IMG/VR virus record: IMGVR_UViG_3300045988_183163
Length of the DNA stretch: 64,000 bases
Source: a virus
Reading direction: 5' to 3' (one strand)
The number at the start of each line of letters is the position of its first letter. The stretch's first letter is position 1. Below are positions 1 through 64,000 of this stretch, piece by piece. Position numbers and translations under genes: made by a program. Below the pieces are notes generated by a model. That model had not been told where the DNA came from. It was given only the letters and a program-made list of their open reading frames with translations, and ran no database searches.

Positions 1-665
1 TCCGGGGTGACAGACGAATAATAGAGACCGTCAAGGAACGCATCACCAATATCGATACCGTCGTCATTGGCTGCACGACCGTCCAGCATCAAGGTCAGTG
101 AGCCGCCGTTATATCCAATCGGATAATAGTCACAGCCGTCATCCTTGCTGGCAGTGTGAATGGAAAAATCACTGATTTCCTTTTCTACGCCTTCGCCTGT
201 GGATTCTGCATTGATTTCACCAATGACTGTATCACCGTTTTCAAGTTCGTTCAATTTCAGATATCCCTTTACAGGCAAATCCCGTACATCCTGTAATGCA
301 ACGTCCGTGATATCCAGTGTCTTGCCGGTATCAACGCTGCGCAGCGAATAGAACTTGCTGCCGTCATCGTAAGACAAAGGACTCTGCCCCATCGGAATAC
401 CGTCCGGCCAGGTAGTGTCAGGATTGTCCAGCGTGCCGGGCGTGAAATCCGGGAGATTCGACAACAAAGACCAGGCATTGATGGGTTCCGGGGTCGGTTC
501 TGCTGTCGGTTCCGGTGTTGCTGTGACGGCAGCCTGTGCTGCTTCTGCGCTTGCTGCTGCGGCTGCCTGGTCTTTCCGTTCCTGAACCACAGCTGTGGCG
601 CAGCCGGAAAGTGTCACGGCGAGTGCCATGGCAGCTGCGGTGATATTGATAATCTTTTTACTCAT
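1..665 (-). CDS. Lipoprotein, N-terminal part; gene runs off the window start
   Basis: ATG at 665..663 on minus overlaps the stop of the next gene (ATGA). The N-terminus MSKKIINITAAAMALAVTLSGC is lipobox-like, followed by an Ala/Pro/Glu-rich linker. The frame stays open to position 1. Confidence 0.55.
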   Translation of the reverse strand, partial: MSKKIINITAAAMALAVTLSGCATAVVQERKDQAAAAASAEAAQAAVTATPEPTAEPTPEPINAWSLLSNLPDFTPGTLDNPDTTWPDGIPMGQSPLSYDDGSKFYSLRSVDTGKTLDITDVALQDVRDLPVKGYLKLNELENGDTVIGEINAESTGEGVEKEISDFSIHTASKDDGCDYYPIGYNGGSLTLMLDGRAANDDGIDIGDAFLDGLYYSSVTP

Positions 666-910
666 GCGCGTTTTACCTCCTTATGTTTGCGGTTTTGCCT
701 AATGCCGAGGAGTGAGAGACCCACCACGCCGATAAGCAAAGTGAGGAGTCCAAGTCCAAAAGCAAAGGCAATATATTGAATTACGTCGATGAGTTTAAAC
801 CATTTTGCGACTGCAGCGCCTAAAACAATCAACAGGCCAAAGCAGCCGGTCAGATAAATGAGCAAGCCAAACTGTGCAGTTCTGCTAAAAAAGGATTCAA
901 GTGTTTTCAT
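662..910 (-). CDS. small membrane protein
   Basis: 82-aa ORF with three hydrophobic helices; in the same strand block as neighbouring genes. Confidence 0.45.
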   Translation of the reverse strand: MKTLESFFSRTAQFGLLIYLTGCFGLLIVLGAAVAKWFKLIDVIQYIAFAFGLGLLTLLIGVVGLSLLGIRQNRKHKEVKRA

Positions 911-1018
911 GATAAACTCCTTTCATACTTTTTATGGTATACAATTCGCAAGAGCCTGCAACAGGAAAATAAAAAAAGCTGCCCAACCGAAGCTGGACAG
1001 CCTATTTATGATTATGTA

Positions 1019-1399
1019 TTATCGTCTGTTATCTCGTTCTTGTCTTCTGTGCTCACGTTCCTCGTATTCTTTTTTCTGATACTTGAGACGTTCATTCAGT
1101 AGGAAGGAGTTTTCATCGCGAGTCATTTGCAGTTTTACCTCGTACCAGCAGCCGTAAAGAAAGGCTGCCAGAATGCAGAAGCCAACGATTTTGACTAAGA
1201 GGTTGAAAAGAACGTTCACAATAACCGGGAAAATATAGCCGATGGCTTTGGCGATAAGCAGGATGAGCCCACCGAAGACAACGATTTTTGCGATTGTCTG
1301 AACAACGGGCGGGAAATCGCCCAGGACTTTGGAAATGGTATCGTTGATTTTGGTGATGATATTAGTGTTTTTGCCACCGTTGTTATTATTTTCTGCCAT
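1019..1399 (-). CDS. membrane protein
   Basis: Start moved to the internal ATG (MAENNNNGG) which has an AAAGGAGG RBS. Two hydrophobic helices and a charged C-terminus. Confidence 0.5.
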   Translation of the reverse strand: MAENNNNGGKNTNIITKINDTISKVLGDFPPVVQTIAKIVVFGGLILLIAKAIGYIFPVIVNVLFNLLVKIVGFCILAAFLYGCWYEVKLQMTRDENSFLLNERLKYQKKEYEEREHRRQERDNRR

Positions 1400-1533
1400 G
1401 TCGGTTCCTCCTTTTTGTGCCAATTATAGCATATATCTGTACAAAACGCTATATCCCACATGAGGAATCTCGATGTTTGAGCAATGGCTCAACAAAAAAA
1501 TGCCGCCACCCTTTCGGATGACGGCAAGTGATG

Positions 1534-3114
1534 TTATTTCTTCACGGGGATATTCTGGTCAAGAATAACATCGAAGTTGTAGTGCGGCATCTTAGATGCA
1601 TCACCACCAGCAGCTTCGAGGGTCATGTAGAAGTCCTCGTCATTCATAGCCTGCACGAGAGTATTCATCTCGTCGCAGGTATGTTTGAGCATAGGACCGC
1701 GCTTATTGCAGAACATCACAGCCGAAACAGGCTGAATGCCCTGTGCAACCATGCCATCCCAATGAGTCCGCAGCTCGGTTACAGACTTCAAAGTAGCAAC
1801 GCCGCTCATGAAGTCATAAATCTTGCAGTGGGACTCGTCGATATGTTCCAGAACGTCGATACGAGTCCGGTTTGCGTACAGAGGGAACTGGAGTTCAACT
1901 TCATTCCCGGTGTCTGCAACCAGCCGATTTGCAAAATCCTGCGCATATTTCTCAAGAGTGAGAGGCTCGCTTTCGAGAGGCTTCACGTTTTCGGCAATAG
2001 CGTCGAAAATTTTACGCCATCCCTTGTCGCTCAGGTCGATATCCGACTTGTTGGCGAGGGTATTCAAGAACCCACGCGGCAGACCGGAAATATCAACAGC
2101 AACAACGCCGGTGAAAGCGTTGAAGGCCGGGTGACGAGCCTTGTCCCAGATGGTATCAAACTGAGCGGTGGCGATAACACGCTCGCCGAGCTGGATATCC
2201 AAGCCCTGCGTAAGCATGTTGTTCTGGTAGAAATGCTTCAAGTCATAGCCACCAGTAACAACACCTTTGGTCGCATCCGTATCCAGCTGACCACACTCAA
2301 CCTTGACAGGAATCTCGTACCCATCATAGTCAACAGTGAAGTTCTTTTCCTTCTGCTTCTCCTTATACGGCTGGAAAATGGGCTTGACGAGCACATCGCA
2401 CGTCTTGCCATTCGCCATATGGAAATCAGGAATCAGGATACGGGCGGGAGCAACGCCGGTAGCGTCAGGTGCCAAGTAATTGCGGTACTTGACACCAAAG
2501 TGCTCAGCCAGGCAGGTACGCAGCACGTTCAGGCTGGTGACCCGGCTCTCAGCGCAGCTGCCGTTCTTGGTCAGCATGGTGCTGGCGGTAGCCTTGTCCA
2601 TCTCCACATAGATGATGGTAGAAGGAGCGCCAAGAGCCTTAAACTGCTCACGCATAACGACATCTGCCATAGGAATCTCTTCCTGCTCGGACATCGTCAT
2701 GGTCGTGGCGAACGGGCCGTCAACGCGGTGATAGCTGTCCTCTCCAGGCTGCTTGGAAGCGATGAACCAGGGATACTTGTTGCGGGTGGCAACCAAAATG
2801 AAATTATTCAGGCCAACGCCATGGATGCACAGCGGGCCCTCATTGCTGTGGCCGTTGCCAAACTGTAGGTTTTCCGGCAGCTTTTCCTTAGACATACCAT
2901 TGCCCCAGTCGGCAATAACCACACCGATTAGGTTTTTGGCATGGCCTTTCACAATCGCGACCAAGATGTTAATGGCATCTTTGCAATTAGAGATGGCATT
3001 ATCAACCGGTTCACAAGCGGCATCGCTCATGGGTAACTTCTGGCGCGAAATAGCGTCAAAGTAATGGTTGGTGATGCCGACGTTGAAAGTGACGTTGTTA
3101 TTCTTCTTAGCCAT
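1534..3114 (-). CDS. GHKL-superfamily ATPase (Bergerat fold, HATPase_c_3-like)
   Basis: N-box-like EPVDNAISNCKDA, G1 box IADWGNGM, G2-like IHGVGLNNF; 526 aa. The antisense 446-aa ORF 1528..2868 is rejected. Confidence 0.5.
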   Translation of the reverse strand: MAKKNNNVTFNVGITNHYFDAISRQKLPMSDAACEPVDNAISNCKDAINILVAIVKGHAKNLIGVVIADWGNGMSKEKLPENLQFGNGHSNEGPLCIHGVGLNNFILVATRNKYPWFIASKQPGEDSYHRVDGPFATTMTMSEQEEIPMADVVMREQFKALGAPSTIIYVEMDKATASTMLTKNGSCAESRVTSLNVLRTCLAEHFGVKYRNYLAPDATGVAPARILIPDFHMANGKTCDVLVKPIFQPYKEKQKEKNFTVDYDGYEIPVKVECGQLDTDATKGVVTGGYDLKHFYQNNMLTQGLDIQLGERVIATAQFDTIWDKARHPAFNAFTGVVAVDISGLPRGFLNTLANKSDIDLSDKGWRKIFDAIAENVKPLESEPLTLEKYAQDFANRLVADTGNEVELQFPLYANRTRIDVLEHIDESHCKIYDFMSGVATLKSVTELRTHWDGMVAQGIQPVSAVMFCNKRGPMLKHTCDEMNTLVQAMNDEDFYMTLEAAGGDASKMPHYNFDVILDQNIPVKK

Positions 3115-3198
3115 AATATAACCCCGTAACGTGGGGCTGCCGTGCTGCTCTCGAATTTATCTCCACAGCAATGTGAGCCCCATATATCGGGGATGTTA

Positions 3199-3438
3199 TT
3201 ATTCTTTTTTGTTGTTTGTTTTGCAGGAGCCGCTGGCGATATCAGAAATCGCTTCTTTGACAGCTCCGAAAACGTCAGCTGATTTCAGAAAGTCTTCGGC
3301 CAATCCTTTGATGTGGCTGTAATTTTTGAAGACTTTCTTGACAAGAAATGCGCCAGCGATTGATACTACTGCCAAAAGCAGCAGAAATTTCGCGGCATCG
3401 GTCAGTTTCACTTGCTCCAGCAGGAGCGCGAGTATCAC
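3199..3438 (-). CDS. small membrane protein
   Basis: 79-aa ORF with two hydrophobic segments. Confidence 0.35.
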   Translation of the reverse strand: MILALLLEQVKLTDAAKFLLLLAVVSIAGAFLVKKVFKNYSHIKGLAEDFLKSADVFGAVKEAISDIASGSCKTNNKKE

Positions 3439-3805
3439 ACCATCTTTGCTCAGCTAGGTCTTAATTAGACCGTGAACGAATGAACCATAGTCAGCTGTAT
3501 ATTGTTTGGCTTTGGCTTCGTGGCTGCTGATGATGGCGTCTACTCGCTAAATTATGTTTCGAATCATGGTAAAGTCCTCCTTGAAGGTTTGTAATTGTTA
3601 TACGGTATATATAAATACGCTCTTAACGCGGCGTTCGCGTGCAGGAACATTTATATAAACACATTGACGCTGTGTACGCGTGCTATGTTGATTAGCATAG
3701 CAATTCTATATAATCAGCCTTTCCTTCGGCTGTCAGAAGTCCACATTCCGTGGGATGAATCTATATTAAACGCAGAAAATCTGCGGGAATCCTCAAAAAG
3801 AAAAA

Positions 3806-3834
3806 GGACAGAAACCCAATATGGGCATCTGTCC
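3806..3834. terminator. bidirectional intrinsic terminator hairpin
   Basis: GGACAGAAACCCAATATGGGCATCTGTCC. On the minus strand it is followed by TTTTTCTTTTTG; on the plus strand by TTCTTCC. Confidence 0.5.
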
Positions 3835-4224
3835 TTCTTCCAGGAGGTATATGAACTATGGCAAATCAATGATATCTCTGTTACATTATCTATTTTATGG
3901 GTGTCGCACACGCCGTCAAGAAGCTGTATAAACTTTTTTGAAAAAAGTTTGCACGCGTGTTAGTGGCTTTTTAGAATGTTACAACATCGTGCAAAGTCGT
4001 GCAACATTGTGTTTAGTTCTCCGATACAGAGCAAACAAAAGATACTGTACCACTCCAATCACCTGGAGTCAGATTTGCTTTCACCGTATAGTTTGAGGTG
4101 ATACTAGCCAAGGCATCGTCACGTTTTCACGTTGTTTTGGGTGTTTCCACTATTATCGGGAAATCGCAAAAAATGTCAAAAAGAAAAAGCCGTCCACCAA
4201 ACGGTGAACGGCTTTCGTGACAAT

Positions 4225-4827
4225 TTATACTGCGGCGAGAACTTCTTTCAAAGTCATTTTGTCAATGCCTGCAAATTCTACAGCGGCAGTAGCCCAAAAG
4301 AAATCGCTGGCGCGGCATTCGTCGTATATCGGGTCAAATTCGTTACATTCGGTTTTGATGTCGAAAAATTCTTCACGGGAGAATCGTTCACACGGAATCC
4401 CTGCATTCCTCTGTACGAAATCTTTAATTCCATCGGTCATAATGGAGCAGCCAATCTCAAGGGTGTCGTCCGAGAGACTATCCCCATATGTGTTATATGA
4501 TAGACCATAGTGAGATACATAGGTTGCGCGGCTTGCACCAGTATATTCGCTCTCGAGAAATTCACTAACAGTCTGCTCCAAAGATACCTTTCCATCTTCG
4601 TACAATTCACCAGAATAATCATACGGGCAATCATTGCTGCGCCATTCATAATGAGTGGGAATGGGGTTCAGCATTGCTGCCAAACTCTCCAAAAGCTGCT
4701 CTCTAATTACATCCTTCTGAGCAAGAAAAAGCGAATTCACATATTCTGCGATTTCATCTTCATTCTGCTTGATATAGTCGATACATTGCTGCATGCTTTC
4801 GGTAACAGGAGCTTCATGTGATTTCAT
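4225..4827 (-). CDS. hypothetical protein
   Basis: 200-aa ORF; a promoter copy lies at 4845..4871 just upstream on minus. Confidence 0.55.
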   Translation of the reverse strand: MKSHEAPVTESMQQCIDYIKQNEDEIAEYVNSLFLAQKDVIREQLLESLAAMLNPIPTHYEWRSNDCPYDYSGELYEDGKVSLEQTVSEFLESEYTGASRATYVSHYGLSYNTYGDSLSDDTLEIGCSIMTDGIKDFVQRNAGIPCERFSREEFFDIKTECNEFDPIYDECRASDFFWATAAVEFAGIDKMTLKEVLAAV

Positions 4828-4844
4828 TATTGATGCCTTCTTTC

Positions 4845-4871
4845 TATTATTTTAGTGTACGCGATTCGCAC
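4845..4871 (-). promoter_or_regulatory. conserved promoter family copy (TTGCTA-N16-TACACT with GTGCGAATCGCG in the spacer)
   Basis: Read on the minus strand: TTGCTAatatGTGCGAATCGCGTACACT. Confidence 0.5.
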
Positions 4872-4917
4872 ATATTAGCAAAAGCCGCTCACCCTGTGAA
4901 GGGCAAGCGGCAAGAGG

Positions 4918-7244
<2,327 letters not shown>

Positions 7245-7334
7245 TTACCTCACATATGTATTGTTTTGTTTTTTTGTGAACCTCCCCACCTAAGCCTTAC
7301 GGCTATAGACGGGGCGTGCGCTCTTCATGGTTCA

Positions 7335-8144
7335 TCAAAGGGTAATGGTTTGAGATTCCGTTGTGGCCTGGCTGACATCTTCAATACCATCCACGAAAAC
7401 TGTTGTTCTGATAAGGATACGGAAAGGGATGCCCTTTTGCCAGGTGGTGTTTGCACGGAGTTCATCCACCAGGCCAATCAGTGCCTGCATCTTGAGCATT
7501 TCGATGGTATAGCGAGTCGGAATCATGGTTCGGGTCGTCTCGAGATAAAAATGCCGATTTTTCTCATTGTATCCGAGAGAATCGTTCGTAACATCCATTT
7601 TTGCAACAACGGTGTAGTCGCTCTGCGGGACATCGTTGAACGGCGTGAGAGAATCATTGAGAATCTGCATGCGAGCGTCGAACTCTTTGATGATGCGAGC
7701 CTTCTCTTTCTCATAAATCTCGTTTGCCTGTCGAACCTGCTCCCGATAGCACTTCACGCACTCTTCTTTCGTGTAGAAGATGTTGACGGAAGTGCCGGAG
7801 CAGCAGCGATACCCGGTGTTGTCCAATGGGGCAATGACGGTTGAAGAAATCTTACCCCGATTTACCGGCCGAAAATAGACCGGAGAATAATAGATGGTTT
7901 TGCTCGTTTCTTTTGCGTCCGTTACAACAACCGGGGTAGGTTTGATGTTACGAATCGGCTTTTTGGTCGGGTCCGCATTTGCGCGATAATCGCAAATCCA
8001 GACCATTTTGCCGAGGACGCTTTCAAGGTTCTCAACATAATCGTACATGCCGAGGTCATTGGTCTGGCGCGTAGGATTCTTTTCTCCAGAGCCCTTAATC
8101 ATCAGCTTGACGGCATTTTTAGCGAGGTATTCATTCAGCTTCAT
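7335..8144 (-). CDS. hypothetical protein
   Basis: Start moved to the internal ATG (MKLNEYLAK) with RBS AAAGAAAGGAAAATACC; the long N-terminal extension of the ORF track has no RBS. Confidence 0.5.
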   Translation of the reverse strand: MKLNEYLAKNAVKLMIKGSGEKNPTRQTNDLGMYDYVENLESVLGKMVWICDYRANADPTKKPIRNIKPTPVVVTDAKETSKTIYYSPVYFRPVNRGKISSTVIAPLDNTGYRCCSGTSVNIFYTKEECVKCYREQVRQANEIYEKEKARIIKEFDARMQILNDSLTPFNDVPQSDYTVVAKMDVTNDSLGYNEKNRHFYLETTRTMIPTRYTIEMLKMQALIGLVDELRANTTWQKGIPFRILIRTTVFVDGIEDVSQATTESQTITL

Positions 8145-8160
8145 GGTATTTTCCTTTCTT

Positions 8161-8565
8161 TCAACGAGCGTTTGTGAATACGGCAACAACCAGCTCCTCG
8201 TAGTCTTCGATGGCACAGTAGATGTCAGCGAAACCATAGGCGTGGCCACGGTCGTAGGCTTTTTGCCAGAGGATGGTTGCAGCCTTTTTGGAAATGCTGC
8301 GTTTCGTTTCGGCTTTGATGTCTTCCTGAATTTGAAGTTCGATAGCTTCCGAGATGTGTTCGATTTCTGCATTCTGCGCCTTCTTCAGCCGAGAGCATTC
8401 CGCATCCCAGGCTTTCTGTCGGCGAACGACCTCTTCCCTGTTCCAGCGCACCGATTTCTCTTCGTCGATGATTTCACCGTCTTTCGGGCGTTTAGAGTTG
8501 GGCCTTGTTGGTCTTTTCCAAGCAGTTTCGAGTCGGTTGCCAAGATTTGTCCATACGTTATCCAT
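8161..8565 (-). CDS. hypothetical protein
   Basis: Start at MDNVWTNLG with RBS AAGGAG; charged, helical. Confidence 0.5.
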   Translation of the reverse strand: MDNVWTNLGNRLETAWKRPTRPNSKRPKDGEIIDEEKSVRWNREEVVRRQKAWDAECSRLKKAQNAEIEHISEAIELQIQEDIKAETKRSISKKAATILWQKAYDRGHAYGFADIYCAIEDYEELVVAVFTNAR

Positions 8566-8583
8566 AGTTAAACTCCTTTTTTG

Positions 8584-8632
8584 TACGCAAAAAGGCGAAC
8601 CTCCCGGTGTGTGAAGTCCGCCTAAAAGCGAA
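8584..8632 (-). terminator. intrinsic terminator inside a promoter-proximal leader
   Basis: Minus-strand RNA forms the hairpin GGCGGACUUCACACACCGGGAGGUUCGCC followed by UUUUUGCG. It lies between promoter 8691..8718 and gene 8161..8565. Confidence 0.55.
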
Positions 8633-8635
8633 GTG

Positions 8636-8698
8636 TGAATTGTACGAGCACACAGTGTGCTTAGTAGATGGTATCTATCGTACAAGCTAAATTATACG
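8636..8698 (-). promoter_or_regulatory. conserved about 63-nt leader element (TTGTACGAtAGATAccATCTACT..GCACA....GTGCTCGTACAATTC), copy A
   Basis: It starts about 6 nt after the -10 box. It contains the inverted repeats TTGTACGA/TCGTACAA and two inner hairpins. A near-identical copy lies at 19182..19251. Confidence 0.5.
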
Positions 8699-8718
8699 GG
8701 TCTCGCACGAAAGCGCAA
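8691..8718 (-). promoter_or_regulatory. conserved promoter family copy (TTGCGC-N16-TATAAT)
   Basis: Minus strand reads TTGCGCtttcGTGCGAGacccgTATAAT. Confidence 0.5.
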
Positions 8719-8724
8719 GATTAT

Positions 8725-9579
8725 TCATCCATTGCTACAGTCACCAAACAGCAAATTATATGCTTTTTCGATTTCAGAATCAGACATGGCCTTCCCTTTT
8801 TCTTCAATGCTGTGCAGAATTAGAGTCTTGTCGCTCACATCCAGTTTGTTGCGATTTTCGTCCTGCGCAAGATACTCTTTGATTTCGGACCACTGCGCAT
8901 CACGCTGGTTCAGAGCGTCAACGTTCTGGACACAGAACGGGTACTCACTTTGCGGCATAGCACCGGAAAGGTATTTGGTATCGTCGCAATACATCTTGAT
9001 AAGCCGGACAATATAGTTCCGCTCTGCTTTGGTTCTCGCAGTCAGAATGTTGCTTGCGCTCTGGTACTTGTAGTTATCCCCAACAGCTTCCAACGACTCT
9101 GCAATCTGTCGAAAACTCAGCATTTCGTTTGTGGCCTTGTCATGCTGCGACACGGTGGAAGCATAGTATCCTTGTTCCGTTTCGTTTGCTTCTACCACGG
9201 CAGCGAGATTCGAGTCAATATGGATGAGCCGTTCACTGTTATCCCCTTGCGCACGAATTGTGTTGTTCACTTTCGCAATCCAACTGTCAGTTTCCGTAGC
9301 ATCATCGCCCGCATAGAGGTAGGTTACAATATCCGGGTTAGTAGGGTTCGGAAGTTCCGCACAAGCCAAGGTCAGATTTCGCCCGTATTCTTTTGCCTGA
9401 AGGTACATGTTCGGATAATCGTCTTGTATTGTCTGAGCGATTGCCTCAACCTCGGCCTCGTCTTTTTCAATGACAAGGCCGACAGTGGCTACCTGCTCTT
9501 CAATGTTGAGCTGCTTCAAAATATCCTCAAGGTCGAATACAATAGCTTCTTTGTTGTTTGTATAGAATCGGATTTTCAT
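8725..9579 (-). CDS. hypothetical protein
   Basis: Start at MKIRFYTNN with RBS AGGAGGAAAATCT. Confidence 0.5.
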   Translation of the reverse strand: MKIRFYTNNKEAIVFDLEDILKQLNIEEQVATVGLVIEKDEAEVEAIAQTIQDDYPNMYLQAKEYGRNLTLACAELPNPTNPDIVTYLYAGDDATETDSWIAKVNNTIRAQGDNSERLIHIDSNLAAVVEANETEQGYYASTVSQHDKATNEMLSFRQIAESLEAVGDNYKYQSASNILTARTKAERNYIVRLIKMYCDDTKYLSGAMPQSEYPFCVQNVDALNQRDAQWSEIKEYLAQDENRNKLDVSDKTLILHSIEEKGKAMSDSEIEKAYNLLFGDCSNG

Positions 9580-9662
9580 AGATTTTCCTCCTGGCAACAA
9601 TAAAAAAGGCAGGCCCTCGGTTGGAAGGTCTGCCAAAAAACAGTTTGAGAATTGCAAAAAGG

Positions 9663-9863
9663 TCATTGTGCGGCTTTGACAGCTGCGTTTATCATTGTGT
9701 AGGCAATATCCAGGAGCCGAAACGCAAGAACTCCAAAAGATAATGCTACCAGCAAAAAGCAAAACACAAATTTTTGTTTGTTCTCACCCTGGAAATAGTA
9801 CATTCCAAAGCAGGACGCGATGAGAACGCAGAGAAACACAACGACCCAAATAATATCAGCCAT
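9663..9863 (-). CDS. small membrane protein
   Basis: 66 aa, two TM helices. Its ATG overlaps the stop of the upstream gene (ATGGCTGA), suggesting translational coupling. Confidence 0.4.
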   Translation of the reverse strand: MADIIWVVVFLCVLIASCFGMYYFQGENKQKFVFCFLLVALSFGVLAFRLLDIAYTMINAAVKAAQ

Positions 9864-10473
9864 TGTCCTGATTTTGATTTTGCTGAGTCGGCTGGGTCTT
9901 GACTTCAGCAGGAGCATTCGGAGTTTGATACTGAACATTCTGGCTCGGCTCTTTGGGAGTTTCGGGAGCCTGGTACTGAACAGTACTGGGGTTGTTCTGC
10001 TGTTCGGCTTTCTTTTCCTCATATTTGGTCTTGAGCTGAGAATAGGAATAGCCATCCTGCGGGATACCGTGATACTCATAATGGCCGAAAGCAAGAATCA
10101 TGTTGAACACCGGATTCAGAAGGCAAAGACCAATCGTGAAACCAATACCTTCACCGAACGCAACAGCTTTCTTGTAGTTGGTGATAGCACCGATGATGAG
10201 AGCAACGACCAGGAACAGATTGCCGAACAGCGGGATACCGGACAAAAGGCTCAGCACGACCGGAATCAGAAACAACCAGCCGTTCCCCCAGTAAATGTTG
10301 AATTCGATGTAGTTGCTGTAGAACGGGACGATGGATGCCCAGCCAGGCTGCCCGGCCTTCTCAAAAATTTTCCAATTGGCGACGATTTTGAGCACAAAAT
10401 ACGCTACCACCAGAAGAATCACCGTATAGAGCATACCGCCCAAAAGATTCAATGCGCTGTAAGAATTATACAT
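9856..10473 (-). CDS. membrane protein with four TM helices and a Gln/Pro-rich C-terminal tail
   Basis: 205 aa with four hydrophobic helices and a low-complexity QYQAPETPKEPSQNVQYQTPN tail. Confidence 0.5.
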   Translation of the reverse strand: MYNSYSALNLLGGMLYTVILLVVAYFVLKIVANWKIFEKAGQPGWASIVPFYSNYIEFNIYWGNGWLFLIPVVLSLLSGIPLFGNLFLVVALIIGAITNYKKAVAFGEGIGFTIGLCLLNPVFNMILAFGHYEYHGIPQDGYSYSQLKTKYEEKKAEQQNNPSTVQYQAPETPKEPSQNVQYQTPNAPAEVKTQPTQQNQNQDNG

Positions 10474-10507
10474 TTTATATCCTCCTCTTTCGGCATATGA
10501 AGCCGGA

Positions 10508-10837
10508 TTATTCCTTCACTAAGTTCTTTGCCTGTCGCTGCCGCTCTGCAAGTTCTTTGCCGCGTCTGACCAGTTCCGCATATTGCTCTTCGGTCAGCTT
10601 GCGAGGCGGCTTGATTTTGACCCATTTCTTGGGCATATCTGCCTCCATACACCAGTCCTCATCCCGCGTGATTTTAACAGCATCAGGGTACTCTTTGGCA
10701 AGCTCTTTTAGCTGTTCCATACGAGCTTTGTTGCAGGTGTAGTAGGATGCTTTCTTCTCCGCATCGTTGAACGTGATGATGGTTTCGCGTTCCCAGGGTC
10801 TATCAGATGCCTGCGTGGCCACTTTTTTATCGGGCAT
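10508..10837 (-). CDS. hypothetical protein
   Basis: 109-aa charged ORF. Confidence 0.45.
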   Translation of the reverse strand: MPDKKVATQASDRPWERETIITFNDAEKKASYYTCNKARMEQLKELAKEYPDAVKITRDEDWCMEADMPKKWVKIKPPRKLTEEQYAELVRRGKELAERQRQAKNLVKE

Positions 10838-10851
10838 GATTTTTTCTCACC

Positions 10852-11067
10852 TCAATCGAATAAAATTGCCGACATAGCAGGGCCTTCGAAGATATACCCG
10901 CTCGCCTCGGCCCATTTCGGCGTCATGAGCTTGCCATTTGCTTTCACAAGCACCATCTTCCGAGCAGAGGTATTCAGGAATTCCGCCGGAGCCCAGTTAT
11001 TTCGCACAACGACGATAGCGTTGTCGTCCGCGTTCTCAAGCATATGCTTCAGCTCTTTTACCGTCAC
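10852..11067 (-). CDS. hypothetical protein
   Basis: 71-aa ORF. Confidence 0.4.
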   Translation of the reverse strand: MTVKELKHMLENADDNAIVVVRNNWAPAEFLNTSARKMVLVKANGKLMTPKWAEASGYIFEGPAMSAILFD

Positions 11068-11071
11068 CGTG

Positions 11072-11368
11072 TCACCTCCCGTTCAACACATCATCCAGTG
11101 CCTGCAAGAAAACTCTGGATTCCTCATTGATTCCGCCGCGACACAGAACTTTCGCAATATCATCAAATCCTACCAAGTACATATTTTCTTCACCCATGTA
11201 CCCTTGCGGCCAGGGAACCGCATAGTAGTTGTGCGGAACAGAACTTGTGTCATAGCCGACCACAATATATTTCTGGTCTGCAACATTTTTCACCGTCAGG
11301 ATAGTCCCAAGCGGTAACGCGTCTTTCATGGAATGAGTAGTTGCAGGCATGATTCTCTGAATTTTCAA
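11072..11368 (-). CDS. hypothetical protein
   Basis: 98-aa ORF; promoter copy at 11390..11417 lies upstream. Confidence 0.45.
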   Translation of the reverse strand: MKIQRIMPATTHSMKDALPLGTILTVKNVADQKYIVVGYDTSSVPHNYYAVPWPQGYMGEENMYLVGFDDIAKVLCRGGINEESRVFLQALDDVLNGR

Positions 11369-11389
11369 AACAGCACCTCCCTAATTTTC

Positions 11390-11417
11390 ATTTTATGAGA
11401 CTCGCACATTTGCGCAA
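11390..11417 (-). promoter_or_regulatory. conserved promoter family copy (TTGCGC-N16-TAAAAT)
   Basis: Minus strand reads TTGCGCaaatGTGCGAGtctcaTAAAAT. Confidence 0.45.
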
Positions 11418-11539
11418 GGAAACTGAAAACAAAAAAAGCGGCCGCTCCAAAAGGAACGACCGCAAAGATACGAGTCAGATATTATTCATTGAGCTGGGCA
11501 AGGATACCCGTGACTTCAGTCATGGGAGGAATTGTTCCT

Positions 11540-12802
11540 TCACCTTCTTTCTGTAATATAATTTGTTGCGACTTCTAGTAGCCGCATTTTTTTGTAGGAC
11601 GCGCTATTAGAAACAACAGTACCGTCCAATTTTTTAAGAGCGAAGTATCCAGAAGTTCGTCTGCCTGTGATAAAGCATTCTGAGCCATTATAGGATACTT
11701 TGTCCCAAAGACGATAACCCTTTACGGTGTACGGAGCTTGATTAGCCTTGCGTATACCACCTTTTAGGATAGTTGCTTTGTGCAGCTGTCTGTTATGGTG
11801 GCGTATAGCCTTCGTGTAGTAGCAAGTATCGCAAGGTATGGCCAATGGGTTCTTGCTAATGCAGCGTGCATCGTTGGTGTGACTTTTAGGAATACTATGC
11901 TTCTCACGCAAGTACTTGGTTATGTAGCCATAAGTCCCTTGTACCGGAATCTTCAGCTCTTTAAGCAAGCGTTCCATAAGTGTCTTACGCATAACCCCCA
12001 TAAAAGCTGCATCTTTGAGAGACCTGCCACGTTTTTTGCCGTCAAGTGTTACTTTTCCAGCGTGTAGAGCTTTATGGCAAGCTGTGCATAGCGTGATAAG
12101 GTTGTTTGGCGCATTGCCACCTGTTCTACGGGTCTCGATATGATGCACATGCAGCTTTACAGCTTTTGTTTTTGTTGGATGCGCACCGCAGCATTGGCAC
12201 GTATAATTGTCACGCTTTAACACATACTGGCGTACATTGTACTCATCGTACATTTCACCAAGCTGATAGTCTGTGCCTACCGGCAGAGGTTTACCTTCCA
12301 GCATTGCTTTTAGACGTTGTGTGTCAAACTCTGCTGTTTCTACTCTGACGAACGTAACAGGCAAAATACGACATACTCGCTTGATAAGCGTAATGTGTTC
12401 TTGAATCTTGACCTCCACTGATGGCGCTAACCAGCCCTTATGCTTGCTATGCACTCTGTTGTTGAAACGCGGCGCACGGTAACGGGTTTTGCGGTTTCGC
12501 CTGCTGCGTCTGAAAGCACGGCGTGCAGAAAGCAAATCAACCACATCATTGCGTGGAGTTGCCTCTTCGCAATAGAGTTCGTACTTTTCAGTGGCAGCAG
12601 ATATGCCAATATGTTTGCTGCCTGCATCTACGCCCAAAGTAATAGGTTGTTTGTATCCTGTACTTCCATACAGGAGCTTGATTGTAAACGGTGTGCGTTT
12701 TACAACGCATGCTTTCTTCTGCTTTAACAATAAGCGAGCCTTGCGTGGAGAGCACGGCATCAAAGGTTCGCCGTGTTTGTTAAGCACATACACATATTGC
12801 AT
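11540..12802 (-). CDS. iscB: IscB, OMEGA RNA-guided nuclease (PLMP, split RuvC, HNH domains)
   Basis: PLMP motif HGEPLMPCSPRKARLL; RuvC-I LGVDAGSKHIG; Arg-rich bridge helix RRAFRRSRRNRKTRYR; RuvC-II VRVETAEFD; HNH CQCCG...HHIE...NLITLCTACH; RuvC-III SHTNDARC. 420 aa; RBS AAGGAG. Confidence 0.8.
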   Translation of the reverse strand: MQYVYVLNKHGEPLMPCSPRKARLLLKQKKACVVKRTPFTIKLLYGSTGYKQPITLGVDAGSKHIGISAATEKYELYCEEATPRNDVVDLLSARRAFRRSRRNRKTRYRAPRFNNRVHSKHKGWLAPSVEVKIQEHITLIKRVCRILPVTFVRVETAEFDTQRLKAMLEGKPLPVGTDYQLGEMYDEYNVRQYVLKRDNYTCQCCGAHPTKTKAVKLHVHHIETRRTGGNAPNNLITLCTACHKALHAGKVTLDGKKRGRSLKDAAFMGVMRKTLMERLLKELKIPVQGTYGYITKYLREKHSIPKSHTNDARCISKNPLAIPCDTCYYTKAIRHHNRQLHKATILKGGIRKANQAPYTVKGYRLWDKVSYNGSECFITGRRTSGYFALKKLDGTVVSNSASYKKMRLLEVATNYITERR

Positions 12803-13091
12803 GATACCATGCTCCTTTCTATTTGTGTGACAGCTAATGATAAGCTGTCCTCTCCTCCGAAGAGGAGTTACTTCCGAAGAAGCTAATCCTTCCCCAAAGT
12901 TATAAGCGGTTTAATGCAGCCACACCTGTTGTCTTTACCTCAGATTTCTTTGATGTGTTGCCTTAGAGCGTGCAGTTAGGATTAACGCCGCACGGTAACT
13001 ATCTATTCGCTTATAACGGAGTGCTCGAAGCACTTAGGGTAGTCAACATATCCTTTCGGACATTTCTAAAGCGTAGACTCGCTGATGCAAG
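12803..13091 (-). ncRNA. candidate omega-RNA of IscB (located 5' of iscB up to the LE hairpin)
   Basis: 290 nt with no ORF between the LE hairpin and the iscB start. It contains several GC-rich stems (for example GGAAGTAACTCCTCTTCGGAGGAG). The position matches the known IscB omega-RNA layout. Confidence 0.4.
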
Positions 13092-13111
13092 CCCGCGACT
13101 TTAGTCGTGGG

Positions 13112-13597
13112 TTATTGACGGGAATCAGCTTTCCTGAAATCAGAAAGTTGATTCTCAGTGGAACACTGCACGAAAGGAATTCCCGTGCGCGAATTCACAA
13201 AAACGTCTGTGGTAGCAAACGCATTGCCAAAACTCATGTCACAGAAAACGACGTGAGAACTTTCGTCACCAGATGCACGGGGCGCAAAGCTGGTACATGC
13301 AAACCAATCCAATTCATCCTGCCCCTGTTCATCATAAAGATAAATGACGGGAGCCGGAATGTTGGGCGTCGGCATAGCCAGTGAGCCAACCTGCATTTCA
13401 TTGACACAGAGGTCAATGGGCGGGTTCCCGTTCTGATAATCCCATTTGGGGTATGACTGAGCCCTGATGGTGGTGTCGCCATCATCTACCTCGATGCCAA
13501 GAGCAGCGATATCGAATGGAATACCGAGCTTTTCCTTGATTTCTTCCGGGGTGAAAGTTAGGAGCTTACCGTGTTCGCCTTGGATGTAGAGTCTCAT
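13112..13597 (-). CDS. hypothetical protein
   Basis: 161-aa ORF. Confidence 0.5.
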   Translation of the reverse strand: MRLYIQGEHGKLLTFTPEEIKEKLGIPFDIAALGIEVDDGDTTIRAQSYPKWDYQNGNPPIDLCVNEMQVGSLAMPTPNIPAPVIYLYDEQGQDELDWFACTSFAPRASGDESSHVVFCDMSFGNAFATTDVFVNSRTGIPFVQCSTENQLSDFRKADSRQ

Positions 13598-13600
13598 GGC

Positions 13601-14173
13601 TTACTTTTCCTCCTTTTTCTTGTCGGCGTTCAGAATCTTTTCCAGAACGTCGTTATAAAAATCGTCAAGGAACAGACCGGTTTCTTCATCCGCTTCCGGA
13701 GCAGTGAAAACACCGTCTCCTTCAGCTGAATCCTGTACAGCGTCGAAGACACCGATTGTGCCCCTAAGTTCATCGGCCAGAAGGTCATAGCCGAGGTCCT
13801 TCACTTTTGCCGAGAGGTCAATCAGCAGCATTTTCTGCCGAAAGAACTCGTTCATATCCAAGCCAATGTAGGGTTTCGCTGCAACATTGTTTTTCTGAGA
13901 CTTTACTTTGAAAATGCCCCAGTCAAAGTTGCTGTCTGCGCCGTACATATACCCGGACGCAAGGCAGAAACCGTCTGCTGCACTGTCCTCAACGTTGATA
14001 CCGACTTCAAAATCGCTGCCGGAATCTTCATCCAGGTTAATCGCAGAGCCTGTTGCCTTTTCGTACTCTGCCTCAACGTCAGTTTTCATGGCTGCCAGTA
14101 GAGCGTTGAAATCGGTATTCTGGGAAAGCAAGTTCATGCTTTCGCCTTCCTGGTTTTTAATGAGAATGTACAT
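13601..14173 (-). CDS. hypothetical acidic protein
   Basis: 190-aa ORF with RBS AGGAGGTAAATACT. Confidence 0.5.
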   Translation of the reverse strand: MYILIKNQEGESMNLLSQNTDFNALLAAMKTDVEAEYEKATGSAINLDEDSGSDFEVGINVEDSAADGFCLASGYMYGADSNFDWGIFKVKSQKNNVAAKPYIGLDMNEFFRQKMLLIDLSAKVKDLGYDLLADELRGTIGVFDAVQDSAEGDGVFTAPEADEETGLFLDDFYNDVLEKILNADKKKEEK

Positions 14174-14192
14174 AGTATTTACCTCCTAACAA

Positions 14193-14432
14193 TCAAATCA
14201 TGCTATCAGACAATTTGTCGATAGCTGCCGTGATGGCTTCGTTTTCCATCTGAGCAATACGCTCAAACAAATGAGACCAGTCGATGGCATCATAGACACG
14301 CTTGACAAACGCATCATAGGTGCCACCGGCCTTCATCATTTCAATTTCAGATTCATAGCAGCCGGGCTCCTCAAGTATGAACTTGATATCGTCGGTTGGG
14401 TTGATTTGTATTGTTGCTTCGTACTCATTCAT
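14193..14432 (-). CDS. hypothetical protein
   Basis: Start at MNEYEATIQ (RBS GAAAGGAAATAATC). The upstream ATG sits inside the terminator hairpin. Confidence 0.45.
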   Translation of the reverse strand: MNEYEATIQINPTDDIKFILEEPGCYESEIEMMKAGGTYDAFVKRVYDAIDWSHLFERIAQMENEAITAAIDKLSDSMI

Positions 14433-14455
14433 TTTGATTATTTCCTTTCTTTTAT

Positions 14456-14492
14456 ACGCAAAAAGGCGAACCACCCAAATGGGAAGTTCGCC
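14456..14492 (-). terminator. intrinsic terminator in a promoter-proximal leader
   Basis: Hairpin GGCGAACUUCCCAUUUGGGUGGUUCGCC followed by UUUUUGCG on the minus strand; it lies downstream of promoter 14562..14590. Confidence 0.55.
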
Positions 14493-14561
14493 TAAAGCGC
14501 ATTGTTAAGTGTGCGAAGGGCAGGGTGCCTTTTCGATAACTGTTATCTATCGTACATTTTT

Positions 14562-14590
14562 GATTATAGGCCGTTCGCATAAATCCGCAA
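14562..14590 (-). promoter_or_regulatory. conserved promoter family copy (TTGCGG-N16-TATAAT), followed by a diverged ATGTACGATAGATAAC element
   Basis: Minus strand reads TTGCGGatttATGCGAACggccTATAATcaaaaATGTACGATAGATAAC. Confidence 0.5.
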
Positions 14591-14619
14591 CAAAAAACCG
14601 CCACCCAAATGGGAAGCGG
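14591..14619 (-). terminator. intrinsic terminator ending the upstream operon
   Basis: Hairpin CCGCUUCCCAUUUGGGUGGGCGG followed by UUUUUU on the minus strand. Confidence 0.5.
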
Positions 14620-14629
14620 TAATGAAAAA

Positions 14630-14914
14630 TTAAATTTCAGCGCAGAACATCGCGAGTTTCTGCCACAGCAAATAGGTGCTGTATCTCATGCGTACCTTTT
14701 CAGGAACACCAGTAACCAAACACCATTTGTGAGCAGTGGCTTTGATGCGGGGAATCTGCCTCTGTTCGGCTTCGGTAAACGTCTTGCTGTATAGTCTGCG
14801 ACGGCGTCCGGAATTCCAAAAGGCTCCTTGCATCGTTTCGCAAATCAGAGCGTACGCCAAATAGCTTTGGGCTTCTTCGTGAGTCAATGTAACCATCGTT
14901 TTCATGGCTGTCAC
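14630..14914 (-). CDS. hypothetical protein
   Basis: 94-aa ORF; its ATG overlaps the upstream stop (ATGA). Confidence 0.4.
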   Translation of the reverse strand: MTAMKTMVTLTHEEAQSYLAYALICETMQGAFWNSGRRRRLYSKTFTEAEQRQIPRIKATAHKWCLVTGVPEKVRMRYSTYLLWQKLAMFCAEI

Positions 14915-15495
14915 CCTGCCTTTCTCTCATTGCGAGCCATGTGCAATGCATAATCAAGAGCATCGGGGTCATCGGCCAAGAATTTGGCTTCCCGAATCGT
15001 ACCAAACTTCGGGTGCTTCACGATTGGATATTTATCAAAGACTTCCCGTTCCTGAATGAGCGTGCCATTCTTGTATATTACCTCAACGTTATGGGACGGA
15101 ACCGCGTAATGACGGATGCGGTCACATTCGCCCTTATAGTTGATAGGAGTGATACAGCCGATAGGCTTTCTCTCTTCCATCCCTGTAACGGTGACTAGAA
15201 AAGCCTTAATGGTTCGAGCTTCATCTTCCGTATTTTCATCGTAGTACTTGAATGTATTGAACATCGAAGTACCTACTTTGTAAGCATCTTCTTCGAGACA
15301 AAGATACGTTCCGTTGTAACGGCAGAACCAGAGCATTGGCACCGCTTTTCCAGTTTCCTGTGCTTCTTTTGCATAGCGCTTGAAAATCTTTATGTCCAGC
15401 TTGAAATCCTCGGTGTAATGCTTCACCGTGCTTTTCACGATGAGTTTCAGGAAATCACAGATGGAAATAGCGGTCATAGTCATATTGGAAGTCAT
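14911..15495 (-). CDS. hypothetical protein
   Basis: 194-aa ORF. Confidence 0.5.
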   Translation of the reverse strand: MTSNMTMTAISICDFLKLIVKSTVKHYTEDFKLDIKIFKRYAKEAQETGKAVPMLWFCRYNGTYLCLEEDAYKVGTSMFNTFKYYDENTEDEARTIKAFLVTVTGMEERKPIGCITPINYKGECDRIRHYAVPSHNVEVIYKNGTLIQEREVFDKYPIVKHPKFGTIREAKFLADDPDALDYALHMARNERKAG

Positions 15496-15510
15496 AATAA
15501 AATCTCCTTT

Positions 15511-16512
15511 TTAGTCAACTATAACTTTAGAAATATTCATGTCATAGCGGTTGAATTTAGAAATATAGTCAAAAATGGTATTTACTTGAGCTTTTGTTGC
15601 GGTTTTGGTCTCATCCATATCGAGGAATGTATTGCCCATCGAAGGATTACGAATGGCAATCCAACCGCGTTTATATAGGAAATCGAGACCCTTGCCGCTC
15701 CAGTCATACGCCATATTTAGAACTTCATGGTCAGAAAGACCAAACGCTTCTCGATTGCGCATGATGATGCGGCCAGCCAGGGCAGCGTGCTCGCCAAACT
15801 CGCAGGCATACCAAGTGCCATCGGGAGCAATCAGACCATATTCGGTCAGCTGATGCTGAATGGGTCTATCACTGATATAGCTGTTGTACAGTCGCTGACG
15901 GCGTTCAACGGATGTGCCTTTCATGTTTGCTTCAATCCAAGAGGCAAGCTTGGTCCAAAAATCGGTTTTGTAGAATTCCGGGTTGGATTCCTGCTCAGGA
16001 AGCGGTTCGCCGTTGAATTCTGCCACAAGGTCAGGACGGTTGAGCAGCCACGCACCATTGTTAAAGGTATCGGGGTAACCCGCATCGCCAATAACATAGT
16101 CCTTGATGCTGTCATAGCTATAATCGATATAATGACGCTCTACATCCTTACAAAGCGTATCATAATCGAATGACATAGCGAAACGGTCGATGTACTTGAG
16201 TGGATGCACAATCATATCCTCACGAATCTGACTGACCAGCATCTTGTGTTGAAGCTCCTCAACCTTCTGCCCGAGGGAACGAACACGAACATTGTCATCG
16301 ACAAGTTCAAACTCATTGATACCAACAAGTTTTTTCCGGCCTTCGATAATGTCCTGGCAAACATGCCTTTTTTCTTCCTCGTTGCCACCCATCATGCAGG
16401 AGAGCAGCAGCTCCTCACACTTTTTATACGGCTTGTCCATATTCCAGAACCAGTCACGTGCAATGGCGGTGAGGAACTCACCATCCATACTGAAATGTAG
16501 TTGTTCACCCAT
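15511..16512 (-). CDS. hypothetical protein
   Basis: Start at MGEQLHF with RBS GAGGAGG. Confidence 0.5.
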   Translation of the reverse strand: MGEQLHFSMDGEFLTAIARDWFWNMDKPYKKCEELLLSCMMGGNEEEKRHVCQDIIEGRKKLVGINEFELVDDNVRVRSLGQKVEELQHKMLVSQIREDMIVHPLKYIDRFAMSFDYDTLCKDVERHYIDYSYDSIKDYVIGDAGYPDTFNNGAWLLNRPDLVAEFNGEPLPEQESNPEFYKTDFWTKLASWIEANMKGTSVERRQRLYNSYISDRPIQHQLTEYGLIAPDGTWYACEFGEHAALAGRIIMRNREAFGLSDHEVLNMAYDWSGKGLDFLYKRGWIAIRNPSMGNTFLDMDETKTATKAQVNTIFDYISKFNRYDMNISKVIVD

Positions 16513-16533
16513 GTTGGGTAACCTCCTCAATTG

Positions 16534-17061
16534 TTATGTGTTGTTCTCGACAAAGTCTTCGCATTCCTCGCTGGTCAAAACCACGCCGAAATAGGCAACA
16601 CGCTTGACGGTGGTTTCCCACACGCGAACGGTGCGTGCCATTGGCTGAACGACCCAGGAATGACAGCGCCAGAGCCCGTCTTCGGAAAGAGCATAGCCCG
16701 TTGCAATAAAGCACCGGTCTTTGTTTTTATACCAAAGCCGTGCAGAATTGTAATGGCACTGGCAATCCTGGCCTTTCCTCATATAGCTGCTGCCATAAAA
16801 GAACCGGCCGCGTTCAAGGATTTTTGGTGCATCTTCATCGAACATCGTCATGCAGACTTCATCCCCGCCAAATGTGAGGATTTTGTCATGCAGCTTCTTC
16901 ATAGCATCGAGCGTTTGAGTATCGAAACCAGAAGAGGTGTTGTAAATCTGGCTTTTGGTAAGCCGCATTTTCCAATCCTCGTTCATTGGGTTCCAATGAA
17001 TCGGCGCAGGCATCCGGTTTGCGGTGAGAATGGGGTGTTTAGAACTGTTCCAGCCTTTCAT
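16534..17061 (-). CDS. hypothetical protein
   Basis: 175-aa ORF; the antisense ORF 16531..17118 is rejected because of the strand block. Confidence 0.45.
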   Translation of the reverse strand: MKGWNSSKHPILTANRMPAPIHWNPMNEDWKMRLTKSQIYNTSSGFDTQTLDAMKKLHDKILTFGGDEVCMTMFDEDAPKILERGRFFYGSSYMRKGQDCQCHYNSARLWYKNKDRCFIATGYALSEDGLWRCHSWVVQPMARTVRVWETTVKRVAYFGVVLTSEECEDFVENNT

Positions 17062-17642
17062 TACAATTTCTCCCTGATAGAACGCAGACAGCTCAGGATT
17101 TTTGCATACAAACGGTAACGATTTTCGCCGCTCGGTACAAAGTCACCAAGCTTTTTGGAAATGAGAAGTTTATCAAATGCCTCCATAATATCAAAGACGG
17201 TGAACAGCTTGTATTGTGCATTTATATGATTCACACGGAACTCGACATCTTCGACAAGATGCCAATATTCCATGCCATACAACATCGCGCCGCTTTCGTT
17301 TGCTTTTCGGTCTTGCTCTTCGTCTGCATCGTCACACACAATATAGACACCGTTTTCGTCGAGATAGTTCTCGAAGACGTCGCAGATATCGGAGGCAACA
17401 GAACGGATATCGGAATTTGCCTTCACCTCAGGTTCAGGCTGGGCGGCTTCAACTTTGTACTCGATACTGTCGTGACGAAGTGACTCTTCGATGCCATCAA
17501 AAACGATGTCCGCGCAGTCGTTATCATCCCGACACGCTTCGAAAATGTTTTTGACGAATTCGATTGCCTCTTTGGAATCGGAGCTTCCCTCAACAGAGAA
17601 CTCCAAAGGAACCAAGGCAACAACTTTGTATTTATTCTTCAT
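17061..17642 (-). CDS. hypothetical acidic protein
   Basis: 193-aa ORF. Confidence 0.5.
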   Translation of the reverse strand: MKNKYKVVALVPLEFSVEGSSDSKEAIEFVKNIFEACRDDNDCADIVFDGIEESLRHDSIEYKVEAAQPEPEVKANSDIRSVASDICDVFENYLDENGVYIVCDDADEEQDRKANESGAMLYGMEYWHLVEDVEFRVNHINAQYKLFTVFDIMEAFDKLLISKKLGDFVPSGENRYRLYAKILSCLRSIREKL

Positions 17643-17852
17643 GATTTTTTCTCCTTAGTTTAACAGGATGCCGCAGCATTTGTTCAAGGCAAGTGCGCTT
17701 GCAGCGAGAGCAGCAACCTTCTCAAAGGTAATGCTCTCCGCAATTGCACAGACGCTCATAACAATGAGCAGAACAGCTGCCACAGCAGATACTATTACTA
17801 TCTGACTTTTGATGCCGGTTTTCATGAGCTTTTTCTCTTTCTGTTTATGCCC

Positions 17853-18188
17853 TTATCGGAGCATATCAATGATTTTTCCAACCAACTCATCATTGGTCAC
17901 GAACTGATTACGTCCTTTTGCGCCGAGCGATACAGAGGAGTAATCTTTCATACTGGCGGCATAGCGAACCATGTTCTTGTCAGACAAGAGCTGATAGCAA
18001 CTCTTTTCAGTGCTGACGTAAACGCACTTATTGTTGAGAACGTTCTGAATGTGGCCAGAGCAGCCAACACGCTTACCGTTGATGATGATGTTGTGTAGGT
18101 TATGGGTTAGCATAAGGTCTTTGCTTTCGGTTTCTTTTACCTTTAACTGGTTCAAGAGTTTTCGGGACAGATAAACGGTTGCTTTCAT
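17853..18188 (-). CDS. hypothetical protein
   Basis: 111-aa ORF. Confidence 0.4.
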   Translation of the reverse strand: MKATVYLSRKLLNQLKVKETESKDLMLTHNLHNIIINGKRVGCSGHIQNVLNNKCVYVSTEKSCYQLLSDKNMVRYAASMKDYSSVSLGAKGRNQFVTNDELVGKIIDMLR

Positions 18189-18205
18189 TGTGACTTCCTC
18201 CTAAT

Positions 18206-19033
18206 TCAAATGAAGTATTTGTAAGCGGCAGTTAAGCGTTTGCGGTACAGGTCTAACGTGGTCAGCCCTCCTGCATAGACTTTGCGGGAAGAGATTATCA
18301 CGTTGGTTCCTGCTTCCATATGGGAGAAGAACATCGAAAGGCAATCTTCCAGGCTGTCGCTTGTAGTGAGAGTTTCGTACACCGGATATGAGTATTTGGC
18401 GGCTTTGCTGTATGTGCTATTGAGCTCATACACGAAGAACATCACCTGTCCCGTAACGGTGTTGGGGTCATAGCCATTGCCATAACACCAGTTGAAAAGG
18501 TCTGTCTTTCGGCTATAAGTCCATTGCAGGAGTCCATAGCCGCCATCCGAAGGGTTTTCGGCCGAGGCTTTAAGACCGCTTTCCATCGACATGCAGCCCA
18601 TCACTGCGGCAGTACCGGCCTTTGAAAGGCCAGCGGACCGCAGAGCTGTGTAGATTTCAAGCTCATTGTCGTTGAGATTATCTGGAATTGTTTCGGGTTT
18701 CGGTTCAGCTTCTTCGATGGCTGCTTCTGCGGTCTCAATCCGTGGTTCCGGTTCTGCAGCATCGGAAGATTCGACCTCAGCAGTTGTAATTTCCTCCTGT
18801 GCTTCTTCGGAAGTTTCCGTTATCGGGAACGCTTTATCGAGCTCATTCACCGTTTCAATGGGAGTGGAAAAAGCGATAGGTTCGGTTTTGGGAGCTATGT
18901 TTTCCTCTGCGTGTGCAGGAACAGAAAGCATAAAACCCATGCAGGCGATGATGGTAAAAATACACATCACCGCGACGACAACCAGGACATGCTTGTTCCG
19001 AAAAATGCTGTTATTATTCTTTTCGACTTTCAT
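18206..19033 (-). CDS. membrane-anchored lysozyme-like peptidoglycan hydrolase (phage tail lysozyme-type domain)
   Basis: N-terminal TM helix, acidic linker, and a C-terminal region AVMGCMSMESG...GYGLLQWTYSRK typical of phage lysozyme-2 type domains. Confidence 0.45.
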   Translation of the reverse strand: MKVEKNNNSIFRNKHVLVVVAVMCIFTIIACMGFMLSVPAHAEENIAPKTEPIAFSTPIETVNELDKAFPITETSEEAQEEITTAEVESSDAAEPEPRIETAEAAIEEAEPKPETIPDNLNDNELEIYTALRSAGLSKAGTAAVMGCMSMESGLKASAENPSDGGYGLLQWTYSRKTDLFNWCYGNGYDPNTVTGQVMFFVYELNSTYSKAAKYSYPVYETLTTSDSLEDCLSMFFSHMEAGTNVIISSRKVYAGGLTTLDLYRKRLTAAYKYFI

Positions 19034-19123
19034 TTTGTGACTCCTTTTTTGTGTCTTTTCCTTGTAGCGGAAGATTGTGATTTGAGATTTGTGGTTTGTT
19101 TTGAATTCCTCCTTTTTCTGTAA

Positions 19124-19172
19124 ACAAAAAAAGGCAGGCCCATCATGAAGATGAGTCTGCCTTGAATGAGAA
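19124..19172 (-). terminator. intrinsic terminator in a promoter-proximal leader
   Basis: Hairpin AGGCAGACUCAUCUUCAUGAUGGGCCUGCCU followed by UUUUUUUG on the minus strand; it sits between the leader element and gene 18206..19033. Confidence 0.55.
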
Positions 19173-19181
19173 CAGAATTAT

Positions 19182-19251
19182 GAATTGTACGAGCACGCGG
19201 TGTGCAAAGTAGATGTTATCTGTCGTACAACTTTAATACTATGGAATTCGC
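19182..19251 (-). promoter_or_regulatory. conserved leader element copy B (TTGTACGAcAGATAacATCTACT..GCACA....GTGCTCGTACAATTC)
   Basis: About 85 percent identical to 8636..8698, with compensatory changes in the inner stems. Confidence 0.5.
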
Positions 19252-19263
19252 AAGGATGTGCAA
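19236..19263 (-). promoter_or_regulatory. conserved promoter family copy (TTGCAC-N16-TAGTAT)
   Basis: Minus strand reads TTGCACatccTTGCGAATTCcaTAGTAT. Confidence 0.45.
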
Positions 19264-19285
19264 GAGCTTTTGATGTGCTTCTTTT

Positions 19286-19825
19286 TCAGGCTTCGTTAAG
19301 CCATTTCTGAGTGATATCCATGATTTGATTCTGAAATTCCGGGTCCGGCAAGGTTTTGCTGTCTGCCCAAATTGAGTTACGGACGATTGGGTAATCGTAC
19401 ACGACGCCGTCAACGATATAGGGCCAAAGAACAACTTCACCACCCACAAGCCAGAGCTTTTGGACTTTGACAGGCTTCTCATATCTTGTGAGCCAGCATT
19501 CACTGGTCACGACAGAATCCGCCACATATTTCTGTGTTTCTTCCTCAGTTAAGAGATTCGGGTCTTCGTCCTTGATGTTGTACATTCGGACAATGAACGG
19601 TAACGGCATGTCCTTGGAGTATTTTTTGTTCTGACGCAGCTCAGCGAGCAGGAATTTTGAGACAAAATGCGCAATGCCGATGCTGGTCAGGCAGTCGTCA
19701 AGGGTATGCCCAAGACAAATTCTTGGGATTTCCTGGTCCTCCCCTTTCATCCGATTCGTTGGTATCTGCGGAACAACATCGTCCGGCAGGCATCCGGTGT
19801 CTGCCATGATATGATAAAGAATCAT
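19286..19825 (-). CDS. hypothetical protein
   Basis: Start at MILYHIMADTG with RBS AGGAGGAAACATC. Confidence 0.5.
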   Translation of the reverse strand: MILYHIMADTGCLPDDVVPQIPTNRMKGEDQEIPRICLGHTLDDCLTSIGIAHFVSKFLLAELRQNKKYSKDMPLPFIVRMYNIKDEDPNLLTEEETQKYVADSVVTSECWLTRYEKPVKVQKLWLVGGEVVLWPYIVDGVVYDYPIVRNSIWADSKTLPDPEFQNQIMDITQKWLNEA

Positions 19826-19978
19826 TGATGTTTCCTCCTGAAATAAAAAAAATAGCAGGCCCTCAAGAATCGAGAGTCTGCGTTGTTCGCACGATGAATC
19901 ATTCATTCGAGTGTGTTTTTATCGTGTAGTTGATATTTTGTTTGGCTTGTACACGTAGCCAGCCCAAACAGACATCGT

Positions 19979-20461
19979 TCAGAACGTCTTGTTATCAGGA
20001 ATCCGCAGATACATCCAGGACTGTGGTGCTCGCTTAACGCCGAGCTCTCGCAGCGACATATCCATAGATTGGACATCAGAAACGTTCCAGCAATAAAGAG
20101 TGCCGGACTTATTGCCGTATGCAATCAGCTCATTTGCGGTAAGGCAGCTGTCCTTCACGAATTGAGCGGTCTTTTCGGTCACTTCCGTGCCAATAGCATA
20201 TGCCGGAAGCTCACGCAGGCAATCGAGTGTATTGATGGCACGGCAAACAAATGCGGCAGTCACTTTTCCAGCACCACCGTTAGCTTTGGTTTCGTAGCAA
20301 AATACTACAAAAGGATAGCTAATTTCCCACGGCATAGTTTTTCGGACCTCAACAGTCTTTTCTCCGCTCAGAATTTTTTCAAGCCATTGCTTCTTGATGC
20401 TGAGAAGAACGGCTTTATTCGAGTTGATTTCAAGGGTTTTATTGATATTTGAATTAAGCAT
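19979..20461 (-). CDS. ASCH-domain-like protein
   Basis: 160 aa; the N-terminus (LLSIKKQWLEKILSGEKTVEVRK) resembles the ASCH beta-barrel. Confidence 0.4.
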   Translation of the reverse strand: MLNSNINKTLEINSNKAVLLSIKKQWLEKILSGEKTVEVRKTMPWEISYPFVVFCYETKANGGAGKVTAAFVCRAINTLDCLRELPAYAIGTEVTEKTAQFVKDSCLTANELIAYGNKSGTLYCWNVSDVQSMDMSLRELGVKRAPQSWMYLRIPDNKTF

Positions 20462-20515
20462 TGTTATGCTCCTTTCACACTTCGGGTATTTTTTATTTTT
20501 GGTGGGATTTCTTAC

Positions 20516-20553
20516 TGACGCAAGCCCACGACTTTAGTCGTGGGTTATTGACT
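20516..20553. repeat. solo IS200/IS605-type subterminal hairpin (LE-like remnant)
   Basis: TGACGCAAGCCCACGACTTTAGTCGTGGGTTATTGAC is nearly identical to the IscB-element LE at 13085..13120. No transposase or nuclease gene is attached. Confidence 0.5.
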
Positions 20554-20566
20554 TGTTTTTGGAGCG

Positions 20567-20809
20567 TCACCATTTATGGAACGGGTTCAAAAGTCCGGGA
20601 CGGTATTCGTTATCGACATACATCTTGATGTCGTTATCGTCCAGGGCATCCAAAATGTTCATCCAGCATTCCGCTTCGACGTGCATCTCGCCGTCCATTT
20701 TCAAGGCCCTGTCGCACTGAACTAAGTCTGCGCGAAAAGAATTCACATAGAAGCAATCTTTTGCGGCAGCTGCGAACCTGGTAAAGCTGTTCTTGGTATT
20801 TGTGGTCAT
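20567..20809 (-). CDS. hypothetical protein; paralog of 4918..5187
   Basis: Start at MTTNTKNSF (RBS GAAAGGATG...); C-terminus ...EAECWMNILDALDDNDIKMYVDNEYRPGLLNPF. Confidence 0.45.
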   Translation of the reverse strand: MTTNTKNSFTRFAAAAKDCFYVNSFRADLVQCDRALKMDGEMHVEAECWMNILDALDDNDIKMYVDNEYRPGLLNPFHKW

Positions 20810-20963
20810 AGTATTCATCCTTTCTGAAATATTTTTGTTTCTAATCAGTACATACAAAAAAAGAAGCAGGCCCTCAAAAGAGAGTCTGCTTACTTGTGCA
20901 TGACAGATTGTTAATTTAATGTTCAATTAGGAGGTAAGTGATGGTATCTGTTATGCAATTATT

Positions 20964-20991
20964 ATTTTAGGCGGTTCGCACATTTGTGCAA
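20964..20991 (-). promoter_or_regulatory. conserved promoter family copy (TTGCAC-N16-TAAAAT)
   Basis: Minus strand reads TTGCACaaatGTGCGAACcgccTAAAAT. Confidence 0.45.
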
Positions 20992-21000
20992 GTGGCTTTT

Positions 21001-21540
21001 TCAGCTTCGTTTGTTTTTGGTGGAAGTACTGTTCCAACCCTTAGACTTGTGCTTTTCAGAGCTGTCGCCTTTGAACATTTCGGATGCTTTACTGCCATCG
21101 TCTTCCGCATGAGCAATATATTCAGCCGCAAGAATTTCATACTGTGCGCGAGAAATCCCGGTTTGCTCTGTAAAATTTATGAATTCATGTTCAAACGCCA
21201 AACTGAGTGTTATTAAGACGCGATTGGCAAGTTCTTGCCGGAATTCATCAACGGTGCCATCAAATTTTATTGTGCTGTCGTCCTCATCATCATTTGTGAA
21301 ATCATCAGCCGCAGCATTGACGGCGTCGCCAAAGAAAGTGGTCATCTCGTATGCCATATCCACAGGGCTGATATTCGGGATACCATTCTCATCTTTTTCG
21401 TTCAGTTTAACCTGAAGCAGTCCCTGTATGATGCTATAGCGCATTAGCAGTACTGACATTGTGCTGGTAGGTTCGAAGTTTTCGATTTCTTTTTCGAGCA
21501 TCTTTTGCTTGTTTGCGACAATTTTGTAGTTTGCTTTCAT
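21001..21540 (-). CDS. hypothetical acidic protein
   Basis: 179-aa ORF. Confidence 0.5.
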   Translation of the reverse strand: MKANYKIVANKQKMLEKEIENFEPTSTMSVLLMRYSIIQGLLQVKLNEKDENGIPNISPVDMAYEMTTFFGDAVNAAADDFTNDDEDDSTIKFDGTVDEFRQELANRVLITLSLAFEHEFINFTEQTGISRAQYEILAAEYIAHAEDDGSKASEMFKGDSSEKHKSKGWNSTSTKNKRS

Positions 21541-21551
21541 GTGAAACTCCT

Positions 21552-22628
21552 TTAAGCGCCTAAAACCCGTCTAACGGTAGCAACCGGAACCTCACGTTTT
21601 CCTTCCGGCAGCACAAAAGTCGGCTCAATCCAGCGAACTTCCAGGCGAGTTCGGCCTTCTCCGACCCAATAATGATGCCAATGAGCGCGGCGGACGTGAG
21701 GTCTGACCGTACGGCCCGTGCCGGTTGCTGTGGACTTCTGATATTCCGTGCCAGAAGCCAGCTGCTTTTCAAAGCTCTTTCCGATGACAAAGCCTACATT
21801 ATAGGTCTTGACGTTGACTTTTTTAGGAGTTGCACCAGGTTTAGAAACAAGAATAGGCCGCTTCTCTTTCGGGATTTTTACCTCTTTGATTTCAGCATTC
21901 TTGGATGCAAGGTAATAAGCTGCAGAAACCGCAACACGAAGATACGGCTCAACGCCGGCGTTGAATTCCCGCTGCTTTTCCAGCTCTTCTTCACTGAGAA
22001 CGGCACCGGGTACATTTGAAATCGTGGCGTCATTGACAGTGGCGGAATCAGTTCCGTTCTGAAATGCCTGCTCGCGAGCATCATTGTTGCGCCGATAGGA
22101 CTCAATCAGCTTCTTGCCGTTGAGACACCACTGCATGCACTGGCAAAGTTCGATATTGTCAAAGTTGAGATTTGCCTTAAAAGGAACAATTAGGAAGAGT
22201 GTATCCACATCGTTCTGGCCGTGGGAAGCATCAAACTCGATGTGTACGAACATCGCATCGTGATGAGAGCCAGCGGGCAGATTCATGACAAAATCCCTAT
22301 ATGGCAGCCGCATCATGATATCGGAATAAATCGGTGCGTCCTCAGTCTCTGCCAATGTTCTGAGAAATTCCGGCGCAAAATTGTATACGGTTTTCGCTGA
22401 CCGCCAATAGTTTGCAACATACGCCATTGAGAACTGCGCGGCAAGTTCCCCATCCATCGCATCGGCGGCAATCTGACCGTTTTGGATAAGGCGGTGCCCA
22501 AGTGGAATAAATTCTTTCACATAATAGTCATAGCCCTTATCCAGCAGCTTGTTGGCCCCAGAATTCAAAAGAAACTGACTGCTCTGCTCGGCATACCAAA
22601 GAGCGCTGTTCACAATGATATTGTCCAC
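21552..22628 (-). CDS. hypothetical protein, paralog family A (RLPxRDF...MFVH[IV]EFD...KTY.VG...HYW.G.GR)
   Basis: 358 aa; shares several motifs with 42104..42991. Confidence 0.55.
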   Translation of the reverse strand: MDNIIVNSALWYAEQSSQFLLNSGANKLLDKGYDYYVKEFIPLGHRLIQNGQIAADAMDGELAAQFSMAYVANYWRSAKTVYNFAPEFLRTLAETEDAPIYSDIMMRLPYRDFVMNLPAGSHHDAMFVHIEFDASHGQNDVDTLFLIVPFKANLNFDNIELCQCMQWCLNGKKLIESYRRNNDAREQAFQNGTDSATVNDATISNVPGAVLSEEELEKQREFNAGVEPYLRVAVSAAYYLASKNAEIKEVKIPKEKRPILVSKPGATPKKVNVKTYNVGFVIGKSFEKQLASGTEYQKSTATGTGRTVRPHVRRAHWHHYWVGEGRTRLEVRWIEPTFVLPEGKREVPVATVRRVLGA

Positions 22629-22637
22629 AATGATACC

Positions 22638-22865
22638 TCACTGCCAATACAGTTTTATTGTTCCGTTAACAAAAAGAATCTGGCTGTACTCCTCGCCGTC
22701 AAGGACAATGCAGCGGTCCGCTCCTCGCTTGTGAGCTCCGGTACAATACACGGTTTTATTATCGATAGCCGGAATGGACGGTGCTTTTGCCAAAACCAAC
22801 TGACCGCGCATGGCGCAGATGTCTAAGAAAGAAATGATGTGGTCGCCCACCCTGGAAGCCTCCAA
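22638..22865 (-). CDS. hypothetical protein
   Basis: 75-aa ORF. Confidence 0.35.
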   Translation of the reverse strand: MEASRVGDHIISFLDICAMRGQLVLAKAPSIPAIDNKTVYCTGAHKRGADRCIVLDGEEYSQILFVNGTIKLYWQ

Positions 22866-22870
22866 TCTAA

Positions 22871-23542
22871 TTACAGTGCTCTAATTGGGAAAGAACCTTC
22901 AGCACGCGGCAGCGGCTCGTTTGTCACTTTCAGAACGGAGCTATCTCGTTTCTCTGTCGCATATCGAATGGTTTTAAGAATCTCGTATGCCAGTTTGCTG
23001 TTGTAGGCAAGTTCTGAATTTGAAATACCAAAGTTCCCATTCCAACCAAGCCTTATCTTTTTGAGCTGTGGAATCAGAAGGTCACGGGCTTCGAGGACCC
23101 CCACCCCATTCCAGCGTGCATCATGATACGCCTGGAAGTGCTGCTCATCGTTACCAGAAATATCGAGGGCTTCATAAATGACGCCAAATTGCCCCATCAA
23201 AATACGTGAGTATGTATCCAACGCATCAGCAACTACTTTCCAGGAAGAGACATCTAAGCTAACACTGTATTTATATGGAGCGTCCTTTCCCGGCAGTTCT
23301 CGTGCATGATGCAGTATATCTTCCAGAATGTCGCTGCACTTGTTAGATAAACTTTTGACAGGTGCCGTTACGTTCACAGCTGTCAGAGCAGCGCAAGCAC
23401 TTGCAATGTCTGCTTCGCTTGTTCCATAAGCCTCTCCAACCTCTTTGCAGATAGAGGAAAAATCGTTGCTATAAAACGTTATCATAACAGCAAGAGCGTG
23501 CAGAATGAAGAAGTACTGCTTGCTCGTGAAATCAATGTACAT
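22871..23542 (-). CDS. hypothetical protein
   Basis: 223 aa; promoter copy 23575..23603 lies upstream. Confidence 0.5.
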   Translation of the reverse strand: MYIDFTSKQYFFILHALAVMITFYSNDFSSICKEVGEAYGTSEADIASACAALTAVNVTAPVKSLSNKCSDILEDILHHARELPGKDAPYKYSVSLDVSSWKVVADALDTYSRILMGQFGVIYEALDISGNDEQHFQAYHDARWNGVGVLEARDLLIPQLKKIRLGWNGNFGISNSELAYNSKLAYEILKTIRYATEKRDSSVLKVTNEPLPRAEGSFPIRAL

Positions 23543-23574
23543 ACGGCAAAAATCCTTTCACTTTTTACCCTTTC

Positions 23575-23603
23575 ATTATACCGCGATTCGCAATTTCTCA
23601 CAA
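23575..23603 (-). promoter_or_regulatory. conserved promoter family copy (TTGTGA-N17-TATAAT)
   Basis: Minus strand reads TTGTGAgaaatTGCGAATCGCGgTATAAT. Confidence 0.5.
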
Positions 23604-23831
23604 CGGAAAGCGTTAAATGGTAACAGTTTATACACATTCTTTTGCAATTGACATTCTCCCCCGCCTAAGCCCAACGGCTATAGACGGGGTACTCTGCCTT
23701 CAAATTTCATAGATGAATTAGTGGCAAATGAAGGGACTTTTGCTTCCTGGACAATTTTGTTGCTTTGCTGTATGATTAAAGTACAACAATTAGGGCAATA
23801 CAAAAATCGATAACGGCGAGGTACTAACAAG

Positions 23832-24203
23832 ATGGACGCGACAATGCAGACGGTTCTCCGGCTCCATGAGCAAGGTATACCTAGAAGAACCATTGCCAAA
23901 CGTGCAGGCATCTCATTGCAGAAAGTGCGCAAAATACTGATTACGGCCGGGGCCTGGTCAGATGAAACATCAGAAAAAATCGGGAAGCTGCGTGCGAACG
24001 GTATGTCAGTTCCTGAAATTGCAGAAGAATTGGGTGTAAAAACCAATACTGTTTGGAGCTATTTGCCATACAGCAAAGGCATGTATAATCAAGAATATCC
24101 GACCATTAACGCCATTCGAGTCCGAAATTCGAAGCGAAAAGCAAAAGAAAAAGCCCTCACCTGCACGGATACCGCACAGAATGAGGGCAGTGGCGCTTGC
24201 TGA
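23832..24203 (+). CDS. helix-turn-helix DNA-binding protein (two HTH-like segments)
   Basis: IAKRAGISLQKVRKIL and MSVPEIAEELGVKTNTVWSYL. It is the only plus-strand gene in the first 50 kb. Confidence 0.45.
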   Translation: MDATMQTVLRLHEQGIPRRTIAKRAGISLQKVRKILITAGAWSDETSEKIGKLRANGMSVPEIAEELGVKTNTVWSYLPYSKGMYNQEYPTINAIRVRNSKRKAKEKALTCTDTAQNEGSGAC

Positions 24204-24278
24204 AGGATTCGAACCTTCGGACAGTCTCCCATCGTCGGTTTTCTGGACCGATTTCATCAACCACTCGAACAAGCAAGC
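24191..24278 (-). tRNA. type-II tRNA, Ser-like, with non-canonical anticodon loop CCAGAAA (C33; anticodon reads AGA)
   Basis: Acceptor GCUUGCU/AGCAAGC, G73, CCA encoded, T arm GAAGG-UUCGAAU-CCUUC, long variable arm, anticodon stem UCGGU/ACCGA. Confidence 0.5.
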
Positions 24279-24282
24279 AGAT

Positions 24283-24371
24283 GGCGCAGAGGGTGAGATT
24301 CGAACTCACATGCCGCGATTTCCGCGACGGCAGCTTAGCAAGCTGCTGCCCTACCGTTAGGCGACCTCTGC
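24283..24371 (-). tRNA. tRNA-Ser(GCU)
   Basis: Acceptor GCAGAGG, D stem 3 bp, anticodon arm GCAGC-UUGCUAA-GCUGC, long variable arm, T arm GUGAG-UUCGAAU-CUCAC, G73, CCA. Confidence 0.75.
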
Positions 24372-24403
24372 ATAATGCACCTTTTAACGTAGGTGCGACG
24401 TAG

Positions 24404-24478
24404 TGACCCCTGGCAGACTCGAACTGCCGACTTCAGCTTGAGAGGCTGGCGACTTGGACCAACTTGTCGAAGGGGCCT
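24404..24478 (-). tRNA. tRNA-Glu(CUC)
   Basis: Overall E. coli tRNA-Glu-like architecture; anticodon loop CUCUCAA; T arm GGCAG-UUCGAGU-CUGCC; A73; no CCA encoded. Confidence 0.65.
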
Positions 24479-24481
24479 TAT

Positions 24482-24565
24482 GGTGTGCCGGGCTGGATTC
24501 GAACCAGCGAACCGAAACGGAGCGGTTTTACAGACCGCCTGCTTTAACCTCTTGCATACCGACAC
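24482..24565 (-). tRNA. tRNA-Tyr(GUA)
   Basis: Type II; anticodon arm GCGGU-CUGUAAA-ACCGC; long variable arm; T arm GCUGG-UUCGAAU-CCAGC; A73; CCA. Confidence 0.75.
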
Positions 24566-24568
24566 ATA

Positions 24569-24644
24569 TGGTGCTCCCGGCCGGAATCGAACCAGCGACA
24601 CGCGGTTCTTCAGACCGCTGCTCTACCAACTGAGCTACAGAAGC
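24569..24644 (-). tRNA. tRNA-Phe(GAA)
   Basis: D arm GCUC-AGUUGGUAG-AGC; anticodon arm GCGGU-CUGAAGA-ACCGC; T loop UUCGAUU; A73; CCA. Confidence 0.8.
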
Positions 24645-24645
24645 A

Positions 24646-24725
24646 TGGTGACCCGTGTGGGTTTCGAACCCACAATAACCTCCGCCGTGAAAGGGCGGCA
24701 ACTCTACCAATTCGTCCAACGGGCC
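24646..24725 (-). tRNA. tRNA-Glu(UUC)
   Basis: Anticodon arm CCGCC-CUUUCAC-GGCGG, the same as E. coli tRNA-Glu; T arm GUGGG-UUCGAAA-CCCAC; G73; CCA. Confidence 0.65.
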
Positions 24726-24754
24726 ATATATAGCCGCAATCCTGCGGCGAGGGT

Positions 24755-24976
24755 TTATGCGATGACAAGGATGTCATCTATCTTGGTATCCAGCATCGCT
24801 GCCAATATCACAAGGTTGTCGATGGTGGGGAGCGCTGTTCCAGCTTGCCATTTGGCAACTGCCTGCGTGGATACGCCGAGTGTATCTGCCACATCTTTCA
24901 CCTTGATACCTGCTGCCTTTCGCAGTGTCTTAATGTTGGCACCAGTTTTCTGAATATCAATAGTAGGAACGTTCAT
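24755..24976 (-). CDS. XRE-family helix-turn-helix transcriptional regulator (Cro/CI-type)
   Basis: 73 aa; IKTLRKAAGIKVKDVADTLGVSTQAVAKWQAG matches the HTH_3 pattern. Confidence 0.7.
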   Translation of the reverse strand: MNVPTIDIQKTGANIKTLRKAAGIKVKDVADTLGVSTQAVAKWQAGTALPTIDNLVILAAMLDTKIDDILVIA

Positions 24977-25344
24977 TTTTTCTTGCTGCCTTTCTGTATT
25001 GCAGGCAACAAAAAAGCTGCCTGCCGAAATCTCGACAAGCAGCTATGACATGCAGTTATCGCTTAGAAGACGCACCGCATCTGTACATGGTCTGTTTTTG
25101 CCTGTCGAGGAGTATGAGAAATAAAACTGCGTTCATAAGAGCTGAACTCAGATTCATAACTATACTCATACGACATTACATTAACAGTGTTGCACAGCAT
25201 TTTGGGGTATCTCCTTTCGTTTCGTTCTGATATTATTATAGCATGTTTTTGCACATTTGCAATCAACTTGTGGTTTAGTTTTTTGGTCTGTATACTCTCC
25301 AAAACAAAAAGCCGCCTCTTATGTGAGGACGGCTTTTCTTATTG

Positions 25345-25420
25345 TGGCAGGGGTAACACGACTCGAACATGCAACACGCGGTTTTGGAGACCGCTGCTCT
25401 ACCACTTGAGCTACACCCCT
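25345..25420 (-). tRNA. tRNA-Trp(CCA)
   Basis: Anticodon arm GCGGU-CUCCAAA-ACCGC; D arm GCUC-AAGUGGUAG-AGC; G73; CCA. Confidence 0.75.
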
Positions 25421-25427
25421 ATATAGA

Positions 25428-25492
25428 TACTCCAGTTGGGAGTCGAACCCAGAGTAAAACGGGACTTAAAGCCGCCGCGTTTGCCAGTTTCG
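25428..25492 (-). tRNA. aberrant tRNA-like sequence (acceptor, D and T arms fold; no regular anticodon arm; loop region contains UUUAAGU)
   Basis: Acceptor GCUCCAG/CUGGAGU (G1-U72), D arm GCG-AAACUGGCAAA-CGC, T arm CUGGG-UUCGACU-CCCAA, A73. The anticodon region GGCGGCUUUAAGUCCCGUU cannot form a 5-bp stem. Confidence 0.35.
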
Positions 25493-25505
25493 CCACTGGA
25501 GCATA

Positions 25506-25581
25506 TGGCGGGTTGTACAGGGTTTGAACCTGCGGCCCACGGATTAACGGTCCGTTGCTCTACCAGCTGAGCTAACAACCC
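25506..25581 (-). tRNA. tRNA-Asn(GUU) with C33 (loop CCGUUAA)
   Basis: Anticodon arm ACGGA-CCGUUAA-UCCGU (E. coli Asn has CUGUUAA); T arm GCAGG-UUCAAAC-CCUGU; G73; CCA. Confidence 0.65.
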
Positions 25582-25610
25582 ATAAATGGCAGTTGTTGTA
25601 CTGCCGGACA

Positions 25611-25688
25611 TGGTACTCCCCGAGGGATTCGAACCCTCAAAACGGTGCGGTTTGAGCGCACTGTGTCTGCCAATTTCACCAGAGGAGC
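25611..25688 (-). tRNA. type-I tRNA with anticodon CAA (Leu-like decoding, A73, short variable loop)
   Basis: Anticodon arm GUGCG-CUCAAAC-CGCAC; T arm GAGGG-UUCGAAU-CCCUC; acceptor GCUCCUC/GGGGAGU; CCA. Confidence 0.5.
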
Positions 25689-25691
25689 TTA

Positions 25692-25767
25692 TGGCGGGCG
25701 TAGCAGGATTTGAACCTGCGACAAACGGATTAACGGTCCGCCGCTCTGCCTACTGAGCTATACACCC
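25692..25767 (-). tRNA. tRNA-Asn(GUU) with C33, second copy
   Basis: Anticodon arm GCGGA-CCGUUAA-UCCGU; T arm GCAGG-UUCAAAU-CCUGC; G73; CCA. Confidence 0.65.
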
Positions 25768-25798
25768 ACAAAAGTGGCAGATAATGCTCTGCCGGGCA

Positions 25799-25874
25799 TG
25801 GTGCGCTCGCGGGAAATCGAATCCCGAACACCCCGATTAAAAGTCGGGTACTCTACCGATTGAGTTACGAGCAC
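25799..25874 (-). tRNA. tRNA-Lys(UUU)
   Basis: Anticodon arm CCCGA-CUUUUAA-UCGGG; T arm CGGGA-UUCGAUU-UCCCG; A73; CCA. Confidence 0.75.
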
Positions 25875-26138
25875 TTGTCGCGCATCTTCCGTGCCATGCT
25901 TATGGGAACACAGCTTTGAGGAATCTCACTTCCGATGCGCATGAAAGTGAGCGTTGGCCGAGAATGGTCGAGTCGAACAACCGTTGTCAGGGTGAATCCT
26001 CCCACGACTAAAGTCGCGGGCTTCCCCTCTTTTAAGGAGAGGAACTTGCTAACGAAATGGTACAGCAATCCCTCAGCAAGTAAGTCCCGAAGAACAAACT
26101 CACCGCAAGAAAGCTAATTGTCACAGTTAGCCTACATC

Positions 26139-27080
26139 TTACGCTGCCTGTGTACTGAGTTTTTTGAGCTCAGGATACAGAACTTTAAGCGTGGCAAGTG
26201 TAACTTGGATTCTACGCTCAACATCCGGAACATTAGCCGAAAACTGAGACCTTACCATCGCTGGCAAGGGTTTTAGCAACTCTCTGACAAAGTAGCGAGC
26301 GCCAATATTGTAGCTCGCACTTAGGTCGCAGTTGTATTGTTTGCCGCTTGCAAACGTTGCAAGGGCACGATTGGTTTCATCACGCTCAAGAGCACCACTG
26401 CCATCAAAGGCGAGTTTGCTTGTGCCCCAAGCGCAGATACGCGAAATCCGGATACCACAGCGGTGTGCCTTCTGTGTCACATAATCCTGTATGGAATTAC
26501 GTTTCCACATTGTCAGCTTTTGTGCTTTACTGCCGCCGTGCTTTTTGCCTGTAAATGACAAATGTTCAAAAACAATCACATCTACAGAATAAAGCACAGC
26601 AAATTCAGTAATCGCAGCAGCAACCTTTTTCGCTATATCGTTATTCAAGGCTTTGGCGTAACGCCACATAGCTGCGGCGCTGTTGGAACCGTGCTCCCTT
26701 TGCTTACGCTTGATACGGTTAAGCACATGATACAGATGGTCTTTTTCACTCGGAAAATTGATAAATTTTCTTGCAAGGACAGTTCCATCGGCAGTCATGA
26801 TGCTGCACACGGCGTCAGTATTGAGACCAAGGTCTACAGCGCAGATACGCCTGTCTTGAATTTCAGTTTCAGAGAGTTCTACCTTCTCCACGAAAGCGAA
26901 GCGGAGAAAATATTTTCCGTACTTCTTTTCGAGGGAGGGAGCGCTCTTTTCGCAATGTGACCAGTATTTCGTGATGTATTTGACATCGGTGGCACGCATT
27001 GCAATAGGAATCCAAACCCAGTCATTGTTTTTATACAGCTTCAGATAGCACTGGTTTGGTTTGTTGCTTTCCTCATACAT
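26139..27080 (-). pseudogene. tnpB: TnpB-like (RuvC-I ICAVDLGLN, RuvC-II VIVFEHL, RuvC-III NCDLSASYNIGARY), lacking about 100 N-terminal residues and the CxxC...CxxC zinc finger
   Basis: 313-aa ORF. A 400-nt gap to tnpA has no ORF of 60 aa or more, while the frame stays open upstream of the first ATG. The zinc-finger cysteines are replaced (CAWGTSKLAFDGS). Confidence 0.5.
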
Positions 27081-27488
27081 AACGGTCTTATAAAAAGCCG
27101 GGAAGCAAAATCTATCGCATTGAAGTTTTGGCTCCCTGTCAACCTTGCCGTTTGCTTCCCAGTTCTTATGGCTACTGTAGTAGCTGCTTACAGAGCCGAG
27201 TGCTGCTTGAATAGCCGCTCTGCGCAGGTAACTAGGGAACTTATAAAACTTGGCATCGAAATCATATTTAGCAGTGCTGTATTTTGTAGTATGAATTAAC
27301 TTCTCGGCAAAACTCTTTCGAGATTTGGCACCCTCTACTTTTTGAATAGAATCCCATTCTTTGTTAAATCAACCAATCAAGAAAGAAACGGCTTCGCGAT
27401 AAATCTTTATAGTATTGTCGAACATTTTCTGCTTTTTGATTTCCACAGCATAGCTGGAAGTGATTTTCACTGCGAAGCCCCCCTTTCA

Positions 27489-27869
27489 TCAGTTTCTTAT
27501 TTTTTGAGATGCAATGTATTCTTGTACTTGTTTGCGCGTGTTATCACTGACGGTTGCAATAAAGTAGCTTGGGTTCCAAAGATGCCCGCCCCAAAGTTGC
27601 TTCTTCAAGTCCGGATTGGCGATAAAAATAGCTCTTGCACTGTTGCCTTTAAGCACTTTTATCATATCCGGGATAAAATGCTGCGGTGAACACTCCACCA
27701 ACAGGTGAATATGGTCAGGCATGCATTCCATTTCTACAATATTGATTTTTATGGTTTCGGCGGTCTGCTGCAGAGACTCTTTTAGCGATTGTTCCGTTTC
27801 GTTTGTCAAAGCCTGATGCCTTACCGTCTGGCGAATCCTCGAATATACATTATGTATAATAGCATACAC
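27489..27869 (-). CDS. tnpA: IS200/IS605 family Y1 (HuH) transposase TnpA
   Basis: 126 aa; HuH motif MPDHIHLLVE; C-terminal region LKGNSARAIF...GHLWNPSYFIATV with the catalytic Tyr region. Confidence 0.7.
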   Translation of the reverse strand: MYAIIHNVYSRIRQTVRHQALTNETEQSLKESLQQTAETIKINIVEMECMPDHIHLLVECSPQHFIPDMIKVLKGNSARAIFIANPDLKKQLWGGHLWNPSYFIATVSDNTRKQVQEYIASQKIRN

Positions 27870-28486
27870 TTTAATAAGCCTGGCTGGAATTCACTCCAGC
27901 GGCATTAGAGTGACCTGATTCTGATTTTCTGCATCAAAAAAGCACCCATCAGGCGTTGTGCGTCTGACAGGTGCTCATATCGTGCAGAGTATGGAAAACA
28001 ACCGATACTTGGATGATTTTATTCAACCATCACTGCACTATGATTTGCACAAACAGACAACACAAAACAGCTGAAGAGATTCCAATTGCTCCACAGCTTT
28101 TGCAATTTATTCTGTTTGTTCATCATAGCAGCAAACATCGTGCAGTTTTCCTTTCATCAAATTCAGCGTCTTAATTATACAATATGTAAAAGCCAAAGTC
28201 AAGGCTTTTCGTAAAAATAATGGCAGGCCCGTGCTCATTGTTCGACCGGTCTCCAAGCAGCAATCCGCGCTATTGCATTCGAGAACGGTATGTCCTCACA
28301 CGAACACAACTCGCTTAAAGCCTTAGCCATCCTGGACTCATAGTCAGCCAAAGCCAGGTCGATGGGCACCGTGATTGCAGCAGAGTCATCTGGCGTTTCC
28401 AGAACGGGAGTCCTGGTATTTTCACCTGGCATTCCCTCTTGACACCACTCACAAAAACAAAAAGCCGGGAAACCCCGGCAAAAATT

Positions 28487-28575
28487 TGGCGGTCAGAGTG
28501 GGATTCGAACCCACGGACGTTTTTGGCGTCGCTGGTTTTCAAGACCAGTTCCTTAAACCACTCGGACATCTGACC
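28487..28575 (-). tRNA. tRNA-Ser(UGA)
   Basis: Type II; anticodon arm CUGGU-CUUGAAA-ACCAG; T arm GUGGG-UUCGAAU-CCCAC; G73; CCA. Confidence 0.8.
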
Positions 28576-28658
28576 ACAAAAGGATGGGGCGGGACCGAAA
28601 TCCCGCCCCATAGCAAGGAGAAAAAACTATCGATTACCGTTAGTTAGAGGATGGCAAA

Positions 28659-29792
28659 TTAGTGGATGCCCAGGGAAGCGGCATAAGCAGCTTCACGAGC
28701 GGCAACCTGTGCCTGCAGAGCAGCGATGGAAGCGGCATAAGCGGCTTCACGCTTTTCAGCAGCAGCCTGAGCTTCAGAGGTAGAAGCGTACTGGGGCTCG
28801 TTGCCAGCCAGAGTACCAGCATAGCCCTTGACGCCATCAGCGCCCTTAACAGTCAGGACTTCATGACCACAATGGTCACAGACGTAAACGTTACCCTTGC
28901 GGGTCCAGTTGTGATAGCCACAGCTGGTACAGACGGTGTACTCATTGCCCCAGGTGCCATTGGCAATAGCGGCGGCAATTTCACCGTGCTCAGAGACTTC
29001 AACGTTCTTGCGAGGAGCGGTCGGAGTAGTGGTGGTAGTACCGTTGCCCTTGTTGGAGCCGGTAGAAGTGTTGTCCTTACCGGTGTTGTCCTTATCGGGG
29101 GCCACTACGTCGCCCTTGTCATCGGGAGTGGTGGTGCCGTTGTCACCGGTATTGTCACCAGTGTTGTCGTCCTTATCGTCGGGTTTGGTAACATCACCCT
29201 TGTCATCGCCCTTGTTGTCATCCTTGCCGTCGTCGGGAGTGGATGCAGAAGTGGCTTTCAGGGTCAGGACGTTGTCGTGGATGTCGTCGCCCAGGTAGTA
29301 GAACAGGCGGTCATGGTTCAGGCTCTTGCTGGATGCGGTGTAAGTATCACCGGAATCCGTGGTCCAGGCTTCAACACTCTGACCATCAACACTGCCCGGG
29401 AAAGTGGCGGTGTCAGTCTCGGTCAGCACCGTGTTGCCGTCAATCTGGTAGTTGATGGTGATGGAACGCGGATTGCCCTCAGCCGCATAGCAGGAAGTGA
29501 TGCCGTCAGCGGTGAACCACTGGTCAACTGCATCGTACGGCAGAGTGTCGCCGGGATAGTAGTTGTAGGTATACCCGCCATGGCCTTGCAGGGTAATCCA
29601 GTAGCCGTAGTCATACTGACTTGCCGGGAACGTCATAGAGCCGCCCGGAGCCAGGTCCTGGGAAGAACCATTGCTGAAAGAGAAATGGTAGGTGTCACCG
29701 GTGGCTGCGAACGCTGCGACAGGCAGACAAGTTGCCATCATACCGGCTGCTGCAATCCCTGCGATTGCTTTCATGATTTTCTGATTGCTCAT
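28659..29792 (-). CDS. secreted Asp/Gly/Thr-rich protein with a C-terminal zinc-ribbon
   Basis: Signal peptide MSNQKIMKAIAGIAAAGMMATCLPVAAFA; low-complexity DDKGD repeats; CTSCG...CDHCGHEV zinc-ribbon. The antisense 388-aa ORF is rejected. Confidence 0.55.
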   Translation of the reverse strand: MSNQKIMKAIAGIAAAGMMATCLPVAAFAATGDTYHFSFSNGSSQDLAPGGSMTFPASQYDYGYWITLQGHGGYTYNYYPGDTLPYDAVDQWFTADGITSCYAAEGNPRSITINYQIDGNTVLTETDTATFPGSVDGQSVEAWTTDSGDTYTASSKSLNHDRLFYYLGDDIHDNVLTLKATSASTPDDGKDDNKGDDKGDVTKPDDKDDNTGDNTGDNGTTTPDDKGDVVAPDKDNTGKDNTSTGSNKGNGTTTTTPTAPRKNVEVSEHGEIAAAIANGTWGNEYTVCTSCGYHNWTRKGNVYVCDHCGHEVLTVKGADGVKGYAGTLAGNEPQYASTSEAQAAAEKREAAYAASIAALQAQVAAREAAYAASLGIH

Positions 29793-29894
29793 GCTGTGTA
29801 CTCCTTTGTTCTTTTAATTTTTTTATGATTATCTATCTGCATTTATTCAGATACCGATTTAAGGAGAAATCAGCCGCAGCTTTGCTGCGTTGCC

Positions 29895-29935
29895 CACCAT
29901 CCGCCGCGTGGAGGCTTTCTCATGGATGGTTGACG
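29895..29935 (-). promoter_or_regulatory. structured motif copy 1 (stem CCATCC/GGATGG around AGCCTCCACGCGGC, then TGGGCAAC)
   Basis: One of three copies with compensatory stem changes; it lies in the leader of gene 28659..29792. Confidence 0.4.
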
Positions 29936-30154
29936 AAGCAGATATGTGCTTCGCCAGTGCCGCAACCGTCTTCGCCACTCGACACAATTTCGGTTTGAAT
30001 TTATCCCCGTAAAATCGCATGTCCATGCTGCGCGGAGAGGATAAAATTCTTCGTGGTATGGTTTCGGAGTTCCGCGCCTGATTGGCCGTACTACACGCAA
30101 TGCAGTACAATACCCCAGATACCTTTGGCGGAAGGAAGCGAAAGGGTGTCTGGA

Positions 30155-30230
30155 TGGAGAAGGGAGATGGCCTCGAACCATCGATACCCTGCTTTGCGGC
30201 AGGTGCTTTATCCAGCTAAGCTATCCCTCC
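30155..30230 (-). tRNA. tRNA-Cys(GCA)-like with a 6-nt anticodon loop CGCAAA (U33 absent)
   Basis: Acceptor GGAGGGA/UCCCUUC, U73 (typical of Cys), D arm GCUU-AGCUGGAUAA-AGC, T arm GAUGG-UUCGAGG-CCAUC, anticodon stem CCUGC/GCAGG. Confidence 0.45.
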
Positions 30231-30260
30231 ATGATGGCGGGTCAAGCCCGCCAAATAGCG

Positions 30261-30644
30261 TTACGCAAACTGGAAGTCGCCGTACTGAGTCACGGCGCGT
30301 TCCAGGCGCAGAGGAATGGTTTTTGTGCTCTTCTGAGTGATGTCCTCGCGTGCTACCTGAGCTTCACTCACGCCAGCCGCCTGCAGGACTTCATACAGAT
30401 TGGAAGGACCAGTACCAGCATAACCACAGGTCAAGCCATTAACCTGAAGCGTGAAGCCGTGCAGATGCGGTGCCAAACCGGGAACGAAATCGAGTTCAAC
30501 AATGACCTCGTCGCTCTTGTCGTTTACACGGTTGACAGCGATGGCGCGGATGTTCCGGTTGCCAAACATTTCAATCAGCTTTTTTGCCGCTGCAGCGGTT
30601 TCTATGGTAGTCGTACCTTCAACATTGATAATTGCCTGTTCCAT
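30261..30644 (-). CDS. hypothetical protein
   Basis: Start at MEQAIINVEG (RBS AGGAAGGAG). The longer ORF-track version runs through tRNA-Thr and is rejected. Confidence 0.45.
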   Translation of the reverse strand: MEQAIINVEGTTTIETAAAAKKLIEMFGNRNIRAIAVNRVNDKSDEVIVELDFVPGLAPHLHGFTLQVNGLTCGYAGTGPSNLYEVLQAAGVSEAQVAREDITQKSTKTIPLRLERAVTQYGDFQFA

Positions 30645-30685
30645 AGAATTCATCTCCTTCCTATTATCGCTTAATTTGGTGATGG

Positions 30686-30758
30686 GGCTTGATGGCAGGT
30701 TCGAACTGCCGACCTGCGCGTTACGAATGCGCTGCTCTACCAACTGAGCTAATCGAGC
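30686..30758 (-). tRNA. tRNA-Thr(CGU)
   Basis: Anticodon arm GCGCA-UUCGUAA-UGCGC; D arm GCUC-AGUUGGUAG-AGC; T arm GGCAG-UUCGAAC-CUGCC; no CCA encoded. Confidence 0.7.
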
Positions 30759-31030
30759 ACGATAGGGTGTTTTATGCTGGTCACCCCTTGAGCGAGAAGC
30801 CAACTCGCATCCAGCACCATTCGGCAGCCACGCCGATAGATTCTGTATTGTACCCTCTTCACCGTTTTCCGGTCTTATTCGCGACTAACACCGGGACTTT
30901 CGAATACTTTCAGGCACAGCACCTGTTTGTCTATTATTTTTGAGGCTGTCTCATCGACATTCGGACAGCGGACCACAAGTGGACCATGCTCACCAAGTTT
31001 AACGTCGTGGCGTACGGTGACTGCGACGTG

Positions 31031-31105
31031 TGGAGCAAGTAGCGGGGGTCGAACCCGCGTCTCCGCCTTGGAGGGGCGGAGTATTAGCCGTTATACGATA
31101 CCTGC
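31031..31105 (-). tRNA. tRNA-Gly(UCC) with C33 (loop CCUCCAA)
   Basis: D arm GUAU-AACGGCUA-AUAC as in E. coli Gly(UCC); anticodon arm CCGCC-CCUCCAA-GGCGG; U73; CCA. Confidence 0.6.
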
Positions 31106-31581
31106 ATAAGATTGCGGGTGAACCCTCACTTAGCCCCGCCATGACATCCGTTTAGTAGGTCGTCATCCCCGGATGTCATCTTCACACCACCTGACAATCT
31201 TGCGAACCTCATCGTTGACGATACGCGAGAATCCAAGAAAGCGCTTGGGTGTTGGTCAACTTCAAATTTTGAGCCCTGTCGTTGATTCCCTGTCAAATCG
31301 GGTTAACGGTTGTCGTTGGGCTGTGTGTGAGACTGCAGCGAAACTTACCAGTTGCCGTGCAGCAATCTCGCCTTTACGGCTGTGTCGCGTCTGGATGCGC
31401 CCCGACTTGACGGGGATGCTCGTACGTTTGCATGCTTCTAAGACATTCGTCAGCAGCCGCAAGAGCCGCTGTCCGCCACCCGCCACGAGGAGGCCGCCTT
31501 AATGGGTGGCATGCTGTCCGCCAGATGTTGTGTATAGCATCGTATCATGTGATTTCGATACATCCAACGGATAGCGTCTGG

Positions 31582-31654
31582 AGCTGGAAATCGGACTTGA
31601 ACCGATGACCGACTGATTACAAATCAGTTGCTCTACCAGCTGAGCTAAACCAGC
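31582..31654 (-). tRNA. tRNA-Thr(UGU)
   Basis: Anticodon arm ACUGA-UUUGUAA-UCAGU; T arm AUCGG-UUCAAGU-CCGAU; two U-U mismatches at the base of the acceptor stem. Confidence 0.6.
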
Positions 31655-31696
31655 AAATACAAACATTAGCCAGATGCCCGGAACACGGAAACATCT

Positions 31697-31735
31697 GTTG
31701 CCCACCGTCCGCCGCGTGGAGGCTGTTTGCTTGGA
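31697..31735 (-). promoter_or_regulatory. structured motif copy 2 (stem CCGTCC/GGACGG around AGCCTCCACGCGGC, then TGGGCAAC)
   Basis: Lies immediately 5' of tRNA-Thr(UGU) on the minus strand. Confidence 0.4.
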
Positions 31736-32026
31736 CGGCTGGCGCGGAGTTACCCGCGCCAAATGGGAAATAAAGAGGTATGAAAGGAAGGATATTACTA
31801 TGAAACGGATGATTTTCACGCTTCACCTGTGTCAGCTCAAATGAAGCCATGCGACCAAGATTGGGGAAAGGAAAACCTTGATGTCTCAGGAGCCGTTCCT
31901 CTTCCTGAGAACAATTGTATTATACCATATATGTGGTATCCGGTCAATGAAAAGACACAATATATAGTGTCTAAATTGTAAACAAACATTAAGATACCAC
32001 TATATCTAGTGGTTGGGGCAAGCGCA

Positions 32027-32920
32027 TCAAAAATGCCTTGTGGTTCCGGCAGATTGCAGGAAAGTCAGCAAATCCTGCGTTAAACTTACCCGGCAGACCG
32101 TCGCCCCACTCTTGGCGAACAGGTCGGCGATTGAGTCCCCTTGTCCCCACTTGTTCAGCGGGTCGGGATTCAGAACGAAGAAGTTGGATGCCCGCTTAGA
32201 GAGCCATTCGACCTCTTCCACGCCAGAATAGTTCTTGTTATTTCGGCAGTCCCCCAGCATGACAATAGTGGTATCCTTGTTGATGATGCCGGTATTGTTG
32301 TAGCGCAGTTCTTTGAGAGGCACACCGTAGTTCGAGTAGATACCTCGGCTTGGAACGCTCTTGTTGATGCTCTCCACAGCGGATGTTACGTTCTCATTTG
32401 AGAAATAACGGTCAACAGGAACTAAGTGGTTCACAAAAACGAACAGGTGGCAGCCACCGGGAAATACTTCCCTCATCAGACCCATGTACGTCAGAGCGAG
32501 AGAAGTCATAGCGCGGCATGACCCGGAAATATCCGCCAGCATCACGACATTTGCTTTGGACTTTATCGGCTTTTTGTAGTACAGTCGTGCAATCTCGCCA
32601 TCACACTGGACGGATTTCTCAATCGTTTTTTTGACGTCGATTTGCTTTTTCTGCTGGGTTATGTACAGCTTACGAAGCTTTTGGCGGAAAGTCTCGGCGT
32701 TTGTGCGGATAAAAGTGAGGACCTTCTCAATATCGGCATTAGAGAGCTTCGAGACATCCTCGTTGAGAAGTGCATCCGTTTGCTTTTTGCTTCTTACCGC
32801 ATTATGACCTCCGGAGAATACTTCTCGATGTCGGAGCGACTGCTCCTTCTCAATGCTTTGCATTTGCTTCTCTTGCTGGGCTTTCCGAATGTTCGTAAGA
32901 ATTGCATCGTAAGAAGTCAC
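32027..32920 (-). CDS. VWA-domain protein (CoxE-like); GTG start overlapping the stop of a 24-codon upstream ORF
   Basis: MIDAS-like VMLADISGSC and a VWA core. GTG at 32920 sits in the quartet GTGA with the stop of the small ORF MSSEPKVITSFEEAPQSFELAKRE. Confidence 0.55.
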   Translation of the reverse strand: MTSYDAILTNIRKAQQEKQMQSIEKEQSLRHREVFSGGHNAVRSKKQTDALLNEDVSKLSNADIEKVLTFIRTNAETFRQKLRKLYITQQKKQIDVKKTIEKSVQCDGEIARLYYKKPIKSKANVVMLADISGSCRAMTSLALTYMGLMREVFPGGCHLFVFVNHLVPVDRYFSNENVTSAVESINKSVPSRGIYSNYGVPLKELRYNNTGIINKDTTIVMLGDCRNNKNYSGVEEVEWLSKRASNFFVLNPDPLNKWGQGDSIADLFAKSGATVCRVSLTQDLLTFLQSAGTTRHF

Positions 32921-33066
32921 TCTCTTTTCGCGAGTTCGAACGATTGCGGTGCTTCCTCAAAGGAAGTGATTACTTTTGGTTCACTGCTCATGCTTTCACC
33001 CAATTGACATTCTCCCCACAGCTAAACTCGATAAAGCACCTTTTTGCCAATACTCTTTAATGCAAC

Positions 33067-33879
33067 CTAGTGGACAGTGGTGTGACCATCCACATCCACA
33101 CCGACGCAATACGCATCGACATAGTCATTGTTGGTTACCTCCATTTCGTTGAGCTTTTTGAGCCATTTCGTTTTGACGATGTGTTCCAAGTAATCCGCAT
33201 TATATTTGGGATTCGATGAAATCACAGAGAACGGTCTACCAAGCTCTTTCTCTCTCAATTCTTCCGTTTCCCGCATTTTTTCAAGCATATACCGGAAATT
33301 TTCGGGGTAGTATTTATAGAGATAGGCAAAGTTAAGAAACGAGGACATCGGGCAATACATACAACCGCAGCGCTTGTTGGTTTTGTAGTAGTTGTTGAAA
33401 ATAGGCTGTGTCTTTGCCCATTCCAAAATCACATCTTCGTTAATGCCGTTTTCTGCGAGAGGGTATATCTCTAACTTTTTGGCACTCAACCGCTTGTTGA
33501 AACGGCGTTCTTCGTCGGCACAATAGCCTATGTAATTTACTACATAAAAACCGACTTCGTTCAGCCATTCGGATAGTTGCCGCTTTGCATCAAGTTTATA
33601 GTGACCGTTACACCATCTTACTTTTCTTGTTGGGAAACCGCATTTATCATACAATTCTTCCCACGTTTTCCTCGGCTTGATTCGCACAAATTGGATGCCA
33701 GCTCGCTTGCACTCCGTTTCCATATAGTCGATAACGTTATGTATAAACGGGTAGTCGATTTCGAGTTCAAAGTGAACCACGCCGTCAAGCGGGTATCTGT
33801 CCAGATTGTGCAGTATGTAATTGAGCATATACAGGCTATCTTTTCCGCCAGATACGCTTGCCCAGTATGATGGGCGCAA
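33067..33879 (-). CDS. PAPS-reductase / DndC-like PP-loop ATP pyrophosphatase family protein
   Basis: PP-loop SGGKDS near the N-terminus; 270 aa; C-terminal Cys cluster CGCMYCP. Confidence 0.65.
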   Translation of the reverse strand: MRPSYWASVSGGKDSLYMLNYILHNLDRYPLDGVVHFELEIDYPFIHNVIDYMETECKRAGIQFVRIKPRKTWEELYDKCGFPTRKVRWCNGHYKLDAKRQLSEWLNEVGFYVVNYIGYCADEERRFNKRLSAKKLEIYPLAENGINEDVILEWAKTQPIFNNYYKTNKRCGCMYCPMSSFLNFAYLYKYYPENFRYMLEKMRETEELREKELGRPFSVISSNPKYNADYLEHIVKTKWLKKLNEMEVTNNDYVDAYCVGVDVDGHTTVH

Positions 33880-33898
33880 TGCAATTGCTTTGTCTGCG

Positions 33899-34099
33899 TT
33901 AGTTATCGTTCGTTACCTCCGTTCTGTGATTCCACAACTCAATCGCGTCCTGTTCGTTTTTTATGAGGACAGTTCCGATGCGGCAGTAGTTGCACCGCAC
34001 TGCATACATGCCTTCATAGCTTGCATATAACCCGGCTGTAGAACCACAGAACGGGCAAGGCTTTAGTTCGATATCATCATCATCAATAAACGTTACCAT
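33899..34099 (-). CDS. Lar-family restriction alleviation-like zinc-ribbon protein
   Basis: 66 aa; LKPCPFCGS...VRCNYCRIG matches the Lar family CPFCG...C..C pattern. Confidence 0.55.
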   Translation of the reverse strand: MVTFIDDDDIELKPCPFCGSTAGLYASYEGMYAVRCNYCRIGTVLIKNEQDAIELWNHRTEVTNDN

Positions 34100-34284
34100 T
34101 GTCGGTTACCTCCGTGAGCCAGTAGTCTTTGCGGCACTCTCGATAAAAAAGCCCACACTGAACTGGGTAGAACTTCTTATTTTGATTTTCTTAGATGTGT
34201 GGGAACACCTCATATACGCTGACATACAGCATCCCCGGTTTATAATCCGCATATTCTACCGGACGCTTCTGGTCGTAGGCTTTG

Positions 34285-35680
34285 ACATTGACACACTCCC
34301 ACGATTAAAATCGTGGGATTCTACTTCAACGAGGCCGCTGGCTGACCCAGTCTTACGCCTCTCGGTAACGGCATGGTGCCCCATCCGTGAGAGTATTTTT
34401 ACGCAGTGTAGCCCGTTTGAGTTAATCCCATACGGCATATATTGATAGCTGCATTGACGTCTCTTTCGTGGTGCGTGCCGCAAGATGGGCAATTCCACTG
34501 CCGCTGCTTGAGTGTGAGCTTCGGGTAGATGTACCCGCAGCGACTGCAGCACTTGCTGGATGGAGCGAAACGGTCAATTTTCACGACCTCCGTGCCACAG
34601 TTGGATGTTGTCCACTCAAGGATTTTGACAAACTCACCAAACGCTATATCATTGATTTTGCGTCCCCAGAGTTTTTGCATCCCTGCAAGATTTAAGTTTT
34701 CAATGCAGATGATAGCGTAATCCGCTATCAGTTGGTAAGCAACCTTAAAGAACCAATCGGTGCGTTGGTTACATATTTTTCGATAGATACGTTCCAACTC
34801 TTTAATTGCTTTCTTACGGTTATTACTTCCCGGCTTACAGCGTGAAATATGTCTTTGCACTCGCTGCAGCTCTTTCAGAGAGGCTTTATACCATTCAGGG
34901 GAATCTATCACGCTGCCGTCATCCAAGTTGAGGAAGTGCTTCAAGCCAAAATCCATCCCGACAGCTTTACCTGCTCGTGGAAGAATTTCATTACATTCCT
35001 CTTGGGTGACGACAAAGAGGTAGACATCACCTAAATTGTCGCGCTTGACGGTTAAGGTTTTCACTTTACCCTTCAAAGGACGAGAATCGAAATAGCGATA
35101 CTTCTTACCATTGATGGTGACGCTGCCTTTGCCGTCAAACTTATAGCCTGCCTGTTTGAGCGTGAAGCTTTTATACATCTCGCGCTTCTTAAATTTCGGC
35201 AGCGACTTCTTGGTAGGATGCGCCTTTTTCTTATTATCAAAATAGGCTTTATAGGCGCGGTCAACGCGCTCCACCACATCCTGAATAGCTTGGCTGCCAA
35301 GATTGTGCCAGTGACCCCACTTGCGGCGCTTGCAGATTTTAGCAATGTACTTTTTCAAATCATTGGCTTTAAGCGTTTTGCCATAGACCAAATAGTACAT
35401 ACGCCGCATAGCAATGCAAAAATTCCAAATCTCGGAGGCTATTTCTATCTGCTGAACAAGATACTTGTTCTTCTTGTTGTTATACAGTTTGTACTTGTAG
35501 GTTTTCATTACAAGACGAATGAGTAGTAGCCTCCTTTTCTTTAGAATCTACTATCTATGGTACGCAATTCGCACGCTTTGACAGCAAAAAATGCTGTCCA
35601 TCTTGCGGATATGCAGCGTGAATTGATTCGTTCTTAACGCCTTTCATCCCACGACTAAAGTCGTGGGTTTTCCCGGCTTG
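34285..35680 (-). mobile_element. IS200/IS605-like element carrying tnpB only
   Basis: LE hairpin CCCACGACTAAAGTCGTGGG at 35648..35667 and RE hairpin CCCACGATTAAAATCGTGGG at 34298..34317 flank an intact tnpB. Confidence 0.65.
34399..35508 (-). CDS. tnpB: TnpB (RuvC-like RNA-guided nuclease, IS605 OrfB family)
   Basis: 369 aa; N-terminus MKTYKYKLYNN; RuvC-I GMDFGLK; RuvC-II IICIENL; zinc finger CSRCG...CPSCG; RuvC-III HERDVNAAINI. Its omega-RNA is expected to overlap the 3' end and RE (about 34290..34520). Confidence 0.8.
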   Translation of the reverse strand: MKTYKYKLYNNKKNKYLVQQIEIASEIWNFCIAMRRMYYLVYGKTLKANDLKKYIAKICKRRKWGHWHNLGSQAIQDVVERVDRAYKAYFDNKKKAHPTKKSLPKFKKREMYKSFTLKQAGYKFDGKGSVTINGKKYRYFDSRPLKGKVKTLTVKRDNLGDVYLFVVTQEECNEILPRAGKAVGMDFGLKHFLNLDDGSVIDSPEWYKASLKELQRVQRHISRCKPGSNNRKKAIKELERIYRKICNQRTDWFFKVAYQLIADYAIICIENLNLAGMQKLWGRKINDIAFGEFVKILEWTTSNCGTEVVKIDRFAPSSKCCSRCGYIYPKLTLKQRQWNCPSCGTHHERDVNAAINICRMGLTQTGYTA

Positions 35681-35858
35681 TTTTTATAAAATCGACGTGA
35701 GTTTTGAACTTCTGCTCGTCACCTCCACGATGCGCTTCAATGAGTTTCCCAATCGTGACAACGTTGATTTGGTTCATGCTTTTTTCCTCTCTTTCTACTA
35801 CAATTATACTCTTCCGCTGAACTGAAATGTGATTTTTTGTCGATTGTTAGCGGAAAAT

Positions 35859-36650
35859 TCATAATTTGAAAGGGCAAAAGCTGAACGTTGGGACGTCTGA
35901 ATTCGGGTTCTCAACCTGGTATTTAATGACTCTTTTTTGCGCCCCTAAAGCCTTGTATGTCTGCTCAGCATTCACGCATAAGCCGTTGGCAAAGAAGAGA
36001 GTGGAACCATTGCGTTCACTGATATTTTCGGCAGAATACATTTTTGGCTTTCTGATTCCGGGGTCGAGATGAATTCCACCGCGCATCAGCTTTTCAGCAT
36101 AGAACCAGACATCAACGCGGGAGAAAATGTAAAGCAGCTGCGTGGTTCTGAAATAATAGAGAATCTGGTCCGCACCACTCCTGTATACCCAGCCCGGGGT
36201 GTGCCATAAAGGGTCGATGCCATCCCGATACCGCCGCGCTACCCGCTGTTCGTTCAGAGCGTCAGGCACCATGGAGAAGTAGTCCACCGAGGTTTCCAGG
36301 TAGAAATTTCCGGTATTGTGACTGTCCACTTTCGCTTCCAGGCCAAAGGTCTTACCATTCTTCTTCCAGACAATGAAATCGGTATCTTTGTCTTGATATG
36401 ATTTATCCTGAGTCACGTCATCGTAATGGCTAATGCCATGATTCACTTTGATAATCGGGTCGTTAAGGAATTTGCGAGCCAAGTCTTCTCCGAATTTTCC
36501 CTCATCGAGTTGCTTGGACATCTTAAACTGACGAGGGCTTTCTTCCCAGGCTATCATACTTTTACACGGCATCTGCCGAATTTTCAGGCAGCTGCGATAC
36601 GATATGTGTAACGATACGTTCTGTACAGGCATTGACAGCGGCCCCGTCAA
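35859..36650 (-). CDS. PD-(D/E)xK-like nuclease-fold protein (start uncertain; possibly 36521)
   Basis: Motif DTDFIVWKK...GLEAKVD is consistent with a restriction-endonuclease-like fold. Confidence 0.4.
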   Translation of the reverse strand: MTGPLSMPVQNVSLHISYRSCLKIRQMPCKSMIAWEESPRQFKMSKQLDEGKFGEDLARKFLNDPIIKVNHGISHYDDVTQDKSYQDKDTDFIVWKKNGKTFGLEAKVDSHNTGNFYLETSVDYFSMVPDALNEQRVARRYRDGIDPLWHTPGWVYRSGADQILYYFRTTQLLYIFSRVDVWFYAEKLMRGGIHLDPGIRKPKMYSAENISERNGSTLFFANGLCVNAEQTYKALGAQKRVIKYQVENPNSDVPTFSFCPFKL

Positions 36651-36759
36651 CTACTTCATGATGTGTGACCCGAAATATGCAAACGACCTTGGCGAGATTG
36701 TGCAGTGAATCGTTCTGAACGCGGTAAGGTGATTTGCTACCATATTGGCTGACACAATC

Positions 36760-36786
36760 AAAAAAAGAAGGCTGCTACCCGTGATG
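36760..36786. terminator. bidirectional intrinsic terminator between promoter 36877..36904 and gene 35859..36650
   Basis: GGCTGCTACCCGTGATGGGCGGCAGCC, flanked by an A-run upstream and TTTTGTCTT downstream. Confidence 0.5.
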
Positions 36787-36876
36787 GGCGGCAGCCTTTT
36801 GTCTTAAAAAAGAAAACGAGAACGCCGTCGGCAACGGAGTCTTCGCAAAAGATAGTTCTTTTTGATTGCGGTTTTA

Positions 36877-36904
36877 ATTATATGGAACCCGCAATGCATT
36901 GCAA
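36877..36904 (-). promoter_or_regulatory. conserved promoter family copy (TTGCAA-N16-TATAAT)
   Basis: Minus strand reads TTGCAAtgcaTTGCGGGTtccaTATAAT. Confidence 0.45.
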
Positions 36905-36907
36905 GCA

Positions 36908-37360
36908 TTATTTGCCCGCTTGCTTTTTCAGCTTATCCCTCGTTTCCATGAGAATGATTCCGAGCCGATTCTGACCTGGGATGTTCTGGCATTTCGGGCA
37001 GTGGCAGTTGCCCCAGTAATTGTCATGCCAGCTGGTCGTGTCTTCCTCAATAGGCTGCGTACCCGTTTCGAGGAGGCGCTGTTTGAGGTCCTCATTCTGC
37101 TCGAATTTGGCCATCACCACGCGGCGCATTACATCGTCCCGGGTTTCGTCCCAGTTGGCAGGAAAAGCCACATGACGGCCAAAATGCTTAGCCGTTGCCG
37201 GAGGCATGTCTGAAAATTGTTTGCGCTCTTCCAGCGGAACCTTGTGGCTCTGAAACGCTGCTTCGGCATTCTTGTAACGAATCCCATCCATCACGAATTC
37301 GCAAGGATAATAGTTACTCATAAACCAGTAGCGAGGGGTATCTTTTCTGAATCGAATCAT
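36908..37360 (-). CDS. NADAR-family protein (YbiA-like, DUF1768)
   Basis: 150 aa; hallmark WGNC...G.N.LG..LM..R segment (YWGNCHCPKCQNIPGQNRLGIILMETR) and the N-terminal MSNYYPCEF...AEAAFQ. Confidence 0.65.
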   Translation of the reverse strand: MIRFRKDTPRYWFMSNYYPCEFVMDGIRYKNAEAAFQSHKVPLEERKQFSDMPPATAKHFGRHVAFPANWDETRDDVMRRVVMAKFEQNEDLKQRLLETGTQPIEEDTTSWHDNYWGNCHCPKCQNIPGQNRLGIILMETRDKLKKQAGK

Positions 37361-37382
37361 ACAAATTCTCCTAATTTATAGC

Positions 37383-37937
37383 TCAGGCAGCGCTTTTATC
37401 GCTGTCGTTCTTCTTTTCTGTCGCCGCATCCGAAAGGCCATCGAACAGCTCAACCGCCGTGGACACAAACAGCTGGCTCTGAACCGTGATTTTCCCCGGC
37501 TCCGGAGTCCGCTCTTTCATGTGCGCAGCAGCATTATAAATTGCCGCCAAAACCCCATGCTTCATCAAAACCACTTCTCTGATATCCGCATTTTCAGCGG
37601 CAAGGAAGCTGGCGAGGTTGTAGGCCCGCCCAAGCATCGGCTCATCGTACAAAGGAGCATTGCGCTGAACCATGGTAGTATAAACAGCGGGTTGTTTCCC
37701 GGTATCGCTGAACCGAATGCCTCGAAAGCCAGAACTGACCTCATACAAAAGCGTGAGGCGTTCGGTCAGAAACACCGCCGTCTCGGCAATTCTCTTTGCC
37801 GTTTCATCAGGGAACGGAACGGCATTGTCCTGCTGTGCCGCGTGCAGAATTTTTTTGGCTAAAAGCCGTTTCGCATATTCCTGCACATCGTGGTCAAGCT
37901 CGTAGCAAATGTGGCTTGCCGTCTTGTCTGTACGCAT
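37383..37937 (-). CDS. hypothetical protein
   Basis: Start at MRTDKTASH with RBS TAGGAGGTAATC. Confidence 0.45.
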   Translation of the reverse strand: MRTDKTASHICYELDHDVQEYAKRLLAKKILHAAQQDNAVPFPDETAKRIAETAVFLTERLTLLYEVSSGFRGIRFSDTGKQPAVYTTMVQRNAPLYDEPMLGRAYNLASFLAAENADIREVVLMKHGVLAAIYNAAAHMKERTPEPGKITVQSQLFVSTAVELFDGLSDAATEKKNDSDKSAA

Positions 37938-37941
37938 ATGA

Positions 37942-40137
37942 TTACCTCCTAGTTCTTGCGGCCTTCTGCTTGTCAACCCACGCTTCAGCTTCCTCTACTG
38001 TGGCATACACAGCCGTCTCACCGCGCCGGGCAATCTGCTTTCGGGCATTCTGTGCTGCCTGCTCACTCTTGTAAGTTTCATAGCCAATGTAGGACCCATC
38101 CCATCGGGCAAGGCAGCAGTAATATTCGTGGCTCTTGGCGGGAGCTGTCGGGACAAAGGGAGGAGGTACTGCGGGTGTTGCCTGAGTCGGCTGTGCGGCA
38201 GAAATCGGTGTTCCGGTCTTTCTGGCAATTAGATTCTGCTTTTCTGCCATCCAGGCATCAGCTTCCTTCATATAATAGAAGTACTTTGCTTCACAATTGT
38301 TGAACAGCGAATAATACATATTAAGCATTTCTTTCTCGCTGCTGCAGACCTTCTTGCGTGCTAAATTATACCCTGCATCGTAGTAGCAGCAGATGAAAGC
38401 ATCCCCACGCGGTGCTTTCTTCGTCTCATCCTCCTTGTAGTCTGGATACAGCTTGGCGAGGTCGTCCGCCGTATTCTTTTCCGGGTCCAGCGTAGATGCG
38501 TCGAACCCATTTGGAAGCTCCCAGTCATGAGAACTGATGACGTTCAGGAAACTGCTTGCATACTGCATTGTCCAGCGCCCAACATGGACGAACCCAAAAC
38601 TTTCAAGACACCGAATCTGTTTCGGGGTAGCCATTCCGCTGGCTCTGCGAGCAATGAGTCGTTTGAGAATTGCAGCGGCAAGGCCCTGAGATTTGATGGC
38701 ATCCCCTTTTACGCCGTAGCACGAAATACTATCGATGATGTCATCGGAAGGCTCCTGCCTCTCACTCTCAAACATCGGCTGATAGTCGTTGAGTTCCGGC
38801 GCTTCGATGCTGAAGATATACTGCAGAGGGTCAACGAGCCCTCTCGGCTTTTGACGCTGTGCCTGGAGTTTACGCTGAATCGTATCCTGCTTTTCGAGTT
38901 CACACAGTGCTTTCCGCTTTTCCTCGTCCAGCTCAGTCTGTGCTTCCTCGATTGCCTCAATCAGCCCCAATTCAGGACTCCCGAAATTCTCCTGGCTATT
39001 CGAACCGGTGAGTGCCGCATCCGCCAGCATATCGGTGGTCTTTTGTGCCACTTCTTGGTCTTCACAGAAAATATCAGCAGGATGGCAAAGACTATGTTTC
39101 TTTGTCAGCCACAGGAAATCCAGCACGAGAAGATTCTTTTTCCCTTCACACAGACGTGTTCCGCGTCCCACAATCTGCGCATACAGGCTGCGGCTCCTGG
39201 TAGGACGCAGGCAAATGATGCAGTCAACGGTCGGGCAATCCCAGCCTTCCGTCAGAAGCATCGCGTTCGTGAGCGCCTTGTACTCGCCGTTGTCGAATCC
39301 TTTCAGAACGTCCTCGCGGTCCGCAGACGCGCCATTGACTTCTGCAGTCTTGAAGTTCCGCTTATTGAGGATATTGCACAGTCTTTTGCTGATTCGTACC
39401 AGAGGCGTAAAGATAACGGTCTTTCGGTTCTGGCATTCTCGTACAATGGCATCCGCAATCGTGTCCAGATACAGGTCAAGAACATTGCCGAGGTCCTGAG
39501 CACTGAAATCACCGGCGTTGATATGGACTTTGCTGATATCCACCTTGACAGGAATCGTCTTCGTGTTGATTTTGCAGAGATAACCTTCCCGAATTGCATC
39601 CGGAAGCTTATATTCAAATGCAAGACTATCAAAGATATCAGATAGGGATTTCATGTCGCTTCGGTCGGGTGTTGCGGTCACGCCCAACACTTTGGCATCG
39701 ATGAAATGCTCGAGAATTCCCTTGTAAGTTTTGGTTGCCGTGTGATGCGCTTCATCAATGATGATAGTCCCGAAATAATCACGCGGATACTTCATTAACC
39801 GATTCTGCTTAGAGAGAGTCTGTACACTGGCAACCACGACCATCTTATCGGAATCGAGCGCCGAGCTTTGTGCTTTCTCTAACGCGGTCTCTAGCCCCGT
39901 CACCATCTTGAGCTTGTCGCTTGCCTGCTGTAAAAGCTCTTCCCGGTGCGCAAGAATCAAAACGTGTTCGCCCTTTGCCACCTGGTCGTTCACGATGCTT
40001 GCAAACACAATAGTTTTGCCGGTTCCGGTCGGCATCACAACCAGCGTTTTCTTATTCCCGGCATCCCACTCCCTGTGAATCGCTGCAGCAGCTTCCTGTT
40101 GGTAGGGCCGGGAGTCAATCTTCTTTGTCATTGTCAT
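37942..40137 (-). CDS. SF2 DEAD/DEAH-box helicase with a long C-terminal extension
   Basis: Walker A VVMPTGTGKT, DEAH box IIIDEAHH, motif III-like GVTATP, motif VI QIVGRGTRL; 731 aa. Confidence 0.75.
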   Translation of the reverse strand: MTMTKKIDSRPYQQEAAAAIHREWDAGNKKTLVVMPTGTGKTIVFASIVNDQVAKGEHVLILAHREELLQQASDKLKMVTGLETALEKAQSSALDSDKMVVVASVQTLSKQNRLMKYPRDYFGTIIIDEAHHTATKTYKGILEHFIDAKVLGVTATPDRSDMKSLSDIFDSLAFEYKLPDAIREGYLCKINTKTIPVKVDISKVHINAGDFSAQDLGNVLDLYLDTIADAIVRECQNRKTVIFTPLVRISKRLCNILNKRNFKTAEVNGASADREDVLKGFDNGEYKALTNAMLLTEGWDCPTVDCIICLRPTRSRSLYAQIVGRGTRLCEGKKNLLVLDFLWLTKKHSLCHPADIFCEDQEVAQKTTDMLADAALTGSNSQENFGSPELGLIEAIEEAQTELDEEKRKALCELEKQDTIQRKLQAQRQKPRGLVDPLQYIFSIEAPELNDYQPMFESERQEPSDDIIDSISCYGVKGDAIKSQGLAAAILKRLIARRASGMATPKQIRCLESFGFVHVGRWTMQYASSFLNVISSHDWELPNGFDASTLDPEKNTADDLAKLYPDYKEDETKKAPRGDAFICCYYDAGYNLARKKVCSSEKEMLNMYYSLFNNCEAKYFYYMKEADAWMAEKQNLIARKTGTPISAAQPTQATPAVPPPFVPTAPAKSHEYYCCLARWDGSYIGYETYKSEQAAQNARKQIARRGETAVYATVEEAEAWVDKQKAARTRR

Positions 40138-40193
40138 ATTTCACCTAAAAAAACAAGCAGGCCCGAAATGAGCCTGCCTTACATTTTCCCAAT

Positions 40194-40394
40194 TTAGTTC
40201 ATTGCCCGCTGCATCACAAATATGATGCCGGTTGCCAAAACCATAACGCCAATGTCTCTGACAACGGTTCCGACCCGTTTATCATTGGTAATGTCCTGAT
40301 TCCATTCAAATCCCCAACCAATCATAGCGACACCAACCACAATCAAAATAACACCAACAATCGTTAAGCTCTCTTCTGATAAACCGTACATCAT
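40194..40394 (-). CDS. small membrane protein
   Basis: Start at MMYGLSEES (RBS GGAAAGGAAATGC); two TM helices. Confidence 0.4.
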   Translation of the reverse strand: MMYGLSEESLTIVGVILIVVGVAMIGWGFEWNQDITNDKRVGTVVRDIGVMVLATGIIFVMQRAMN

Positions 40395-40478
40395 GCATTT
40401 CCTTTCCGCAAACAAAAAGCCCCGCACAAGCAATTCATGCGGGGCAGCGATTCGATATACTTCTACTTTATATTTGCT

Positions 40479-40506
40479 ATTGTACGCAATTCGCACAGAT
40501 TAGCAA
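40479..40506 (-). promoter_or_regulatory. conserved promoter family copy (TTGCTA-N16-TACAAT)
   Basis: Minus strand reads TTGCTAatctGTGCGAATTGCGTACAAT. Confidence 0.5.
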
Positions 40507-40563
40507 TAGAAAATTACAAAAAATTCCCGCATGAGCGCTATCACTCACGCGGGAAAATGCTGC

Positions 40564-41172
40564 TTAGTACTCGGTGCAGAGAACCGTCAAAAGGCTGGAG
40601 AAGTAGTACATTGCGATGGTCGTGATTTTCACAGCATCGCTTCCCTGCCCGTTTGCAAGGCGTGTAAAAGTTCCGCCGTTCTTGAGTCGGGTCATGGTCA
40701 GGTACATGAGCATATAGGTGTTCACATAGACGTCTGTATATCGCTGACCGTCGTCCTCGTAGCGCTGCGGGATACATTCCTGACTCAACATTTCAATGAG
40801 CTGATACCAGGATTTCAGGAACAGCGGGCTCTTCGGCTCATTCAGAGCATTCTGAGCCTGCTTCTGGTATTCCTTCAAAGTCTCCTCTTTCAGAGGCATA
40901 AACTCAACGTTCGCAAACTTATCGCGGTTGTAGTAGAGCCACAGCGTAGCGTTGGACAGGTCCATGCAGATACCGGCGAGCTTCTCCGCCTTTTCATCTT
41001 CCAGCTGAGTCACCGGAACGCTCGGGTCATCGATTTCGGCATCTTCGGAAGTCATGTCCACAATCCGGTAGCTGTTCTCCTCTGCCCGAATTTCAGAACT
41101 GACGAAGCGCTTGAAATCGTCAACGAGAGTCCGATAAGCTTCGAGCTGAGCATTTTCTTTCTGTTCACTCAT
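40564..41172 (-). CDS. hypothetical protein
   Basis: 202-aa ORF. Confidence 0.5.
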   Translation of the reverse strand: MSEQKENAQLEAYRTLVDDFKRFVSSEIRAEENSYRIVDMTSEDAEIDDPSVPVTQLEDEKAEKLAGICMDLSNATLWLYYNRDKFANVEFMPLKEETLKEYQKQAQNALNEPKSPLFLKSWYQLIEMLSQECIPQRYEDDGQRYTDVYVNTYMLMYLTMTRLKNGGTFTRLANGQGSDAVKITTIAMYYFSSLLTVLCTEY

Positions 41173-41211
41173 GTTTATATCTCCTATTCGTTCTATCTTG
41201 GATTTTTATTT

Positions 41212-41239
41212 ATTGTATGCGTATCGCACGTTTTTGCAA
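41212..41239 (-). promoter_or_regulatory. conserved promoter family copy (TTGCAA-N16-TACAAT)
   Basis: Minus strand reads TTGCAAaaacGTGCGATAcgcaTACAAT. Confidence 0.45.
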
Positions 41240-41377
41240 GAGTTCTGGCCCTAAGCACATTTTTGGCAGTTTGTCAATGGCCGCAGAATATCAAAGTGCT
41301 GTTAAAGTTCAGGCGGAAAAACGTTCTGGAACCAACAAACCCGGGCTCCCGCCTCTTGCATTTGTTTACCGCCTTTT

Positions 41378-42085
41378 TCAGCCTGTGTTCTGGCTGTTCT
41401 TCTTGACATCGGCTGCAACCTTCAAGCGGCGTATGTACTCTTCCAGTTCCTCCAGCGTATAGGTCTCTTCCATCTCAATCGGATTCTTAGCGTCTTTGGG
41501 CAGGTAGCTTTTCGTGCAGACGAATTCAGGAGTTGTCACGGGACAATCCAGAACCGTTTCATCGTACAGTTCCTTCTCAATGTTGCGGTAGAGAAAGAAC
41601 GGGATATGCCGTCCGCAATCGTCATCCGATTCCGTCCATTCCGGGAGTTCCTGAATCTCGCGGCCATATGTTTCATACAATACCGTGTTTGCCCGAGCAT
41701 TGCCAAGCAGGGTATTGTACAGCTTGAAGTTTTCCCTCACTTCACGGCGAAAGAACTTCGGGAGCGAGAACTCCTCGAATTCCAGCTTCGTATCAGAACG
41801 TAGATAGTAGCGGTACTGCGCCTCGACCGGCATGAATTCAGTCGTGTTGTTCAGTTCTTTCAAAGCGTTGAGTCGTTCACTCGTTTTTTTGACATTATGC
41901 CTTGCATAGCACAGATACGCTGAAACCAGAATCATCAGAAGAAGAGCTGCAAGGATAATGACAATGAGCCATTCCTCGCCTTCCATATGCGGCAGGTGTT
42001 TCAGAATACTATCCTGGATAGCATAAGGAAGGTCATCGAACCATTCATAGAACCCAATCGGGTCCTGATAAGTATGGGGAGCCAT
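41378..42085 (-). CDS. membrane-anchored hypothetical protein
   Basis: 235 aa with one N-terminal TM helix. Confidence 0.5.
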   Translation of the reverse strand: MAPHTYQDPIGFYEWFDDLPYAIQDSILKHLPHMEGEEWLIVIILAALLLMILVSAYLCYARHNVKKTSERLNALKELNNTTEFMPVEAQYRYYLRSDTKLEFEEFSLPKFFRREVRENFKLYNTLLGNARANTVLYETYGREIQELPEWTESDDDCGRHIPFFLYRNIEKELYDETVLDCPVTTPEFVCTKSYLPKDAKNPIEMEETYTLEELEEYIRRLKVAADVKKNSQNTG

Positions 42086-42103
42086 GATTCACCCTCACCG
42101 CCA

Positions 42104-42991
42104 TCAGTAAATAAACTTGCATTCCCGGCGTTCCCGGCCATTGCCGCACCAGTAATGCCGCCAGCGGGGAGTTTTGCCTTCCCCATTCTTTTTGTATTCT
42201 TTGGCCGCATTCTCACCAACGGTATATGTCTTGACGTTGATTCGCTGTGCCTTTCCCTGAAACACGAATACCGGGCGGTCACGCTTTTTGGAAGTTTCCA
42301 AGCAGACATCAGGGTTCTTGCTGGCAAGATAGTTGGCGCACAGGATTGCCAGCCGGACATAAGGTGTGCCGCCGTCAAAGACCGAAGGGACTGCTTCCAT
42401 CACAGCCGGTACGCTGATACCATTTACTTGCCGCTGCCCTGCTGCCTTTTCCAGGTATTCTTTCGTGCTCCGAGTTGCTTCCGTCAAACTCTGATTTTCC
42501 TTGGCCCAGGCAGGCAGAGTCAGGAACGTGAAATCATCGTGGCTGCCCTTAGTGGGGCCGACAAGAACGATACCGAAAGCTGTGGTTTTCTCTTTTTCGT
42601 CGAATTCCACATGCACGAACATACCGTTGTAGTCGTAGCTGTCATACACCGGGATAAAGAAATCACGAACCGGGAGTCGCTGCAGGATATCCTGATGAAT
42701 TGCCACGTCATCCGTATCCATCAGCATTTTCTGAAACTCGTAGTCAAAATCATAGACCGTCTTCGTCTGATTCCAGCAGCCAATGGTAAAGCAGGGAAAA
42801 ATCTGCGCAGCCAAAACACGCTCAAAACCCGGCGTGTTCATTCTCTGCGCCGCTGTCATGCAGCACAGCATCGCGGACTTGTTGTATTCTTCCAGCGTTT
42901 TTCCACACGGGTCACTGAATCCAAAATGGTTTCGGGTTTGTTTGGTAACGGCATTCGCCGTCAATGCGATTCTCAGCTGTTCATTGGTCAT
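42104..42991 (-). CDS. hypothetical protein, paralog family A (second copy)
   Basis: 295 aa; shares RLPVRDF..., MFVHVEFD, KTYTVG and HYWCGNGR motifs with 21552..22628. Confidence 0.55.
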   Translation of the reverse strand: MTNEQLRIALTANAVTKQTRNHFGFSDPCGKTLEEYNKSAMLCCMTAAQRMNTPGFERVLAAQIFPCFTIGCWNQTKTVYDFDYEFQKMLMDTDDVAIHQDILQRLPVRDFFIPVYDSYDYNGMFVHVEFDEKEKTTAFGIVLVGPTKGSHDDFTFLTLPAWAKENQSLTEATRSTKEYLEKAAGQRQVNGISVPAVMEAVPSVFDGGTPYVRLAILCANYLASKNPDVCLETSKKRDRPVFVFQGKAQRINVKTYTVGENAAKEYKKNGEGKTPRWRHYWCGNGRERRECKFIY

Positions 42992-43587
42992 TTGTTATCC
43001 TCCAAATTATTTTTGATTTTTGCCATATGCAAACAGCGCTGGACCATCCCAATGGTGAATTTGCGAGTCGTCAGTACTGTCATGAGCTTGCCTTCATTAC
43101 CCTTGATAGTTCGTTCCAAAATGTTCCAGGATTCGCTTTCGGGCTTGACATTGGTATATAAGTCCAGCGGAACATACAGCCACGCGATTTCACTGTCCTG
43201 CATCACGGCATAGGATTGTAGGATTTTATCAATTGCCTCCACGCCGACCTTCCAGCTGGTGATTATGGTCCGGCTGATATCGTATACAATCAGGTGCGGT
43301 GCTTCATTTGCTTCCGTATCAACTTCAATGACATGAGCAATATACGGTTTCCCGTCCACCAGCTTATACCGATAAATGATGGACGGGATTTTCTCTCGAA
43401 TCAATCTGTCATGTTCAAGCGCCAAGTCCGCGTACTCGCCCGTTGCATCAATGATGATGACTCGTCCCTGACAGGTCCTCAGTGTCGCTCTAATTTGCTT
43501 GCGGCACCAGGCAGAGCTGCTCTCTTTGTACTCCGTCGAGACAAGAAAGAAATTCCTGCCCGGTGTGATAATGGGTTCATAGCTCAT
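42988..43587 (-). CDS. hypothetical protein
   Basis: 199 aa; its ATG overlaps the upstream stop. Confidence 0.5.
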   Translation of the reverse strand: MSYEPIITPGRNFFLVSTEYKESSSAWCRKQIRATLRTCQGRVIIIDATGEYADLALEHDRLIREKIPSIIYRYKLVDGKPYIAHVIEVDTEANEAPHLIVYDISRTIITSWKVGVEAIDKILQSYAVMQDSEIAWLYVPLDLYTNVKPESESWNILERTIKGNEGKLMTVLTTRKFTIGMVQRCLHMAKIKNNLEDNK

Positions 43588-43626
43588 TGTTTATCCTCTG
43601 TAGCTTTTGTAATTCATTCACTTTTA

Positions 43627-43654
43627 ATTGTCTGCAATTCGCACAGTTTCGCAA
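43627..43654 (-). promoter_or_regulatory. conserved promoter family copy (TTGCGA-N16-GACAAT)
   Basis: Minus strand reads TTGCGAaactGTGCGAATTGCAGACAAT. Confidence 0.45.
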
Positions 43655-43687
43655 CATGATATTGTCTGTGAATACCAGTTATCGGAG

Positions 43688-44326
43688 TCATAGTCCTTTG
43701 ACAAAATTCGGGTCGTAGTGGGACAGGACTTCCTCGTTCAAGCTGTATTCGCAGTTGATAGTCGTTGCGTCATCCACATACATGCCTCGGTTTGCGTAGT
43801 ATATTCCATCAATATAAATGGCGAACATGACGGACGGCATCAGTGCCTTTTCATTCACTGCGTAAATCAGGTATTCATCCAGATTATCCTTGACCACCGC
43901 GCTCTTATTGATTTGGGCGATTTGCTGTCCGCCAAGAAATACAGGGCAGCATACTCCTTCTTTTCCAAAACCAATTTTGTAGCTCTGGTATTCCTCGCCA
44001 TACAGCTGCATGGCGATAGAATTGTATCCTTGGAGGAATCCGGTTTTTGTATGGATGACGGAAATCTCGCCTACCGTGCAGTTGTTCTCACGGATAGCAA
44101 AAGGGTGTCTCAGAATATCTTTTGTGTTGATGCCGCGCATGTACGCCCTTGCGTCAGCAGCTGGCATGTATTGCAGCAGGAACTTGGAATCATTCAGCCG
44201 GATGCCATAACCCTGCCGTAGCAATTTCGGGATATAGTGTGCCTGCCCGATAACGGCCTTGCCTTTCACGATATCGAAGGTGAACTCATATCCTTTCGAT
44301 TTGGTTTGCTTCACAATCCATTGCAA
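43688..44326 (-). CDS. hypothetical protein
   Basis: 212-aa ORF. Confidence 0.5.
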   Translation of the reverse strand: MQWIVKQTKSKGYEFTFDIVKGKAVIGQAHYIPKLLRQGYGIRLNDSKFLLQYMPAADARAYMRGINTKDILRHPFAIRENNCTVGEISVIHTKTGFLQGYNSIAMQLYGEEYQSYKIGFGKEGVCCPVFLGGQQIAQINKSAVVKDNLDEYLIYAVNEKALMPSVMFAIYIDGIYYANRGMYVDDATTINCEYSLNEEVLSHYDPNFVKGL

Positions 44327-44753
44327 GACTCATCGCCTCCTTTTGCCTTCTCACTCGCTGGATAACCTTGTAAATACCAGGAACCGAGAGCTGATATTTT
44401 TCGGATAGTTTCTGCACCGGCACACCACTCTCGTATTCTCGAAAGATATTCTCATTGCGGGGTTTTTGCCGAATTTTGATGCGCTCATTTCTACGGTTTT
44501 CAGTCAGGCCCGCATCGTTGGCAACCATGCTGCAATATCCTTCTGCCACGTTAAATTTCGCAATCATTTCCTTGAGAGGGACACTGTTCTTGTATGCCGC
44601 AAGAATTTCGGCCTTTCTAGCATCCTCTACCTGCGCCAACTGAATTCTGGCCTCCTGTTTCGCGTCGTCTAACGCTCGATAGCATGTACGGACGCTCAAC
44701 CTGTATTTTGCGGCAAGCTCCTCAATGGAATAGCCGTTGCCGTAGTCTTTCAT
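44286..44753 (-). CDS. DNA-binding protein with two sigma-70 region-4-like / resolvase-type HTH repeats (start uncertain)
   Basis: Repeats YSIEELAAKYRLSVRTCYRAL and VPVQKLSEKYQLSVPGIYKVI. The ORF-track start at 44864 lies upstream of promoter 44837..44864, so it was trimmed to the next ATG. Confidence 0.4.
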   Translation of the reverse strand: MKDYGNGYSIEELAAKYRLSVRTCYRALDDAKQEARIQLAQVEDARKAEILAAYKNSVPLKEMIAKFNVAEGYCSMVANDAGLTENRRNERIKIRQKPRNENIFREYESGVPVQKLSEKYQLSVPGIYKVIQRVRRQKEAMSLAMDCEANQIERI

Positions 44754-44836
44754 GATATTGCAATTTCGCTCAATCAACTTTTTGCTTGCAAATTTTGAGA
44801 TGGTACTCAACTCCTTTGCTTTACGCTTTATTTCTG

Positions 44837-44864
44837 ATTGTCTGCAATTCGCACAAATGGGCAA
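44837..44864 (-). promoter_or_regulatory. conserved promoter family copy (TTGCCC-N16-GACAAT)
   Basis: Minus strand reads TTGCCCatttGTGCGAATTGCAGACAAT. Confidence 0.45.
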
Positions 44865-44922
44865 CTATTTTTGCGAAATAAGAAGGCAGGCTCCGAAAAG
44901 AACCTGCCATGCATATTAGAGG

Positions 44923-45261
44923 TTAAAGATGCCCAGCCAGCGCCGAAACTTGATGCCGAACAATTCCTGTGCCTGCTCGTAGTTCATGATAAGCTGGTTG
45001 CCGCCAGAAATCAACACTATGCCGTCCGGCGTATAAGCCGTTTCCGTAAGCTTTATTGACGGCCTTTTTGAGCTCCTCTTGAAACTCCTGCTCTTCCATT
45101 TCGTTCTTTCTGAATGCTTCCGCAAACGCCTTGTACAAGTCATAGGTCTCTTTGTCGGGGTTAAATGGTGCGGTTCTGTAGTATTCTGTTACGAACCACT
45201 TTTTGCCATCGATGCTGGTCAGATAAAATCTTGTATTCGGAATCGGAATGCTTCCCATCAT
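44923..45261 (-). CDS. hypothetical protein (start uncertain)
   Basis: 113-124-aa ORF; a GGAGG RBS lies near the internal ATG pair. Confidence 0.35.
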   Translation of the reverse strand: MMGSIPIPNTRFYLTSIDGKKWFVTEYYRTAPFNPDKETYDLYKAFAEAFRKNEMEEQEFQEELKKAVNKAYGNGLYAGRHSVDFWRQPAYHELRAGTGIVRHQVSALAGHL

Positions 45262-45266
45262 GTCAA

Positions 45267-45656
45267 TCACCATCCTCCACGACCAAGGCGAACCCACTCG
45301 GTTTTCGTGGTGTGCGAAGTATGATGAGCATATACTTCATATTGCAGCTTGCGCTCATACTCTGCTCTTGACGCTTGTTCTTCCTTCAGCTCCTTGACTG
45401 TGGCGAGCAGCTTATCTTCTCGACCTTCCGCTTCACCCTTGGCAAAAGCTGCTTTTTCGGCTTCTTCGATGCGCTGGTATCTGCTCTTTCGCTCTTTCTC
45501 GATGTAGAGTAACCCGTTGGCTACTGCATCAAGGAACGCTTGCATCTCAGATTCCGGGATAGGTTCTTGGCTTTCTCTGCTTTTGGATATACAGCAAAAG
45601 CCCTCATCGTCGTAATGGATGAAATAGGGTGAGTTCGGAACCTGTTGTACTCGCAT
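45267..45656 (-). CDS. hypothetical protein
   Basis: 129-aa ORF. Confidence 0.4.
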   Translation of the reverse strand: MRVQQVPNSPYFIHYDDEGFCCISKSRESQEPIPESEMQAFLDAVANGLLYIEKERKSRYQRIEEAEKAAFAKGEAEGREDKLLATVKELKEEQASRAEYERKLQYEVYAHHTSHTTKTEWVRLGRGGW

Positions 45657-45711
45657 AGGGCACTTCTTCCTTCCGTCTCAAAGACAATTTGCCGGGACTG
45701 TCTCCCGTTGC

Positions 45712-45745
45712 CCGCTGCTCGCCGCGTGGAGGCTGTCTTTTGGAG
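45712..45745 (-). promoter_or_regulatory. structured motif copy 3 (stem GCTGCTC/GAGCAGC around AGCCTCCACGCGGC, then GGGCAAC)
   Basis: Lies between the VWA gene stop and the next gene. Confidence 0.4.
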
Positions 45746-45775
45746 CAGCTGCGCGGACAAAACCGCGCTTTTGAG

Positions 45776-47470
45776 TTACATCTCTGCGTTAAACAGGTTG
45801 CGGAGCTTGTAGGTGATATCCTCGCTGTTGCCGACGATAGCTGCCGCTTCGTTGATGGAAGCGAGCTCCGAAAGACTATCCGCTGCGTAGTTGTAGCTGA
45901 TGGTGTAAATGGGGATATCCATACCGGCTATGATGTTCTTCGTATCGGAGAAGCCATATCCGGTATTGTTGTCACCGTCCGTGAGCACAAAGATGATGGG
46001 CGTGCAATTCCCACCCAGTTCCTGAGATTTCTGGTAGATGCGGTCCATAGCAACGCAAAGACCGTTGTACATTGCGGTGCTGCCGTTCGCATCGAGGGAG
46101 TTCACGGCACCCTTATACAGAGTTTTCTGGGTCAGAGAGAACTGGTTAATGGGCAGGTATTCCCTGACATCTGAATCAAAGCCAATGATGCCGATATAGT
46201 TGTCGTCATTGATATACTGGATGGTGTTTATCATCGCGGTTTTCAGGGCATTCAGGGGTTCGCCGCGCATCGAGCCGGAAGTATCGACAACGAACTCTGC
46301 CACAATAGGAATGCCTGAGTCCTTCTCTTCTTTCCAGACACTCTGAGCCTGTGCGATGGTGTTGCCATCGTATGCCTTGCCTGTATAAGCATAGTCGTCA
46401 AGACCATTGAATCCGTCCTTGGTCGCCTCTGCCTGGTTCTGAGCGCAGAAGGAAACGAAGGCAGCAATAACTTCCTTCTTCTCCGCAGAGACATTCCCGA
46501 TGGAATACAGAGGATTATCGTGCCGTACACCGAACGGGATGAACTCGTAGTTGCGCTGTAAGGTCGGGTCATTCTGATAAGACTGATACTCCATGACAAC
46601 GCCGTCCACGATGCCCTTGTCTGCCGACTGGACCATCTGCTGGGTCGTGAAGGATACGAGAGGGACGTTCGCTTGAAATTTCTGGAAATTCTCAACAGCA
46701 GCCGTATCGACAATCGTATCGCTGCCGCTGCTCGCAAGAGCCTCAAGCAGAAAATTAAGACCCGTAGCACTTGTGTAGGGGTTCGAGTATCCCATCATGA
46801 GTTTGCCATCGATGGTTGCGTTCAGAACGGAAGAAACAGACGCTTCACCGTATTCAGAGCGAAGCATATCCCCTGTCTTCTTTGATACGAGAATACCCGC
46901 CACATTGCCGACCAGACGGTCAGCCTCAACGGTCAATTCTACGCCCTCGTTCTTCACCAGCTCGCCAAAGAGCGTATTTGAGGGGGTATAGCACTCGGGC
47001 TGATACTTTCCCGTCGAGATGTACTCAGCCGCCGTACCGGACGGAATGGAGCGCAGGGAGACACTCATAGTCTTGTCTCCGGAAGTCTTGTTGTGCTGGG
47101 CGTTGAACTTCTTTGCCATTTCGGTCAGGAAAGAATCTGAGCCGGACTCTGCTGCTTTCTCGCCAGAGGAAAAGATTTCGATGTTCACATCTCCGTTTCC
47201 TACGACCACGAATGGGTAGGAGGATTCAATGTCGGGCAGTTCATCCTTTGCATCAAGGAATTCAGAGACATCCAGCTGCTGAGGATTGACCTTGACCTCC
47301 TGCACGCCGATGCGCTTCATCTTGCTGCTCAAGTTGGCATATGCCTGCTCGGACGTCATTGTACTAATGCTGACGTTTGAGTCCCTCATCACCGTCATCG
47401 AAAATACTCCGAGAACAACGCCTACCACAGCAATGGTTGCAACCACAGGGAAAATGTTCTTTTTTGTCAC
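45776..47470 (-). CDS. membrane-anchored protein with a periplasmic binding-protein-like region and C-terminal VWA domain
   Basis: N-terminal TM helix. The VWA MIDAS motif VVDTSGSMRGEP...GST...VLTDGDNN is clear. Confidence 0.65.
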   Translation of the reverse strand: MTKKNIFPVVATIAVVGVVLGVFSMTVMRDSNVSISTMTSEQAYANLSSKMKRIGVQEVKVNPQQLDVSEFLDAKDELPDIESSYPFVVVGNGDVNIEIFSSGEKAAESGSDSFLTEMAKKFNAQHNKTSGDKTMSVSLRSIPSGTAAEYISTGKYQPECYTPSNTLFGELVKNEGVELTVEADRLVGNVAGILVSKKTGDMLRSEYGEASVSSVLNATIDGKLMMGYSNPYTSATGLNFLLEALASSGSDTIVDTAAVENFQKFQANVPLVSFTTQQMVQSADKGIVDGVVMEYQSYQNDPTLQRNYEFIPFGVRHDNPLYSIGNVSAEKKEVIAAFVSFCAQNQAEATKDGFNGLDDYAYTGKAYDGNTIAQAQSVWKEEKDSGIPIVAEFVVDTSGSMRGEPLNALKTAMINTIQYINDDNYIGIIGFDSDVREYLPINQFSLTQKTLYKGAVNSLDANGSTAMYNGLCVAMDRIYQKSQELGGNCTPIIFVLTDGDNNTGYGFSDTKNIIAGMDIPIYTISYNYAADSLSELASINEAAAIVGNSEDITYKLRNLFNAEM

Positions 47471-47471
47471 G

Positions 47472-48284
47472 TTAAATTTCTCCTTTCAAGTTGTTATATC
47501 GTTTCATAGCCTCACGACTGATATCTTCATCCTGTTCAATATCCTGCGTCGTCTTGTTAATGACAGCATCGAGCTTTGACATTGCGAGCACAACCTCTGT
47601 ATCCCACGGATTCTGGGCAGAACGTTGGTTCAGAGCGTATGCTAAAGAATCCAATCGGAGGATTAAGCGCTCATTGTCATGAACTACCTTATCCACGGTA
47701 CTTACGATACCATTGTAGATTTCTTTCTTTTTCTGCGCTTCTTCTTTGTTTCCAAACGAGATAGAGCCTTGACAGAAAGCCTTGTATTCCGTTTCATCAA
47801 ACATTGAAGCCGAGCGAATCGCGTCATCCAGTCGGTCATAGAAGATACGTTCTGCGGATTCCAATAACGTTAGGCACTTGGTTTGTTCCCCGGATGTCTT
47901 GCTATCCTGGGTCATGCTGTAGGCAACGGCCATTTTTTGCCCGAAGCGCCGTACCTGATACAGCATTTGGTCAGCCTGCTCTGAGAAGACGCTTTTTGTC
48001 TTTACTGCCGTTTGAATTTTGTTGGTATACAGCTCTTCTTTGCTTGTAGGCCGTTCAGATGCAGCAGAAGCCGCAGCTTTCTGCTTTTTGAGAAAATTGC
48101 GATATGCAATGTAGGCGCAGAGCAGCAGGAACAGGACTGGCGTGCCATATTTCGCAAGGAGGATAAGGAACAGCGATGTTCCGTGCATGTATTCGATAGT
48201 GTAATAGGTGCTGATATAGGTTTCGACCATGTAGACTATAGCCGCTGCTATGATAATCAAACTCACGCCGAGCATTAACTTCAC
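47472..48284 (-). CDS. membrane protein (2 TM) with a cytoplasmic coiled-coil domain, XpaC/TelA-like
   Basis: Two N-terminal TM helices followed by a helical domain; the overall pattern resembles the XpaC/TelA toxic-anion-resistance families. This is a weak call. Confidence 0.35.
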   Translation of the reverse strand: MKLMLGVSLIIIAAAIVYMVETYISTYYTIEYMHGTSLFLILLAKYGTPVLFLLLCAYIAYRNFLKKQKAAASAASERPTSKEELYTNKIQTAVKTKSVFSEQADQMLYQVRRFGQKMAVAYSMTQDSKTSGEQTKCLTLLESAERIFYDRLDDAIRSASMFDETEYKAFCQGSISFGNKEEAQKKKEIYNGIVSTVDKVVHDNERLILRLDSLAYALNQRSAQNPWDTEVVLAMSKLDAVINKTTQDIEQDEDISREAMKRYNNLKGEI

Positions 48285-48345
48285 CTCTCCGGTTTTACTC
48301 TATTTGCTATCAAGAGGGCTTGATACGAAGTATCTTTTGCTTCTA

Positions 48346-48373
48346 ATTATCTTCGATTCGCACGATTCAGCAA
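48346..48373 (-). promoter_or_regulatory. conserved promoter family copy (TTGCTG-N16-GATAAT)
   Basis: Minus strand reads TTGCTGaatcGTGCGAATCGAAGATAAT. Confidence 0.45.
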
Positions 48374-48495
48374 CAAAGCCTTAACATGCAAAAAAGACAG
48401 TCACCCTAATTGGATGGCTACCATGAACTTTTCGTTTGCGTCACAACAGAAAAAAGGATGGCTCTTTCGAGTCACCCTCTTTTTATTCGTTGTCT

Positions 48496-50139
48496 TTAAT
48501 CTTTGGCCTTTTTGTCTTTCATGATAGCCTTCTCTTCTTCGGTCACATCCGGTCGAAAATGAGTGACTTCCTCACCGTTGAGACTCTTCTCATGAATTAG
48601 ATAGCCGCCTTCTACGCGTTCCATAGCATTGACACCTCCTTCCTTTTCACTATTCACAGGCTGTTCGCCTTGATTCATGATGTTGATGTTGCGGTCGGTC
48701 TTTGCCTGGATGCTGTTGGCACGGACAATTTCGCCCATGTCGATTCCGGTCGCTTCTTTCACCGTCTGCATGGTTTGAGCCATCAGGATAGGAACGTTCC
48801 CGGAAACGCCGGATACGCCGGAGGCGTCACCGCCAATGATAGAAACCTTATCAATGCTGGACAAAGGCTGAGCCACGCTTTTGGCAATGTCAGGAAGAAC
48901 CTTGATGAGCATTTCAGCCACAGCCGCATCGTTATACTGCTTATATGCCTCTGCTTTCTGTTTCATGGCTTCCGCTTCAGCCAAGCCTTTCTGACGAATC
49001 GCTTCAGCTTCTGCCTTACCGACAAGTTCAATGCCTTCTGCTTCCTGCTGCTTGGAGAACTTCTGTGCCTCAGCTGCACGTTCCGCCTCATATTTCTTGG
49101 CTTCTGCCTCTTTCTGGCGGCGGTACAGGTCAGCATCTGCCTGTTTGCGGACTTCCGCATCCAGTTTGCGTTGCTGGACCTCGGCTTCCTGTGCGGCAAG
49201 GTCTACCATTTTCTTCTGCTTGGCGATTTCAGCATCCGCTTCCGCTTCTTTGATTTCTTTGGCGCGGAGATTCATCTGAATCTGACCGGCAGCATCTGCG
49301 TCAGCCGCAGCTTTATCAGCTTCAGCTTTCAGCTTTGCCTTGGCGAGCTGCAATTCATTGTTGCGTTTTGCAATCGCAGTCTGCGCTTCAACTTCCTTGG
49401 CATTTGCAGCCATCTCAGCATCGGCCTTCGCGCAGGCTACATCACGGGCAGCCTGAGCACGGGCAATTTCAGCCTGTTTTTTCACAAGCTCTTCCTGTTC
49501 AATGCCGATAGCCTCAATGACGCCGTGGTTGTGGCCCTGAACATCCACCGCATCCCTGATATCCTGGACGTTAAAAGTCACGACCTCAAGTCCCATCTTA
49601 GCAAGGTCGGGGCGAGCATTCTCGATAACGCTCACAGCCATCTGCTTGCGGTTCGTCAGAATTTGGTCGACGGTCATGTCAGAGACAATCTCACGCAAAT
49701 TGCCCTGCAGAACGTCATTAACTTTCTCATTGATGCCCTGCTCGTTCATGCCCAGAAAGTTCGAGATGGCTGCCTGTTGGCGGGACATGATGTACGCCTT
49801 GGCGTCTTTCAGACCGGATGCCTTCACTTCTTCATCCAGAACGGTAGAGTTTTCGCTGTAGACTTGAATCGTGACAACAGAGTCAATCCAGAGACTTACG
49901 CCGTTCTTCGTCTTAACACCTGTTTCAGGAGTTTTGACGTCAATTTTCAGAAGGCGCATATTTAGCCGGTCAGCCCGCTGAAGAACGGGCAGAACAAATG
50001 TACCTTTTCCGCAAACTACTTTAGGCTTAGACAGACCAAAGCCGGTCACAACGATAGCCTCCGTGGGCGGAGCTTTCTTGTAGCAGAGAAATCCAAAGAG
50101 AATAATCAGGGCTGCCACAATCGCAATCACATATACCAT
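48496..50139 (-). CDS. flotillin-like SPFH/band-7 domain protein
   Basis: N-terminal TM helix, SPFH domain (VVTGFG...KIDVKTPE...), a long Ala/Glu-rich coiled coil, and a C-terminal flotillin-type region; 547 aa. Confidence 0.75.
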   Translation of the reverse strand: MVYVIAIVAALIILFGFLCYKKAPPTEAIVVTGFGLSKPKVVCGKGTFVLPVLQRADRLNMRLLKIDVKTPETGVKTKNGVSLWIDSVVTIQVYSENSTVLDEEVKASGLKDAKAYIMSRQQAAISNFLGMNEQGINEKVNDVLQGNLREIVSDMTVDQILTNRKQMAVSVIENARPDLAKMGLEVVTFNVQDIRDAVDVQGHNHGVIEAIGIEQEELVKKQAEIARAQAARDVACAKADAEMAANAKEVEAQTAIAKRNNELQLAKAKLKAEADKAAADADAAGQIQMNLRAKEIKEAEADAEIAKQKKMVDLAAQEAEVQQRKLDAEVRKQADADLYRRQKEAEAKKYEAERAAEAQKFSKQQEAEGIELVGKAEAEAIRQKGLAEAEAMKQKAEAYKQYNDAAVAEMLIKVLPDIAKSVAQPLSSIDKVSIIGGDASGVSGVSGNVPILMAQTMQTVKEATGIDMGEIVRANSIQAKTDRNINIMNQGEQPVNSEKEGGVNAMERVEGGYLIHEKSLNGEEVTHFRPDVTEEEKAIMKDKKAKD

Positions 50140-50403
50140 AATTTTTGTTTCTCCATTCGTAAAATAGTAATAAAACTATAAGTCAGGACTTGCGTCCTGT
50201 GGTCCACTTCGCCAATGTTATGCACTGTTTTAGCCTTTCGACATGACGCTCGCACTTCTCCTCCCCTCGGAGATGTTTAACGAAACGCCTGCAGAGCTCA
50301 CCACTTGTGGAGCATGGATAAGGTGCCTATATTATTAGTACACAACGTAGTTTTCCCCACTGCCGGAGCAATGGGCTTAGGCTAACCAACCGGGCTTACG
50401 GGT

Positions 50404-50458
50404 TGCCCCGCAAGCCCCGTCTATAACCGGCGAGCCGGTTTAGGCGGGGTTGTTGACA
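50404..50458. repeat. 55-bp inverted-repeat arm (partner at 63946..64000), including the last 6 codons of the lipoprotein gene and a GNRA-tetraloop hairpin
   Basis: 54/55 identity to the reverse complement of 63946..64000. It contains GGGCUUGCGGG-GCAA-CCCGUAAGCCC. Confidence 0.6.
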
Positions 50459-50784
50459 TCACTTGCTTTGTCGATTTCACGCATGAAAACCTCATTGCCG
50501 TTCTCATCGTACTTATGGACGGTAACAACGCCATCTTCATCATCAGCACTGTAGTGCATTGTCTCAGTGCTCAACAGCAGGTCCTCTGCAGCAGCTTCGT
50601 CTACATCAGTGACCTCAGAAGGCGCTTCCTCCGGCGTAGTCTCCTCAACCACAGAACTTTCAGCCGGGGCGGTAGAAGCTGCTTCGGAAGAGGAAGCGGC
50701 AGGCTTCTGAGTAGCGCATCCGGCAAGCATCAGGGCTGCAGCGGTTGCCACAGCAGCGGCAGCGGTCAGGTTTTTGTTTCTCAT
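50440..50784 (-). CDS. lipoprotein
   Basis: Start at MRNKNLTAAAAVATAAALMLAGC (lipobox) with RBS GAAGGAGAACG. Confidence 0.55.
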   Translation of the reverse strand: MRNKNLTAAAAVATAAALMLAGCATQKPAASSSEAASTAPAESSVVEETTPEEAPSEVTDVDEAAAEDLLLSTETMHYSADDEDGVVTVHKYDENGNEVFMREIDKASDVNNPA

Positions 50785-51116
50785 GTTCTTTCGTTCTCCT
50801 TCGTTTGGATAGTTTTTGCACAAATACTTCAATGTAGTATTTGTTGTACAACTACTATTGTACCGAGCTCGCATATTCCGGCAAGCAAACAACCATTACA
50901 AATTGGTAACCATTCGTGCAGCAGCTGACGATAACCGCCGGTTGTAGAAGCAGCGGACGGAACAGTGTATTACATTGACCCGACGTTCAACAGCGACGGG
51001 GACTACGAACGGTTCTTCTGGAAAGAAGAGCTGGAAGACCACAATATCGAAATCGACATTGTGCGCATCCGTGCTATGACGAACTGCTGCCGCAAGTTCA
51101 AGACGATGTAACTACA

Positions 51117-51147
51117 AGCCGTCTGCTTTCGGATGGGCGGCTTTTTT
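51117..51147 (+). terminator. intrinsic terminator following a short gene remnant
   Basis: GCCGTCTGCTTTCGGATGGGCGGC followed by TTTTTTT. Confidence 0.5.
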
Positions 51148-51157
51148 TGAAAAAATG

Positions 51158-51205
51158 TTTGACGAAACTTGCGAACAGCATACAATAAGTGTTGTACGAC
51201 AGATA
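51158..51205 (+). promoter_or_regulatory. conserved promoter family copy on the plus strand (TTGACG-N16-TACAAT), followed by TTGTACGACAGATAA
   Basis: TTGACGaaacTTGCGAACagcaTACAATaagtgTTGTACGACAGATAA; a terminator hairpin at 51244..51276 follows. Confidence 0.5.
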
Positions 51206-51243
51206 ATAAACCGACATCAACCATTCATAATCTGACAAATTCA

Positions 51244-51276
51244 GACAGGCACCAATCGGGTGACCTGTCTTTTTTG
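51244..51276 (+). terminator. leader terminator downstream of promoter 51158..51185
   Basis: GACAGGCACCAATCGGGTGACCTGTC followed by TTTTTTG; it precedes gene 51316..51666. Confidence 0.5.
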
Positions 51277-51315
51277 TTATGAGACCGCGTAATGCGGAGA
51301 AAGATGAGGATTACC

Positions 51316-51666
51316 ATGACCACTATTATGAACACCGCCGAATTCATCCGCGTTACCGACCTTCTGAAGAAGGAAAAGATTGCCAAGAGCAGCGGCAACA
51401 TATTTGCTGCTATGATGGCGATGCGCGAGAACCGCCCCGAAGCAATCTGCGCAGATGGCTTCAAGATGTCCATTCAGGCATCCGATGAGCACTACTGCCA
51501 GAAGACCGATGACGGGAGCTATGCGAGCGTAGAAATCGGGTTTCCGTCTTCGTCCGAGTCCCTGCTCGACGATTATGGTGATGACGGAGTGTACGGCTAT
51601 GTGCCGCTCACTGTTGTCGATGCCATCATCGCCAAGCACGGTGGAATCCTGCTCGATGAGCAGTAA
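51316..51666 (+). CDS. hypothetical protein
   Basis: Start at MTTIMNTAEF (RBS GAGGA); 116 aa. Confidence 0.4.
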   Translation: MTTIMNTAEFIRVTDLLKKEKIAKSSGNIFAAMMAMRENRPEAICADGFKMSIQASDEHYCQKTDDGSYASVEIGFPSSSESLLDDYGDDGVYGYVPLTVVDAIIAKHGGILLDEQ

Positions 51667-51815
51667 GCCACTCTATCCAATTCCAGCATGACATCCGGCT
51701 GCACGCCGTTTGTTCATATATGAAGCAGTTATCATTCCTCTTAATGAGAACAAAAATGATAGCTGCTATTTTTATTTTACAAGCCTCGAAAATACGAGGA
51801 GAAAGAGAGTTTGTT

Positions 51816-52988
51816 ATGAAAACCGCTATGAACACCAACATCAACACTAACATCAACACCAACACTACCAATTCCAAGAAAGTTATCCCCGGCATCAATG
51901 ACGTGGCTACCAAATGCCCTATGGCTGCTACCATGTGGAGTGACAAGAACACCTTCTCTCCCAGTAAAGTGGCTGCGGGAAGCAGAAGAAAGTTCACATT
52001 TGTTTGCCCAGACTGTGGGCAGGAATTTGAAAGCAAAATCTTTAGTGTTGTTCGTTCGGTAATGAACGGTAACACTGGTTGCCCTGTTTGTGCAGGTAAA
52101 AAGATTGTTTCCGGCATCAACGATTTGGCTACCAAATGCCCGAAAGCAGCCGCCATGTGGAGCAACAAGAATGCTTGCTCTCCCAGCGAAGCACCTGCAG
52201 GCAGCCACAAAAAGGCCGTCTTTGTATGTCCTGATTGCGGACAAGAGTTTGAGTCTTCCATTTGCAATGTCGTCAACTCTTTGATGCATTACCGCACCGG
52301 TTGTCCCGTTTGTCGTGGTTTGAAAGTGGTTTCCGGAATCAACGACTTGGCTACTAAGTGCCCTGCAGCAGCCAACATGTGGGGCAGCAAAAACGCTTGC
52401 TCTCCAAATGAGGTATCTGCAGGCAACAACAAAATGGCATGGTTTGTCTGTCCCGACTGCAAACAGGAGTTTAAGGCTCCCGTTTGCAATGTCGTCAATT
52501 CTTTGTTGCATGACAATACCGGTTGCCCTGTTTGTGCAGGTCGCAAGGCTGTTTCCGGCGTCAACGATTTGGCGACCATGTATCCAAAAGCCGCTGCTAT
52601 GTGGAGCGGCAAGAACGATTACGCCCCAAGCGAAATTCCTGCTCGTTCGTCCAGACGCGCCATTTTTGTGTGCCCCGATTGCAAACAAGAGTTTGTGACA
52701 AGCATCCACAACATGACGCGGGCTATTGCGTCCGGTGTTACTTGCTGCCCCAATTGCAGACTGCGGGGGCGTGCCATCAACGCAGCTCGCAAGGACGAGT
52801 ACGGTTCTCCGAAATCTGTCGGCACTACGATGACGATGAAGGATGGCAGCAAAGCCACCTGCACCGCTTATCATGGTGTCAACAACATCACGGTGGAGTT
52901 TGAAGACGGGTTCGTTTTGTACCATGCTCGCTGGAACCAATTTGTCCGTGGTGCTCTTCACCACGGTCAGAAAACCACTGAAGAATAA
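51816..52988 (+). CDS. zinc-ribbon tandem-repeat protein (four about 75-aa repeats GINDLATKCP...W..KN...FVCPDCGQEF...GCPVC)
   Basis: Start at MKTAMNTNIN (RBS GAGGAGAAAGAGAG). Four repeats, each with CxxC...CxxC. The antisense 420-aa ORF is rejected. Confidence 0.6.
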   Translation: MKTAMNTNINTNINTNTTNSKKVIPGINDVATKCPMAATMWSDKNTFSPSKVAAGSRRKFTFVCPDCGQEFESKIFSVVRSVMNGNTGCPVCAGKKIVSGINDLATKCPKAAAMWSNKNACSPSEAPAGSHKKAVFVCPDCGQEFESSICNVVNSLMHYRTGCPVCRGLKVVSGINDLATKCPAAANMWGSKNACSPNEVSAGNNKMAWFVCPDCKQEFKAPVCNVVNSLLHDNTGCPVCAGRKAVSGVNDLATMYPKAAAMWSGKNDYAPSEIPARSSRRAIFVCPDCKQEFVTSIHNMTRAIASGVTCCPNCRLRGRAINAARKDEYGSPKSVGTTMTMKDGSKATCTAYHGVNNITVEFEDGFVLYHARWNQFVRGALHHGQKTTEE

Positions 52989-53112
52989 TAAAAAAAGCCA
53001 TCTAATACGAAGTTGGCTTATAAATGTAGCAGCTATCATCTTCCTGCAAGGGGGGATGGTGGCTGCTTTTTATTGCAAGCCTCGAATGTTACGAGGAGAA
53101 AAGAGGATAATT

Positions 53113-54672
53113 ATGAATACTTTTGTGAAGGTTATGCATGCCAACACCTGCAATTGCGCTGCTTGCGCATCTGTTCCGACTCTTGGCATTAAGATGCCGT
53201 ATGAGGAAGAGGAAAAGAAAGCTACTAAAACTAGAAAGACTCGCCAAAAACTGATTGTTGGAGAAAACGATTTGGCTACGGTCGCTCCTGAAATCGCCGC
53301 AATGCTGAGTGAGAAAGATAAGCACTTTGCTTTTGAAGTTACTGCTGGAAGCAACAGGAAACTTACTTTTGTCTGCCCTGTCTGCAAGAAAGAGTTTGAG
53401 GCTAAAATTTGCAGTGTCACAATAGCAGTTTGCCCATGTCCTTATTGCCGCAAAGTAAAAAAAGCGCGTCGCAATTCGAAACCTATTGTTGGAGTTAATG
53501 ATTTGGCTTCGCAATGCCCGCAGGCTGTAGCAATGTGGAGCGAAAAGAATAAATGCTACCCAACAGAAGTTTTCGCCCAAAGCACTAAGACTGCAATTTT
53601 CAATTGCCCAAAATGTAAGCACGAATTTGAGACGACTGTCACATCCTTTGTGAAAAGCATCAAAAAATCGAAAGGCAATACTACTGGCTGCCCTATCTGT
53701 AATGGGACTAAAGTTGTTGTTGGCTACAATGATTTAGCTACGACCTGCCCCCAAGTAGCTGCTATGTTAAGCAAAAAAAACGCTGGCTTTGCAACAAAGT
53801 ACACTATGGGAAGCAATGCAGTTGCAAGTTTTACTTGTCCTGATTGCAAAAAAGAATTTGAGGCTAAAATTTGCAAAGTCACAAATGTAGTTTACCCATG
53901 TCCTTATTGCCGCGATACAAAAATTCTCGCTAATCATATGGATTTGGAAACTTACTTAAAGAAAAATAATCGAGAGGATATTCTTAACTGTATTCGTCCA
54001 GATAGTCCGTATCAGGCAAGTGAAGTTTCTTATTCCAGCAACAAAACATTATTTCTTAATTGCCCTGAATGTGGTAATAAATGGGTGATTTCAGCTAATT
54101 ATCTGACTGCACAAGGCATTAGTTATATGTGTGGTAATTGTAATCAAACGACAAATTTTATTTCCAAGCCAGAGCAGTATGCTGTTCGTATTGCAATGGG
54201 TTTTGCAAGGGAAAACGGAGTTCCAAATGCATTCGATGAAGTTCGTCACATTTTTGGCTATAACAACAAATATGGTGTAGATTTTGTCGATAACACTCGC
54301 AAGATTTGCATGGAGTACAATGGTGTATATTGGCATAAAGACAAAAAAAGAGTTGATTGCTATAAATTCATCAAAATCCATAATGCCGGATATACTTTTA
54401 TTCGTATACTGGAACCGGGCTTAAAAGCTTTTGACAAAAAATATGACATTGTATTGCCAAAAAACTACAAACACGGTAACGAGTATGAATCAAAAATCAT
54501 GGAGGACCTTGGCTATAAGCTTATTTCTTTATTTGAGGAAATCTATAATTACAAGGCCACTCCTGAAATTCAAAAATTAGTCGATTTTAAAGAATTCGAA
54601 AAGTGGTACGATATTCATCGCAAAAGAATTTCTGCAAAAGCTACCGAAAACGCAGCAAAGAAAGCTGCCTGA
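53113..54672 (+). CDS. zinc-ribbon tandem-repeat protein with a C-terminal DUF559/Vsr-like endonuclease-type domain
   Basis: Start at MNTFVKV, with the same leader as the upstream gene. It has zinc-ribbon repeats and a C-terminal GVDFVD...CMEYNGVYWHKD...D motif reminiscent of DUF559 PD-(D/E)xK nucleases. Confidence 0.55.
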   Translation: MNTFVKVMHANTCNCAACASVPTLGIKMPYEEEEKKATKTRKTRQKLIVGENDLATVAPEIAAMLSEKDKHFAFEVTAGSNRKLTFVCPVCKKEFEAKICSVTIAVCPCPYCRKVKKARRNSKPIVGVNDLASQCPQAVAMWSEKNKCYPTEVFAQSTKTAIFNCPKCKHEFETTVTSFVKSIKKSKGNTTGCPICNGTKVVVGYNDLATTCPQVAAMLSKKNAGFATKYTMGSNAVASFTCPDCKKEFEAKICKVTNVVYPCPYCRDTKILANHMDLETYLKKNNREDILNCIRPDSPYQASEVSYSSNKTLFLNCPECGNKWVISANYLTAQGISYMCGNCNQTTNFISKPEQYAVRIAMGFARENGVPNAFDEVRHIFGYNNKYGVDFVDNTRKICMEYNGVYWHKDKKRVDCYKFIKIHNAGYTFIRILEPGLKAFDKKYDIVLPKNYKHGNEYESKIMEDLGYKLISLFEEIYNYKATPEIQKLVDFKEFEKWYDIHRKRISAKATENAAKKAA

Positions 54673-54728
54673 TAGATTACAAGACCTCTGACGAACTCAG
54701 TCGTCTTTTTACATAGATAGCGTTTCCT

Positions 54729-54766
54729 GCCGTTCACCCATAACCGGGTGGGCGGCTTTTTCTTTT
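54729..54766 (+). terminator. intrinsic terminator after the zinc-ribbon genes
   Basis: GCCGTTCACCCATAACCGGGTGGGCGGC followed by TTTTTC. Confidence 0.5.
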
Positions 54767-55000
54767 GCCAACTACTTGCCATACGTCAATTTCATGCATG
54801 AATTACAAAATAGTAACCGTTCCATACAACCGCTGGCGATAACTACCAGTTGTAGTGTATTTGATTGGACTTCCAAATTCTATTTTAGTCGCACATATTG
54901 CAACTTACGGTTGTATTTGCTATACTAATAACAACCGATAACAACCAACGAAGCACAAATAACAACTAATAGGTGTTACCGCGAACCGAGGAGGCCAATC

Positions 55001-56302
55001 ATGGCGAGCGAACGAGCGATACTTCACTGTGACATGAACTCTTTTTACGCAAGCTGCGAGGCGGCTTATAACCCAAAGCTGCAGGGTAAGCCGATTGCAG
55101 TATGTGGTGACCCGGAAAGGCGAAACGGCATTGTGTTGACTGCCTCGTATCCGGCCAAACGGATGGGCGTGAAAACCGGGATGGCACTCTGGGAAGCGCA
55201 GCAGCATTGCCGTGACATCATCTTTGTTCCGGCTCATTATGACCTATATACCAGGTACAGTGGGTATACCAGAGAGATATTCCTCAGATACTCTGACATG
55301 GTCGAACCGTTTGGCTTGGATGAAGCATGGCTCGATTGTACCGCAAGCCGGTCTCTCTTTGGAAGCGGGGAAGAGATAGCCAAGAAAGTATCTGATACCG
55401 TGAAGAATGAACTGGGCATTACCTGTTCCATCGGAGTGAGCTGGAATAAAGTCTTTGCCAAGTTGGGGTCTGATTACAAGAAGCCAGATGCCACCACCGT
55501 TATATCAAGGTCAAACTGGAAAGATATTGTGTTCCCGCTGCCTGCCACGGACCTTCTGTATGTTGGGTCCAGAACGGGGAAAAAGTTATCAAGCTACTGT
55601 ATCCATACAATCGGTGATTTGGCGACCGCCAATCCAAACTTTCTGAAAGAAAAATTCGGGAAAATCGGCCCGATGCTTTGGGGATTCGCCAATGGCCTTG
55701 ACACGGGAGCAGTGGCGAAATACGAGGGAAGGAAAGCTCAGGTACCTATCAAGAGCATCGGAAACAGCTGGACAACGCCACGGGACTTGAAGACTAACCG
55801 GGATGTCTGGATTGTTATTTATCTGCTCGCGGAAAGTGTCGCTGCGCGGCTCAGAGAGAACCATTTCCGATGCCGAGGCGTAGAGGTGAGTCTCCGGGAT
55901 TCCAGCCTTTTCTCTTTTGAGAGACAGTGCAAGCTCGGCCAGCCAACGATGCAGGAAAAGGATATTGCGGAGGCAGCTTACCAGCTGTATAAGAAGAACT
56001 ACCGGTGGAGTGAGCACCTACGCTCAGTTGGCGTGCGTGCCATTGACCTGCGGCCAGATACGGAACCAAACCAGATATCTTTTGAGTACAGCGCCGAAAA
56101 GCAGGAAGAGACCGAGCGGCTTGAATCCGCGATTGACGGGATACGGAACCGGTTCGGATACTATTCCGTACAACGAGCCGTCATGTACAAAGACCGGTTT
56201 CTCTCTCATTGTGACGCCAAGGGAGACCACACCATACACCCACACGGGTATTTGCAGGGAAGCACAGGGGAGCATCTAATCTATGTCAGAACCAAGAATT
56301 AA
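55001..56302 (+). CDS. Y-family DNA polymerase (DinB/UmuC-like)
   Basis: ILHCDMNSFYASCE and the catalytic DE region; 433 aa; RBS GAGGAGG. Confidence 0.8.
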   Translation: MASERAILHCDMNSFYASCEAAYNPKLQGKPIAVCGDPERRNGIVLTASYPAKRMGVKTGMALWEAQQHCRDIIFVPAHYDLYTRYSGYTREIFLRYSDMVEPFGLDEAWLDCTASRSLFGSGEEIAKKVSDTVKNELGITCSIGVSWNKVFAKLGSDYKKPDATTVISRSNWKDIVFPLPATDLLYVGSRTGKKLSSYCIHTIGDLATANPNFLKEKFGKIGPMLWGFANGLDTGAVAKYEGRKAQVPIKSIGNSWTTPRDLKTNRDVWIVIYLLAESVAARLRENHFRCRGVEVSLRDSSLFSFERQCKLGQPTMQEKDIAEAAYQLYKKNYRWSEHLRSVGVRAIDLRPDTEPNQISFEYSAEKQEETERLESAIDGIRNRFGYYSVQRAVMYKDRFLSHCDAKGDHTIHPHGYLQGSTGEHLIYVRTKN

Positions 56303-56555
56303 GAAATATGTCGAGGTCATTGCCGATTTCTCTCCTGAAGGCATATTAACGCCTCAGACAGTCATCTGGGACACGGGCCAGAGATTCGATATCACCTGCA
56401 TCTCGGAAGTGTTGCCCCGGAAATACTCGAAAACTGGCGGAGTAGGAGTTCGCTATACCTGCCAGATAGGAAGAGCCAAAACATATCTGTTCTTTGAGGA
56501 GGACAGGTGGTTCGTGGAAGCAAAGGAAAATGCTGCAGCCGGAGACCCCTGCTAA
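56283..56555 (+). CDS. small protein downstream of the Y-family polymerase (YolD-like position)
   Basis: 90 aa; overlaps the polymerase stop. Gene order resembles the uvrX-yolD / yqjW-yqzH pairs of Bacillus prophages. Confidence 0.35.
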   Translation: MSEPRIKKYVEVIADFSPEGILTPQTVIWDTGQRFDITCISEVLPRKYSKTGGVGVRYTCQIGRAKTYLFFEEDRWFVEAKENAAAGDPC

Positions 56556-56959
56556 AAATCGAAGAAATAATCGCCCGTCAAGACTCCACCAACTTCCATG
56601 GTCGAGTTTGGGTCGGGCTTGCAACCAGATTTGCAGCAGAATGACTCCATTTCGGGCGTCAACACAGATTGGATAATAATGCGGTGTACGCCGTTTTCTT
56701 CGCAGATTTTCTTTAAGGCAAAAAGTATCGCTGTCATCGTACCACAACGTTTGTGAGCAAACTCAACGCGAGAAAGAACCAATGCAAAATTTCCAAGGAA
56801 AGCAACACGCAGCTCATTTTCCCCGTCGCTAGAAGTAATCCAAATAGTACGCATACTGTTGGAAACACTGCAATGACAGTCTTGCTTGCTCTCGATAGTA
56901 TCTACAAGTTGTTGTATTTGCTCTTTCGTAAGCTCAAGCATACCTAAAGCCTCCATCAT
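56552..56959 (-). CDS. hypothetical protein (possibly GNAT-like; start uncertain)
   Basis: The ORF-track version begins with TTG. The ATG pair at 56959 is preceded by TATAAT 16 nt upstream with no SD, so it may be near-leaderless. Confidence 0.3.
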   Translation of the reverse strand: MMEALGMLELTKEQIQQLVDTIESKQDCHCSVSNSMRTIWITSSDGENELRVAFLGNFALVLSRVEFAHKRCGTMTAILFALKKICEENGVHRIIIQSVLTPEMESFCCKSGCKPDPNSTMEVGGVLTGDYFFDF

Positions 56960-57036
56960 TTTTTGGTTGTAAAAATTATACCACAAACAGTGTCAAGCAG
57001 ACGAAGTGATTTTGCAACGAAAGGAGAAGAAACAAG

Positions 57037-57567
57037 GTGAATAGCAAATACCGAGAGCAAACCTGCTGCTTTGTTGGGCACAAGGATATCCCACCGGGCG
57101 AGCAGCTCAAAATATTGGCCAGGGTGGAACACCGGCTTATTCCACTTATCCAGCAGGGAGTCACTTACTTTGGTATCGGCGGTTCTTTAGGTTTTGATAC
57201 TCTTATGGCGGATATGCTGGTTTCGTTGAAAGCAGCACATCCCCGAATTCGCGTTATTGAGGTTTTGCCTTTTGAGGGATACCGTTCTAAATGGAGCTTA
57301 GAACAGCAGCGGCATGCCGAGAAAATAGACAAGCAGGTAGACAAAATAGTATATGCTGCGAAAGAACCAGGCAGGGGAGTATACCTTCTAAGAGACCGAC
57401 ATCTAGTCGATTACTCTGCTTATTGTATCTCCTATTGCACAAGGACTACCGGCGGCACGGCATATACGGTGAAATACGCTCTGGAACACGGCATAACGGT
57501 GTACAACGCCTCCAGTTTCGATGTGAGCGCCTTGCTTCAGGCCCGACCGCTTGCGAAGAACGGATGA
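57037..57567 (+). CDS. DUF1273 / SLOG-superfamily protein (YoqJ-like)
   Basis: 176 aa; N-terminus CCFVGHKDIP... and a Rossmann-like pattern typical of SLOG proteins. Confidence 0.45.
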   Translation: MNSKYREQTCCFVGHKDIPPGEQLKILARVEHRLIPLIQQGVTYFGIGGSLGFDTLMADMLVSLKAAHPRIRVIEVLPFEGYRSKWSLEQQRHAEKIDKQVDKIVYAAKEPGRGVYLLRDRHLVDYSAYCISYCTRTTGGTAYTVKYALEHGITVYNASSFDVSALLQARPLAKNG

Positions 57568-58517
57568 AAAAGCGCCCTTGCACAAAACATGAGGGAGATT
57601 TCCGGGCGTTTGGAGAAATACCCATAGGACTTTGAGCTTTGCTGCACAAAAACAAGCCTCCGCTCTTTGGCGGGGGCTCTTCTTGTATTCTCAAAAACGT
57701 TGAATTTAATTTCACTGAATTCCGATTCAGCATTATTTGGCGTGGCTCAGCTTGGCCCGACAGCACGATACCATGGCGGCCGAACACAATGATTCTCCAG
57801 AACGGAATTCTCGACATTCGGTGCGAATCGTATATAATCTAAATAATAAAACAGTATAGGAATATAGCTAAGCCGCCAAGCGAGTGAAATCGTTTGGTGG
57901 CTTTTCTTTTTGCTACGGAAAAGTAGACATTGTACTTGTCATGAGCTTGTTGCATACTTGCTACGAACTTGCTAAAAACTTGCTAAGCACTTGCTACGCT
58001 TCACCTCGAAGCAAGTTCATTTTTTTTGCGCGAAAGAATATCGGATAAGTGACGCTTCTTACTCGTATGACCGAGAGAAAACATGCAAAGACTCTACCAT
58101 TCTGGTAGGGCTTTTTTGCTGCCCAAAAAGTTGGAAAAATGTCGCAAGCGAGCCGCTGAAACCTCGGAATTTTGTCGCAGCCTTTCCGAATATGAGATGT
58201 ATCTCACAAAAGCGAAATGCGCTGCTTCGTATCTGTGGTGAGACAATCGGAACAGGCAAATAGCAAAATCTCAGCTGCCGCAAATGCTGTCAAGTTCAAA
58301 TCACAACTCCCAAAAGTTTCGTTTGGGAAAGCCTGCATTAAAAGTTTCGTTCTGGAAAATGCAGAGGGGAAAGGAAAATGTCGAAGCATATATGCACTGA
58401 TTTTCTTCTTGCTATTTGTGCAATCCGCTCAAATTGGCGATAAATATTCCCAAAATAAATAAGTCAAAGTGCTTTTGGTGTATAATGGCTCTGACAAACA
58501 GAAAAAAGGAGAACACT

Positions 58518-59600
58518 ATGAAAAAGGTTGTATCATTAGCACTTTCGACTTTGCTCGTCCTCTCGTTGGCTGCCTGCGGCAAGGCGAATAGTTCCGCTGC
58601 AACAGCCGCAAGTGAATCCAAGTCAAGTGCTTCGTCAAATAGCACTTCCAATAGCACGCAAGATTACAGCCCTGACGGGATTAAAGTAGGAGAGACATAT
58701 ACTACAGAAGACGGCAAAACATATGAAAGGGTGTGGAACGGCACAGGCAGCGATTTACCTACGCCGTCCCCCGAACCCAAAATTACATACGATAATGATT
58801 TCCAGGCACAGACACTTGTTGATAATGAAGAATGCACCATTATCTTGCAGAGCGTAGGCTACGATGATGATTACGGCTATTATTGGAAGCTTTACTTCAA
58901 GAATAAGACATCAGATAAAAAACTCGGTTACTCGTTTGGCGACTGCACATTGAATGGCGTAGGTGCGAGCCTTTGGCTTACGAGTGTTGAACCTGGTCAA
59001 GAGGAAACGGAGATTCATCATTGGGAAAGTTCCGGGCTTAAAATTTATAACATCAATCCGCAGGATATCAATACGGTAAGTTTTTATCTCGATGTCTATA
59101 ACGAATTAGATTATGATGTTATCCCACGGCATGACTTTGTTGATGACGATTTCGTGGTTTATCCAAAAGGGGAAGAAAACGCAACCGAGCCAAAGCATGA
59201 AACCCAACCCACAGACCTCGTACTGGCCGACAATGACGCTTGCACTCTGATGATTTGTGGATTTGACCCCGATGGCCTGCACGGTTATACGACCAAAGCT
59301 TACATAGAAAACAAGACGGATAAAGAAATCATGTTTGCCTTTAGAAGCGGAGGCTCTATAAACGGTTTTGAGTGCTTCCCTGAAACAGATACAATGGGAA
59401 TTGATGCGCACACTAATGCCTATGTAGACATCTACTATTACGATTATTTAGATACTTATGAGGCCAACGGTAAAGACCCCACCTCTGTCACCGAAATGGT
59501 GATGCCAATCGTTATAAACAATTCCAGCACTCGGGACATCTATGTAGATGAGACTTTCACTATTAACCCTCAGACAAATTCCGTGACAACATCGGAATAA
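58518..59600 (+). CDS. lipoprotein with an internally duplicated about 140-aa domain
   Basis: Start at MKKVVSLALSTLLVLSLAAC (RBS AAAGGAG). Two homologous domains: ...DNEECTIILQSVGYDDD... and ...DNDACTLMICGFDPDG... Confidence 0.6.
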   Translation: MKKVVSLALSTLLVLSLAACGKANSSAATAASESKSSASSNSTSNSTQDYSPDGIKVGETYTTEDGKTYERVWNGTGSDLPTPSPEPKITYDNDFQAQTLVDNEECTIILQSVGYDDDYGYYWKLYFKNKTSDKKLGYSFGDCTLNGVGASLWLTSVEPGQEETEIHHWESSGLKIYNINPQDINTVSFYLDVYNELDYDVIPRHDFVDDDFVVYPKGEENATEPKHETQPTDLVLADNDACTLMICGFDPDGLHGYTTKAYIENKTDKEIMFAFRSGGSINGFECFPETDTMGIDAHTNAYVDIYYYDYLDTYEANGKDPTSVTEMVMPIVINNSSTRDIYVDETFTINPQTNSVTTSE

Positions 59601-59689
59601 TTTGACGCCCTCCTGCGATTAAAATTATTAACTTTCCCGGGCTTCGTTTGCAACTTTGTAAATAAAGGTTTCGTTCTGGAAAACACGGT

Positions 59690-59740
59690 GGAAAATTGAC
59701 ACCTCCCACGATTGAAATCGTGGGATTCCTGGGCGGCGCG
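59690..59740. repeat. solo IS200/IS605-type hairpin (RE-like remnant)
   Basis: ATTGACACCTCCCACGATTGAAATCGTGGGATTCCTGG is nearly identical to the TnpB-element RE at 34287..34322. Confidence 0.5.
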
Positions 59741-59814
59741 GCAAGGTTCATCGCCAAATCGTGTCTGAAACAGCGAGTTATGCGGTTTCCCATCATACGC
59801 TACGGGTGTAGCGC

Positions 59815-60282
59815 ATGACGAGCATCCAGCCAAAATATCCGAAAGGTGAAGAGAAAGCGACAAAACCAAAACACGAGATTCAGCCCACGGATATTGTGCT
59901 GTTCGACAATAATGCCTGCAGCATGGTCGTTTGCGGATTTTATTCTGATAGTTTCATGGGCTATACGGCAAAAGCCTACTACGAAAACAAAACCAACGAC
60001 CGTATCGATGTCATTCTGGACAAAGGCTCTATCAATGGTTTTGAGTGTACCCCGGAAGGGACAACGCTGCTGGAACCACATTCTAACGCCTATATTGATA
60101 TTCGTTGGCAGGAATATGCCGAAACCTACGCAGAAAATGGCAATGACCCAACATCCATCACAAAAATTGTAATGCCAGTTTTTGTGAGAAAAGACACAGG
60201 GAGCAATACGGTATACATTGACGCCACTTATTCCATTGACCCGCAGGCAAGAACTGCAACGCCGATAGTGAACCCCCAATGA
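59815..60282 (+). pseudogene. 5'-truncated paralog of the lipoprotein domain (single domain, no signal peptide)
   Basis: 155 aa, homologous to residues about 255-394 of the 58518..59600 product. An IS-type hairpin lies immediately upstream. Confidence 0.4.
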
Positions 60283-60451
60283 TAGTCGCATGATTTTCCG
60301 AAACCAAAAACTACTGGAAAAGCAGCAAAATTTTTCTGAGTTCAGAAAACTTTTGGTACTTTGGGGAAAAGTTTTCTGGAATGGGAAAACTCTCCGACTT
60401 TTTGGAATAAAAAAATAAAAGCGCTCACCATTTTTCGGTGGGCGCTTTTCT

Positions 60452-61981
60452 TCATTCTTCGGTTTTCTTTTTCAGCCACTGCCTTCTAACGAACGGCGTT
60501 ACATAGGTTTCATCACTCTTCAGCTCATAGCCATAGCTTTCAGCTATCAGGATGGCACGTTCGCTTGCTTTCTGTCCGGCAGGCAGGTGGCGAATGAAAC
60601 CATTGATGTTTTTGGACGAAGCATCATATTTGGACTTGTCGAACACCCGCAGCGGCTCGTCGTCATCATTGCCTTTCTTGCGATAATCGCGGGGCTTTCC
60701 GCCAATCATCAGACAACGAATCCCGAATGGAGTATCCGCGTGTGTCACAAACGAAGACCGGAACGACGCATCAGTGGGCAGGACATCCGGCAAATCACAG
60801 GCGAGAGAAGTGTACAGCCAGAGAATCAGATTCGTGACGCTGTCAACCAGCTCTGGAAATTGAGCCCGGTCAGTCAAAATATAAAACCACTCGGTGCTTG
60901 TGTTATAGTATCCGGCCAGGTCACCAAACTTGGTTACGATTTTATACAGACACACAATCTCGTTGTCGCGGCAAGTCTCTTTCAGCTTAATTTCCTGTAT
61001 CAGCTGGCAGGCATCAAACTGAAACAATGCACCGTTGGCGGGAAGAGTTCTGCGGCGATGGTGCAGCGTATCTTTCAGAAACTCTGTCGTATATTTGGGT
61101 GAGATGGGCTTTGGCCACCAGGACCACATGTTCGGAGTATTCTCAATCAGCGGCTTGTCCGGCAGCATGTCCACGGTATACTCGTTCACATAGGTAGCCA
61201 TCGAAAGGACTGTGTTCGTATACAAATGTGAGAGCAAAGCAAGGTTGTTGATGCTGTCGAAGTCGGCAACGCCCTCATAACCATAACGCTTATAGTACGA
61301 AAAGACCATATCCAAGCGTCTGTCTTCAGAAATCTGAGATTCACATTTGTCGTATGGCCGATTGTTGAAAAGAGCATCACTATAATAGACAGGAACATCG
61401 GCGAGGGGATAGGGGTCCCGGATGATGATTGGCTCGTTCTCAGTTGAGATACCGACAATGTTGTTCACAATATCGAATTCCTGAGGCTTGAGGTATTCGC
61501 TCCCCTGCATCAGCATATCGATTACCGCGTACAGGACAGAATCATTACGTTCCACATTTCCGTCAATGGATAATCCTGAATGAACACATTCCTGCACATA
61601 AGCAATGGTCTTAAAGTACAGAGCATAGTCCTTATTCTTCTTGATGGGCTTTGTGAGCTCCTGCATGAGCCGATGATATCCCTTGATGAATTTGTCAGAG
61701 TTCGCCATAGCAAGCTCTATCTGAGAGTTAATGGCCTCAATGATAGGCTTACATTCCTCGGCTTCACGAGCCAAGTGAAAAAGGAAAGTGGACGCTTTCC
61801 CGAAATCTGCATCATGCAGCGTCGCCACGACCTGGCAAGCACTGGACAGGGTTCTTCTCTGAAATACCCAGATAGACTCGCCTTTGCTCCGATACTTCTT
61901 ATCCCATACCGGTGCGTATTTATCGACTAAGGCATTACCGAAATCTTCCTGCACTGCCAAAACACCATTTTCGTTCTGCAC
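60452..61981 (-). CDS. large hypothetical protein
   Basis: 509 aa; lies 10 nt downstream of the HD-domain gene on the same strand. Confidence 0.5.
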   Translation of the reverse strand: MQNENGVLAVQEDFGNALVDKYAPVWDKKYRSKGESIWVFQRRTLSSACQVVATLHDADFGKASTFLFHLAREAEECKPIIEAINSQIELAMANSDKFIKGYHRLMQELTKPIKKNKDYALYFKTIAYVQECVHSGLSIDGNVERNDSVLYAVIDMLMQGSEYLKPQEFDIVNNIVGISTENEPIIIRDPYPLADVPVYYSDALFNNRPYDKCESQISEDRRLDMVFSYYKRYGYEGVADFDSINNLALLSHLYTNTVLSMATYVNEYTVDMLPDKPLIENTPNMWSWWPKPISPKYTTEFLKDTLHHRRRTLPANGALFQFDACQLIQEIKLKETCRDNEIVCLYKIVTKFGDLAGYYNTSTEWFYILTDRAQFPELVDSVTNLILWLYTSLACDLPDVLPTDASFRSSFVTHADTPFGIRCLMIGGKPRDYRKKGNDDDEPLRVFDKSKYDASSKNINGFIRHLPAGQKASERAILIAESYGYELKSDETYVTPFVRRQWLKKKTEE

Positions 61982-61991
61982 GGTATCCTCC

Positions 61992-63389
61992 TTACAACTT
62001 TAACTGCCCCACACAACTCTGCGCAGTGGGCAGTAGTTTGTGGGCCATCTCGTTGCGGAAATACTTAGGGTCTACGGCTCGCATCCCGAACCGCACACGG
62101 TCTAAAGCATCTGCGTCTTTCAGAATCGTATACAGCAGCCACACCCGTTCTTTGTCCCGGATATTGGATGCTTTGAGGTCTGCAAGAGCTTTGCGGTCGT
62201 CTAAGCAATGATATTTGATGAGGAAAGCAGTTGCCGAATTGCAGTCGGAGTCTGCGTCATAATAAATGTCCCTGGACTTTGCTCCGTGACTGTCATCGAC
62301 ATCATCATTCGTCCGCCCAATATCATGATAAAGAATCGCATCACATAGCTGGTGGGATTCTTTTTTTGTTAAGGCAATGCCCTGAACCTGGACAAGGAGC
62401 AGAGCATCAAAGAGAACCCGCAGCGTGTGCTCGGCATTGTGCTCCTCGTCATCAATCCGGCCATAATCATCGTACAGTGCGGAGATACGGCTCCGGTAGC
62501 GCTGGTAGAGAGGGTAGAACGCCTGAATTTCATCTGTCAGAGCGTTAATGCCGTATAGTGTATCGACCTTTCTATCTTTTACAGCAGCCGGTGGGACAAG
62601 GACCTCTTTTTCTTCATCATTCGGAAAATACTCGATGATGTCACATTTGCTGACATGGGCAGTGATGATTCTGCTGTTCTCGAGACTCGGGATGCGGCAG
62701 GCAAAGAAACAGGCTGCCTTGTAGCTTGTGGTCCAGGAGAAAGATTTCTCGTATGGAGTTGACTTACTCCCTTCCCCACGATAGATGGTCACAATATCCG
62801 GCAGGCTGGATAGCTTCTTTTCAGTGTCCTGCTTTTGCTTCTGAGACTTTCCAGAAAAGACTTTCTGAAGGTTATCCTCTTTGAGAGCCGAGAACCCAAA
62901 ATCACTGGTACGATAGAAGTCCAGAAAAAGTGCGTATAGATTCTCACCCGGACTGGACAACTCAATGTACCTGGAAAGAACAGACACACGAAGGCTGTTT
63001 TCCAGGGAAAAGAGGTAGCTGCGAATGAAGGGGGCGTTTCCCGATGAGATTTTCTCGGCCATATCCAGAACTCTCTGCTGAAACTTTTCGTCCGATTCGC
63101 CGTTCACAGCCAGACGCTTGTCCCCGTAAATGTTCAGAGAAAGAACAATGGGAACGGTCGTGCTATCGAGCTCGCAATAATAAAGAGGAGCAAGCATATT
63201 GTGCGCAGCATAAATCTTGTCGACGGGGAGTCTCGGATACTTTTTAGCGAATTCAGTGGCCGTTATACCGATGCTGTAGCCTTCTTTGTAGTACCGTTCA
63301 ATGTCAGCACTTGTCTGCACTGCAGTGAGGGGTAGCATCGTCTCGAGACTTGCTTGGTTGATGCTTACAAGAATATCCCCGACCGTCAT
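61992..63389 (-). CDS. protein with a C-terminal HD phosphohydrolase-like domain
   Basis: H..H motif NAEHTLRVLF, HD motif ILYHDIGR, and a distal D in DADALDRV; the N-terminal 330 aa are uncharacterised. Confidence 0.5.
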   Translation of the reverse strand: MTVGDILVSINQASLETMLPLTAVQTSADIERYYKEGYSIGITATEFAKKYPRLPVDKIYAAHNMLAPLYYCELDSTTVPIVLSLNIYGDKRLAVNGESDEKFQQRVLDMAEKISSGNAPFIRSYLFSLENSLRVSVLSRYIELSSPGENLYALFLDFYRTSDFGFSALKEDNLQKVFSGKSQKQKQDTEKKLSSLPDIVTIYRGEGSKSTPYEKSFSWTTSYKAACFFACRIPSLENSRIITAHVSKCDIIEYFPNDEEKEVLVPPAAVKDRKVDTLYGINALTDEIQAFYPLYQRYRSRISALYDDYGRIDDEEHNAEHTLRVLFDALLLVQVQGIALTKKESHQLCDAILYHDIGRTNDDVDDSHGAKSRDIYYDADSDCNSATAFLIKYHCLDDRKALADLKASNIRDKERVWLLYTILKDADALDRVRFGMRAVDPKYFRNEMAHKLLPTAQSCVGQLKL

Positions 63390-63846
63390 TGTTTTTCTCC
63401 TCCCACAATTCTTTCTAACATAATTATATCATATTTTACAGATGGACGGGCCAAAATCGCAACTTTGTTCATGAATACTTAAACTTTATGCACGAGATTT
63501 ATTGTTGCCCTAATATATAAAACTAGAACCCCGTCATCTTGGATGGGGCTCTTGAGTTGTAACTGGAGGTGTATCTCATTTTGTGCCAGGGGTATTGTAT
63601 GGTAGTTTTCGAAAATGAGTGCAAAAAAACAAACACCAGAAGTCGAACTCAAAAATATCTTAGTCTTGGCAAGTTTACCCTTGCGCCGCTGTGCGAACTT
63701 CGTACAATAAGAATTGTACAAGAGAAACGGCAAGAGACATTTGTAGTGATTGTAGTTGGTCGCCACGAATCGATGCCGTGTCTGCTTGCGCATAATTACC
63801 TCTTTTCGAAGCCCACAGGTCATTCTCTCACCTGTGGGTTTTGTTT

Positions 63847-63874
63847 ATTGCGGAATCGTGCGAATTGCAGACAA
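63847..63874 (+). promoter_or_regulatory. conserved promoter family copy on the plus strand (TTGCGG-N16-GACAAT)
   Basis: TTGCGGaatcGTGCGAATTGCAGACAAT. Confidence 0.45.
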
Positions 63875-63945
63875 TTAAAGACAGAGCGATTGTGAGATGG
63901 GGCGATACCGATGCAGTAGGAATGAGAATCTTAGCAGCTAAAAGA

Positions 63946-64000
63946 GTCAACAACCCCGCCTAAACCGGTTCGCCGGTTATAGACGGGGCTTGCGGGGCAA
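63946..64000. repeat. 55-bp inverted-repeat arm (partner at 50404..50458); runs to the window edge
   Basis: GTCAACAACCCCGCCTAAACCGGTTCGCCGGTTATAGACGGGGCTTGCGGGGCAA. On the plus strand it would encode ...VNNPA-stop. Confidence 0.6.

Follow-up and report, generated by a model that had tools for sequence, protein, structure and literature searches.

A tnpB gene bracketed by two similar hairpins raises a simple question when it is met in a phage genome: is it a mobile element and, if so, where does it end, what does it carry and has it moved? The case considered here lies in a 64,000-nucleotide stretch of viral DNA (IMG/VR record IMGVR_UViG_3300045988_183163), hereafter the window. A preliminary description had read positions 34285-35680 as a stand-alone TnpB element with matched left-end (LE) and right-end (RE) hairpins. 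That reading is borne out by Pfam matches, by empty sites in related phages and by motif shuffles. The segment 34288-35685, 1,398 bp on the minus strand, is very probably an IS200/IS605-family insertion sequence of the non-autonomous kind, and the replicon that carries it is a large phage of the human gut. Apart from tnpB it holds only the scaffold of a guide RNA, which lies in the interval from the tnpB stop codon to the RE.

The tnpB gene (34399..35508, minus strand) is intact and encodes 369 aa. Membership was decided on the domains PF01385 and PF07282 at the curated Pfam thresholds, and both TnpB domains match above cut-off: OrfB_IS605 at 2.6e-21 with 76.5 bits (cut-off 30.5) and Cas12f1-like_TNB at 1.4e-20 with 73.6 bits (cut-off 26.3). 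The likeness to ISDra2 TnpB extends over the full length (residues 3-365 align with structures 8bf8, 8exa and 8h1j, E=2.5e-44) and includes the domain order and the catalytic residues. The RuvC triad is D185 (GMDFG), E269 (ICIE) and D349 (RDVNAA) and the zinc finger is C320/C323/C339/C342 (CxxC..CxxC). All of these residues are invariant among relatives, which upholds the complete TnpB with RuvC I, II and III and a zinc finger that was first described; the motifs align with a TnpB-derived nuclease as well as with ISDra2 TnpB. The gene is under purifying selection, with a dN/dS of 0.06-0.18 against nine other phage copies. By eye, the ancestral ATG start reads ATT in the window copy. Much is already known about non-autonomous TnpB elements and their guide RNAs, and TnpB genes are common in phages (homologues occur in 302 phage records), so the category is not new.

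Both ends of the element were fixed to the base by comparison with related phages that do not carry it. Similarity to these relatives breaks off at 35686 on the left and resumes at 34288 on the right. The right end is corroborated by a second copy in L017 and L018, which loses homology at 34287. The element first delimited at 34285-35680 is therefore real, but its true ends lie at 35685 and 34288, 18 and 10 nt beyond the hairpins; the empty sites place the boundaries just outside both hairpins. Insertion is 3' of TTTAT, the target and transposon-adjacent motif (TAM; 35686..35690, minus strand, in the flanking DNA outside the element), of which TTAT is the core, and there is no target-site duplication. 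The first 18 nt from the left homology break are AAAAACAAGCCGGGAAAA (35668..35685, minus strand). The RE tail, AGTGTGTCAA (34288..34297, minus strand), covers the 10 nt between the hairpin foot and the end of the element, closes with TCAA and is identical at every insertion site compared. Terminal inverted repeats are absent and same-strand subterminal hairpins are found at both ends, as is diagnostic of IS200/IS605 elements. No matches to INPHARED phages or E. coli genomes were obtained when the region was searched by megablast.

The LE hairpin, CCCACGACTAAAGTCGTGGG (35648..35667, minus strand), has an 8-bp stem with the top-strand loop CTTTAG and lies 18 nt inside the left end. The RE hairpin, CCCACGATTAAAATCGTGGG (34298..34317, minus strand), has the top-strand loop TTTTAA, is preceded by GAAT (34318-34321) and lies 10 nt short of the right end, ...GTCAA. 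The two are in direct orientation with 88% identity over 24 nt. As DNA they fold at -9.2 kcal/mol (LE, z=-3.0) and -9.4 kcal/mol (RE, z=-5.5), and the number of motif matches expected by chance from dinucleotide-preserving shuffles is 0.00. In the relatives L042 and L044, which are 64% identical, the LE hairpin covaries with that of the RE. Matched hairpins do flank tnpB, as first described, but they are not unique to it. The motif is that of a family, and six copies occur in the window (13092, 20525, 26001, 34298, 35648 and 59705), all intergenic. They belong to the LE and RE of the TnpB element, the 5' stem of a HEARO RNA, the RE of a tnpA-tnpB' module and two remnants.

The geometry resembles that of IS608 of Helicobacter pylori. 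In IS608 the cleavage sites lie about 19 nt from the LE hairpin, on its 5' side, and 10 nt from the RE hairpin, on its 3' side (PMC3201880). Its RE ends in TCAA, and a 4-nt DNA guide 5' of the hairpin foot recognises the target by AAAG/TTAC pairing (PMC3201880). Here the distances are 18 and 10 nt, and the RE has GAAT before its hairpin and ends in TCAA, the sequence at which IS608 is cleaved on the right. AAAA (35668-35671, minus strand) is presumably the DNA guide (G_L) for cleavage and targeting at TTAT, so that AAAA/TTAT mirrors AAAG/TTAC. This assignment draws on IS608 and on covariation: AAAA goes with TTAT in the window and in L042, and AAAG with TTAC in L048 and L054. L044, which has TAAA with TTAT, is a poorer fit to the rule. 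The element differs from IS608 in its target, TTAT rather than TTAC, and in having no tnpA.

A guide-RNA scaffold of about 100 nt (34288..34400, minus strand) abuts the RE. Stem A, with a GGCA loop, lies at about 34369-34388. Within stem B (34331-34335 with 34357-34360) lie stem C (34338-34341 with 34347-34350) and a conserved GUAAGAC. The RE hairpin serves as stem D, and AGUGUGUCAA forms the 3' tail; all are on the minus strand. In the RNAalifold structure for an alignment of 36 sequences from diverse relatives (A3), 17 of the 23 predicted pairs show compensatory changes. Paired cells amount to 92.7%, versus 37-58% with partners slid. The covariation score is 0.638, versus at most 0.14, and was reached by none of 500 shuffles. 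A covariance model (R1) scores the window scaffold at 88 bits (E=3e-25) and recovers 47 of 49 held-out relatives, so the covariance-model check that had been proposed supports a scaffold at this position. Judged from these alignments, the structure is conserved across phyla. The omega RNA (reRNA) had been placed at about 34290..34520; its abutment on the RE holds, but the supported scaffold lies almost wholly past the stop codon. Otherwise R1 gives a weak RE-only match in the window (59696-59839, 15 bits) and hairpin-only matches, and it found no second full scaffold at 59705 or 26001. An Rfam search of 33500-36500 at E<=1 returned no family for TnpB RNA; elsewhere in the window Rfam finds HEARO, tRNAs and HDV-like ribozymes.

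By the architecture of ISDra2 and ISGst2, the 16 nt of flanking DNA next to the RE, TGTCAAAGCCTACGAC (34272..34287, minus strand), are the predicted guide. The TAM and the guide can thus both be read from the locus, as had been suggested. The first 15 nt of the guide equal the sequence after TTTAT in the empty site of L013 (15 of 16 guide positions), which reads GATTTTAT followed by TGTCAAAGCCTACGA. In the window the guide is preceded by TCAA and not TTAT, the RE junction differing from the TAM at two positions, so the element should not target itself. In ISDra2, too, the guide RNA derives from the 3' end of the gene and the RE; unlike ISDra2, which is autonomous (tnpA plus tnpB) and targets TTGAT, the present scaffold is almost entirely downstream of the stop codon. 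Another close counterpart is ISGst2 of Geobacillus stearothermophilus, an IS605-family element with the TAM TTTAT, of which most copies have no tnpA and are mobilised in trans and RNA-only miniature derivatives (PATEs) exist (Meers et al., bioRxiv 10.1101/2023.03.14.532601). The present element shares with ISGst2 and GstTnpB2 the TTTAT motif, the guide RNA at the RE and a right-end motif two positions off the TAM. It differs in its replicon, a large gut phage, and in that only the TTAT core is fixed.

No Y1 HUH transposase (TnpA) is encoded within 34288-35685, and the element is therefore non-autonomous. Lack of a tnpA of their own is the usual condition of tnpB elements (bioRxiv 10.1101/2023.03.14.532601). 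"Stand-alone" is thus apt for the element itself but not for its neighbourhood: a gene for a Y1 (HUH) TnpA of 126 aa lies 6.4 kb away (27489..27869, minus strand; Pfam Y1_Tnp, 2.9e-32). Its product is a candidate trans-acting transposase. Residues 16-123 match ISDra2 TnpA (2xm3, E=4.3e-36). The gene is part of a tnpA-tnpB' module that ends in the same hairpin at 26001-26020 and for which no LE could be recognised. The target of this module seems to be of TTGAC type and not TTAT; the ISDra2-like TnpA and the TTGAC-type site belong to the module, not to the TnpB element. The phage TnpA has a non-canonical N-terminus and falls about 14 residues short of its ISDra2 counterpart; the first 21 codons of its gene are outside the segment missing in L001. 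The protein may be inactive. The window also holds an IscB/HEARO element (HEARO RNA at 12879-13119; Rfam RF02033). It belongs to the same OMEGA superfamily and its RNA has the common hairpin as its 5' stem. Unlike TnpB, IscB has an HNH domain in addition to RuvC, the HEARO RNA is located at the LE upstream of the gene, and the hairpin is opposite relative to the gene.

Insertion sites in related phages record the movement of the element. Thirteen sites were retrieved independently; TTAT precedes all 13, and for three of them precise empty sites were found. A comparison in which TTAT was not imposed gave at least 10 distinct sites, all after TTAT. A metagenome scan brought the distinct left flanks to 27, a count obtained with a probe that itself contained TTAT. 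Position -5 varies across sites (T, C, A or G), leaving the TTAT core as the fixed part. The window has an unoccupied target site at 19827..19858 (minus strand), CTGCTATTTTTTTTAT followed by TTCAGGAGGAAACATC, which in the relative L033 is occupied by a copy of the element. Copies with 96-97% protein identity are found at different sites in closely related phages. With 13 to 27 distinct sites and copies this similar, transposition continued within the lineage. One relative (L157) carries a 152-bp miniature element that has no tnpB and retains exactly the scaffold stretch 34288..34400. The same arrangement of hairpins and tnpB is also present in bacteria of several phyla. The evidence on mobility is historical and comparative throughout.

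The insertion had been placed between a Lar-like anti-restriction gene and a nuclease-fold gene. The Lar-like assignment holds (Pfam 1.6e-12, PHROG 599), whereas for the other neighbour (35859..36650, 232/263 aa) neither Pfam, PHROGs and PADLOC nor a sequence search of the PDB gave a match; inspection by eye shows only a D..EAK motif in it. The element did not simply enter between Lar and its neighbour but landed in a 142-aa gene. A 40-aa ORF (35655..35777, minus strand) is the N-terminal stub of this gene; it runs into the LE and stops at a TAG in the hairpin loop. Next to the element, a subsequent deletion of 1.37 kb eliminated the 142-aa gene beyond this stub, along with a 226-aa gene and the larger part of a 155-aa gene that in relatives lies upstream of the Lar gene. 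A 3'-terminal remnant of the 155-aa gene survives at 34190..34272 (minus strand). When the window, L013 and L012 are compared together, a TACGA microhomology (34273..34277, minus strand) is seen at the deletion junction. All 18 loci occupied at the window's site share the insertion and the deletion, which therefore trace to one old event. A search of IMG/VR for an occupied but undeleted allele at this site returned only the two known contigs. A scan for a co-conversion tract of raised identity found about 99% identity throughout the surroundings of the element in relatives.

Several other readings of the locus were weighed. The gene could encode not a transposon nuclease but a miniature CRISPR effector of type V, and PADLOC models of Cas12f do match it (1.1e-52). 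They match because Cas12f evolved from TnpB. No repeat array lies within 28-42 kb, the best structural relatives are TnpB proteins, and the locus shows transposon ends and an insertion defined by a TAM; we give a Cas12f-like effector practically no credence. The hairpins might instead be regulatory repeats spread across the phage, for instance terminators or sites of RNA processing, with tnpB merely caught between two copies. The intergenic position of all six window copies would agree with this, as would a consensus scan in which 34297-34318 appears terminator-like on the plus strand. The genes, however, lie on the opposite (minus) strand, on which the hairpin is not followed by a run of T. 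Every copy belongs to a feature of IS200/IS605 type or a remnant of one, and the hairpins accompany tnpB when it moves, vary in step with the TnpB lineage and recur in the same arrangement in bacteria of several phyla. A regulatory repeat is accordingly a most improbable explanation.

Two further readings question the present mobility. TnpB may have been domesticated by the phage as a TldR-like RNA-guided repressor or a fixed anti-competitor nuclease. Phage-encoded TnpB derivatives with host-directed functions are known (PMC10705468, PMC13418256), and this tnpB sits in an accessory region beside a Lar-like gene. Yet the D-E-D triad is intact, both transposon ends are conserved, empty sites are precise, and the guide is whatever flanks each insertion, different at every site. 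Such domestication is very unlikely. Membership of TldR itself was rejected on the retained RuvC residues and the site-to-site differences in guides. The remaining reading is of a molecular fossil in this genome: intact, served by no working transposase, inherited vertically and perhaps kept by TnpB-mediated homing. The missing tnpA, the odd short N-terminus of the only tnpA in the window (whose module has no recognisable LE) and the single old event behind all occupied loci at this site lend it some weight. Against it stand the 13 to 27 distinct sites in close phages, some with copies 96-97% identical in protein; in addition, a host could supply TnpA, and the 64 kb analysed belong to a genome of 200 kb or more. 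We regard a fossil as unlikely, though worth serious consideration.

For the non-autonomous insertion sequence favoured here, the paradigms of IS608, ISDra2 and ISGst2 suggest how it would move. A Y1 transposase acting in trans, from the phage tnpA or a host copy, would bind the hairpins in single-stranded DNA and cut after TTAT at the left and after ...GTCAA at the right. The top strand would move as a circle ("peel and paste"), with the predicted circle junction ..GTGTGTCAA followed by AAAAACAAGCC.., also written GGGAGTGTGTCAA followed by AAAAACAAGCCGGG, and the predicted donor joint GATTTTAT followed by TGTCAAAGCC. Read-through transcription of the right end would yield an RNA whose last 16 nt or so are flanking DNA, here the predicted guide. 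TnpB with this RNA would cut any site with TTAT plus guide, that is, the empty allele, and recombination after the cut would restore or spread the element. The occupied site would be immune because TCAA stands in place of TTAT. For a phage, such an allele would be provided by a sister copy of the genome or by a relative that co-infects the cell, the L013 type being an example.

The element might by this route act as an RNA-guided homing or competition device, by which co-infecting rivals devoid of TnpB would be cut, converted or killed. In relatives without TnpB, such as the L013 type, the target of the guide is the 142-aa gene in its intact form. We consider this improbable and advance it tentatively. 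The near edge of the 1.37-kb deletion lies 10-15 nt beyond the right end, where the segment that matches the guide runs out, and the deletion may be a scar left by microhomology repair of a TnpB cut. In that case TnpB cleavage would have left a natural record of its effect on a phage genome.

The locus is an unusually complete case in a very abundant group of human-gut phages, with ends, TAM, guide, scaffold and dozens of sites. The same genome also holds a candidate trans-acting transposase and IscB/HEARO elements with the common hairpin. These phages are a convenient natural system in which to ask whether TnpB-guided homing acts between co-infecting phages, a mode ("non-restorative homing") that, to our knowledge, has so far mostly been proposed and seldom shown. 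The TnpB is also a candidate editor to test: it is compact (369 aa), its TAM is known and its scaffold measures about 100 nt.

The minus-strand ORF at 34399..35508 (369 aa) matches OrfB_IS605 (2.6e-21) and Cas12f1-like_TNB (1.4e-20), the two Pfam families that define TnpB, and both matches are far over the gathering scores. ISDra2 TnpB (PDB 8bf8, 8exa, 8h1j) aligns with it end to end (E=2.5e-44, residues 3-365 against 7-377). The RuvC residues D185, E269 and D349 and the four zinc-finger cysteines show no variation in an alignment with relatives that are 64-92% identical. The 369-aa TnpB with RuvC and zinc finger claimed in the preliminary description is thus borne out. The likely ancestral start lies in 35509-35535 (minus strand), where an ATG four codons upstream has good spacing from GGAGG; the window has ATT, and the related loci L017 and L018 retain the 373-aa form.

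The gene is bracketed by two 20-nt palindromic hairpins in direct orientation (34298-34317 and 35648-35667), and shuffles of the window give 0.00 expected chance occurrences of the motif, so that the matched LE and RE hairpins first noticed around tnpB hold up. In relatives that lack TnpB (L011-L014, L016, L019, L020), homology with the window begins exactly at 34288 and stops at 35686. In gene orientation the window reads ...GATTTTAT, then the element from AAAAACAAGCCGGGAAAA-[LE hairpin] through tnpB to GAAT-[RE hairpin]-AGTGTGTCAA, then TGTCAAAGCCTACGA...; the empty allele L013 reads GATTTTAT/TGTCAAAGCCTACGAAGAG without interruption. These homology breaks and the uninterrupted L013 delimit the ends exactly, so the element spans 34288-35685 (1,398 bp) and is inserted 3' of TTTAT without target duplication. 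An empty site, which the preliminary description proposed to seek in related genomes, is therefore present in L013, with ends just outside the hairpins.

Measured from the hairpin foot, the cleavage position is 18 nt to the 5' side at the LE and 10 nt to the 3' side at the RE. The corresponding distances in IS608 are 19 and 10 nt, and its right end also finishes in TCAA (PMC3201880). The tetranucleotide on the 5' side of the LE hairpin goes with the target, AAAA for TTAT (the window type and L042) and AAAG for TTAC (L048, L054), the same correspondence of guide and cleavage site as in IS608 (PMC3201880). The hairpin stems of L042 and L044, two relatives at 64% identity, are different (CCCACGGTC.. 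and CCCCCTGCC..); in both, the LE hairpin matches the RE hairpin of the same element, which would be expected of ends read by a cognate transposase. TTTAT is the experimentally determined TAM of GstTnpB2 (ISGst2), and the ISGst2 right-end motif, like that of the window element, departs from the TAM at two positions (bioRxiv 10.1101/2023.03.14.532601). A search of the window for TTAT plus the guide found only the element's own RE junction, where TCAA stands instead of TTAT.

Related elements are widespread. The exact TnpB protein is found on at least 20 metagenome contigs, in the constant order 232-aa gene, 40-aa ORF, TnpB, Lar. The exact Lar protein is listed for 3,648 index blocks, and the contigs concerned reach 0.2-1 Mb; the phage group is therefore very common. 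Related loci in IMG/VR number 26 (64-97% protein identity). TTAT (as TTTAT, CTTAT or ATTAT) precedes every copy with a recognisable LE, no flank having been imposed, and every RE reads GAAT-hairpin-AGTGTGTCAA before unrelated DNA. All loci together occupy 13 distinct insertion sites, and precise empty alleles exist at three: the window's own site (in L013), the L028/L017 site, where L001, L004 and L006 read GGTCTTAT/TTTTTGCACAATACTTACC without a break, and the L033 site, which the window itself has in its empty form (19827-19858). Further sites came from scanning metagenomes with an LE probe and brought the total to 27 distinct left flanks, with all four bases at position -5; the probe contained TTAT, so the added sites are no evidence for the motif. 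The scan also turned up chimeras, L142 and L143 (compared with L021 and L136), whose two flanks derive from different sites; L142 combines the left flank of the window with the right flank of L021. Such mosaics point to recombination among element copies or to deletions next to the RE.

Every phage copy is intact, with dN/dS against the window copy of 0.06-0.18 at dS up to 0.87; selection has thus kept the nuclease throughout a long residence in the phage group. Among bacterial genome assemblies, the closest copies reach 63% identity (in a Clostridiales MAG) and 61% (in Anaerotruncus colihominis); a single exception, at 96%, sits on a short MAG contig, probably phage DNA.

No Rfam family covers the TnpB guide RNA. 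From each of 36 diverse relatives (phage copies, Clostridia, Negativicutes, cyanobacteria, Chloroflexota and Poribacteria; TnpB identity down to ~43%) the last 130 nt, RE included, were aligned. RNAalifold folds this alignment into four helices; of their 23 pairs, 17 have compensatory changes. In the named structure 92.7% of cells are paired, against 37-58% with slid partners, and the covariation score is 0.638 against at most 0.14; the observed values were reached in 0 of 500 shuffles. The helices comprise a GGGGCAUC-type loop-capped stem, a stem around an invariant GUAAGAC with a small hairpin, and the RE hairpin, and 3' of them is the invariant tail AGUAUGUCAA (AGUGUGUCAA in the window). 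The window RNA by itself folds at -45.9 kcal/mol (z=-2.9). The covariance model derived from the alignment reaches 88 bits in the window (34288-34412) and gives one match at the tnpB 3' end in 47 of 49 loci outside the building set. The covariance search suggested earlier thus recovers an reRNA scaffold abutting the RE. The placement of the reRNA at about 34290..34520 stands for its RE side; the supported predicted scaffold is narrower, ~34288-34400, essentially downstream of the tnpB stop codon. The same stretch is delimited independently by the related locus L157 from the metagenome scan, where (on the reverse strand) a 152-bp miniature element without tnpB follows ATTAT and joins 44 nt of LE to the stretch from just past the stop codon through the RE. 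This is a PATE-like RNA-only derivative that would depend on TnpB in trans.

Within the window the hairpin occurs six times with up to three mismatches (13092, 20525, 26001, 34298, 35648 and 59705). Each copy sits in an IS200/IS605-type feature, which rules out generic phage terminators. The copy at 26001-26020 ends a minus-strand module (25997-27869) and lies ~120 nt downstream of a TnpB-like ORF, which follows a Y1 transposase gene (tnpA, 27489..27869, minus strand, 126 aa; Pfam Y1_Tnp 2.9e-32; ISDra2 TnpA 2xm3 E=4.3e-36). The preliminary description called the TnpB element stand-alone; its end structures nevertheless recur in this module, which carries a transposase and lies 6.4 kb away. 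The HUH motif (HIH) and the C-terminal tyrosine region are both present in the phage TnpA, whose N-terminus is ~14 residues shorter than that of ISDra2 TnpA. Upstream reading frames look decayed, and no LE hairpin was found before the gene. In the related locus L001, a segment of 1.8 kb is missing that starts inside tnpA (after TTGAC) and ends 9 nt outside the module's RE hairpin. The TnpB-like gene has an in-frame TGA at 27369-27371 in the window and is intact in L127-L132 (443 aa, PF27142). Judged from these sequences, the phage TnpA is a doubtful candidate for the transposase of the TnpB element. The copy at 59705 belongs to a right-end remnant. Two such right-end-like remnants without a nuclease gene, both on the minus strand, read GGAAT-CCCACGATTTCAATCGTGGG-AGGTGTCAA (59696-59735) and CCCCG..CGGGG-AGAATGTCAA (23648-23700), and match the guide-RNA model weakly (15 and 13 bits).

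The copy at 13092 forms the 5' stem of a HEARO RNA (Rfam RF02033, 91.6 bits; 12879-13119, minus strand). HEARO RNAs guide IscB, and this one lies upstream of an IscB gene of 420 aa with RRXRR and HNH (11540..12802, minus strand). This stem is the TnpB-end hairpin, but in the opposite orientation relative to the gene. The copy at 20525 lies in a 38-nt copy of the HEARO 5' end (20517-20554, GTCAATAA-hairpin-CTTGCGTCAG) between two minus-strand genes; the rest of the RNA is absent. A second HEARO RNA without IscB (50197-50457, minus strand; 84.8 bits, over the gathering score) is directly upstream of a flotillin/SPFH (Band_7) gene (48496-50139, minus strand, 547 aa) and is either an orphan guide RNA or a remnant.

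The Lar-like neighbour of the element was correctly recognised (Pfam 1.6e-12; PHROG 599). The nuclease fold proposed for 35859..36650 found no support, none of the Pfam, PHROGs, PADLOC and PDB sequence searches having matched. A NADAR-domain gene is close by (36908..37360). In relatives the 142-aa and 226-aa genes flank another, different IscB-like gene (465 aa, RRXRR; ~2800-4760, locus coordinates), which separates, as present versus absent, L011, L013, L014, L019 and L020 from L012 and L016; TnpB and IscB elements have therefore both entered this one short interval. Precomputed Pfam annotation of L002 assigns its orthologous 295-aa gene to an AcrVA2-like family, a match that scans of window ORF 42104..42991 did not reproduce. 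With Lar, NADAR and the IscB insertion, "variable accessory region" is a fair description; the anti-defence character also proposed is plausible.

The window also holds 17 tRNA genes in arrays (24191-31654, all minus strand), with one ARAGORN call (30155-30230) of undetermined anticodon. Two minus-strand matches over the gathering score (45680-45749 and 31659-31739) belong to the HDV-like ribozyme family RF02682, first described in Faecalibacterium prausnitzii. These ribozymes and the Clostridia affinities are only hints to the host.

The insertion split a 142-aa gene without assigned function, leaving a 40-aa stub (35655..35777). Past the element the window keeps 15 nt of the original target and then continues with the final ~80 nt of a 155-aa gene, which in relatives is just upstream of Lar; a 1.37-kb deletion has therefore taken three genes' worth of DNA. 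The start of the deletion coincides with the far end of the segment that matches the guide, approximately the reported cutting position of ISDra2 TnpB, whence the idea of a repair scar of a TnpB cut. Such a scar is unlikely, however, as clean empty/occupied pairs at two other sites have no such deletion. An imperfect repeat could by itself account for the position, since on comparison and inspection the two joined sequences have TACGA in common at the junction and are alike at 16 of 22 positions around it.

A Cas12f system was rejected because no array was found between 28 and 42 kb. The intact triad and the site-specific guides likewise exclude a domesticated regulator of the TldR type. By its sequence features the element is best classified as a non-autonomous IS200/IS605 element of the ISGst2/ISDra2 kind in mechanism and membership. 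The one defining feature absent from it is an internal tnpA, which most tnpB elements do not carry (bioRxiv 10.1101/2023.03.14.532601). Elements of this kind are already known; 302 deposited phage genomes have TnpB homologues, and finding it in a phage is therefore unsurprising. What is notable is how completely the element can be defined, and the density of OMEGA-type elements in one phage region.

Follow-up and report, generated by a model that had tools for sequence, protein, structure and literature searches.

What kind of repeat brackets the 13.5-kb block at the end of this viral record, and does it allow the block to move or to flip? A preliminary description of the 64,000-nt stretch of DNA analysed here (the window) had reported near-perfect 55-bp inverted repeats at the ends of the block and proposed that they mark an invertible or transposable segment, or a terminator duplicated on both strands. 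A repeat search of the window bears out the repeats themselves: the 55-nt arms are 98% complementary (54/55 bases) and separated by a gap of 13,488 nt, with ~3e-22 such pairs expected by chance in 64 kb. The right arm lies exactly where it had been placed, and the left arm, given as 50404..50458, is one base off.

50403..50457, minus strand: left arm, the opening 55 nt of an omega-RNA scaffold that runs on this strand
63946..64000, plus strand: right arm, the opening 55 nt of another omega-RNA copy, which runs off the window edge
50458..63945, no strand: 13.5-kb block, inverted relative to most relatives, a variable accessory region

The host replicon is uncultivated, ~265–295 kb in size and listed as viral in IMG/VR. 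It is very common in the human gut, and its flotillin protein is recorded on 293 contigs. We reached its IMG/VR relatives with the flotillin protein as query; an exact 42-nt arm pattern had no match in IMG/VR, a 34-nt arm pattern none in species-representative genomes, and megablast of positions 40000–64000 none in phage and plasmid collections. The block encodes DUF4379 zinc-ribbon proteins, a Y-family polymerase, YpsA, lipoproteins, and proteins of 509 and 465 aa without assigned function. Most of the cargo named in the preliminary description is thus confirmed; the HD-domain pair listed there comes down to one sub-threshold HD hit (E 0.005) in the block's 465-aa protein. The contents of the block vary between strains while its flanks are fixed.

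Judged from their sequence, the arms are the starts of two oppositely oriented IscB omega-RNA genes (HEARO, RF02033). The left copy (50197–50457, minus strand) scores 84.8 bits against a HEARO gathering score of 83, in a 261-nt match covering model positions 1–211; this covariance score is for the left copy, the 55 nt of the right arm in the window being too short for scoring. The two hairpins described earlier in each arm are present and match the first multi-stem junction of the Rfam model. The 5' structure predicted by RNAalifold disagrees with the Rfam consensus and was left out of this description of the arms. Among eight copies, 15 predicted pairs are altered on both sides, and some of these compensatory changes distinguish the two repeat-forming copies from each other. 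The scaffold starts exactly at GTCAAC beside at least 45 different, unrelated flanks, with no common bases upstream. In related contigs the homology of the two copies extends over ~290 nt in all (window 50168–50457), including a 95-nt identical core. The earlier suspicion that the window edge at 64000 truncates the right arm, and that the repeat may be longer, was justified. The features around the left end and beside the right arm are as follows.

50157..50457, minus strand: omega-RNA-only copy (H1), 301 nt, from the HEARO match and the empty sites fixing both boundaries
50152..50156, minus strand: ATGGA, matching the transposon-adjacent motif and adjoining the 3' boundary of the omega-RNA-only copy
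48496..50139, minus strand: Band_7/flotillin gene (Pfam Band_7, E 6e-22, and Flot; named flotillin in the sources), downstream of the left copy
50440..50784, minus strand: RHS/YD-repeat lipoprotein gene, N-terminal half, with a transposon-derived ending of five codons and a stop (VNNPA-stop)
50458..50473, minus strand: segment at the guide position of the left copy, CGACAAAGCAAGTGAT, made up of the 16 nt of the interrupted lipoprotein gene that precede the insertion point
63930..63945, plus strand: guide-position segment of the right copy, CTTAGCAGCTAAAAGA, the flank abutting the scaffold start
50857..50884, minus strand: promoter-like site of the lipoprotein gene, TTGCCG-16-TACAAT, a consensus match only
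63848..63875, plus strand: promoter-like motif TTGCGG..GTGCGAA..GACAAT, directed into the right omega-RNA copy, with an inferred function

Related contigs reveal a complete element. In 20 of them, the omega-RNA comes after the lipoprotein half and is itself followed by an IscB gene with RRXRR and HNH domains, which starts 22 nt after the end of the homology. This partner element runs from the omega-RNA through the gene for a 465-aa IscB to a second end hairpin and an ATGGA motif. Its IscB, which lies outside the window, carries PF14239 (RRXRR) and PF01844 (HNH) and matches OgeuIscB and other solved IscB chains with E ~1e-33. The subterminal hairpins at the two ends are related: the one on the omega-RNA side is CCCCGCCTAA..TATAGACGGGG, accompanied by a GNRA-capped stem, and the one on the far, TAM side is C(A/C)CC(G/A)CCTAAG..TATAGA..G.G. 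The repeat begins at the omega-RNA-side, guide-abutting end of the element, which corresponds to the RE of Meers et al. (preprint 10.1101/2023.03.14.532601). At the other end, an ATGAA or ATGGA stands next to the hairpin without exception across 40 distinct flanks, which differ from one another beyond it; this adjacent motif matches the TTCAT reported for GstIscB.

Each of the two insertions has its own separate empty site. The lipoprotein site is empty in contig L128 (...GCAAGTGAT joined directly to ATGGAC), and comparison with the occupied site of L009 gives a clean ~1845-nt insertion 5' of ATGGA, without target duplication. On the promoter side, an empty site in L113 and eight IMG/VR relatives (...CTGAAT joined to (A/G)TGGAG) fixes both boundaries of the omega-RNA-only copy, with ATGGA directly abutting its 3' boundary. 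This copy has retained only the omega-RNA-side hairpin and lacks both the IscB gene and the second end. It sits in the leader of the flotillin operon, with the promoter-bearing flank on one side and the flotillin ribosome-binding site on the other; IscB was considered as the gene downstream of it and rejected. Thus, in place of the iscB that is expected directly downstream of an omega-RNA on the same strand, the left copy of the window is followed by flotillin.

These boundaries also account for the coding sequence at the arms. Intact homologues of the lipoprotein are 218–231 aa long and read ...KASD-MD... through the insertion point, the VNNPA-stop tail being encoded by an element that lies inside the lipoprotein gene; the "122-aa gene" found after IscB is the second half of the same split gene. 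More generally, gene tails of this kind can come from a transposon, which is worth bearing in mind in annotation. The proposal that each arm comprises the end of a gene holds for the left arm only; on the right we find an ORF of 13 codons (MRILAAKRVNNPA and a stop, 63922–63963).

The right copy is predicted to run on past 64000 into the rest of the omega-RNA and the 465-aa IscB gene, because contig L140 has the same flank followed by an omega-RNA and IscB, and because the partner copy in the common arrangement is likewise followed by IscB. Beyond the window, the scaffold should then carry T58, A67 and A72 and pass into the IscB-linked 3' part; after the IscB gene we expect the end hairpin CACCGCCTAAG..TATAGACGGTG, ATGGAC and the C-terminal half of the lipoprotein gene. 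Both omega-RNAs are presumably transcribed and would act with guides. The segment CGACAAAGCAAGTGAT would be the guide of the left copy, whereas CTTAGCAGCTAAAAGA differs from the empty-site sequence (...AAAAAACTGAAT) and so is probably a degenerate guide. In the window orientation the promoter-like site at 50857..50884 may read through into the left copy; the motif at 63848..63875 recurs upstream of many genes in the window.

That the segment might be invertible is supported by public assemblies, in which the block occurs in both orientations with breakpoints inside the repeats. About 39 distinct human-gut contigs have the common orientation, with promoter, remnant and flotillin on one side and lipoprotein half, omega-RNA and IscB on the other; three (the window, L140 and L152) have that of the window. 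Compared with L002, positions 41014–50457 of the window are colinear and 51992–64000 reverse-complemented, the stretch common to both alignments being precisely the 55-nt arm. Besides the flip, only four SNPs separate the two sequences over 21.4 kb, at scaffold nt 24, 58, 67 and 72. In an alignment, the left copy of the window combines the 5' SNPs of the IscB-linked copy with the 3' part of the flotillin-linked copy, which places the crossover at scaffold nt 73–167, in the 95-nt identical core. L140 (a k141 contig of 22 kb) and L152 (an IMG/VR contig of 68 kb) are independent and genetically different; in L140 the crossover lies near the 3' end (~nt 263–290) and in L152 within nt 1–23, near the transposon end. 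Only one of the two junctions is visible in each contig of the window orientation.

We therefore consider it likely, at a probability of roughly 85%, that the block was flipped in this genome by recombination between inverted omega-RNA copies of an IscB transposon. In the history that we propose, a full ~1.85-kb element (omega-RNA, 465-aa IscB and second end hairpin) entered the lipoprotein gene of an ancestor precisely, just 5' of ATGGA, and a related element entered between the promoter and the flotillin gene, likewise 5' of ATGGA. Loss of IscB and the second end later reduced the flotillin-side element to a 301-nt omega-RNA-only remnant. The two copies face outward as inverted repeats with ~290 nt in common, including the 95-nt identical core, and homologous recombination between them inverts the intervening accessory block; most relatives keep the ancestral orientation, and the window carries the flipped form. 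A guide-RNA gene left behind by an IscB transposon would in that case offer enough homology for inverting 13.5 kb. The agent is presumably general or phage-encoded homologous recombination. We note that crossover intervals of ~23 nt or less and of ~24–30 nt, as in two of the three cases, are short for RecA-type recombination, and that a single older inversion followed by gene conversion would produce the same picture.

Could the orientation of the window instead result from a wrong assembly path through the 95-nt identical stretch, the true orientation being the common one? The crossover falls exactly in this longest identical run, which exceeds many k-mer sizes although not the length of a read. 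The arrangement is also rare, at 3 of ~42 contigs, and the difference from L002 consists of nothing but the flip and the four SNPs that travel with it. A real recombinant, however, would give exactly the same SNP pattern, and the same orientation occurs in two genetically different contigs, whose crossover stretches are far too short to confuse a k=141 graph. An artefact is thus unlikely, although in short-read assemblies the orientation of such blocks needs to be checked against the reads. We give considerably less credence to a programmed switch, with an invertase, the Y1 transposase TnpA or IscB as the dedicated enzyme that flips the block and so swaps promoters and guides between IscB and the flotillin operon. 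Outward promoter-like sites do lie at both block ends, a flip would exchange the promoter-like site feeding the flotillin operon and the IscB-linked guide segment, one crossover is 23 nt or less from the transposon end, and the genome encodes several RNA-guided nucleases besides the following gene.

27489..27869, minus strand: IS200-type Y1 transposase (TnpA), Pfam Y1_Tnp E 3e-32

Set against these points, Pfam scans of the block ORFs yielded neither a serine nor a tyrosine recombinase within the block or next to it, where the preliminary description had suggested looking for a recombinase or invertase. One orientation is strongly dominant, and one of the two copies is missing in many relatives. 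Since the three crossovers lie in different parts of the omega-RNA and no invertase is encoded in the block, a site-specific invertase does not fit, and the varied crossovers fit homologous recombination between inverted copies. TnpA was set aside as the inverting enzyme because the crossovers are spread along the repeat; TnpA is also an enzyme of single-stranded DNA, and the ends that it joins lie on one strand. The idea of an intrinsic terminator duplicated on both strands, or of a composite transposon that has the arms as its ends and moves 13.5 kb as a unit, has very little to recommend it. The arms are indeed G+C-rich hairpins just past a stop codon, and transposon-related sequences do flank the block. 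Yet a terminator scan found no terminator-like site at either arm and no U-tract after the hairpins, and the left arm belongs to a 261-nt structured RNA match that scores as a full-length HEARO omega-RNA. Movement as a unit is contradicted by a left copy without nuclease gene or second end, by strain-variable contents between fixed flanks and by separate empty sites at both insertions.

Recombination between the two omega-RNA copies makes this inversion one of the ordinary transposon-mediated kind, here unusually well documented. As in inversions between inverted insertion-sequence or rRNA-operon copies of bacteria and phages, there are inverted homologous copies, both orientations, varying crossovers and no dedicated recombinase; the homology is however very short (~290 nt with a 95-nt identical core) and belongs to a guide-RNA gene, not a transposase gene. 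With Mu G/Gin, P1 C/Cin and the R64 shufflon/Rci the locus shares an invertible block in a mobile genome and inverted repeats overlapping gene 3' ends, but here the repeats are much longer and there are no alternative gene tails. Among the hallmarks of site-specific invertible segments, both natural orientations are present, whereas a recombinase gene and a fixed short crossover site are absent.

The elements themselves resemble known IscB–omega-RNA elements (IS200/IS605, OMEGA; ISGst of Meers et al., 10.1101/2023.03.14.532601) in having a structured RNA upstream of iscB with a variable, flank-derived 5' guide, subterminal hairpins at both ends, precise insertion without duplication at a 5-nt motif (ATGAA/ATGGA here, the reverse complement of TTCAT/TCCAT), and the orientation of the upstream gene. 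They differ in that the window copy has one end and no IscB and that the host is an uncultivated ~265–295 kb human-gut replicon. The known elements receive TnpA in trans; here the TnpA at 27489..27869 is a candidate mobiliser in trans of IscB and TnpB elements, and other Y1_Tnp genes occur in related contigs. The family is delimited as a compact 465-aa IscB with omega-RNA variants of ~270–330 nt, both ends, natural guides and ATGAA/ATGGA motifs, and may interest those who mine for RNA-guided nucleases.

As a protein-less IS200/IS605 derivative, the left copy also recalls palindrome-associated transposable elements (PATEs) and stand-alone omega-RNAs, for which the mini-elements with both ends and a deleted IscB in L069 and L079 provide a further parallel. 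Unlike PATEs, it keeps the omega-RNA-side end only, which should make it immobile; its other boundary nevertheless coincides exactly with the adjacent ATGGA. This exact cut, with loss of IscB and the second end, is not explained by our proposed history. For the 3' boundary we considered three candidate origins: a cut by TnpA at an internal pseudo-site, a deletion mediated by microhomology, and aberrant repair of an IscB cut. A second solo copy, in L064, has the same internal end position, and its deletion reaches ~200 nt past the element through TAAC(C)GAA microhomology. We regard it as improbable that the omega-RNA-only copy is a maintained RNA, serving as a second guide in trans for IscB or as a structured leader of the flotillin operon, with inversion as a switch that re-pairs IscB with the other guide segment and the flotillin operon with the other promoter. 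If true, this would be an invertible switch made of guide-RNA genes instead of recombinase sites.

The core motif of the arms, TATAGACGGGG, occurs four times in the window against 0.29 expected, at 7304, 23679, 50415 (minus strand) and 63978. The first two occurrences belong to short relatives.

7284..7314, plus strand: short relative matching the TAM-side end hairpin of the same transposon family, a solo fragment
23659..23689, plus strand: short relative matching the TAM-side end hairpin and flanking bases

These had been noted at 7273..7310 and 23655..23695 as shorter versions of the arm. They do share its core motif, but rather than being weaker copies of the arm they match the opposite, TAM-side end hairpin of the same transposon family.

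The inverted repeat of the preliminary description holds: its arms, 50403-50457 and 63946-64000, each 55 nt long, pair with a single mismatch and stand 13,488 nt apart; chance would yield about 3e-22 pairs of this kind in 64 kb. Their core TATAGACGGGG is present four times where 0.29 copies are expected, and the right arm stops at the window edge. Rfam places a full-length HEARO RNA (RF02033), the IscB omega-RNA, on the minus strand at 50197-50457; it scores 84.8 bits, the gathering score being 83. Since position 1 of the model falls on base 50457, the left arm is the first 55 nt of this RNA, and the two hairpins described earlier are the model's first multi-stem junction. The arms belong to IscB omega-RNA copies and are not a duplicated terminator, one of the options that had been proposed. 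The left copy lacks both IscB and the hairpin that follows IscB in the full element; an IscB gene downstream of it was considered and rejected, the gene there being Band_7/flotillin (48496-50139). A more distant HEARO lies at 12879-13119 (minus strand), upstream of a 420-aa IscB gene (11540-12802).

A look-up with the lipoprotein ORF that extends into the left arm (50440-50784) yielded ten contigs. In all ten the ORF precedes the same RNA, after which comes a 465-aa protein that carries RRXRR and HNH domains and matches solved IscB structures at E ~1e-33. Homology between the two RNA copies covers about 290 nt (window 50168-50457) and ends 22 nt upstream of the IscB start codon. At 54 distinct junctions the conserved sequence starts exactly at GTCAAC and the upstream sequences are unrelated, a layout that, judged from sequence, is that of a putative guide derived from the flank with the scaffold after it. 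A second hairpin, C(A/C)CC(G/A)CCTAAG..TATAGA..G.G, stands downstream of IscB, with about 17-20 conserved bases on its 3' side, then an invariant ATGAA or ATGGA, then divergent flanks. For GstIscB, a TTCAT motif has been reported that abuts the left end, the omega-RNA side being named the right end (Meers et al., preprint 10.1101/2023.03.14.532601); the motif here is the reverse complement of TTCAT. ATGAA or ATGGA often coincides with the ATG at which the next gene begins (L009, L044, L069, L079 and other loci), and the family seems, from such junctions, to insert frequently directly ahead of genes or, within them, in frame at Met codons. RNA variants of 274 and 326 nt occupy the same site in different strains with nearly identical IscB; these mosaic RNAs suggest frequent exchange among copies.

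The short sequences at 7284-7314 and 23659-23689, previously taken for relatives of the arm, match instead the hairpin downstream of IscB together with the bases around it. At the place upstream of ligA that holds a solo end hairpin in the window (7270-7335), contig L043 carries the 5' part of an omega-RNA, truncated to 118 nt and oppositely oriented; L041, L044 and L068 have comparable fragments of 118-128 nt. The left copy (3' boundary 50157) and L064 are two independent omega-RNA-only copies with the same internal endpoint, ...T(T/A)ACGAA, immediately ahead of the ribosome-binding site of IscB.

Both insertion sites were found empty in relatives (junctions marked ^). The lipoprotein half fused to the "122-aa gene" following IscB, used as query, retrieved uninterrupted proteins of 218-231 aa reading ...KASD^MD.... 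The empty site of contig L128 reads ...GCAAGTGAT^ATGGAC and the occupied site ...GCAAGTGAT^GTCAAC...(about 1845 nt)...CACAAATTTG^ATGGAC. The lipoprotein gene is therefore interrupted by the element, which supplies VNNPA-stop: the gene tail once assigned to both arms does end ORF 50440-50784 at the left, albeit as part of the element, and its right-arm counterpart has only 13 codons. In L113 and eight IMG/VR relatives the promoter site lacks the RNA and reads ...CTGAAT^(A/G)TGGAGAAA..ATG(flotillin), so the left copy is a 301-nt insertion (50157-50457) whose 3' boundary abuts ATGGA exactly. The promoter-side flank abutting the RNA (cf. window 63930-63945) is ...AAAAGA in most genomes, ...AAAAAACTGAAT in empty sites (L113) and L027, and ...AAAAGATTGAAT in L142, so that the guide-position segment has ceased to match the empty site.

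A 465-aa gene other than IscB, at the block's right end (61992-63389), adjoins the flotillin gene in L001-L003, L005 and L006. By blastn against L002, window 41014-50457 is colinear and 51992-64000 reverse-complemented, the arm is precisely the overlap of both alignments, and the sole differences across 21.4 kb are four SNPs at 50386, 50391, 50400 and 50434 (scaffold nt 72, 67, 58 and 24, counted from GTCAAC). One contig, k141_193657, holds both copies with the block in the common orientation, opposite to the window's; they differ at the four SNP positions, are identical over the next 95 nt and about 80% identical beyond. The window's left copy takes its lipoprotein flank and 5' SNPs from the IscB-linked copy and its 3' part from the flotillin-linked copy, and T at nt 24 in the right arm is the base belonging to the promoter flank, a pattern that would be expected from a reciprocal crossover within scaffold nt 73-167.

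As long as all other contigs had the common orientation, a swap made by the assembler at the 95-nt repeat had to be reckoned with, but two more contigs were then found in the window's. In L131/L140 (ERZ27271692, k141, 22 kb) the promoter flank is joined to RNA of flotillin-linked type up to ...GGACCACAGG; from there on come the terminal hairpin of IscB-linked type, IscB itself and the C-terminal half of the lipoprotein. In L152 (IMG/VR 3300029220_000234, 68 kb), colinear with window 53363-45499, the lipoprotein flank is joined to RNA wholly flotillin-linked in type. With the window these give three differing backgrounds and crossovers in three different intervals, which argues against a swap and for a genuine inversion. 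With duplicates removed, the common orientation is seen in about 39 contigs and the other in three, the window included. The empty sites, one joining promoter to flotillin and the other the two lipoprotein halves to each other, make the common orientation the ancestral one. Between 52 and 60 kb the window's GC and AT skews run counter to those on either side, which agrees with a recent flip but could simply follow gene direction.

Further features of the window
27489-27869, minus strand: IS200-type Y1 transposase gene, among tRNA genes
4839-4881, 8669-8718, 11383-11418, 14541-14590, 19214-19263, 20942-20991: promoter-like motif, first sites
35542-35584, 40464-40506, 43612-43654, 44822-44864, 50835-50884, 63848-63875: promoter-like motif, further sites
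51876-52738, 53367-53923: repeats in two DUF4379 zinc-ribbon genes
13089-13111, 20522-20544, 25997-26027, 34294-34324, 35644-35674, 59701-59731: second hairpin family, CCCACGACTAAAGTCG(C/T)GGG
29863-29930, 31439-31510, 31659-31739, 45680-45749, all minus strand: HDV-like ribozyme matches (RF02682)

The inversion stems from two copies of the IscB omega-RNA gene, one a stranded remnant, and is a new example of known phenomena. The proposed invertible segment is borne out in outcome, the block occurring in both orientations among related contigs, and not as a dedicated inversion system, no recombinase gene being encoded in the block. Homologous recombination between the inverted copies would flip the block, possibly with gene conversion later; it is favoured, despite the replicon's Y1 transposase, TnpB (34399-35508) and two IscB genes, because the crossovers are scattered. 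Outward promoter-like sites lie at both block ends, so a flip would exchange the site that reads into the flotillin operon and link IscB to the other putative guide segment. The recurrent promoter-like motif, TTGC..-(G)TGCGAA-..-(T/G)A.AAT on the coding strand, lies upstream of many genes, and the GTGCGAA conserved between its two hexamers suggests a putative dedicated regulator or sigma factor.

Related contigs come from human-gut metagenomes, several clustering at 265-295 kb, and relatives in IMG/VR are listed as viral genomes. Block gene content is highly variable between strains, variants including restriction-modification systems, HipA, PIN/PhdYeFM and TnpB insertions. The two DUF4379 zinc-ribbon genes contain tandem and dispersed internal repeats of 222 nt and 95-155 nt (families D1, D2 and D10), and the length of these genes ranges from 252 to 519 aa across strains. 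Related contigs have a different TnpA in place of the Y1 transposase, adjoining a 578-aa protein that matches OrfB_IS605 weakly.

Because the CCCACGACTAAAGTCG(C/T)GGG hairpin opens the HEARO at 12879-13119 and is present at both TnpB element ends (~34288-35691), it probably delimits elements of another IS200/IS605 family. Lone copies lie at 20522, 25997 and 59701, the last, in the block, coinciding with rearrangement breakpoints of several contigs (59696 and 59836). A trpB ncRNA motif match at 60339-60457 (plus strand), just downstream of the 3' end of a 509-aa gene (60452-61981, minus strand), is sub-threshold (37.9 bits against 59, E 0.12) and probably due to chance. Two of the four HDV-like ribozyme matches exceed the gathering score, and three fall in the 24-32 kb region, where about 20 tRNA genes are clustered; the matches are similar to the theta ribozymes described beside tRNAs in gut phages (PMC10879173).

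Follow-up and report, generated by a model that had tools for sequence, protein, structure and literature searches.

Layout of the locus

The window, that is, the whole stretch of 64,000 nucleotides analysed here, carries two genes in tandem on the plus strand, gene 1 at 51816-52988 (390 aa; ORF list and Pfam) and gene 2 at 53113-54672 (519 aa), which confirms the place that a first-pass annotation had given the pair. Upstream on the same strand, the small open reading frame p124 (51292-51666) codes for 124 aa from its first ATG, or for 116 aa from 51316 in public contigs; it has no credible Pfam match and fits no known family, and it precedes gene 1 in the related loci L001-L010, L012-L015, L060, L064 and L066. 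A consensus scan returned only one sigma-70-like promoter ahead of these genes (TTGACG-16-TACAAT, 51159-51186, plus strand), which is a consensus match only, and the block that holds it (51135-51304) shows 80-84% DNA identity to L016-L041, where it lies upstream of gene-1-type genes. The right end falls at 54690-54795 (plus strand), where the terminator scan found two terminator-like hairpins after gene 2 (54690-54705 and 54729-54756, plus strand). Similarity stops at 54795 in L060 and at 54771 in L063, and L052, a relative with the same backbone but no cassette, does not align until 54847. p124, gene 1 and gene 2 are a portable cassette of approximately 51135-54795, and this unit, usually with the upstream 116/124-aa reading frame, goes beyond what the first-pass annotation had described. 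When the same pair was searched for elsewhere, the tandem of gene 1 followed by gene 2 was recovered in at least five unrelated flanking contexts, with the spacer of ∼125 nt kept across them; this recurring pairing is one undescribed feature of an otherwise recognisable kind of mobile gene.

The pair had also been placed inside a repeat-bracketed block, and a 55-nt inverted repeat (50403-50457 and 63946-64000, the latter at the window edge; 98% complementary) does enclose 13.5 kb including both genes. In L051, this 13.5-kb block lies in the opposite orientation relative to a flotillin gene. PHROG and Pfam scans of 30 other ORFs of the window turned up hardly any hallmark genes of phages, the locus had no megablast match in INPHARED phages or PLSDB plasmids, and gene 2 relatives were not found in the GTDB species-representative genomes.

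The two genes have duplicated leaders, as had been noticed from the letters. Leader 1 (51780-51815, plus strand) consists of CAAGCCTCG-AAAATA-CGAGGAGAAAGAGAG plus 6 nt and contains a purine-rich ribosome-binding site, and leader 2 (53073-53112, plus strand) consists of GCAAGCCTCG-AATGTTA-CGAGGAGAAAAGAGGATAATT; the window has just two copies of the pattern GCCTCG-N(6-7)-CGAGGAG, at 51783 and 53079, against 0.04 expected by chance. The upstream similarity of the two genes spans ∼110 nt and takes in a strong hairpin of the terminator type, together with its U-run. Ahead of gene 1 this hairpin lies at 51724-51779 (plus strand; RNA fold of 51715-51830, -27.3 kcal/mol, z -4.06) and is homologous to the hairpin before gene 2. 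Between the genes, a small hairpin AGCCA...TGGCT (52996-53018, plus strand) marks the end of the gene-1 unit, with similarity to gene-1-only loci stopping at 53019, and the terminator scan placed a strong intrinsic-terminator-like hairpin at 53028-53067 (plus strand), followed by a T-run; the RNA fold at this region (52996-53072) gave -40.3 kcal/mol (z -4.5). The leader 1 sequence also precedes gene-1-type genes in L016-L038 and L042, and in a one-base variant in L041. Of the earlier description of each leader as a block running into the ribosome-binding site, the shared block stands and the placement of that site does not: the likely Shine-Dalgarno sequence is a stretch of purines (GAGAG and AGAGGA) 6-7 nt ahead of each ATG, downstream of the hairpin. 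We considered sequestration of the ribosome-binding site by the CCTCG/CGAGG hairpin and rejected it, as its stability is at the level of shuffled sequence (z -0.9 to -1.6; the 5-bp hairpin of leader 1 at 51784-51799, plus strand, is weak and its fold not significant), the loops differ, covariation is absent and the likely Shine-Dalgarno sequence lies downstream. No Rfam family matched in 50900-55100 at E up to 1.

Zinc-finger modules and the C-terminal domain of gene 1

Both proteins scored well above the 24.5-bit cut-off of PF14311 (DUF4379), the 'probable treble clef zinc finger' of Pfam, with 128.6 bits for gene 1 (E 9.8e-38) and 95.8 bits for gene 2 (E 1.7e-27), each over four stretches. 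The zinc-ribbon repeats reported earlier are thus real at the protein level, and they are equally real in the DNA, where a 222-nt unit is repeated in tandem at 52073-52738 in gene 1, with weaker copies in gene 2. Their number had been put at four to six and is corrected here to four in each protein, the fourth of gene 2 being degenerate. Module segmentation of gene 1 gave four exact 74-aa modules at aa 26-321 (51891-52112, 52113-52334, 52335-52556 and 52557-52778, plus strand), preceded by a short N-terminal (NTNI)n stretch and followed by a linker and a conserved C-terminal domain, g1C (52779-52985, plus strand). Gene 2 has a conserved N-terminal stretch of 49 aa, three canonical modules at aa 50-277 (53260-53490, 53491-53721 and 53722-53943, plus strand) and the degenerate one at ∼aa 278-345 (53944-54147, plus strand). 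Each module carries one CxxC...CxxC, both Cys pairs being present in 8/8 modules at a spacing of 21-25 residues, and the two proteins are 40% identical across 315 aa (E 1e-66). In an AlphaFold2 model, the last gene-1 module adopts a hairpin-helix topology, but at a pLDDT of only ∼50-63.

Comparison of 261 distinct modules from relatives revealed a kept scaffold with hypervariable positions 22, 32, 36, 49, 51, 58 and 61, the pattern expected of specificity residues. CapR-type CxxC...CxC fingers bind DNA sequence-specifically and lose this binding in cysteine mutants (PMC8096241). The CapR homology domain (PF21817) scored below threshold against gene 1 (15.8 bits vs 24.2, E 0.016), so far as profiles go a distant relation only.

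Gene 1 is not a nuclease, going by its detectable domains: Pfam, NCBIfam and PADLOC searches assigned it to no nuclease family. Purifying selection acts on it, with dN/dS of 0.14-0.16 (∼0.15) in the array and 0.03-0.18 in g1C, at dS of 0.4-1.5. Among its best 119 relatives, g1C was present in 55 and a Vsr nuclease in 51. The g1C domain, which the first-pass annotation had not described, aligns with the N-terminal ∼50 aa of 'HNH endonuclease'/AP2 proteins of Bacillus Herelleviridae (Hoody T gp200, B4 gp168; hhalign probability 95%, E 1.7e-8, 45% identity), where the homologous part stands at the opposite end of the protein, a finger array is absent and an AP2 domain occupies the terminus. A word-based homologue search with g1C alone returned close relatives only. 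Although it is common to these Bacillus phage 'HNH/AP2' proteins, g1C has no family model of its own.

Two identities for g1C were tried and rejected. A minimal HNH nuclease is contradicted by the lack of any HNH match and by the replacement of the candidate His (YHG) in L063, a divergent copy; neither the Bacillus phage proteins, their RefSeq name notwithstanding, nor the gene 1 and gene 2 proteins have an HNH match in Pfam, HNH being the label of PHROG 559. Nor is g1C an AP2 domain, since the Bacillus phage homologues carry their AP2 domain separately, at the C-terminus; the gene 1 C-terminus has no AP2 match even at E 10.

The nuclease domain of gene 2 and its distribution

The C-terminal part of gene 2 contains a Vsr-like/EDxHD nuclease core (∼54148-54546, plus strand), followed by a helical tail to 54669. 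The nuclease-like motif pointed out earlier in the second protein, CMEYNGVYWHKD...D (aa 399-415), turned out to be the conserved catalytic core of this domain, and the suggested resemblance to PD-(D/E)xK enzymes of the DUF559/Vsr type was borne out, as profile, predicted fold and catalytic residues all support a Vsr/DUF559-type nuclease of that superfamily. A single-sequence phmmer search against the PDB reached 3r3p, the structure of the homing endonuclease I-Bth0305I, at E 0.007, and a profile of 28 relatives reached it at E 3.5e-8 and the DUF559 structure 3hrl at E 1.5e-4. A word-based homologue search with the nuclease domain yielded close relatives only, and for this domain an exhaustive HMMER search was required. 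At E up to 0.01, 19/28 of the profiled relatives matched MTES_1575, 17/28 DUF559 and 2/28 Vsr in Pfam. Gene 2 itself, tested against the Vsr (PF03852) and DUF559 (PF04480) models, stays under the Pfam thresholds of the Vsr, DUF559 and MTES_1575 families (DUF559, 13.8 bits vs 20.6, E 0.054), and Foldseek against the PDB gave it no significant match. The active-site set E...D...(N/H)...H...D is complete, with E354 (codon 54172-54174), D390 (54280-54282), N403 (54319-54321), H408 (54334-54336) and D415 (54355-54357), all on the plus strand. S, D, E, G, H and D columns, D390, H408 and D415 among them, are invariant in the 28 relatives; they correspond to D196, H213 and D222 of I-Bth0305I, N403 standing at the position of N208 and E354 at that of E170; the C-terminal part of the set aligns with N208, H213 and D222 (residue roles from PMC3239194).

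By its predicted Vsr-like fold, gene 2 resembles the EDxHD/Vsr-like homing endonucleases, of which I-Bth0305I (PDB 3r3p; PMC3239194) is the prototype. Identity to it is only ∼21%, gene 2 has an extra helical tail of ∼40 aa and is free-standing in an intergenic hot spot, and its DNA-binding part consists of four zinc-finger modules in place of two NUMOD/HTH motifs. Since I-Bth0305I uses NUMOD/HTH and draws its specificity mostly from the nuclease dimer, the mechanism of gene 2 may differ. The N-terminal region fits another group: arrays of CapR/DUF4379/DUF723-like domains of ∼60 aa with a C-terminal EDxHD/Vsr-like nuclease were described in 2025 as a large outgroup of the EDxHD/Vsr homing endonucleases and called a large, mostly unannotated family (PMC12350094). 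Gene 2 matches that class by architecture, three to five such domains of ∼60-75 aa and then a Vsr-like nuclease of ∼100 aa. Its members are encoded in phage group I/II introns, whereas gene 2 stands free and forms a pair with a nuclease-free paralogue. The architecture, which was not recognised as a described system at first, is thus a described one; relatives also carry endonuclease or homing endonuclease labels in PHROGs and PADLOC, and the annotation of a distant homologue in an E. coli phage reads 'homing endonuclease'. In contrast to the Vsr mismatch endonuclease, DUF559 and MTES_1575 proteins, the nuclease of gene 2 is fused to a DNA-binding array, sits on a mobile element and has a population signature of the invasion type; by its context gene 2 is no repair enzyme.

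That signature of recent spread, a further observation beyond the first-pass annotation, has several parts. In the index, the exact gene 2 protein turns up in 522 collection blocks and gene 1 in 100, while the adjacent polymerase is confined to 7 contigs. Gene 2 DNA is 100% identical across loci whose adjacent polymerase (IMS) gene is 84.5-99.9% identical (rounded, 84-100%); for L001-L006, which were picked by exact gene-2 protein match, this identity is partly by construction, and it is mainly L007-L012, L013-L014 and the index counts that carry the contrast with the backbone. The interior of the gene (53385-54646, plus strand), low in GC and nearly invariant between samples, has its own history, with a GC content of 37.1% and a GC3 of 33% against ∼50% and 55-58% in the backbone. 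Its identity is 98.1-100% in 14 loci and 44% in L015, where a divergent allele has its interior swapped between conserved gene 2 ends. Degenerate copies occur as well: an A8 homopolymer (53773-53780, plus strand) is A7 in L010, where the frameshift splits the ORF, and some relatives (P0016-P0018, P0022 and P0027) exist as fusions with truncated methyltransferase genes or with another ORF. A clean empty site, with the polymerase gene immediately after gene 1, did not occur among the 15 loci of this backbone. With its variable presence, different contexts and degenerate copies, gene 2 behaves like a mobile gene and, on these sequence comparisons, like a recent invader.

Possible roles of the two proteins

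We think it rather probable that gene 2 is a homing-endonuclease-type gene of the EDxHD/Vsr-like kind and gene 1 its nuclease-free paralogue, the two forming a portable cassette with the small ORF. Under this reading, the four DUF4379/CapR-like modules of gene 2 would bind a long DNA site and the Vsr-fold domain would cut there through E354, D390, N403, H408, D415 and Mg2+, probably as a dimer by comparison with I-Bth0305I; the break would then be repaired from a gene-2-carrying copy, and gene 2 would spread. Gene 1 would be a long-lived paralogue with a finger array of the same kind plus g1C, most likely a sequence-specific DNA binder acting as a regulator or silencer, or as gene 2's partner or landing site. 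The finger arrays would grow, shrink and swap by recombination, both among the 222-nt repeats and among the conserved ends of the genes. Of the functions first suggested, namely defence, anti-defence or homing, the evidence favours homing, and defence is left with weak single-domain PADLOC matches. If so, mobile elements of the human gut that are very large and uncultivated would carry an actively spreading Vsr-type homing endonuclease whose specificity is set by interchangeable zinc-finger modules in tandem, next to a long-lived nuclease-free relative. This natural population, sampled in hundreds of metagenomes, would then allow a homing gene to be followed as it invades, swaps alleles and decays. 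The pair would also be a test case for the domestication of homing-endonuclease arrays into regulators such as CapR and the CasPRs, and the module array, in which hypervariable positions can be identified, would be a candidate scaffold for modular DNA recognition, of possible interest to genome engineering.

For gene 1, CapR and the CasPRs are the best functional analogy. CapR, from the PLE satellite, derives from the zinc-finger domains of homing endonucleases, has no nuclease and represses an operon of a phage (PMC8096241), and CasPRs, which join CapR and AP2 domains, silence cas genes (bioRxiv 10.64898/2026.02.23.707548); both are sequence-specific repressors on mobile elements with Cys4 zinc fingers of the homing-endonuclease type. 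Gene 1 likewise is without a nuclease domain and kept by selection, and by this analogy it probably binds DNA sequence-specifically without being a nuclease, and may have an anti-defence or regulatory role. A stronger version, in which gene 1 is a domesticated array that represses host or rival genes (for example, those of defence) independently of gene 2, seems unlikely to us, even with these precedents, its strong conservation, its abundance alone in related elements, the g1C shared with AP2-domain DNA-binding proteins of Bacillus phages and a type I-C cas locus close to a related pair in L057. Against it, the CapR match of gene 1 is sub-threshold, its four tandem modules fit DUF4379 and not the CapR model, and it carries g1C, which aligns to the N-terminal, non-AP2 domain of the Bacillus proteins, and lacks the AP2 domain that CasPRs have by definition.

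Gene 2 is strongly associated with gene 1, which a simple selfish-gene model does not require and which might point to a two-component system. As a conflict system of the mobile element, with or without p124, gene 2 would be an effector nuclease against competing phages or plasmids, and gene 1 would direct or regulate it or shield the element's own sites as an immunity factor. The tandem order and constant spacer in unrelated contexts, purifying selection on gene 1, the variable region in which restriction-modification, HipA-like and IscB/TnpB genes adjoin the cassette, and weak PADLOC matches (PDC-M14A, on the zinc-ribbon stretch, E 2e-5; the homing endonuclease model HEase, E 2.5e-5) suit this reading, which we nevertheless hold to be quite unlikely. 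PADLOC gave no match at the system level; gene-1-type genes were solitary in 27/30 IMG/VR loci retrieved, and gene-2-type genes stood without gene 1 in L056 and L057. The finger counts of the two partners vary independently (2-4 vs 1-6), which argues against a shared target, and near-identity of gene 2 over diverged backbones suits invasion better than co-evolving partners. Similarly doubtful is that p124, gene 1 and gene 2 are a functional unit, and no chance neighbourhood, in which a programmable, nuclease-free finger protein aids, guides or restrains a paralogous Vsr-type nuclease or supplies its landing site. Were it true, the element would carry modular protein-based DNA recognition with a readable code, an array of 74-aa modules with about seven specificity positions that changes copy number by unequal recombination, and would use it for silencing genes of the host or of rivals, in the manner of CasPRs, or for directing cleavage at rivals.

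That both genes are decaying duplicates, pseudogenised homing endonuclease remnants without present function, is highly improbable and largely refuted by the selection analysis: broken copies (the L010 frameshift), many truncated ORFs in databases and fusion scars with other genes do exist, but both ORFs of the window are intact with all catalytic residues of gene 2, gene 1 keeps its low dN/dS at high dS, and the exact gene 2 protein recurs across the collection. The favoured homing-type reading of gene 2 concerns a free-standing gene; a nuclease of the same type was also found within inteins in P0038.

The tandem gene pair and its leaders

Gene 1 (51816-52988, + strand) and gene 2 (53113-54672, same strand), ORFs of 390 and 519 aa, respectively, constitute the tandem pair of zinc-ribbon repeat proteins that the first-pass annotation had proposed, and the pair and its repeats held up with minor corrections. 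A 222-nt unit stands in tandem at 52073-52738, and weaker copies lie within gene 2. Pfam identified four matches to PF14311 (DUF4379, 'probable treble clef zinc finger') in each protein, at 128.6 bits (E 9.8e-38) in gene 1 and 95.8 bits (E 1.7e-27) in gene 2, the cut-off being 24.5 bits. Gene 1 contains four of these repeats (hereafter modules), each exactly 74 aa long (aa 26-321), and gene 2 contains three canonical modules (aa 50-277) and a degenerate fourth; in both genes every module carries one CxxC...CxxC. The two proteins share 40% identity over 315 aa. In addition, a low-complexity (NTNI)n stretch (51828-51875), MKTAMNTNINTNINTNTTNSKK, lies at the start of gene 1, whose relatives occur at 390 vs 406 aa and also at 316 vs 332 aa, that is, with a difference of 16 residues.

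The duplicated leader claimed for the two genes was real as well. The motif GCCTCG-N6/7-CGAGGAG occurs twice in the window against 0.04 occurrences expected by chance, and the homology between the leaders reaches about 110 nt upstream, across a strong terminator-type hairpin with a U-run. The small conserved leader hairpin was not more stable than shuffled sequence, and no Rfam family matched the cassette region. The sole sigma-70-like promoter match on the + strand upstream of genes 1 and 2 was found at 51159-51186, ahead of the small ORF p124 (51292-51666; 116/124 aa; no family). This ORF is kept upstream of gene 1 in most cassette copies and is also present in copies with unrelated flanks (L060, L064, and L066).

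The gene 2 nuclease domain and its probable spread

The C-terminal domain of gene 2 alone scored weakly against DUF559 in Pfam (E 0.054), matched the catalytic domain of I-Bth0305I in the PDB (3r3p, E 0.007), and gene 2 matched the PADLOC 'homing endonuclease' model (E 2.5e-5). Exhaustive searching of 1.84 billion cluster representatives with HMMER retrieved 79 nuclease-domain relatives. An alignment of 28 of these sequences, members of which match the Pfam families MTES_1575, DUF559 and Vsr, showed invariant S, D, E, G, H, and D columns, and the E-values of the resulting profile were 3.5e-8 against 3r3p and 1.5e-4 against 3hrl, a DUF559 structure. Residues E354, D390, N403, H408, and D415 of gene 2 aligned with E170, D196, N208, H213, and D222 of I-Bth0305I, which define the EDxHD family (PMC3239194). 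Because of these profile matches and corresponding residues, the earlier call of a nuclease-type C-terminus was correct. PHROGs 559 and 681, each labelled endonuclease, cover both proteins; a distant E. coli phage homologue carries the annotation 'homing endonuclease', and in another distant relative, P0038, the nuclease sits inside inteins. Gene 2 is a new free-standing member of a recently described class of homing endonucleases; its cleavage, homing and DNA targets are putative. The nuclease part of the first interpretation stood, and its suggestion of an undescribed architecture did not, since the kind has already been described (PMC12350094).

The metagenome collection indexes the exact gene 2 protein in 522 blocks and gene 1 in 100; the adjacent Y-family polymerase is found on only 7 contigs. 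Gene 2 DNA was 100% identical or nearly so among related loci, and the polymerase gene a few hundred bases away in the same loci showed 84.5-99.9% identity; six of these loci (L001-L006) were chosen by exact gene 2 match, so the case for near-identity draws chiefly on L007-L014 and the index counts. The gene 2 interior (53385-54646) has a GC content of 37% and a GC3 of 33%, compared with about 50% and 55-58% in gene 1 and the flanks. The same slot in L015 holds another allele, 44% identical in the interior, with the first ~270 nt, the last ~25 nt and the downstream region conserved, and gene 2 of L010 carries a frameshift (A8 to A7 at 53773-53780). Relatives of the alternative allele are present as ORFs fused to truncated C5 or N6 methyltransferase genes, or to the 5' part of a 588-aa gene. 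L052, a related locus that lacks the cassette, has this 588-aa gene intact; it has the polymerase module in common with the window and aligns to it only from 54847. Such a pattern is what a recombinogenic nuclease gene that spread recently would be expected to leave. No clean empty site was recovered among 15 loci of this backbone.

The Y-family (ImpB/MucB/SamB-type) DNA polymerase gene lies directly 3' of the cassette (55001-56555) and is followed by an overlapping 90-aa ORF. Its module occurs without the cassette in L052 and is far more polymorphic than gene 2.

Gene 1 and its C-terminal domain

Gene 1 is a paralogue without a nuclease, and no model covers the domain at its C-terminus: domain-model searches found no nuclease domain in any library. 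Its last ~55 residues, VGTTMTMKDGSKATCTAYHGVNNITVEFEDGFVLYHARWNQFVRGALHH (here g1C, within the C-terminal part of gene 1 at 52779-52985), are nearly invariant among relatives whose finger arrays hold 2 to 6 modules of differing sequence. Among the top 119 gene 1 relatives, 55 end in g1C and 51 in the Vsr nuclease; therefore, one kind of array joins two alternative C-terminal domains. Compared with orthologues in another genomic context (dS 0.4-1.5), the array had a dN/dS of 0.14-0.16 and g1C one of 0.03-0.18. Rather than a decaying copy, gene 1 is a long-standing gene under constraint.

No Pfam model covers g1C, and its predicted structure was of low confidence (pLDDT 48). A homologue of the domain occupies the N-terminus of Bacillus phage proteins from the Herelleviridae (tblastn E 7e-5 to 5e-4; hhalign probability 95%, E 1.7e-8). 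These proteins are annotated as 'HNH endonuclease' or 'AP2 domain-containing/DNA-binding protein', and AP2 is a separate C-terminal domain in them. The Bacillus phage counterparts lie at L075 1489-2235 and L074 1471-2229. In those named 'HNH endonuclease' in RefSeq, Pfam HNH was absent, and AP2 was found in only one of the three tested.

CapR derives from the zinc-finger domains of homing endonucleases, lacks a nuclease and represses a phage operon; its DNA binding depends on its cysteines (PMC8096241). CasPRs combine CapR with AP2 and silence cas genes (bioRxiv 10.64898/2026.02.23.707548). These two are the closest functional analogies for gene 1, whose role may be similar. Formal tests placed gene 1 outside both the CapR and CasPR families, and the analogy is thus one of mechanism, not of membership.

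Recurrence of the pair and its surroundings

Searching for the gene pair elsewhere, a check proposed with the first-pass annotation, recovered gene 1 followed by gene 2 in at least five mutually unrelated flanking contexts, and L060 has the block p124 - gene 1 - gene 2 (about 51135-54795) again, between different flanks. The same leader also stands before gene-1-type genes in an unrelated (DNA-ligase) context, where the stretch homologous to the window spans 51768-53019 and takes in the leader, the ORF and a small hairpin at the end. Gene-1-type genes stand alone in 27 of 30 IMG/VR loci, and nuclease-type genes without gene 1 are the exception (L056 and L057). This asymmetry would fit gene 2 landing in the neighbourhood of gene 1; it would fit equally well gene 2 recombining in via the common leader and repeats, or cooperation of the two proteins. 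A set of 261 distinct modules shows a conserved scaffold with seven hypervariable positions (22, 32, 36, 49, 51, 58 and 61), which is consistent with a putative modular recognition surface. Neither the recurrent pairing nor the three-gene cassette is described in the literature searched.

The element is abundant in human-gut metagenomes, where its contigs reach 294 kb. IMG/VR lists it as viral; it was not found in GTDB species representatives, INPHARED or PLSDB. The majority of its ORFs belong to no family, phage hallmark matches are almost absent from it, and related loci encode a VirB4/TraC-like ATPase about 10 kb from the cassette. It may be a phage, a plasmid or a hybrid of the two. The cassette lies inside a 13.5-kb block bounded by a 55-nt inverted repeat (50403-50457 and 63946-64000, 98% complementary). 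In L051 (6872-9183), the flotillin gene adjoins the right end of this block (window 63943), which is in reverse orientation there; therefore, either the block occurs both ways round or recombination is concentrated at the repeat. Several related loci begin to match the window exactly at 50458. Just outside the left repeat arm, 45776-50139 (-) encodes a VWA-domain protein, a 270-aa ORF and a flotillin/SPFH protein, and other relatives have metallophosphatase/DUF6557 genes at this position.

An IscB-like ORF (RRXRR + HNH; 11540-12802, -) and a TnpB-like ORF (OrfB_IS605 + Cas12f-like TNB; 34399-35508, -) are also present, and further RRXRR ORFs adjoin the cassette in L003, L005 and L007-L012; OMEGA-type elements are thus frequent in the element. 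In L057, which is another element (4098-7488 and 10405-13488), a gene-2-type nuclease is fused to a truncated EcoRI-like methylase beside a second Vsr-nuclease gene of different architecture, which has the nuclease in the middle and zinc ribbons on either side, and type I-C cas genes lie about 3 kb away.
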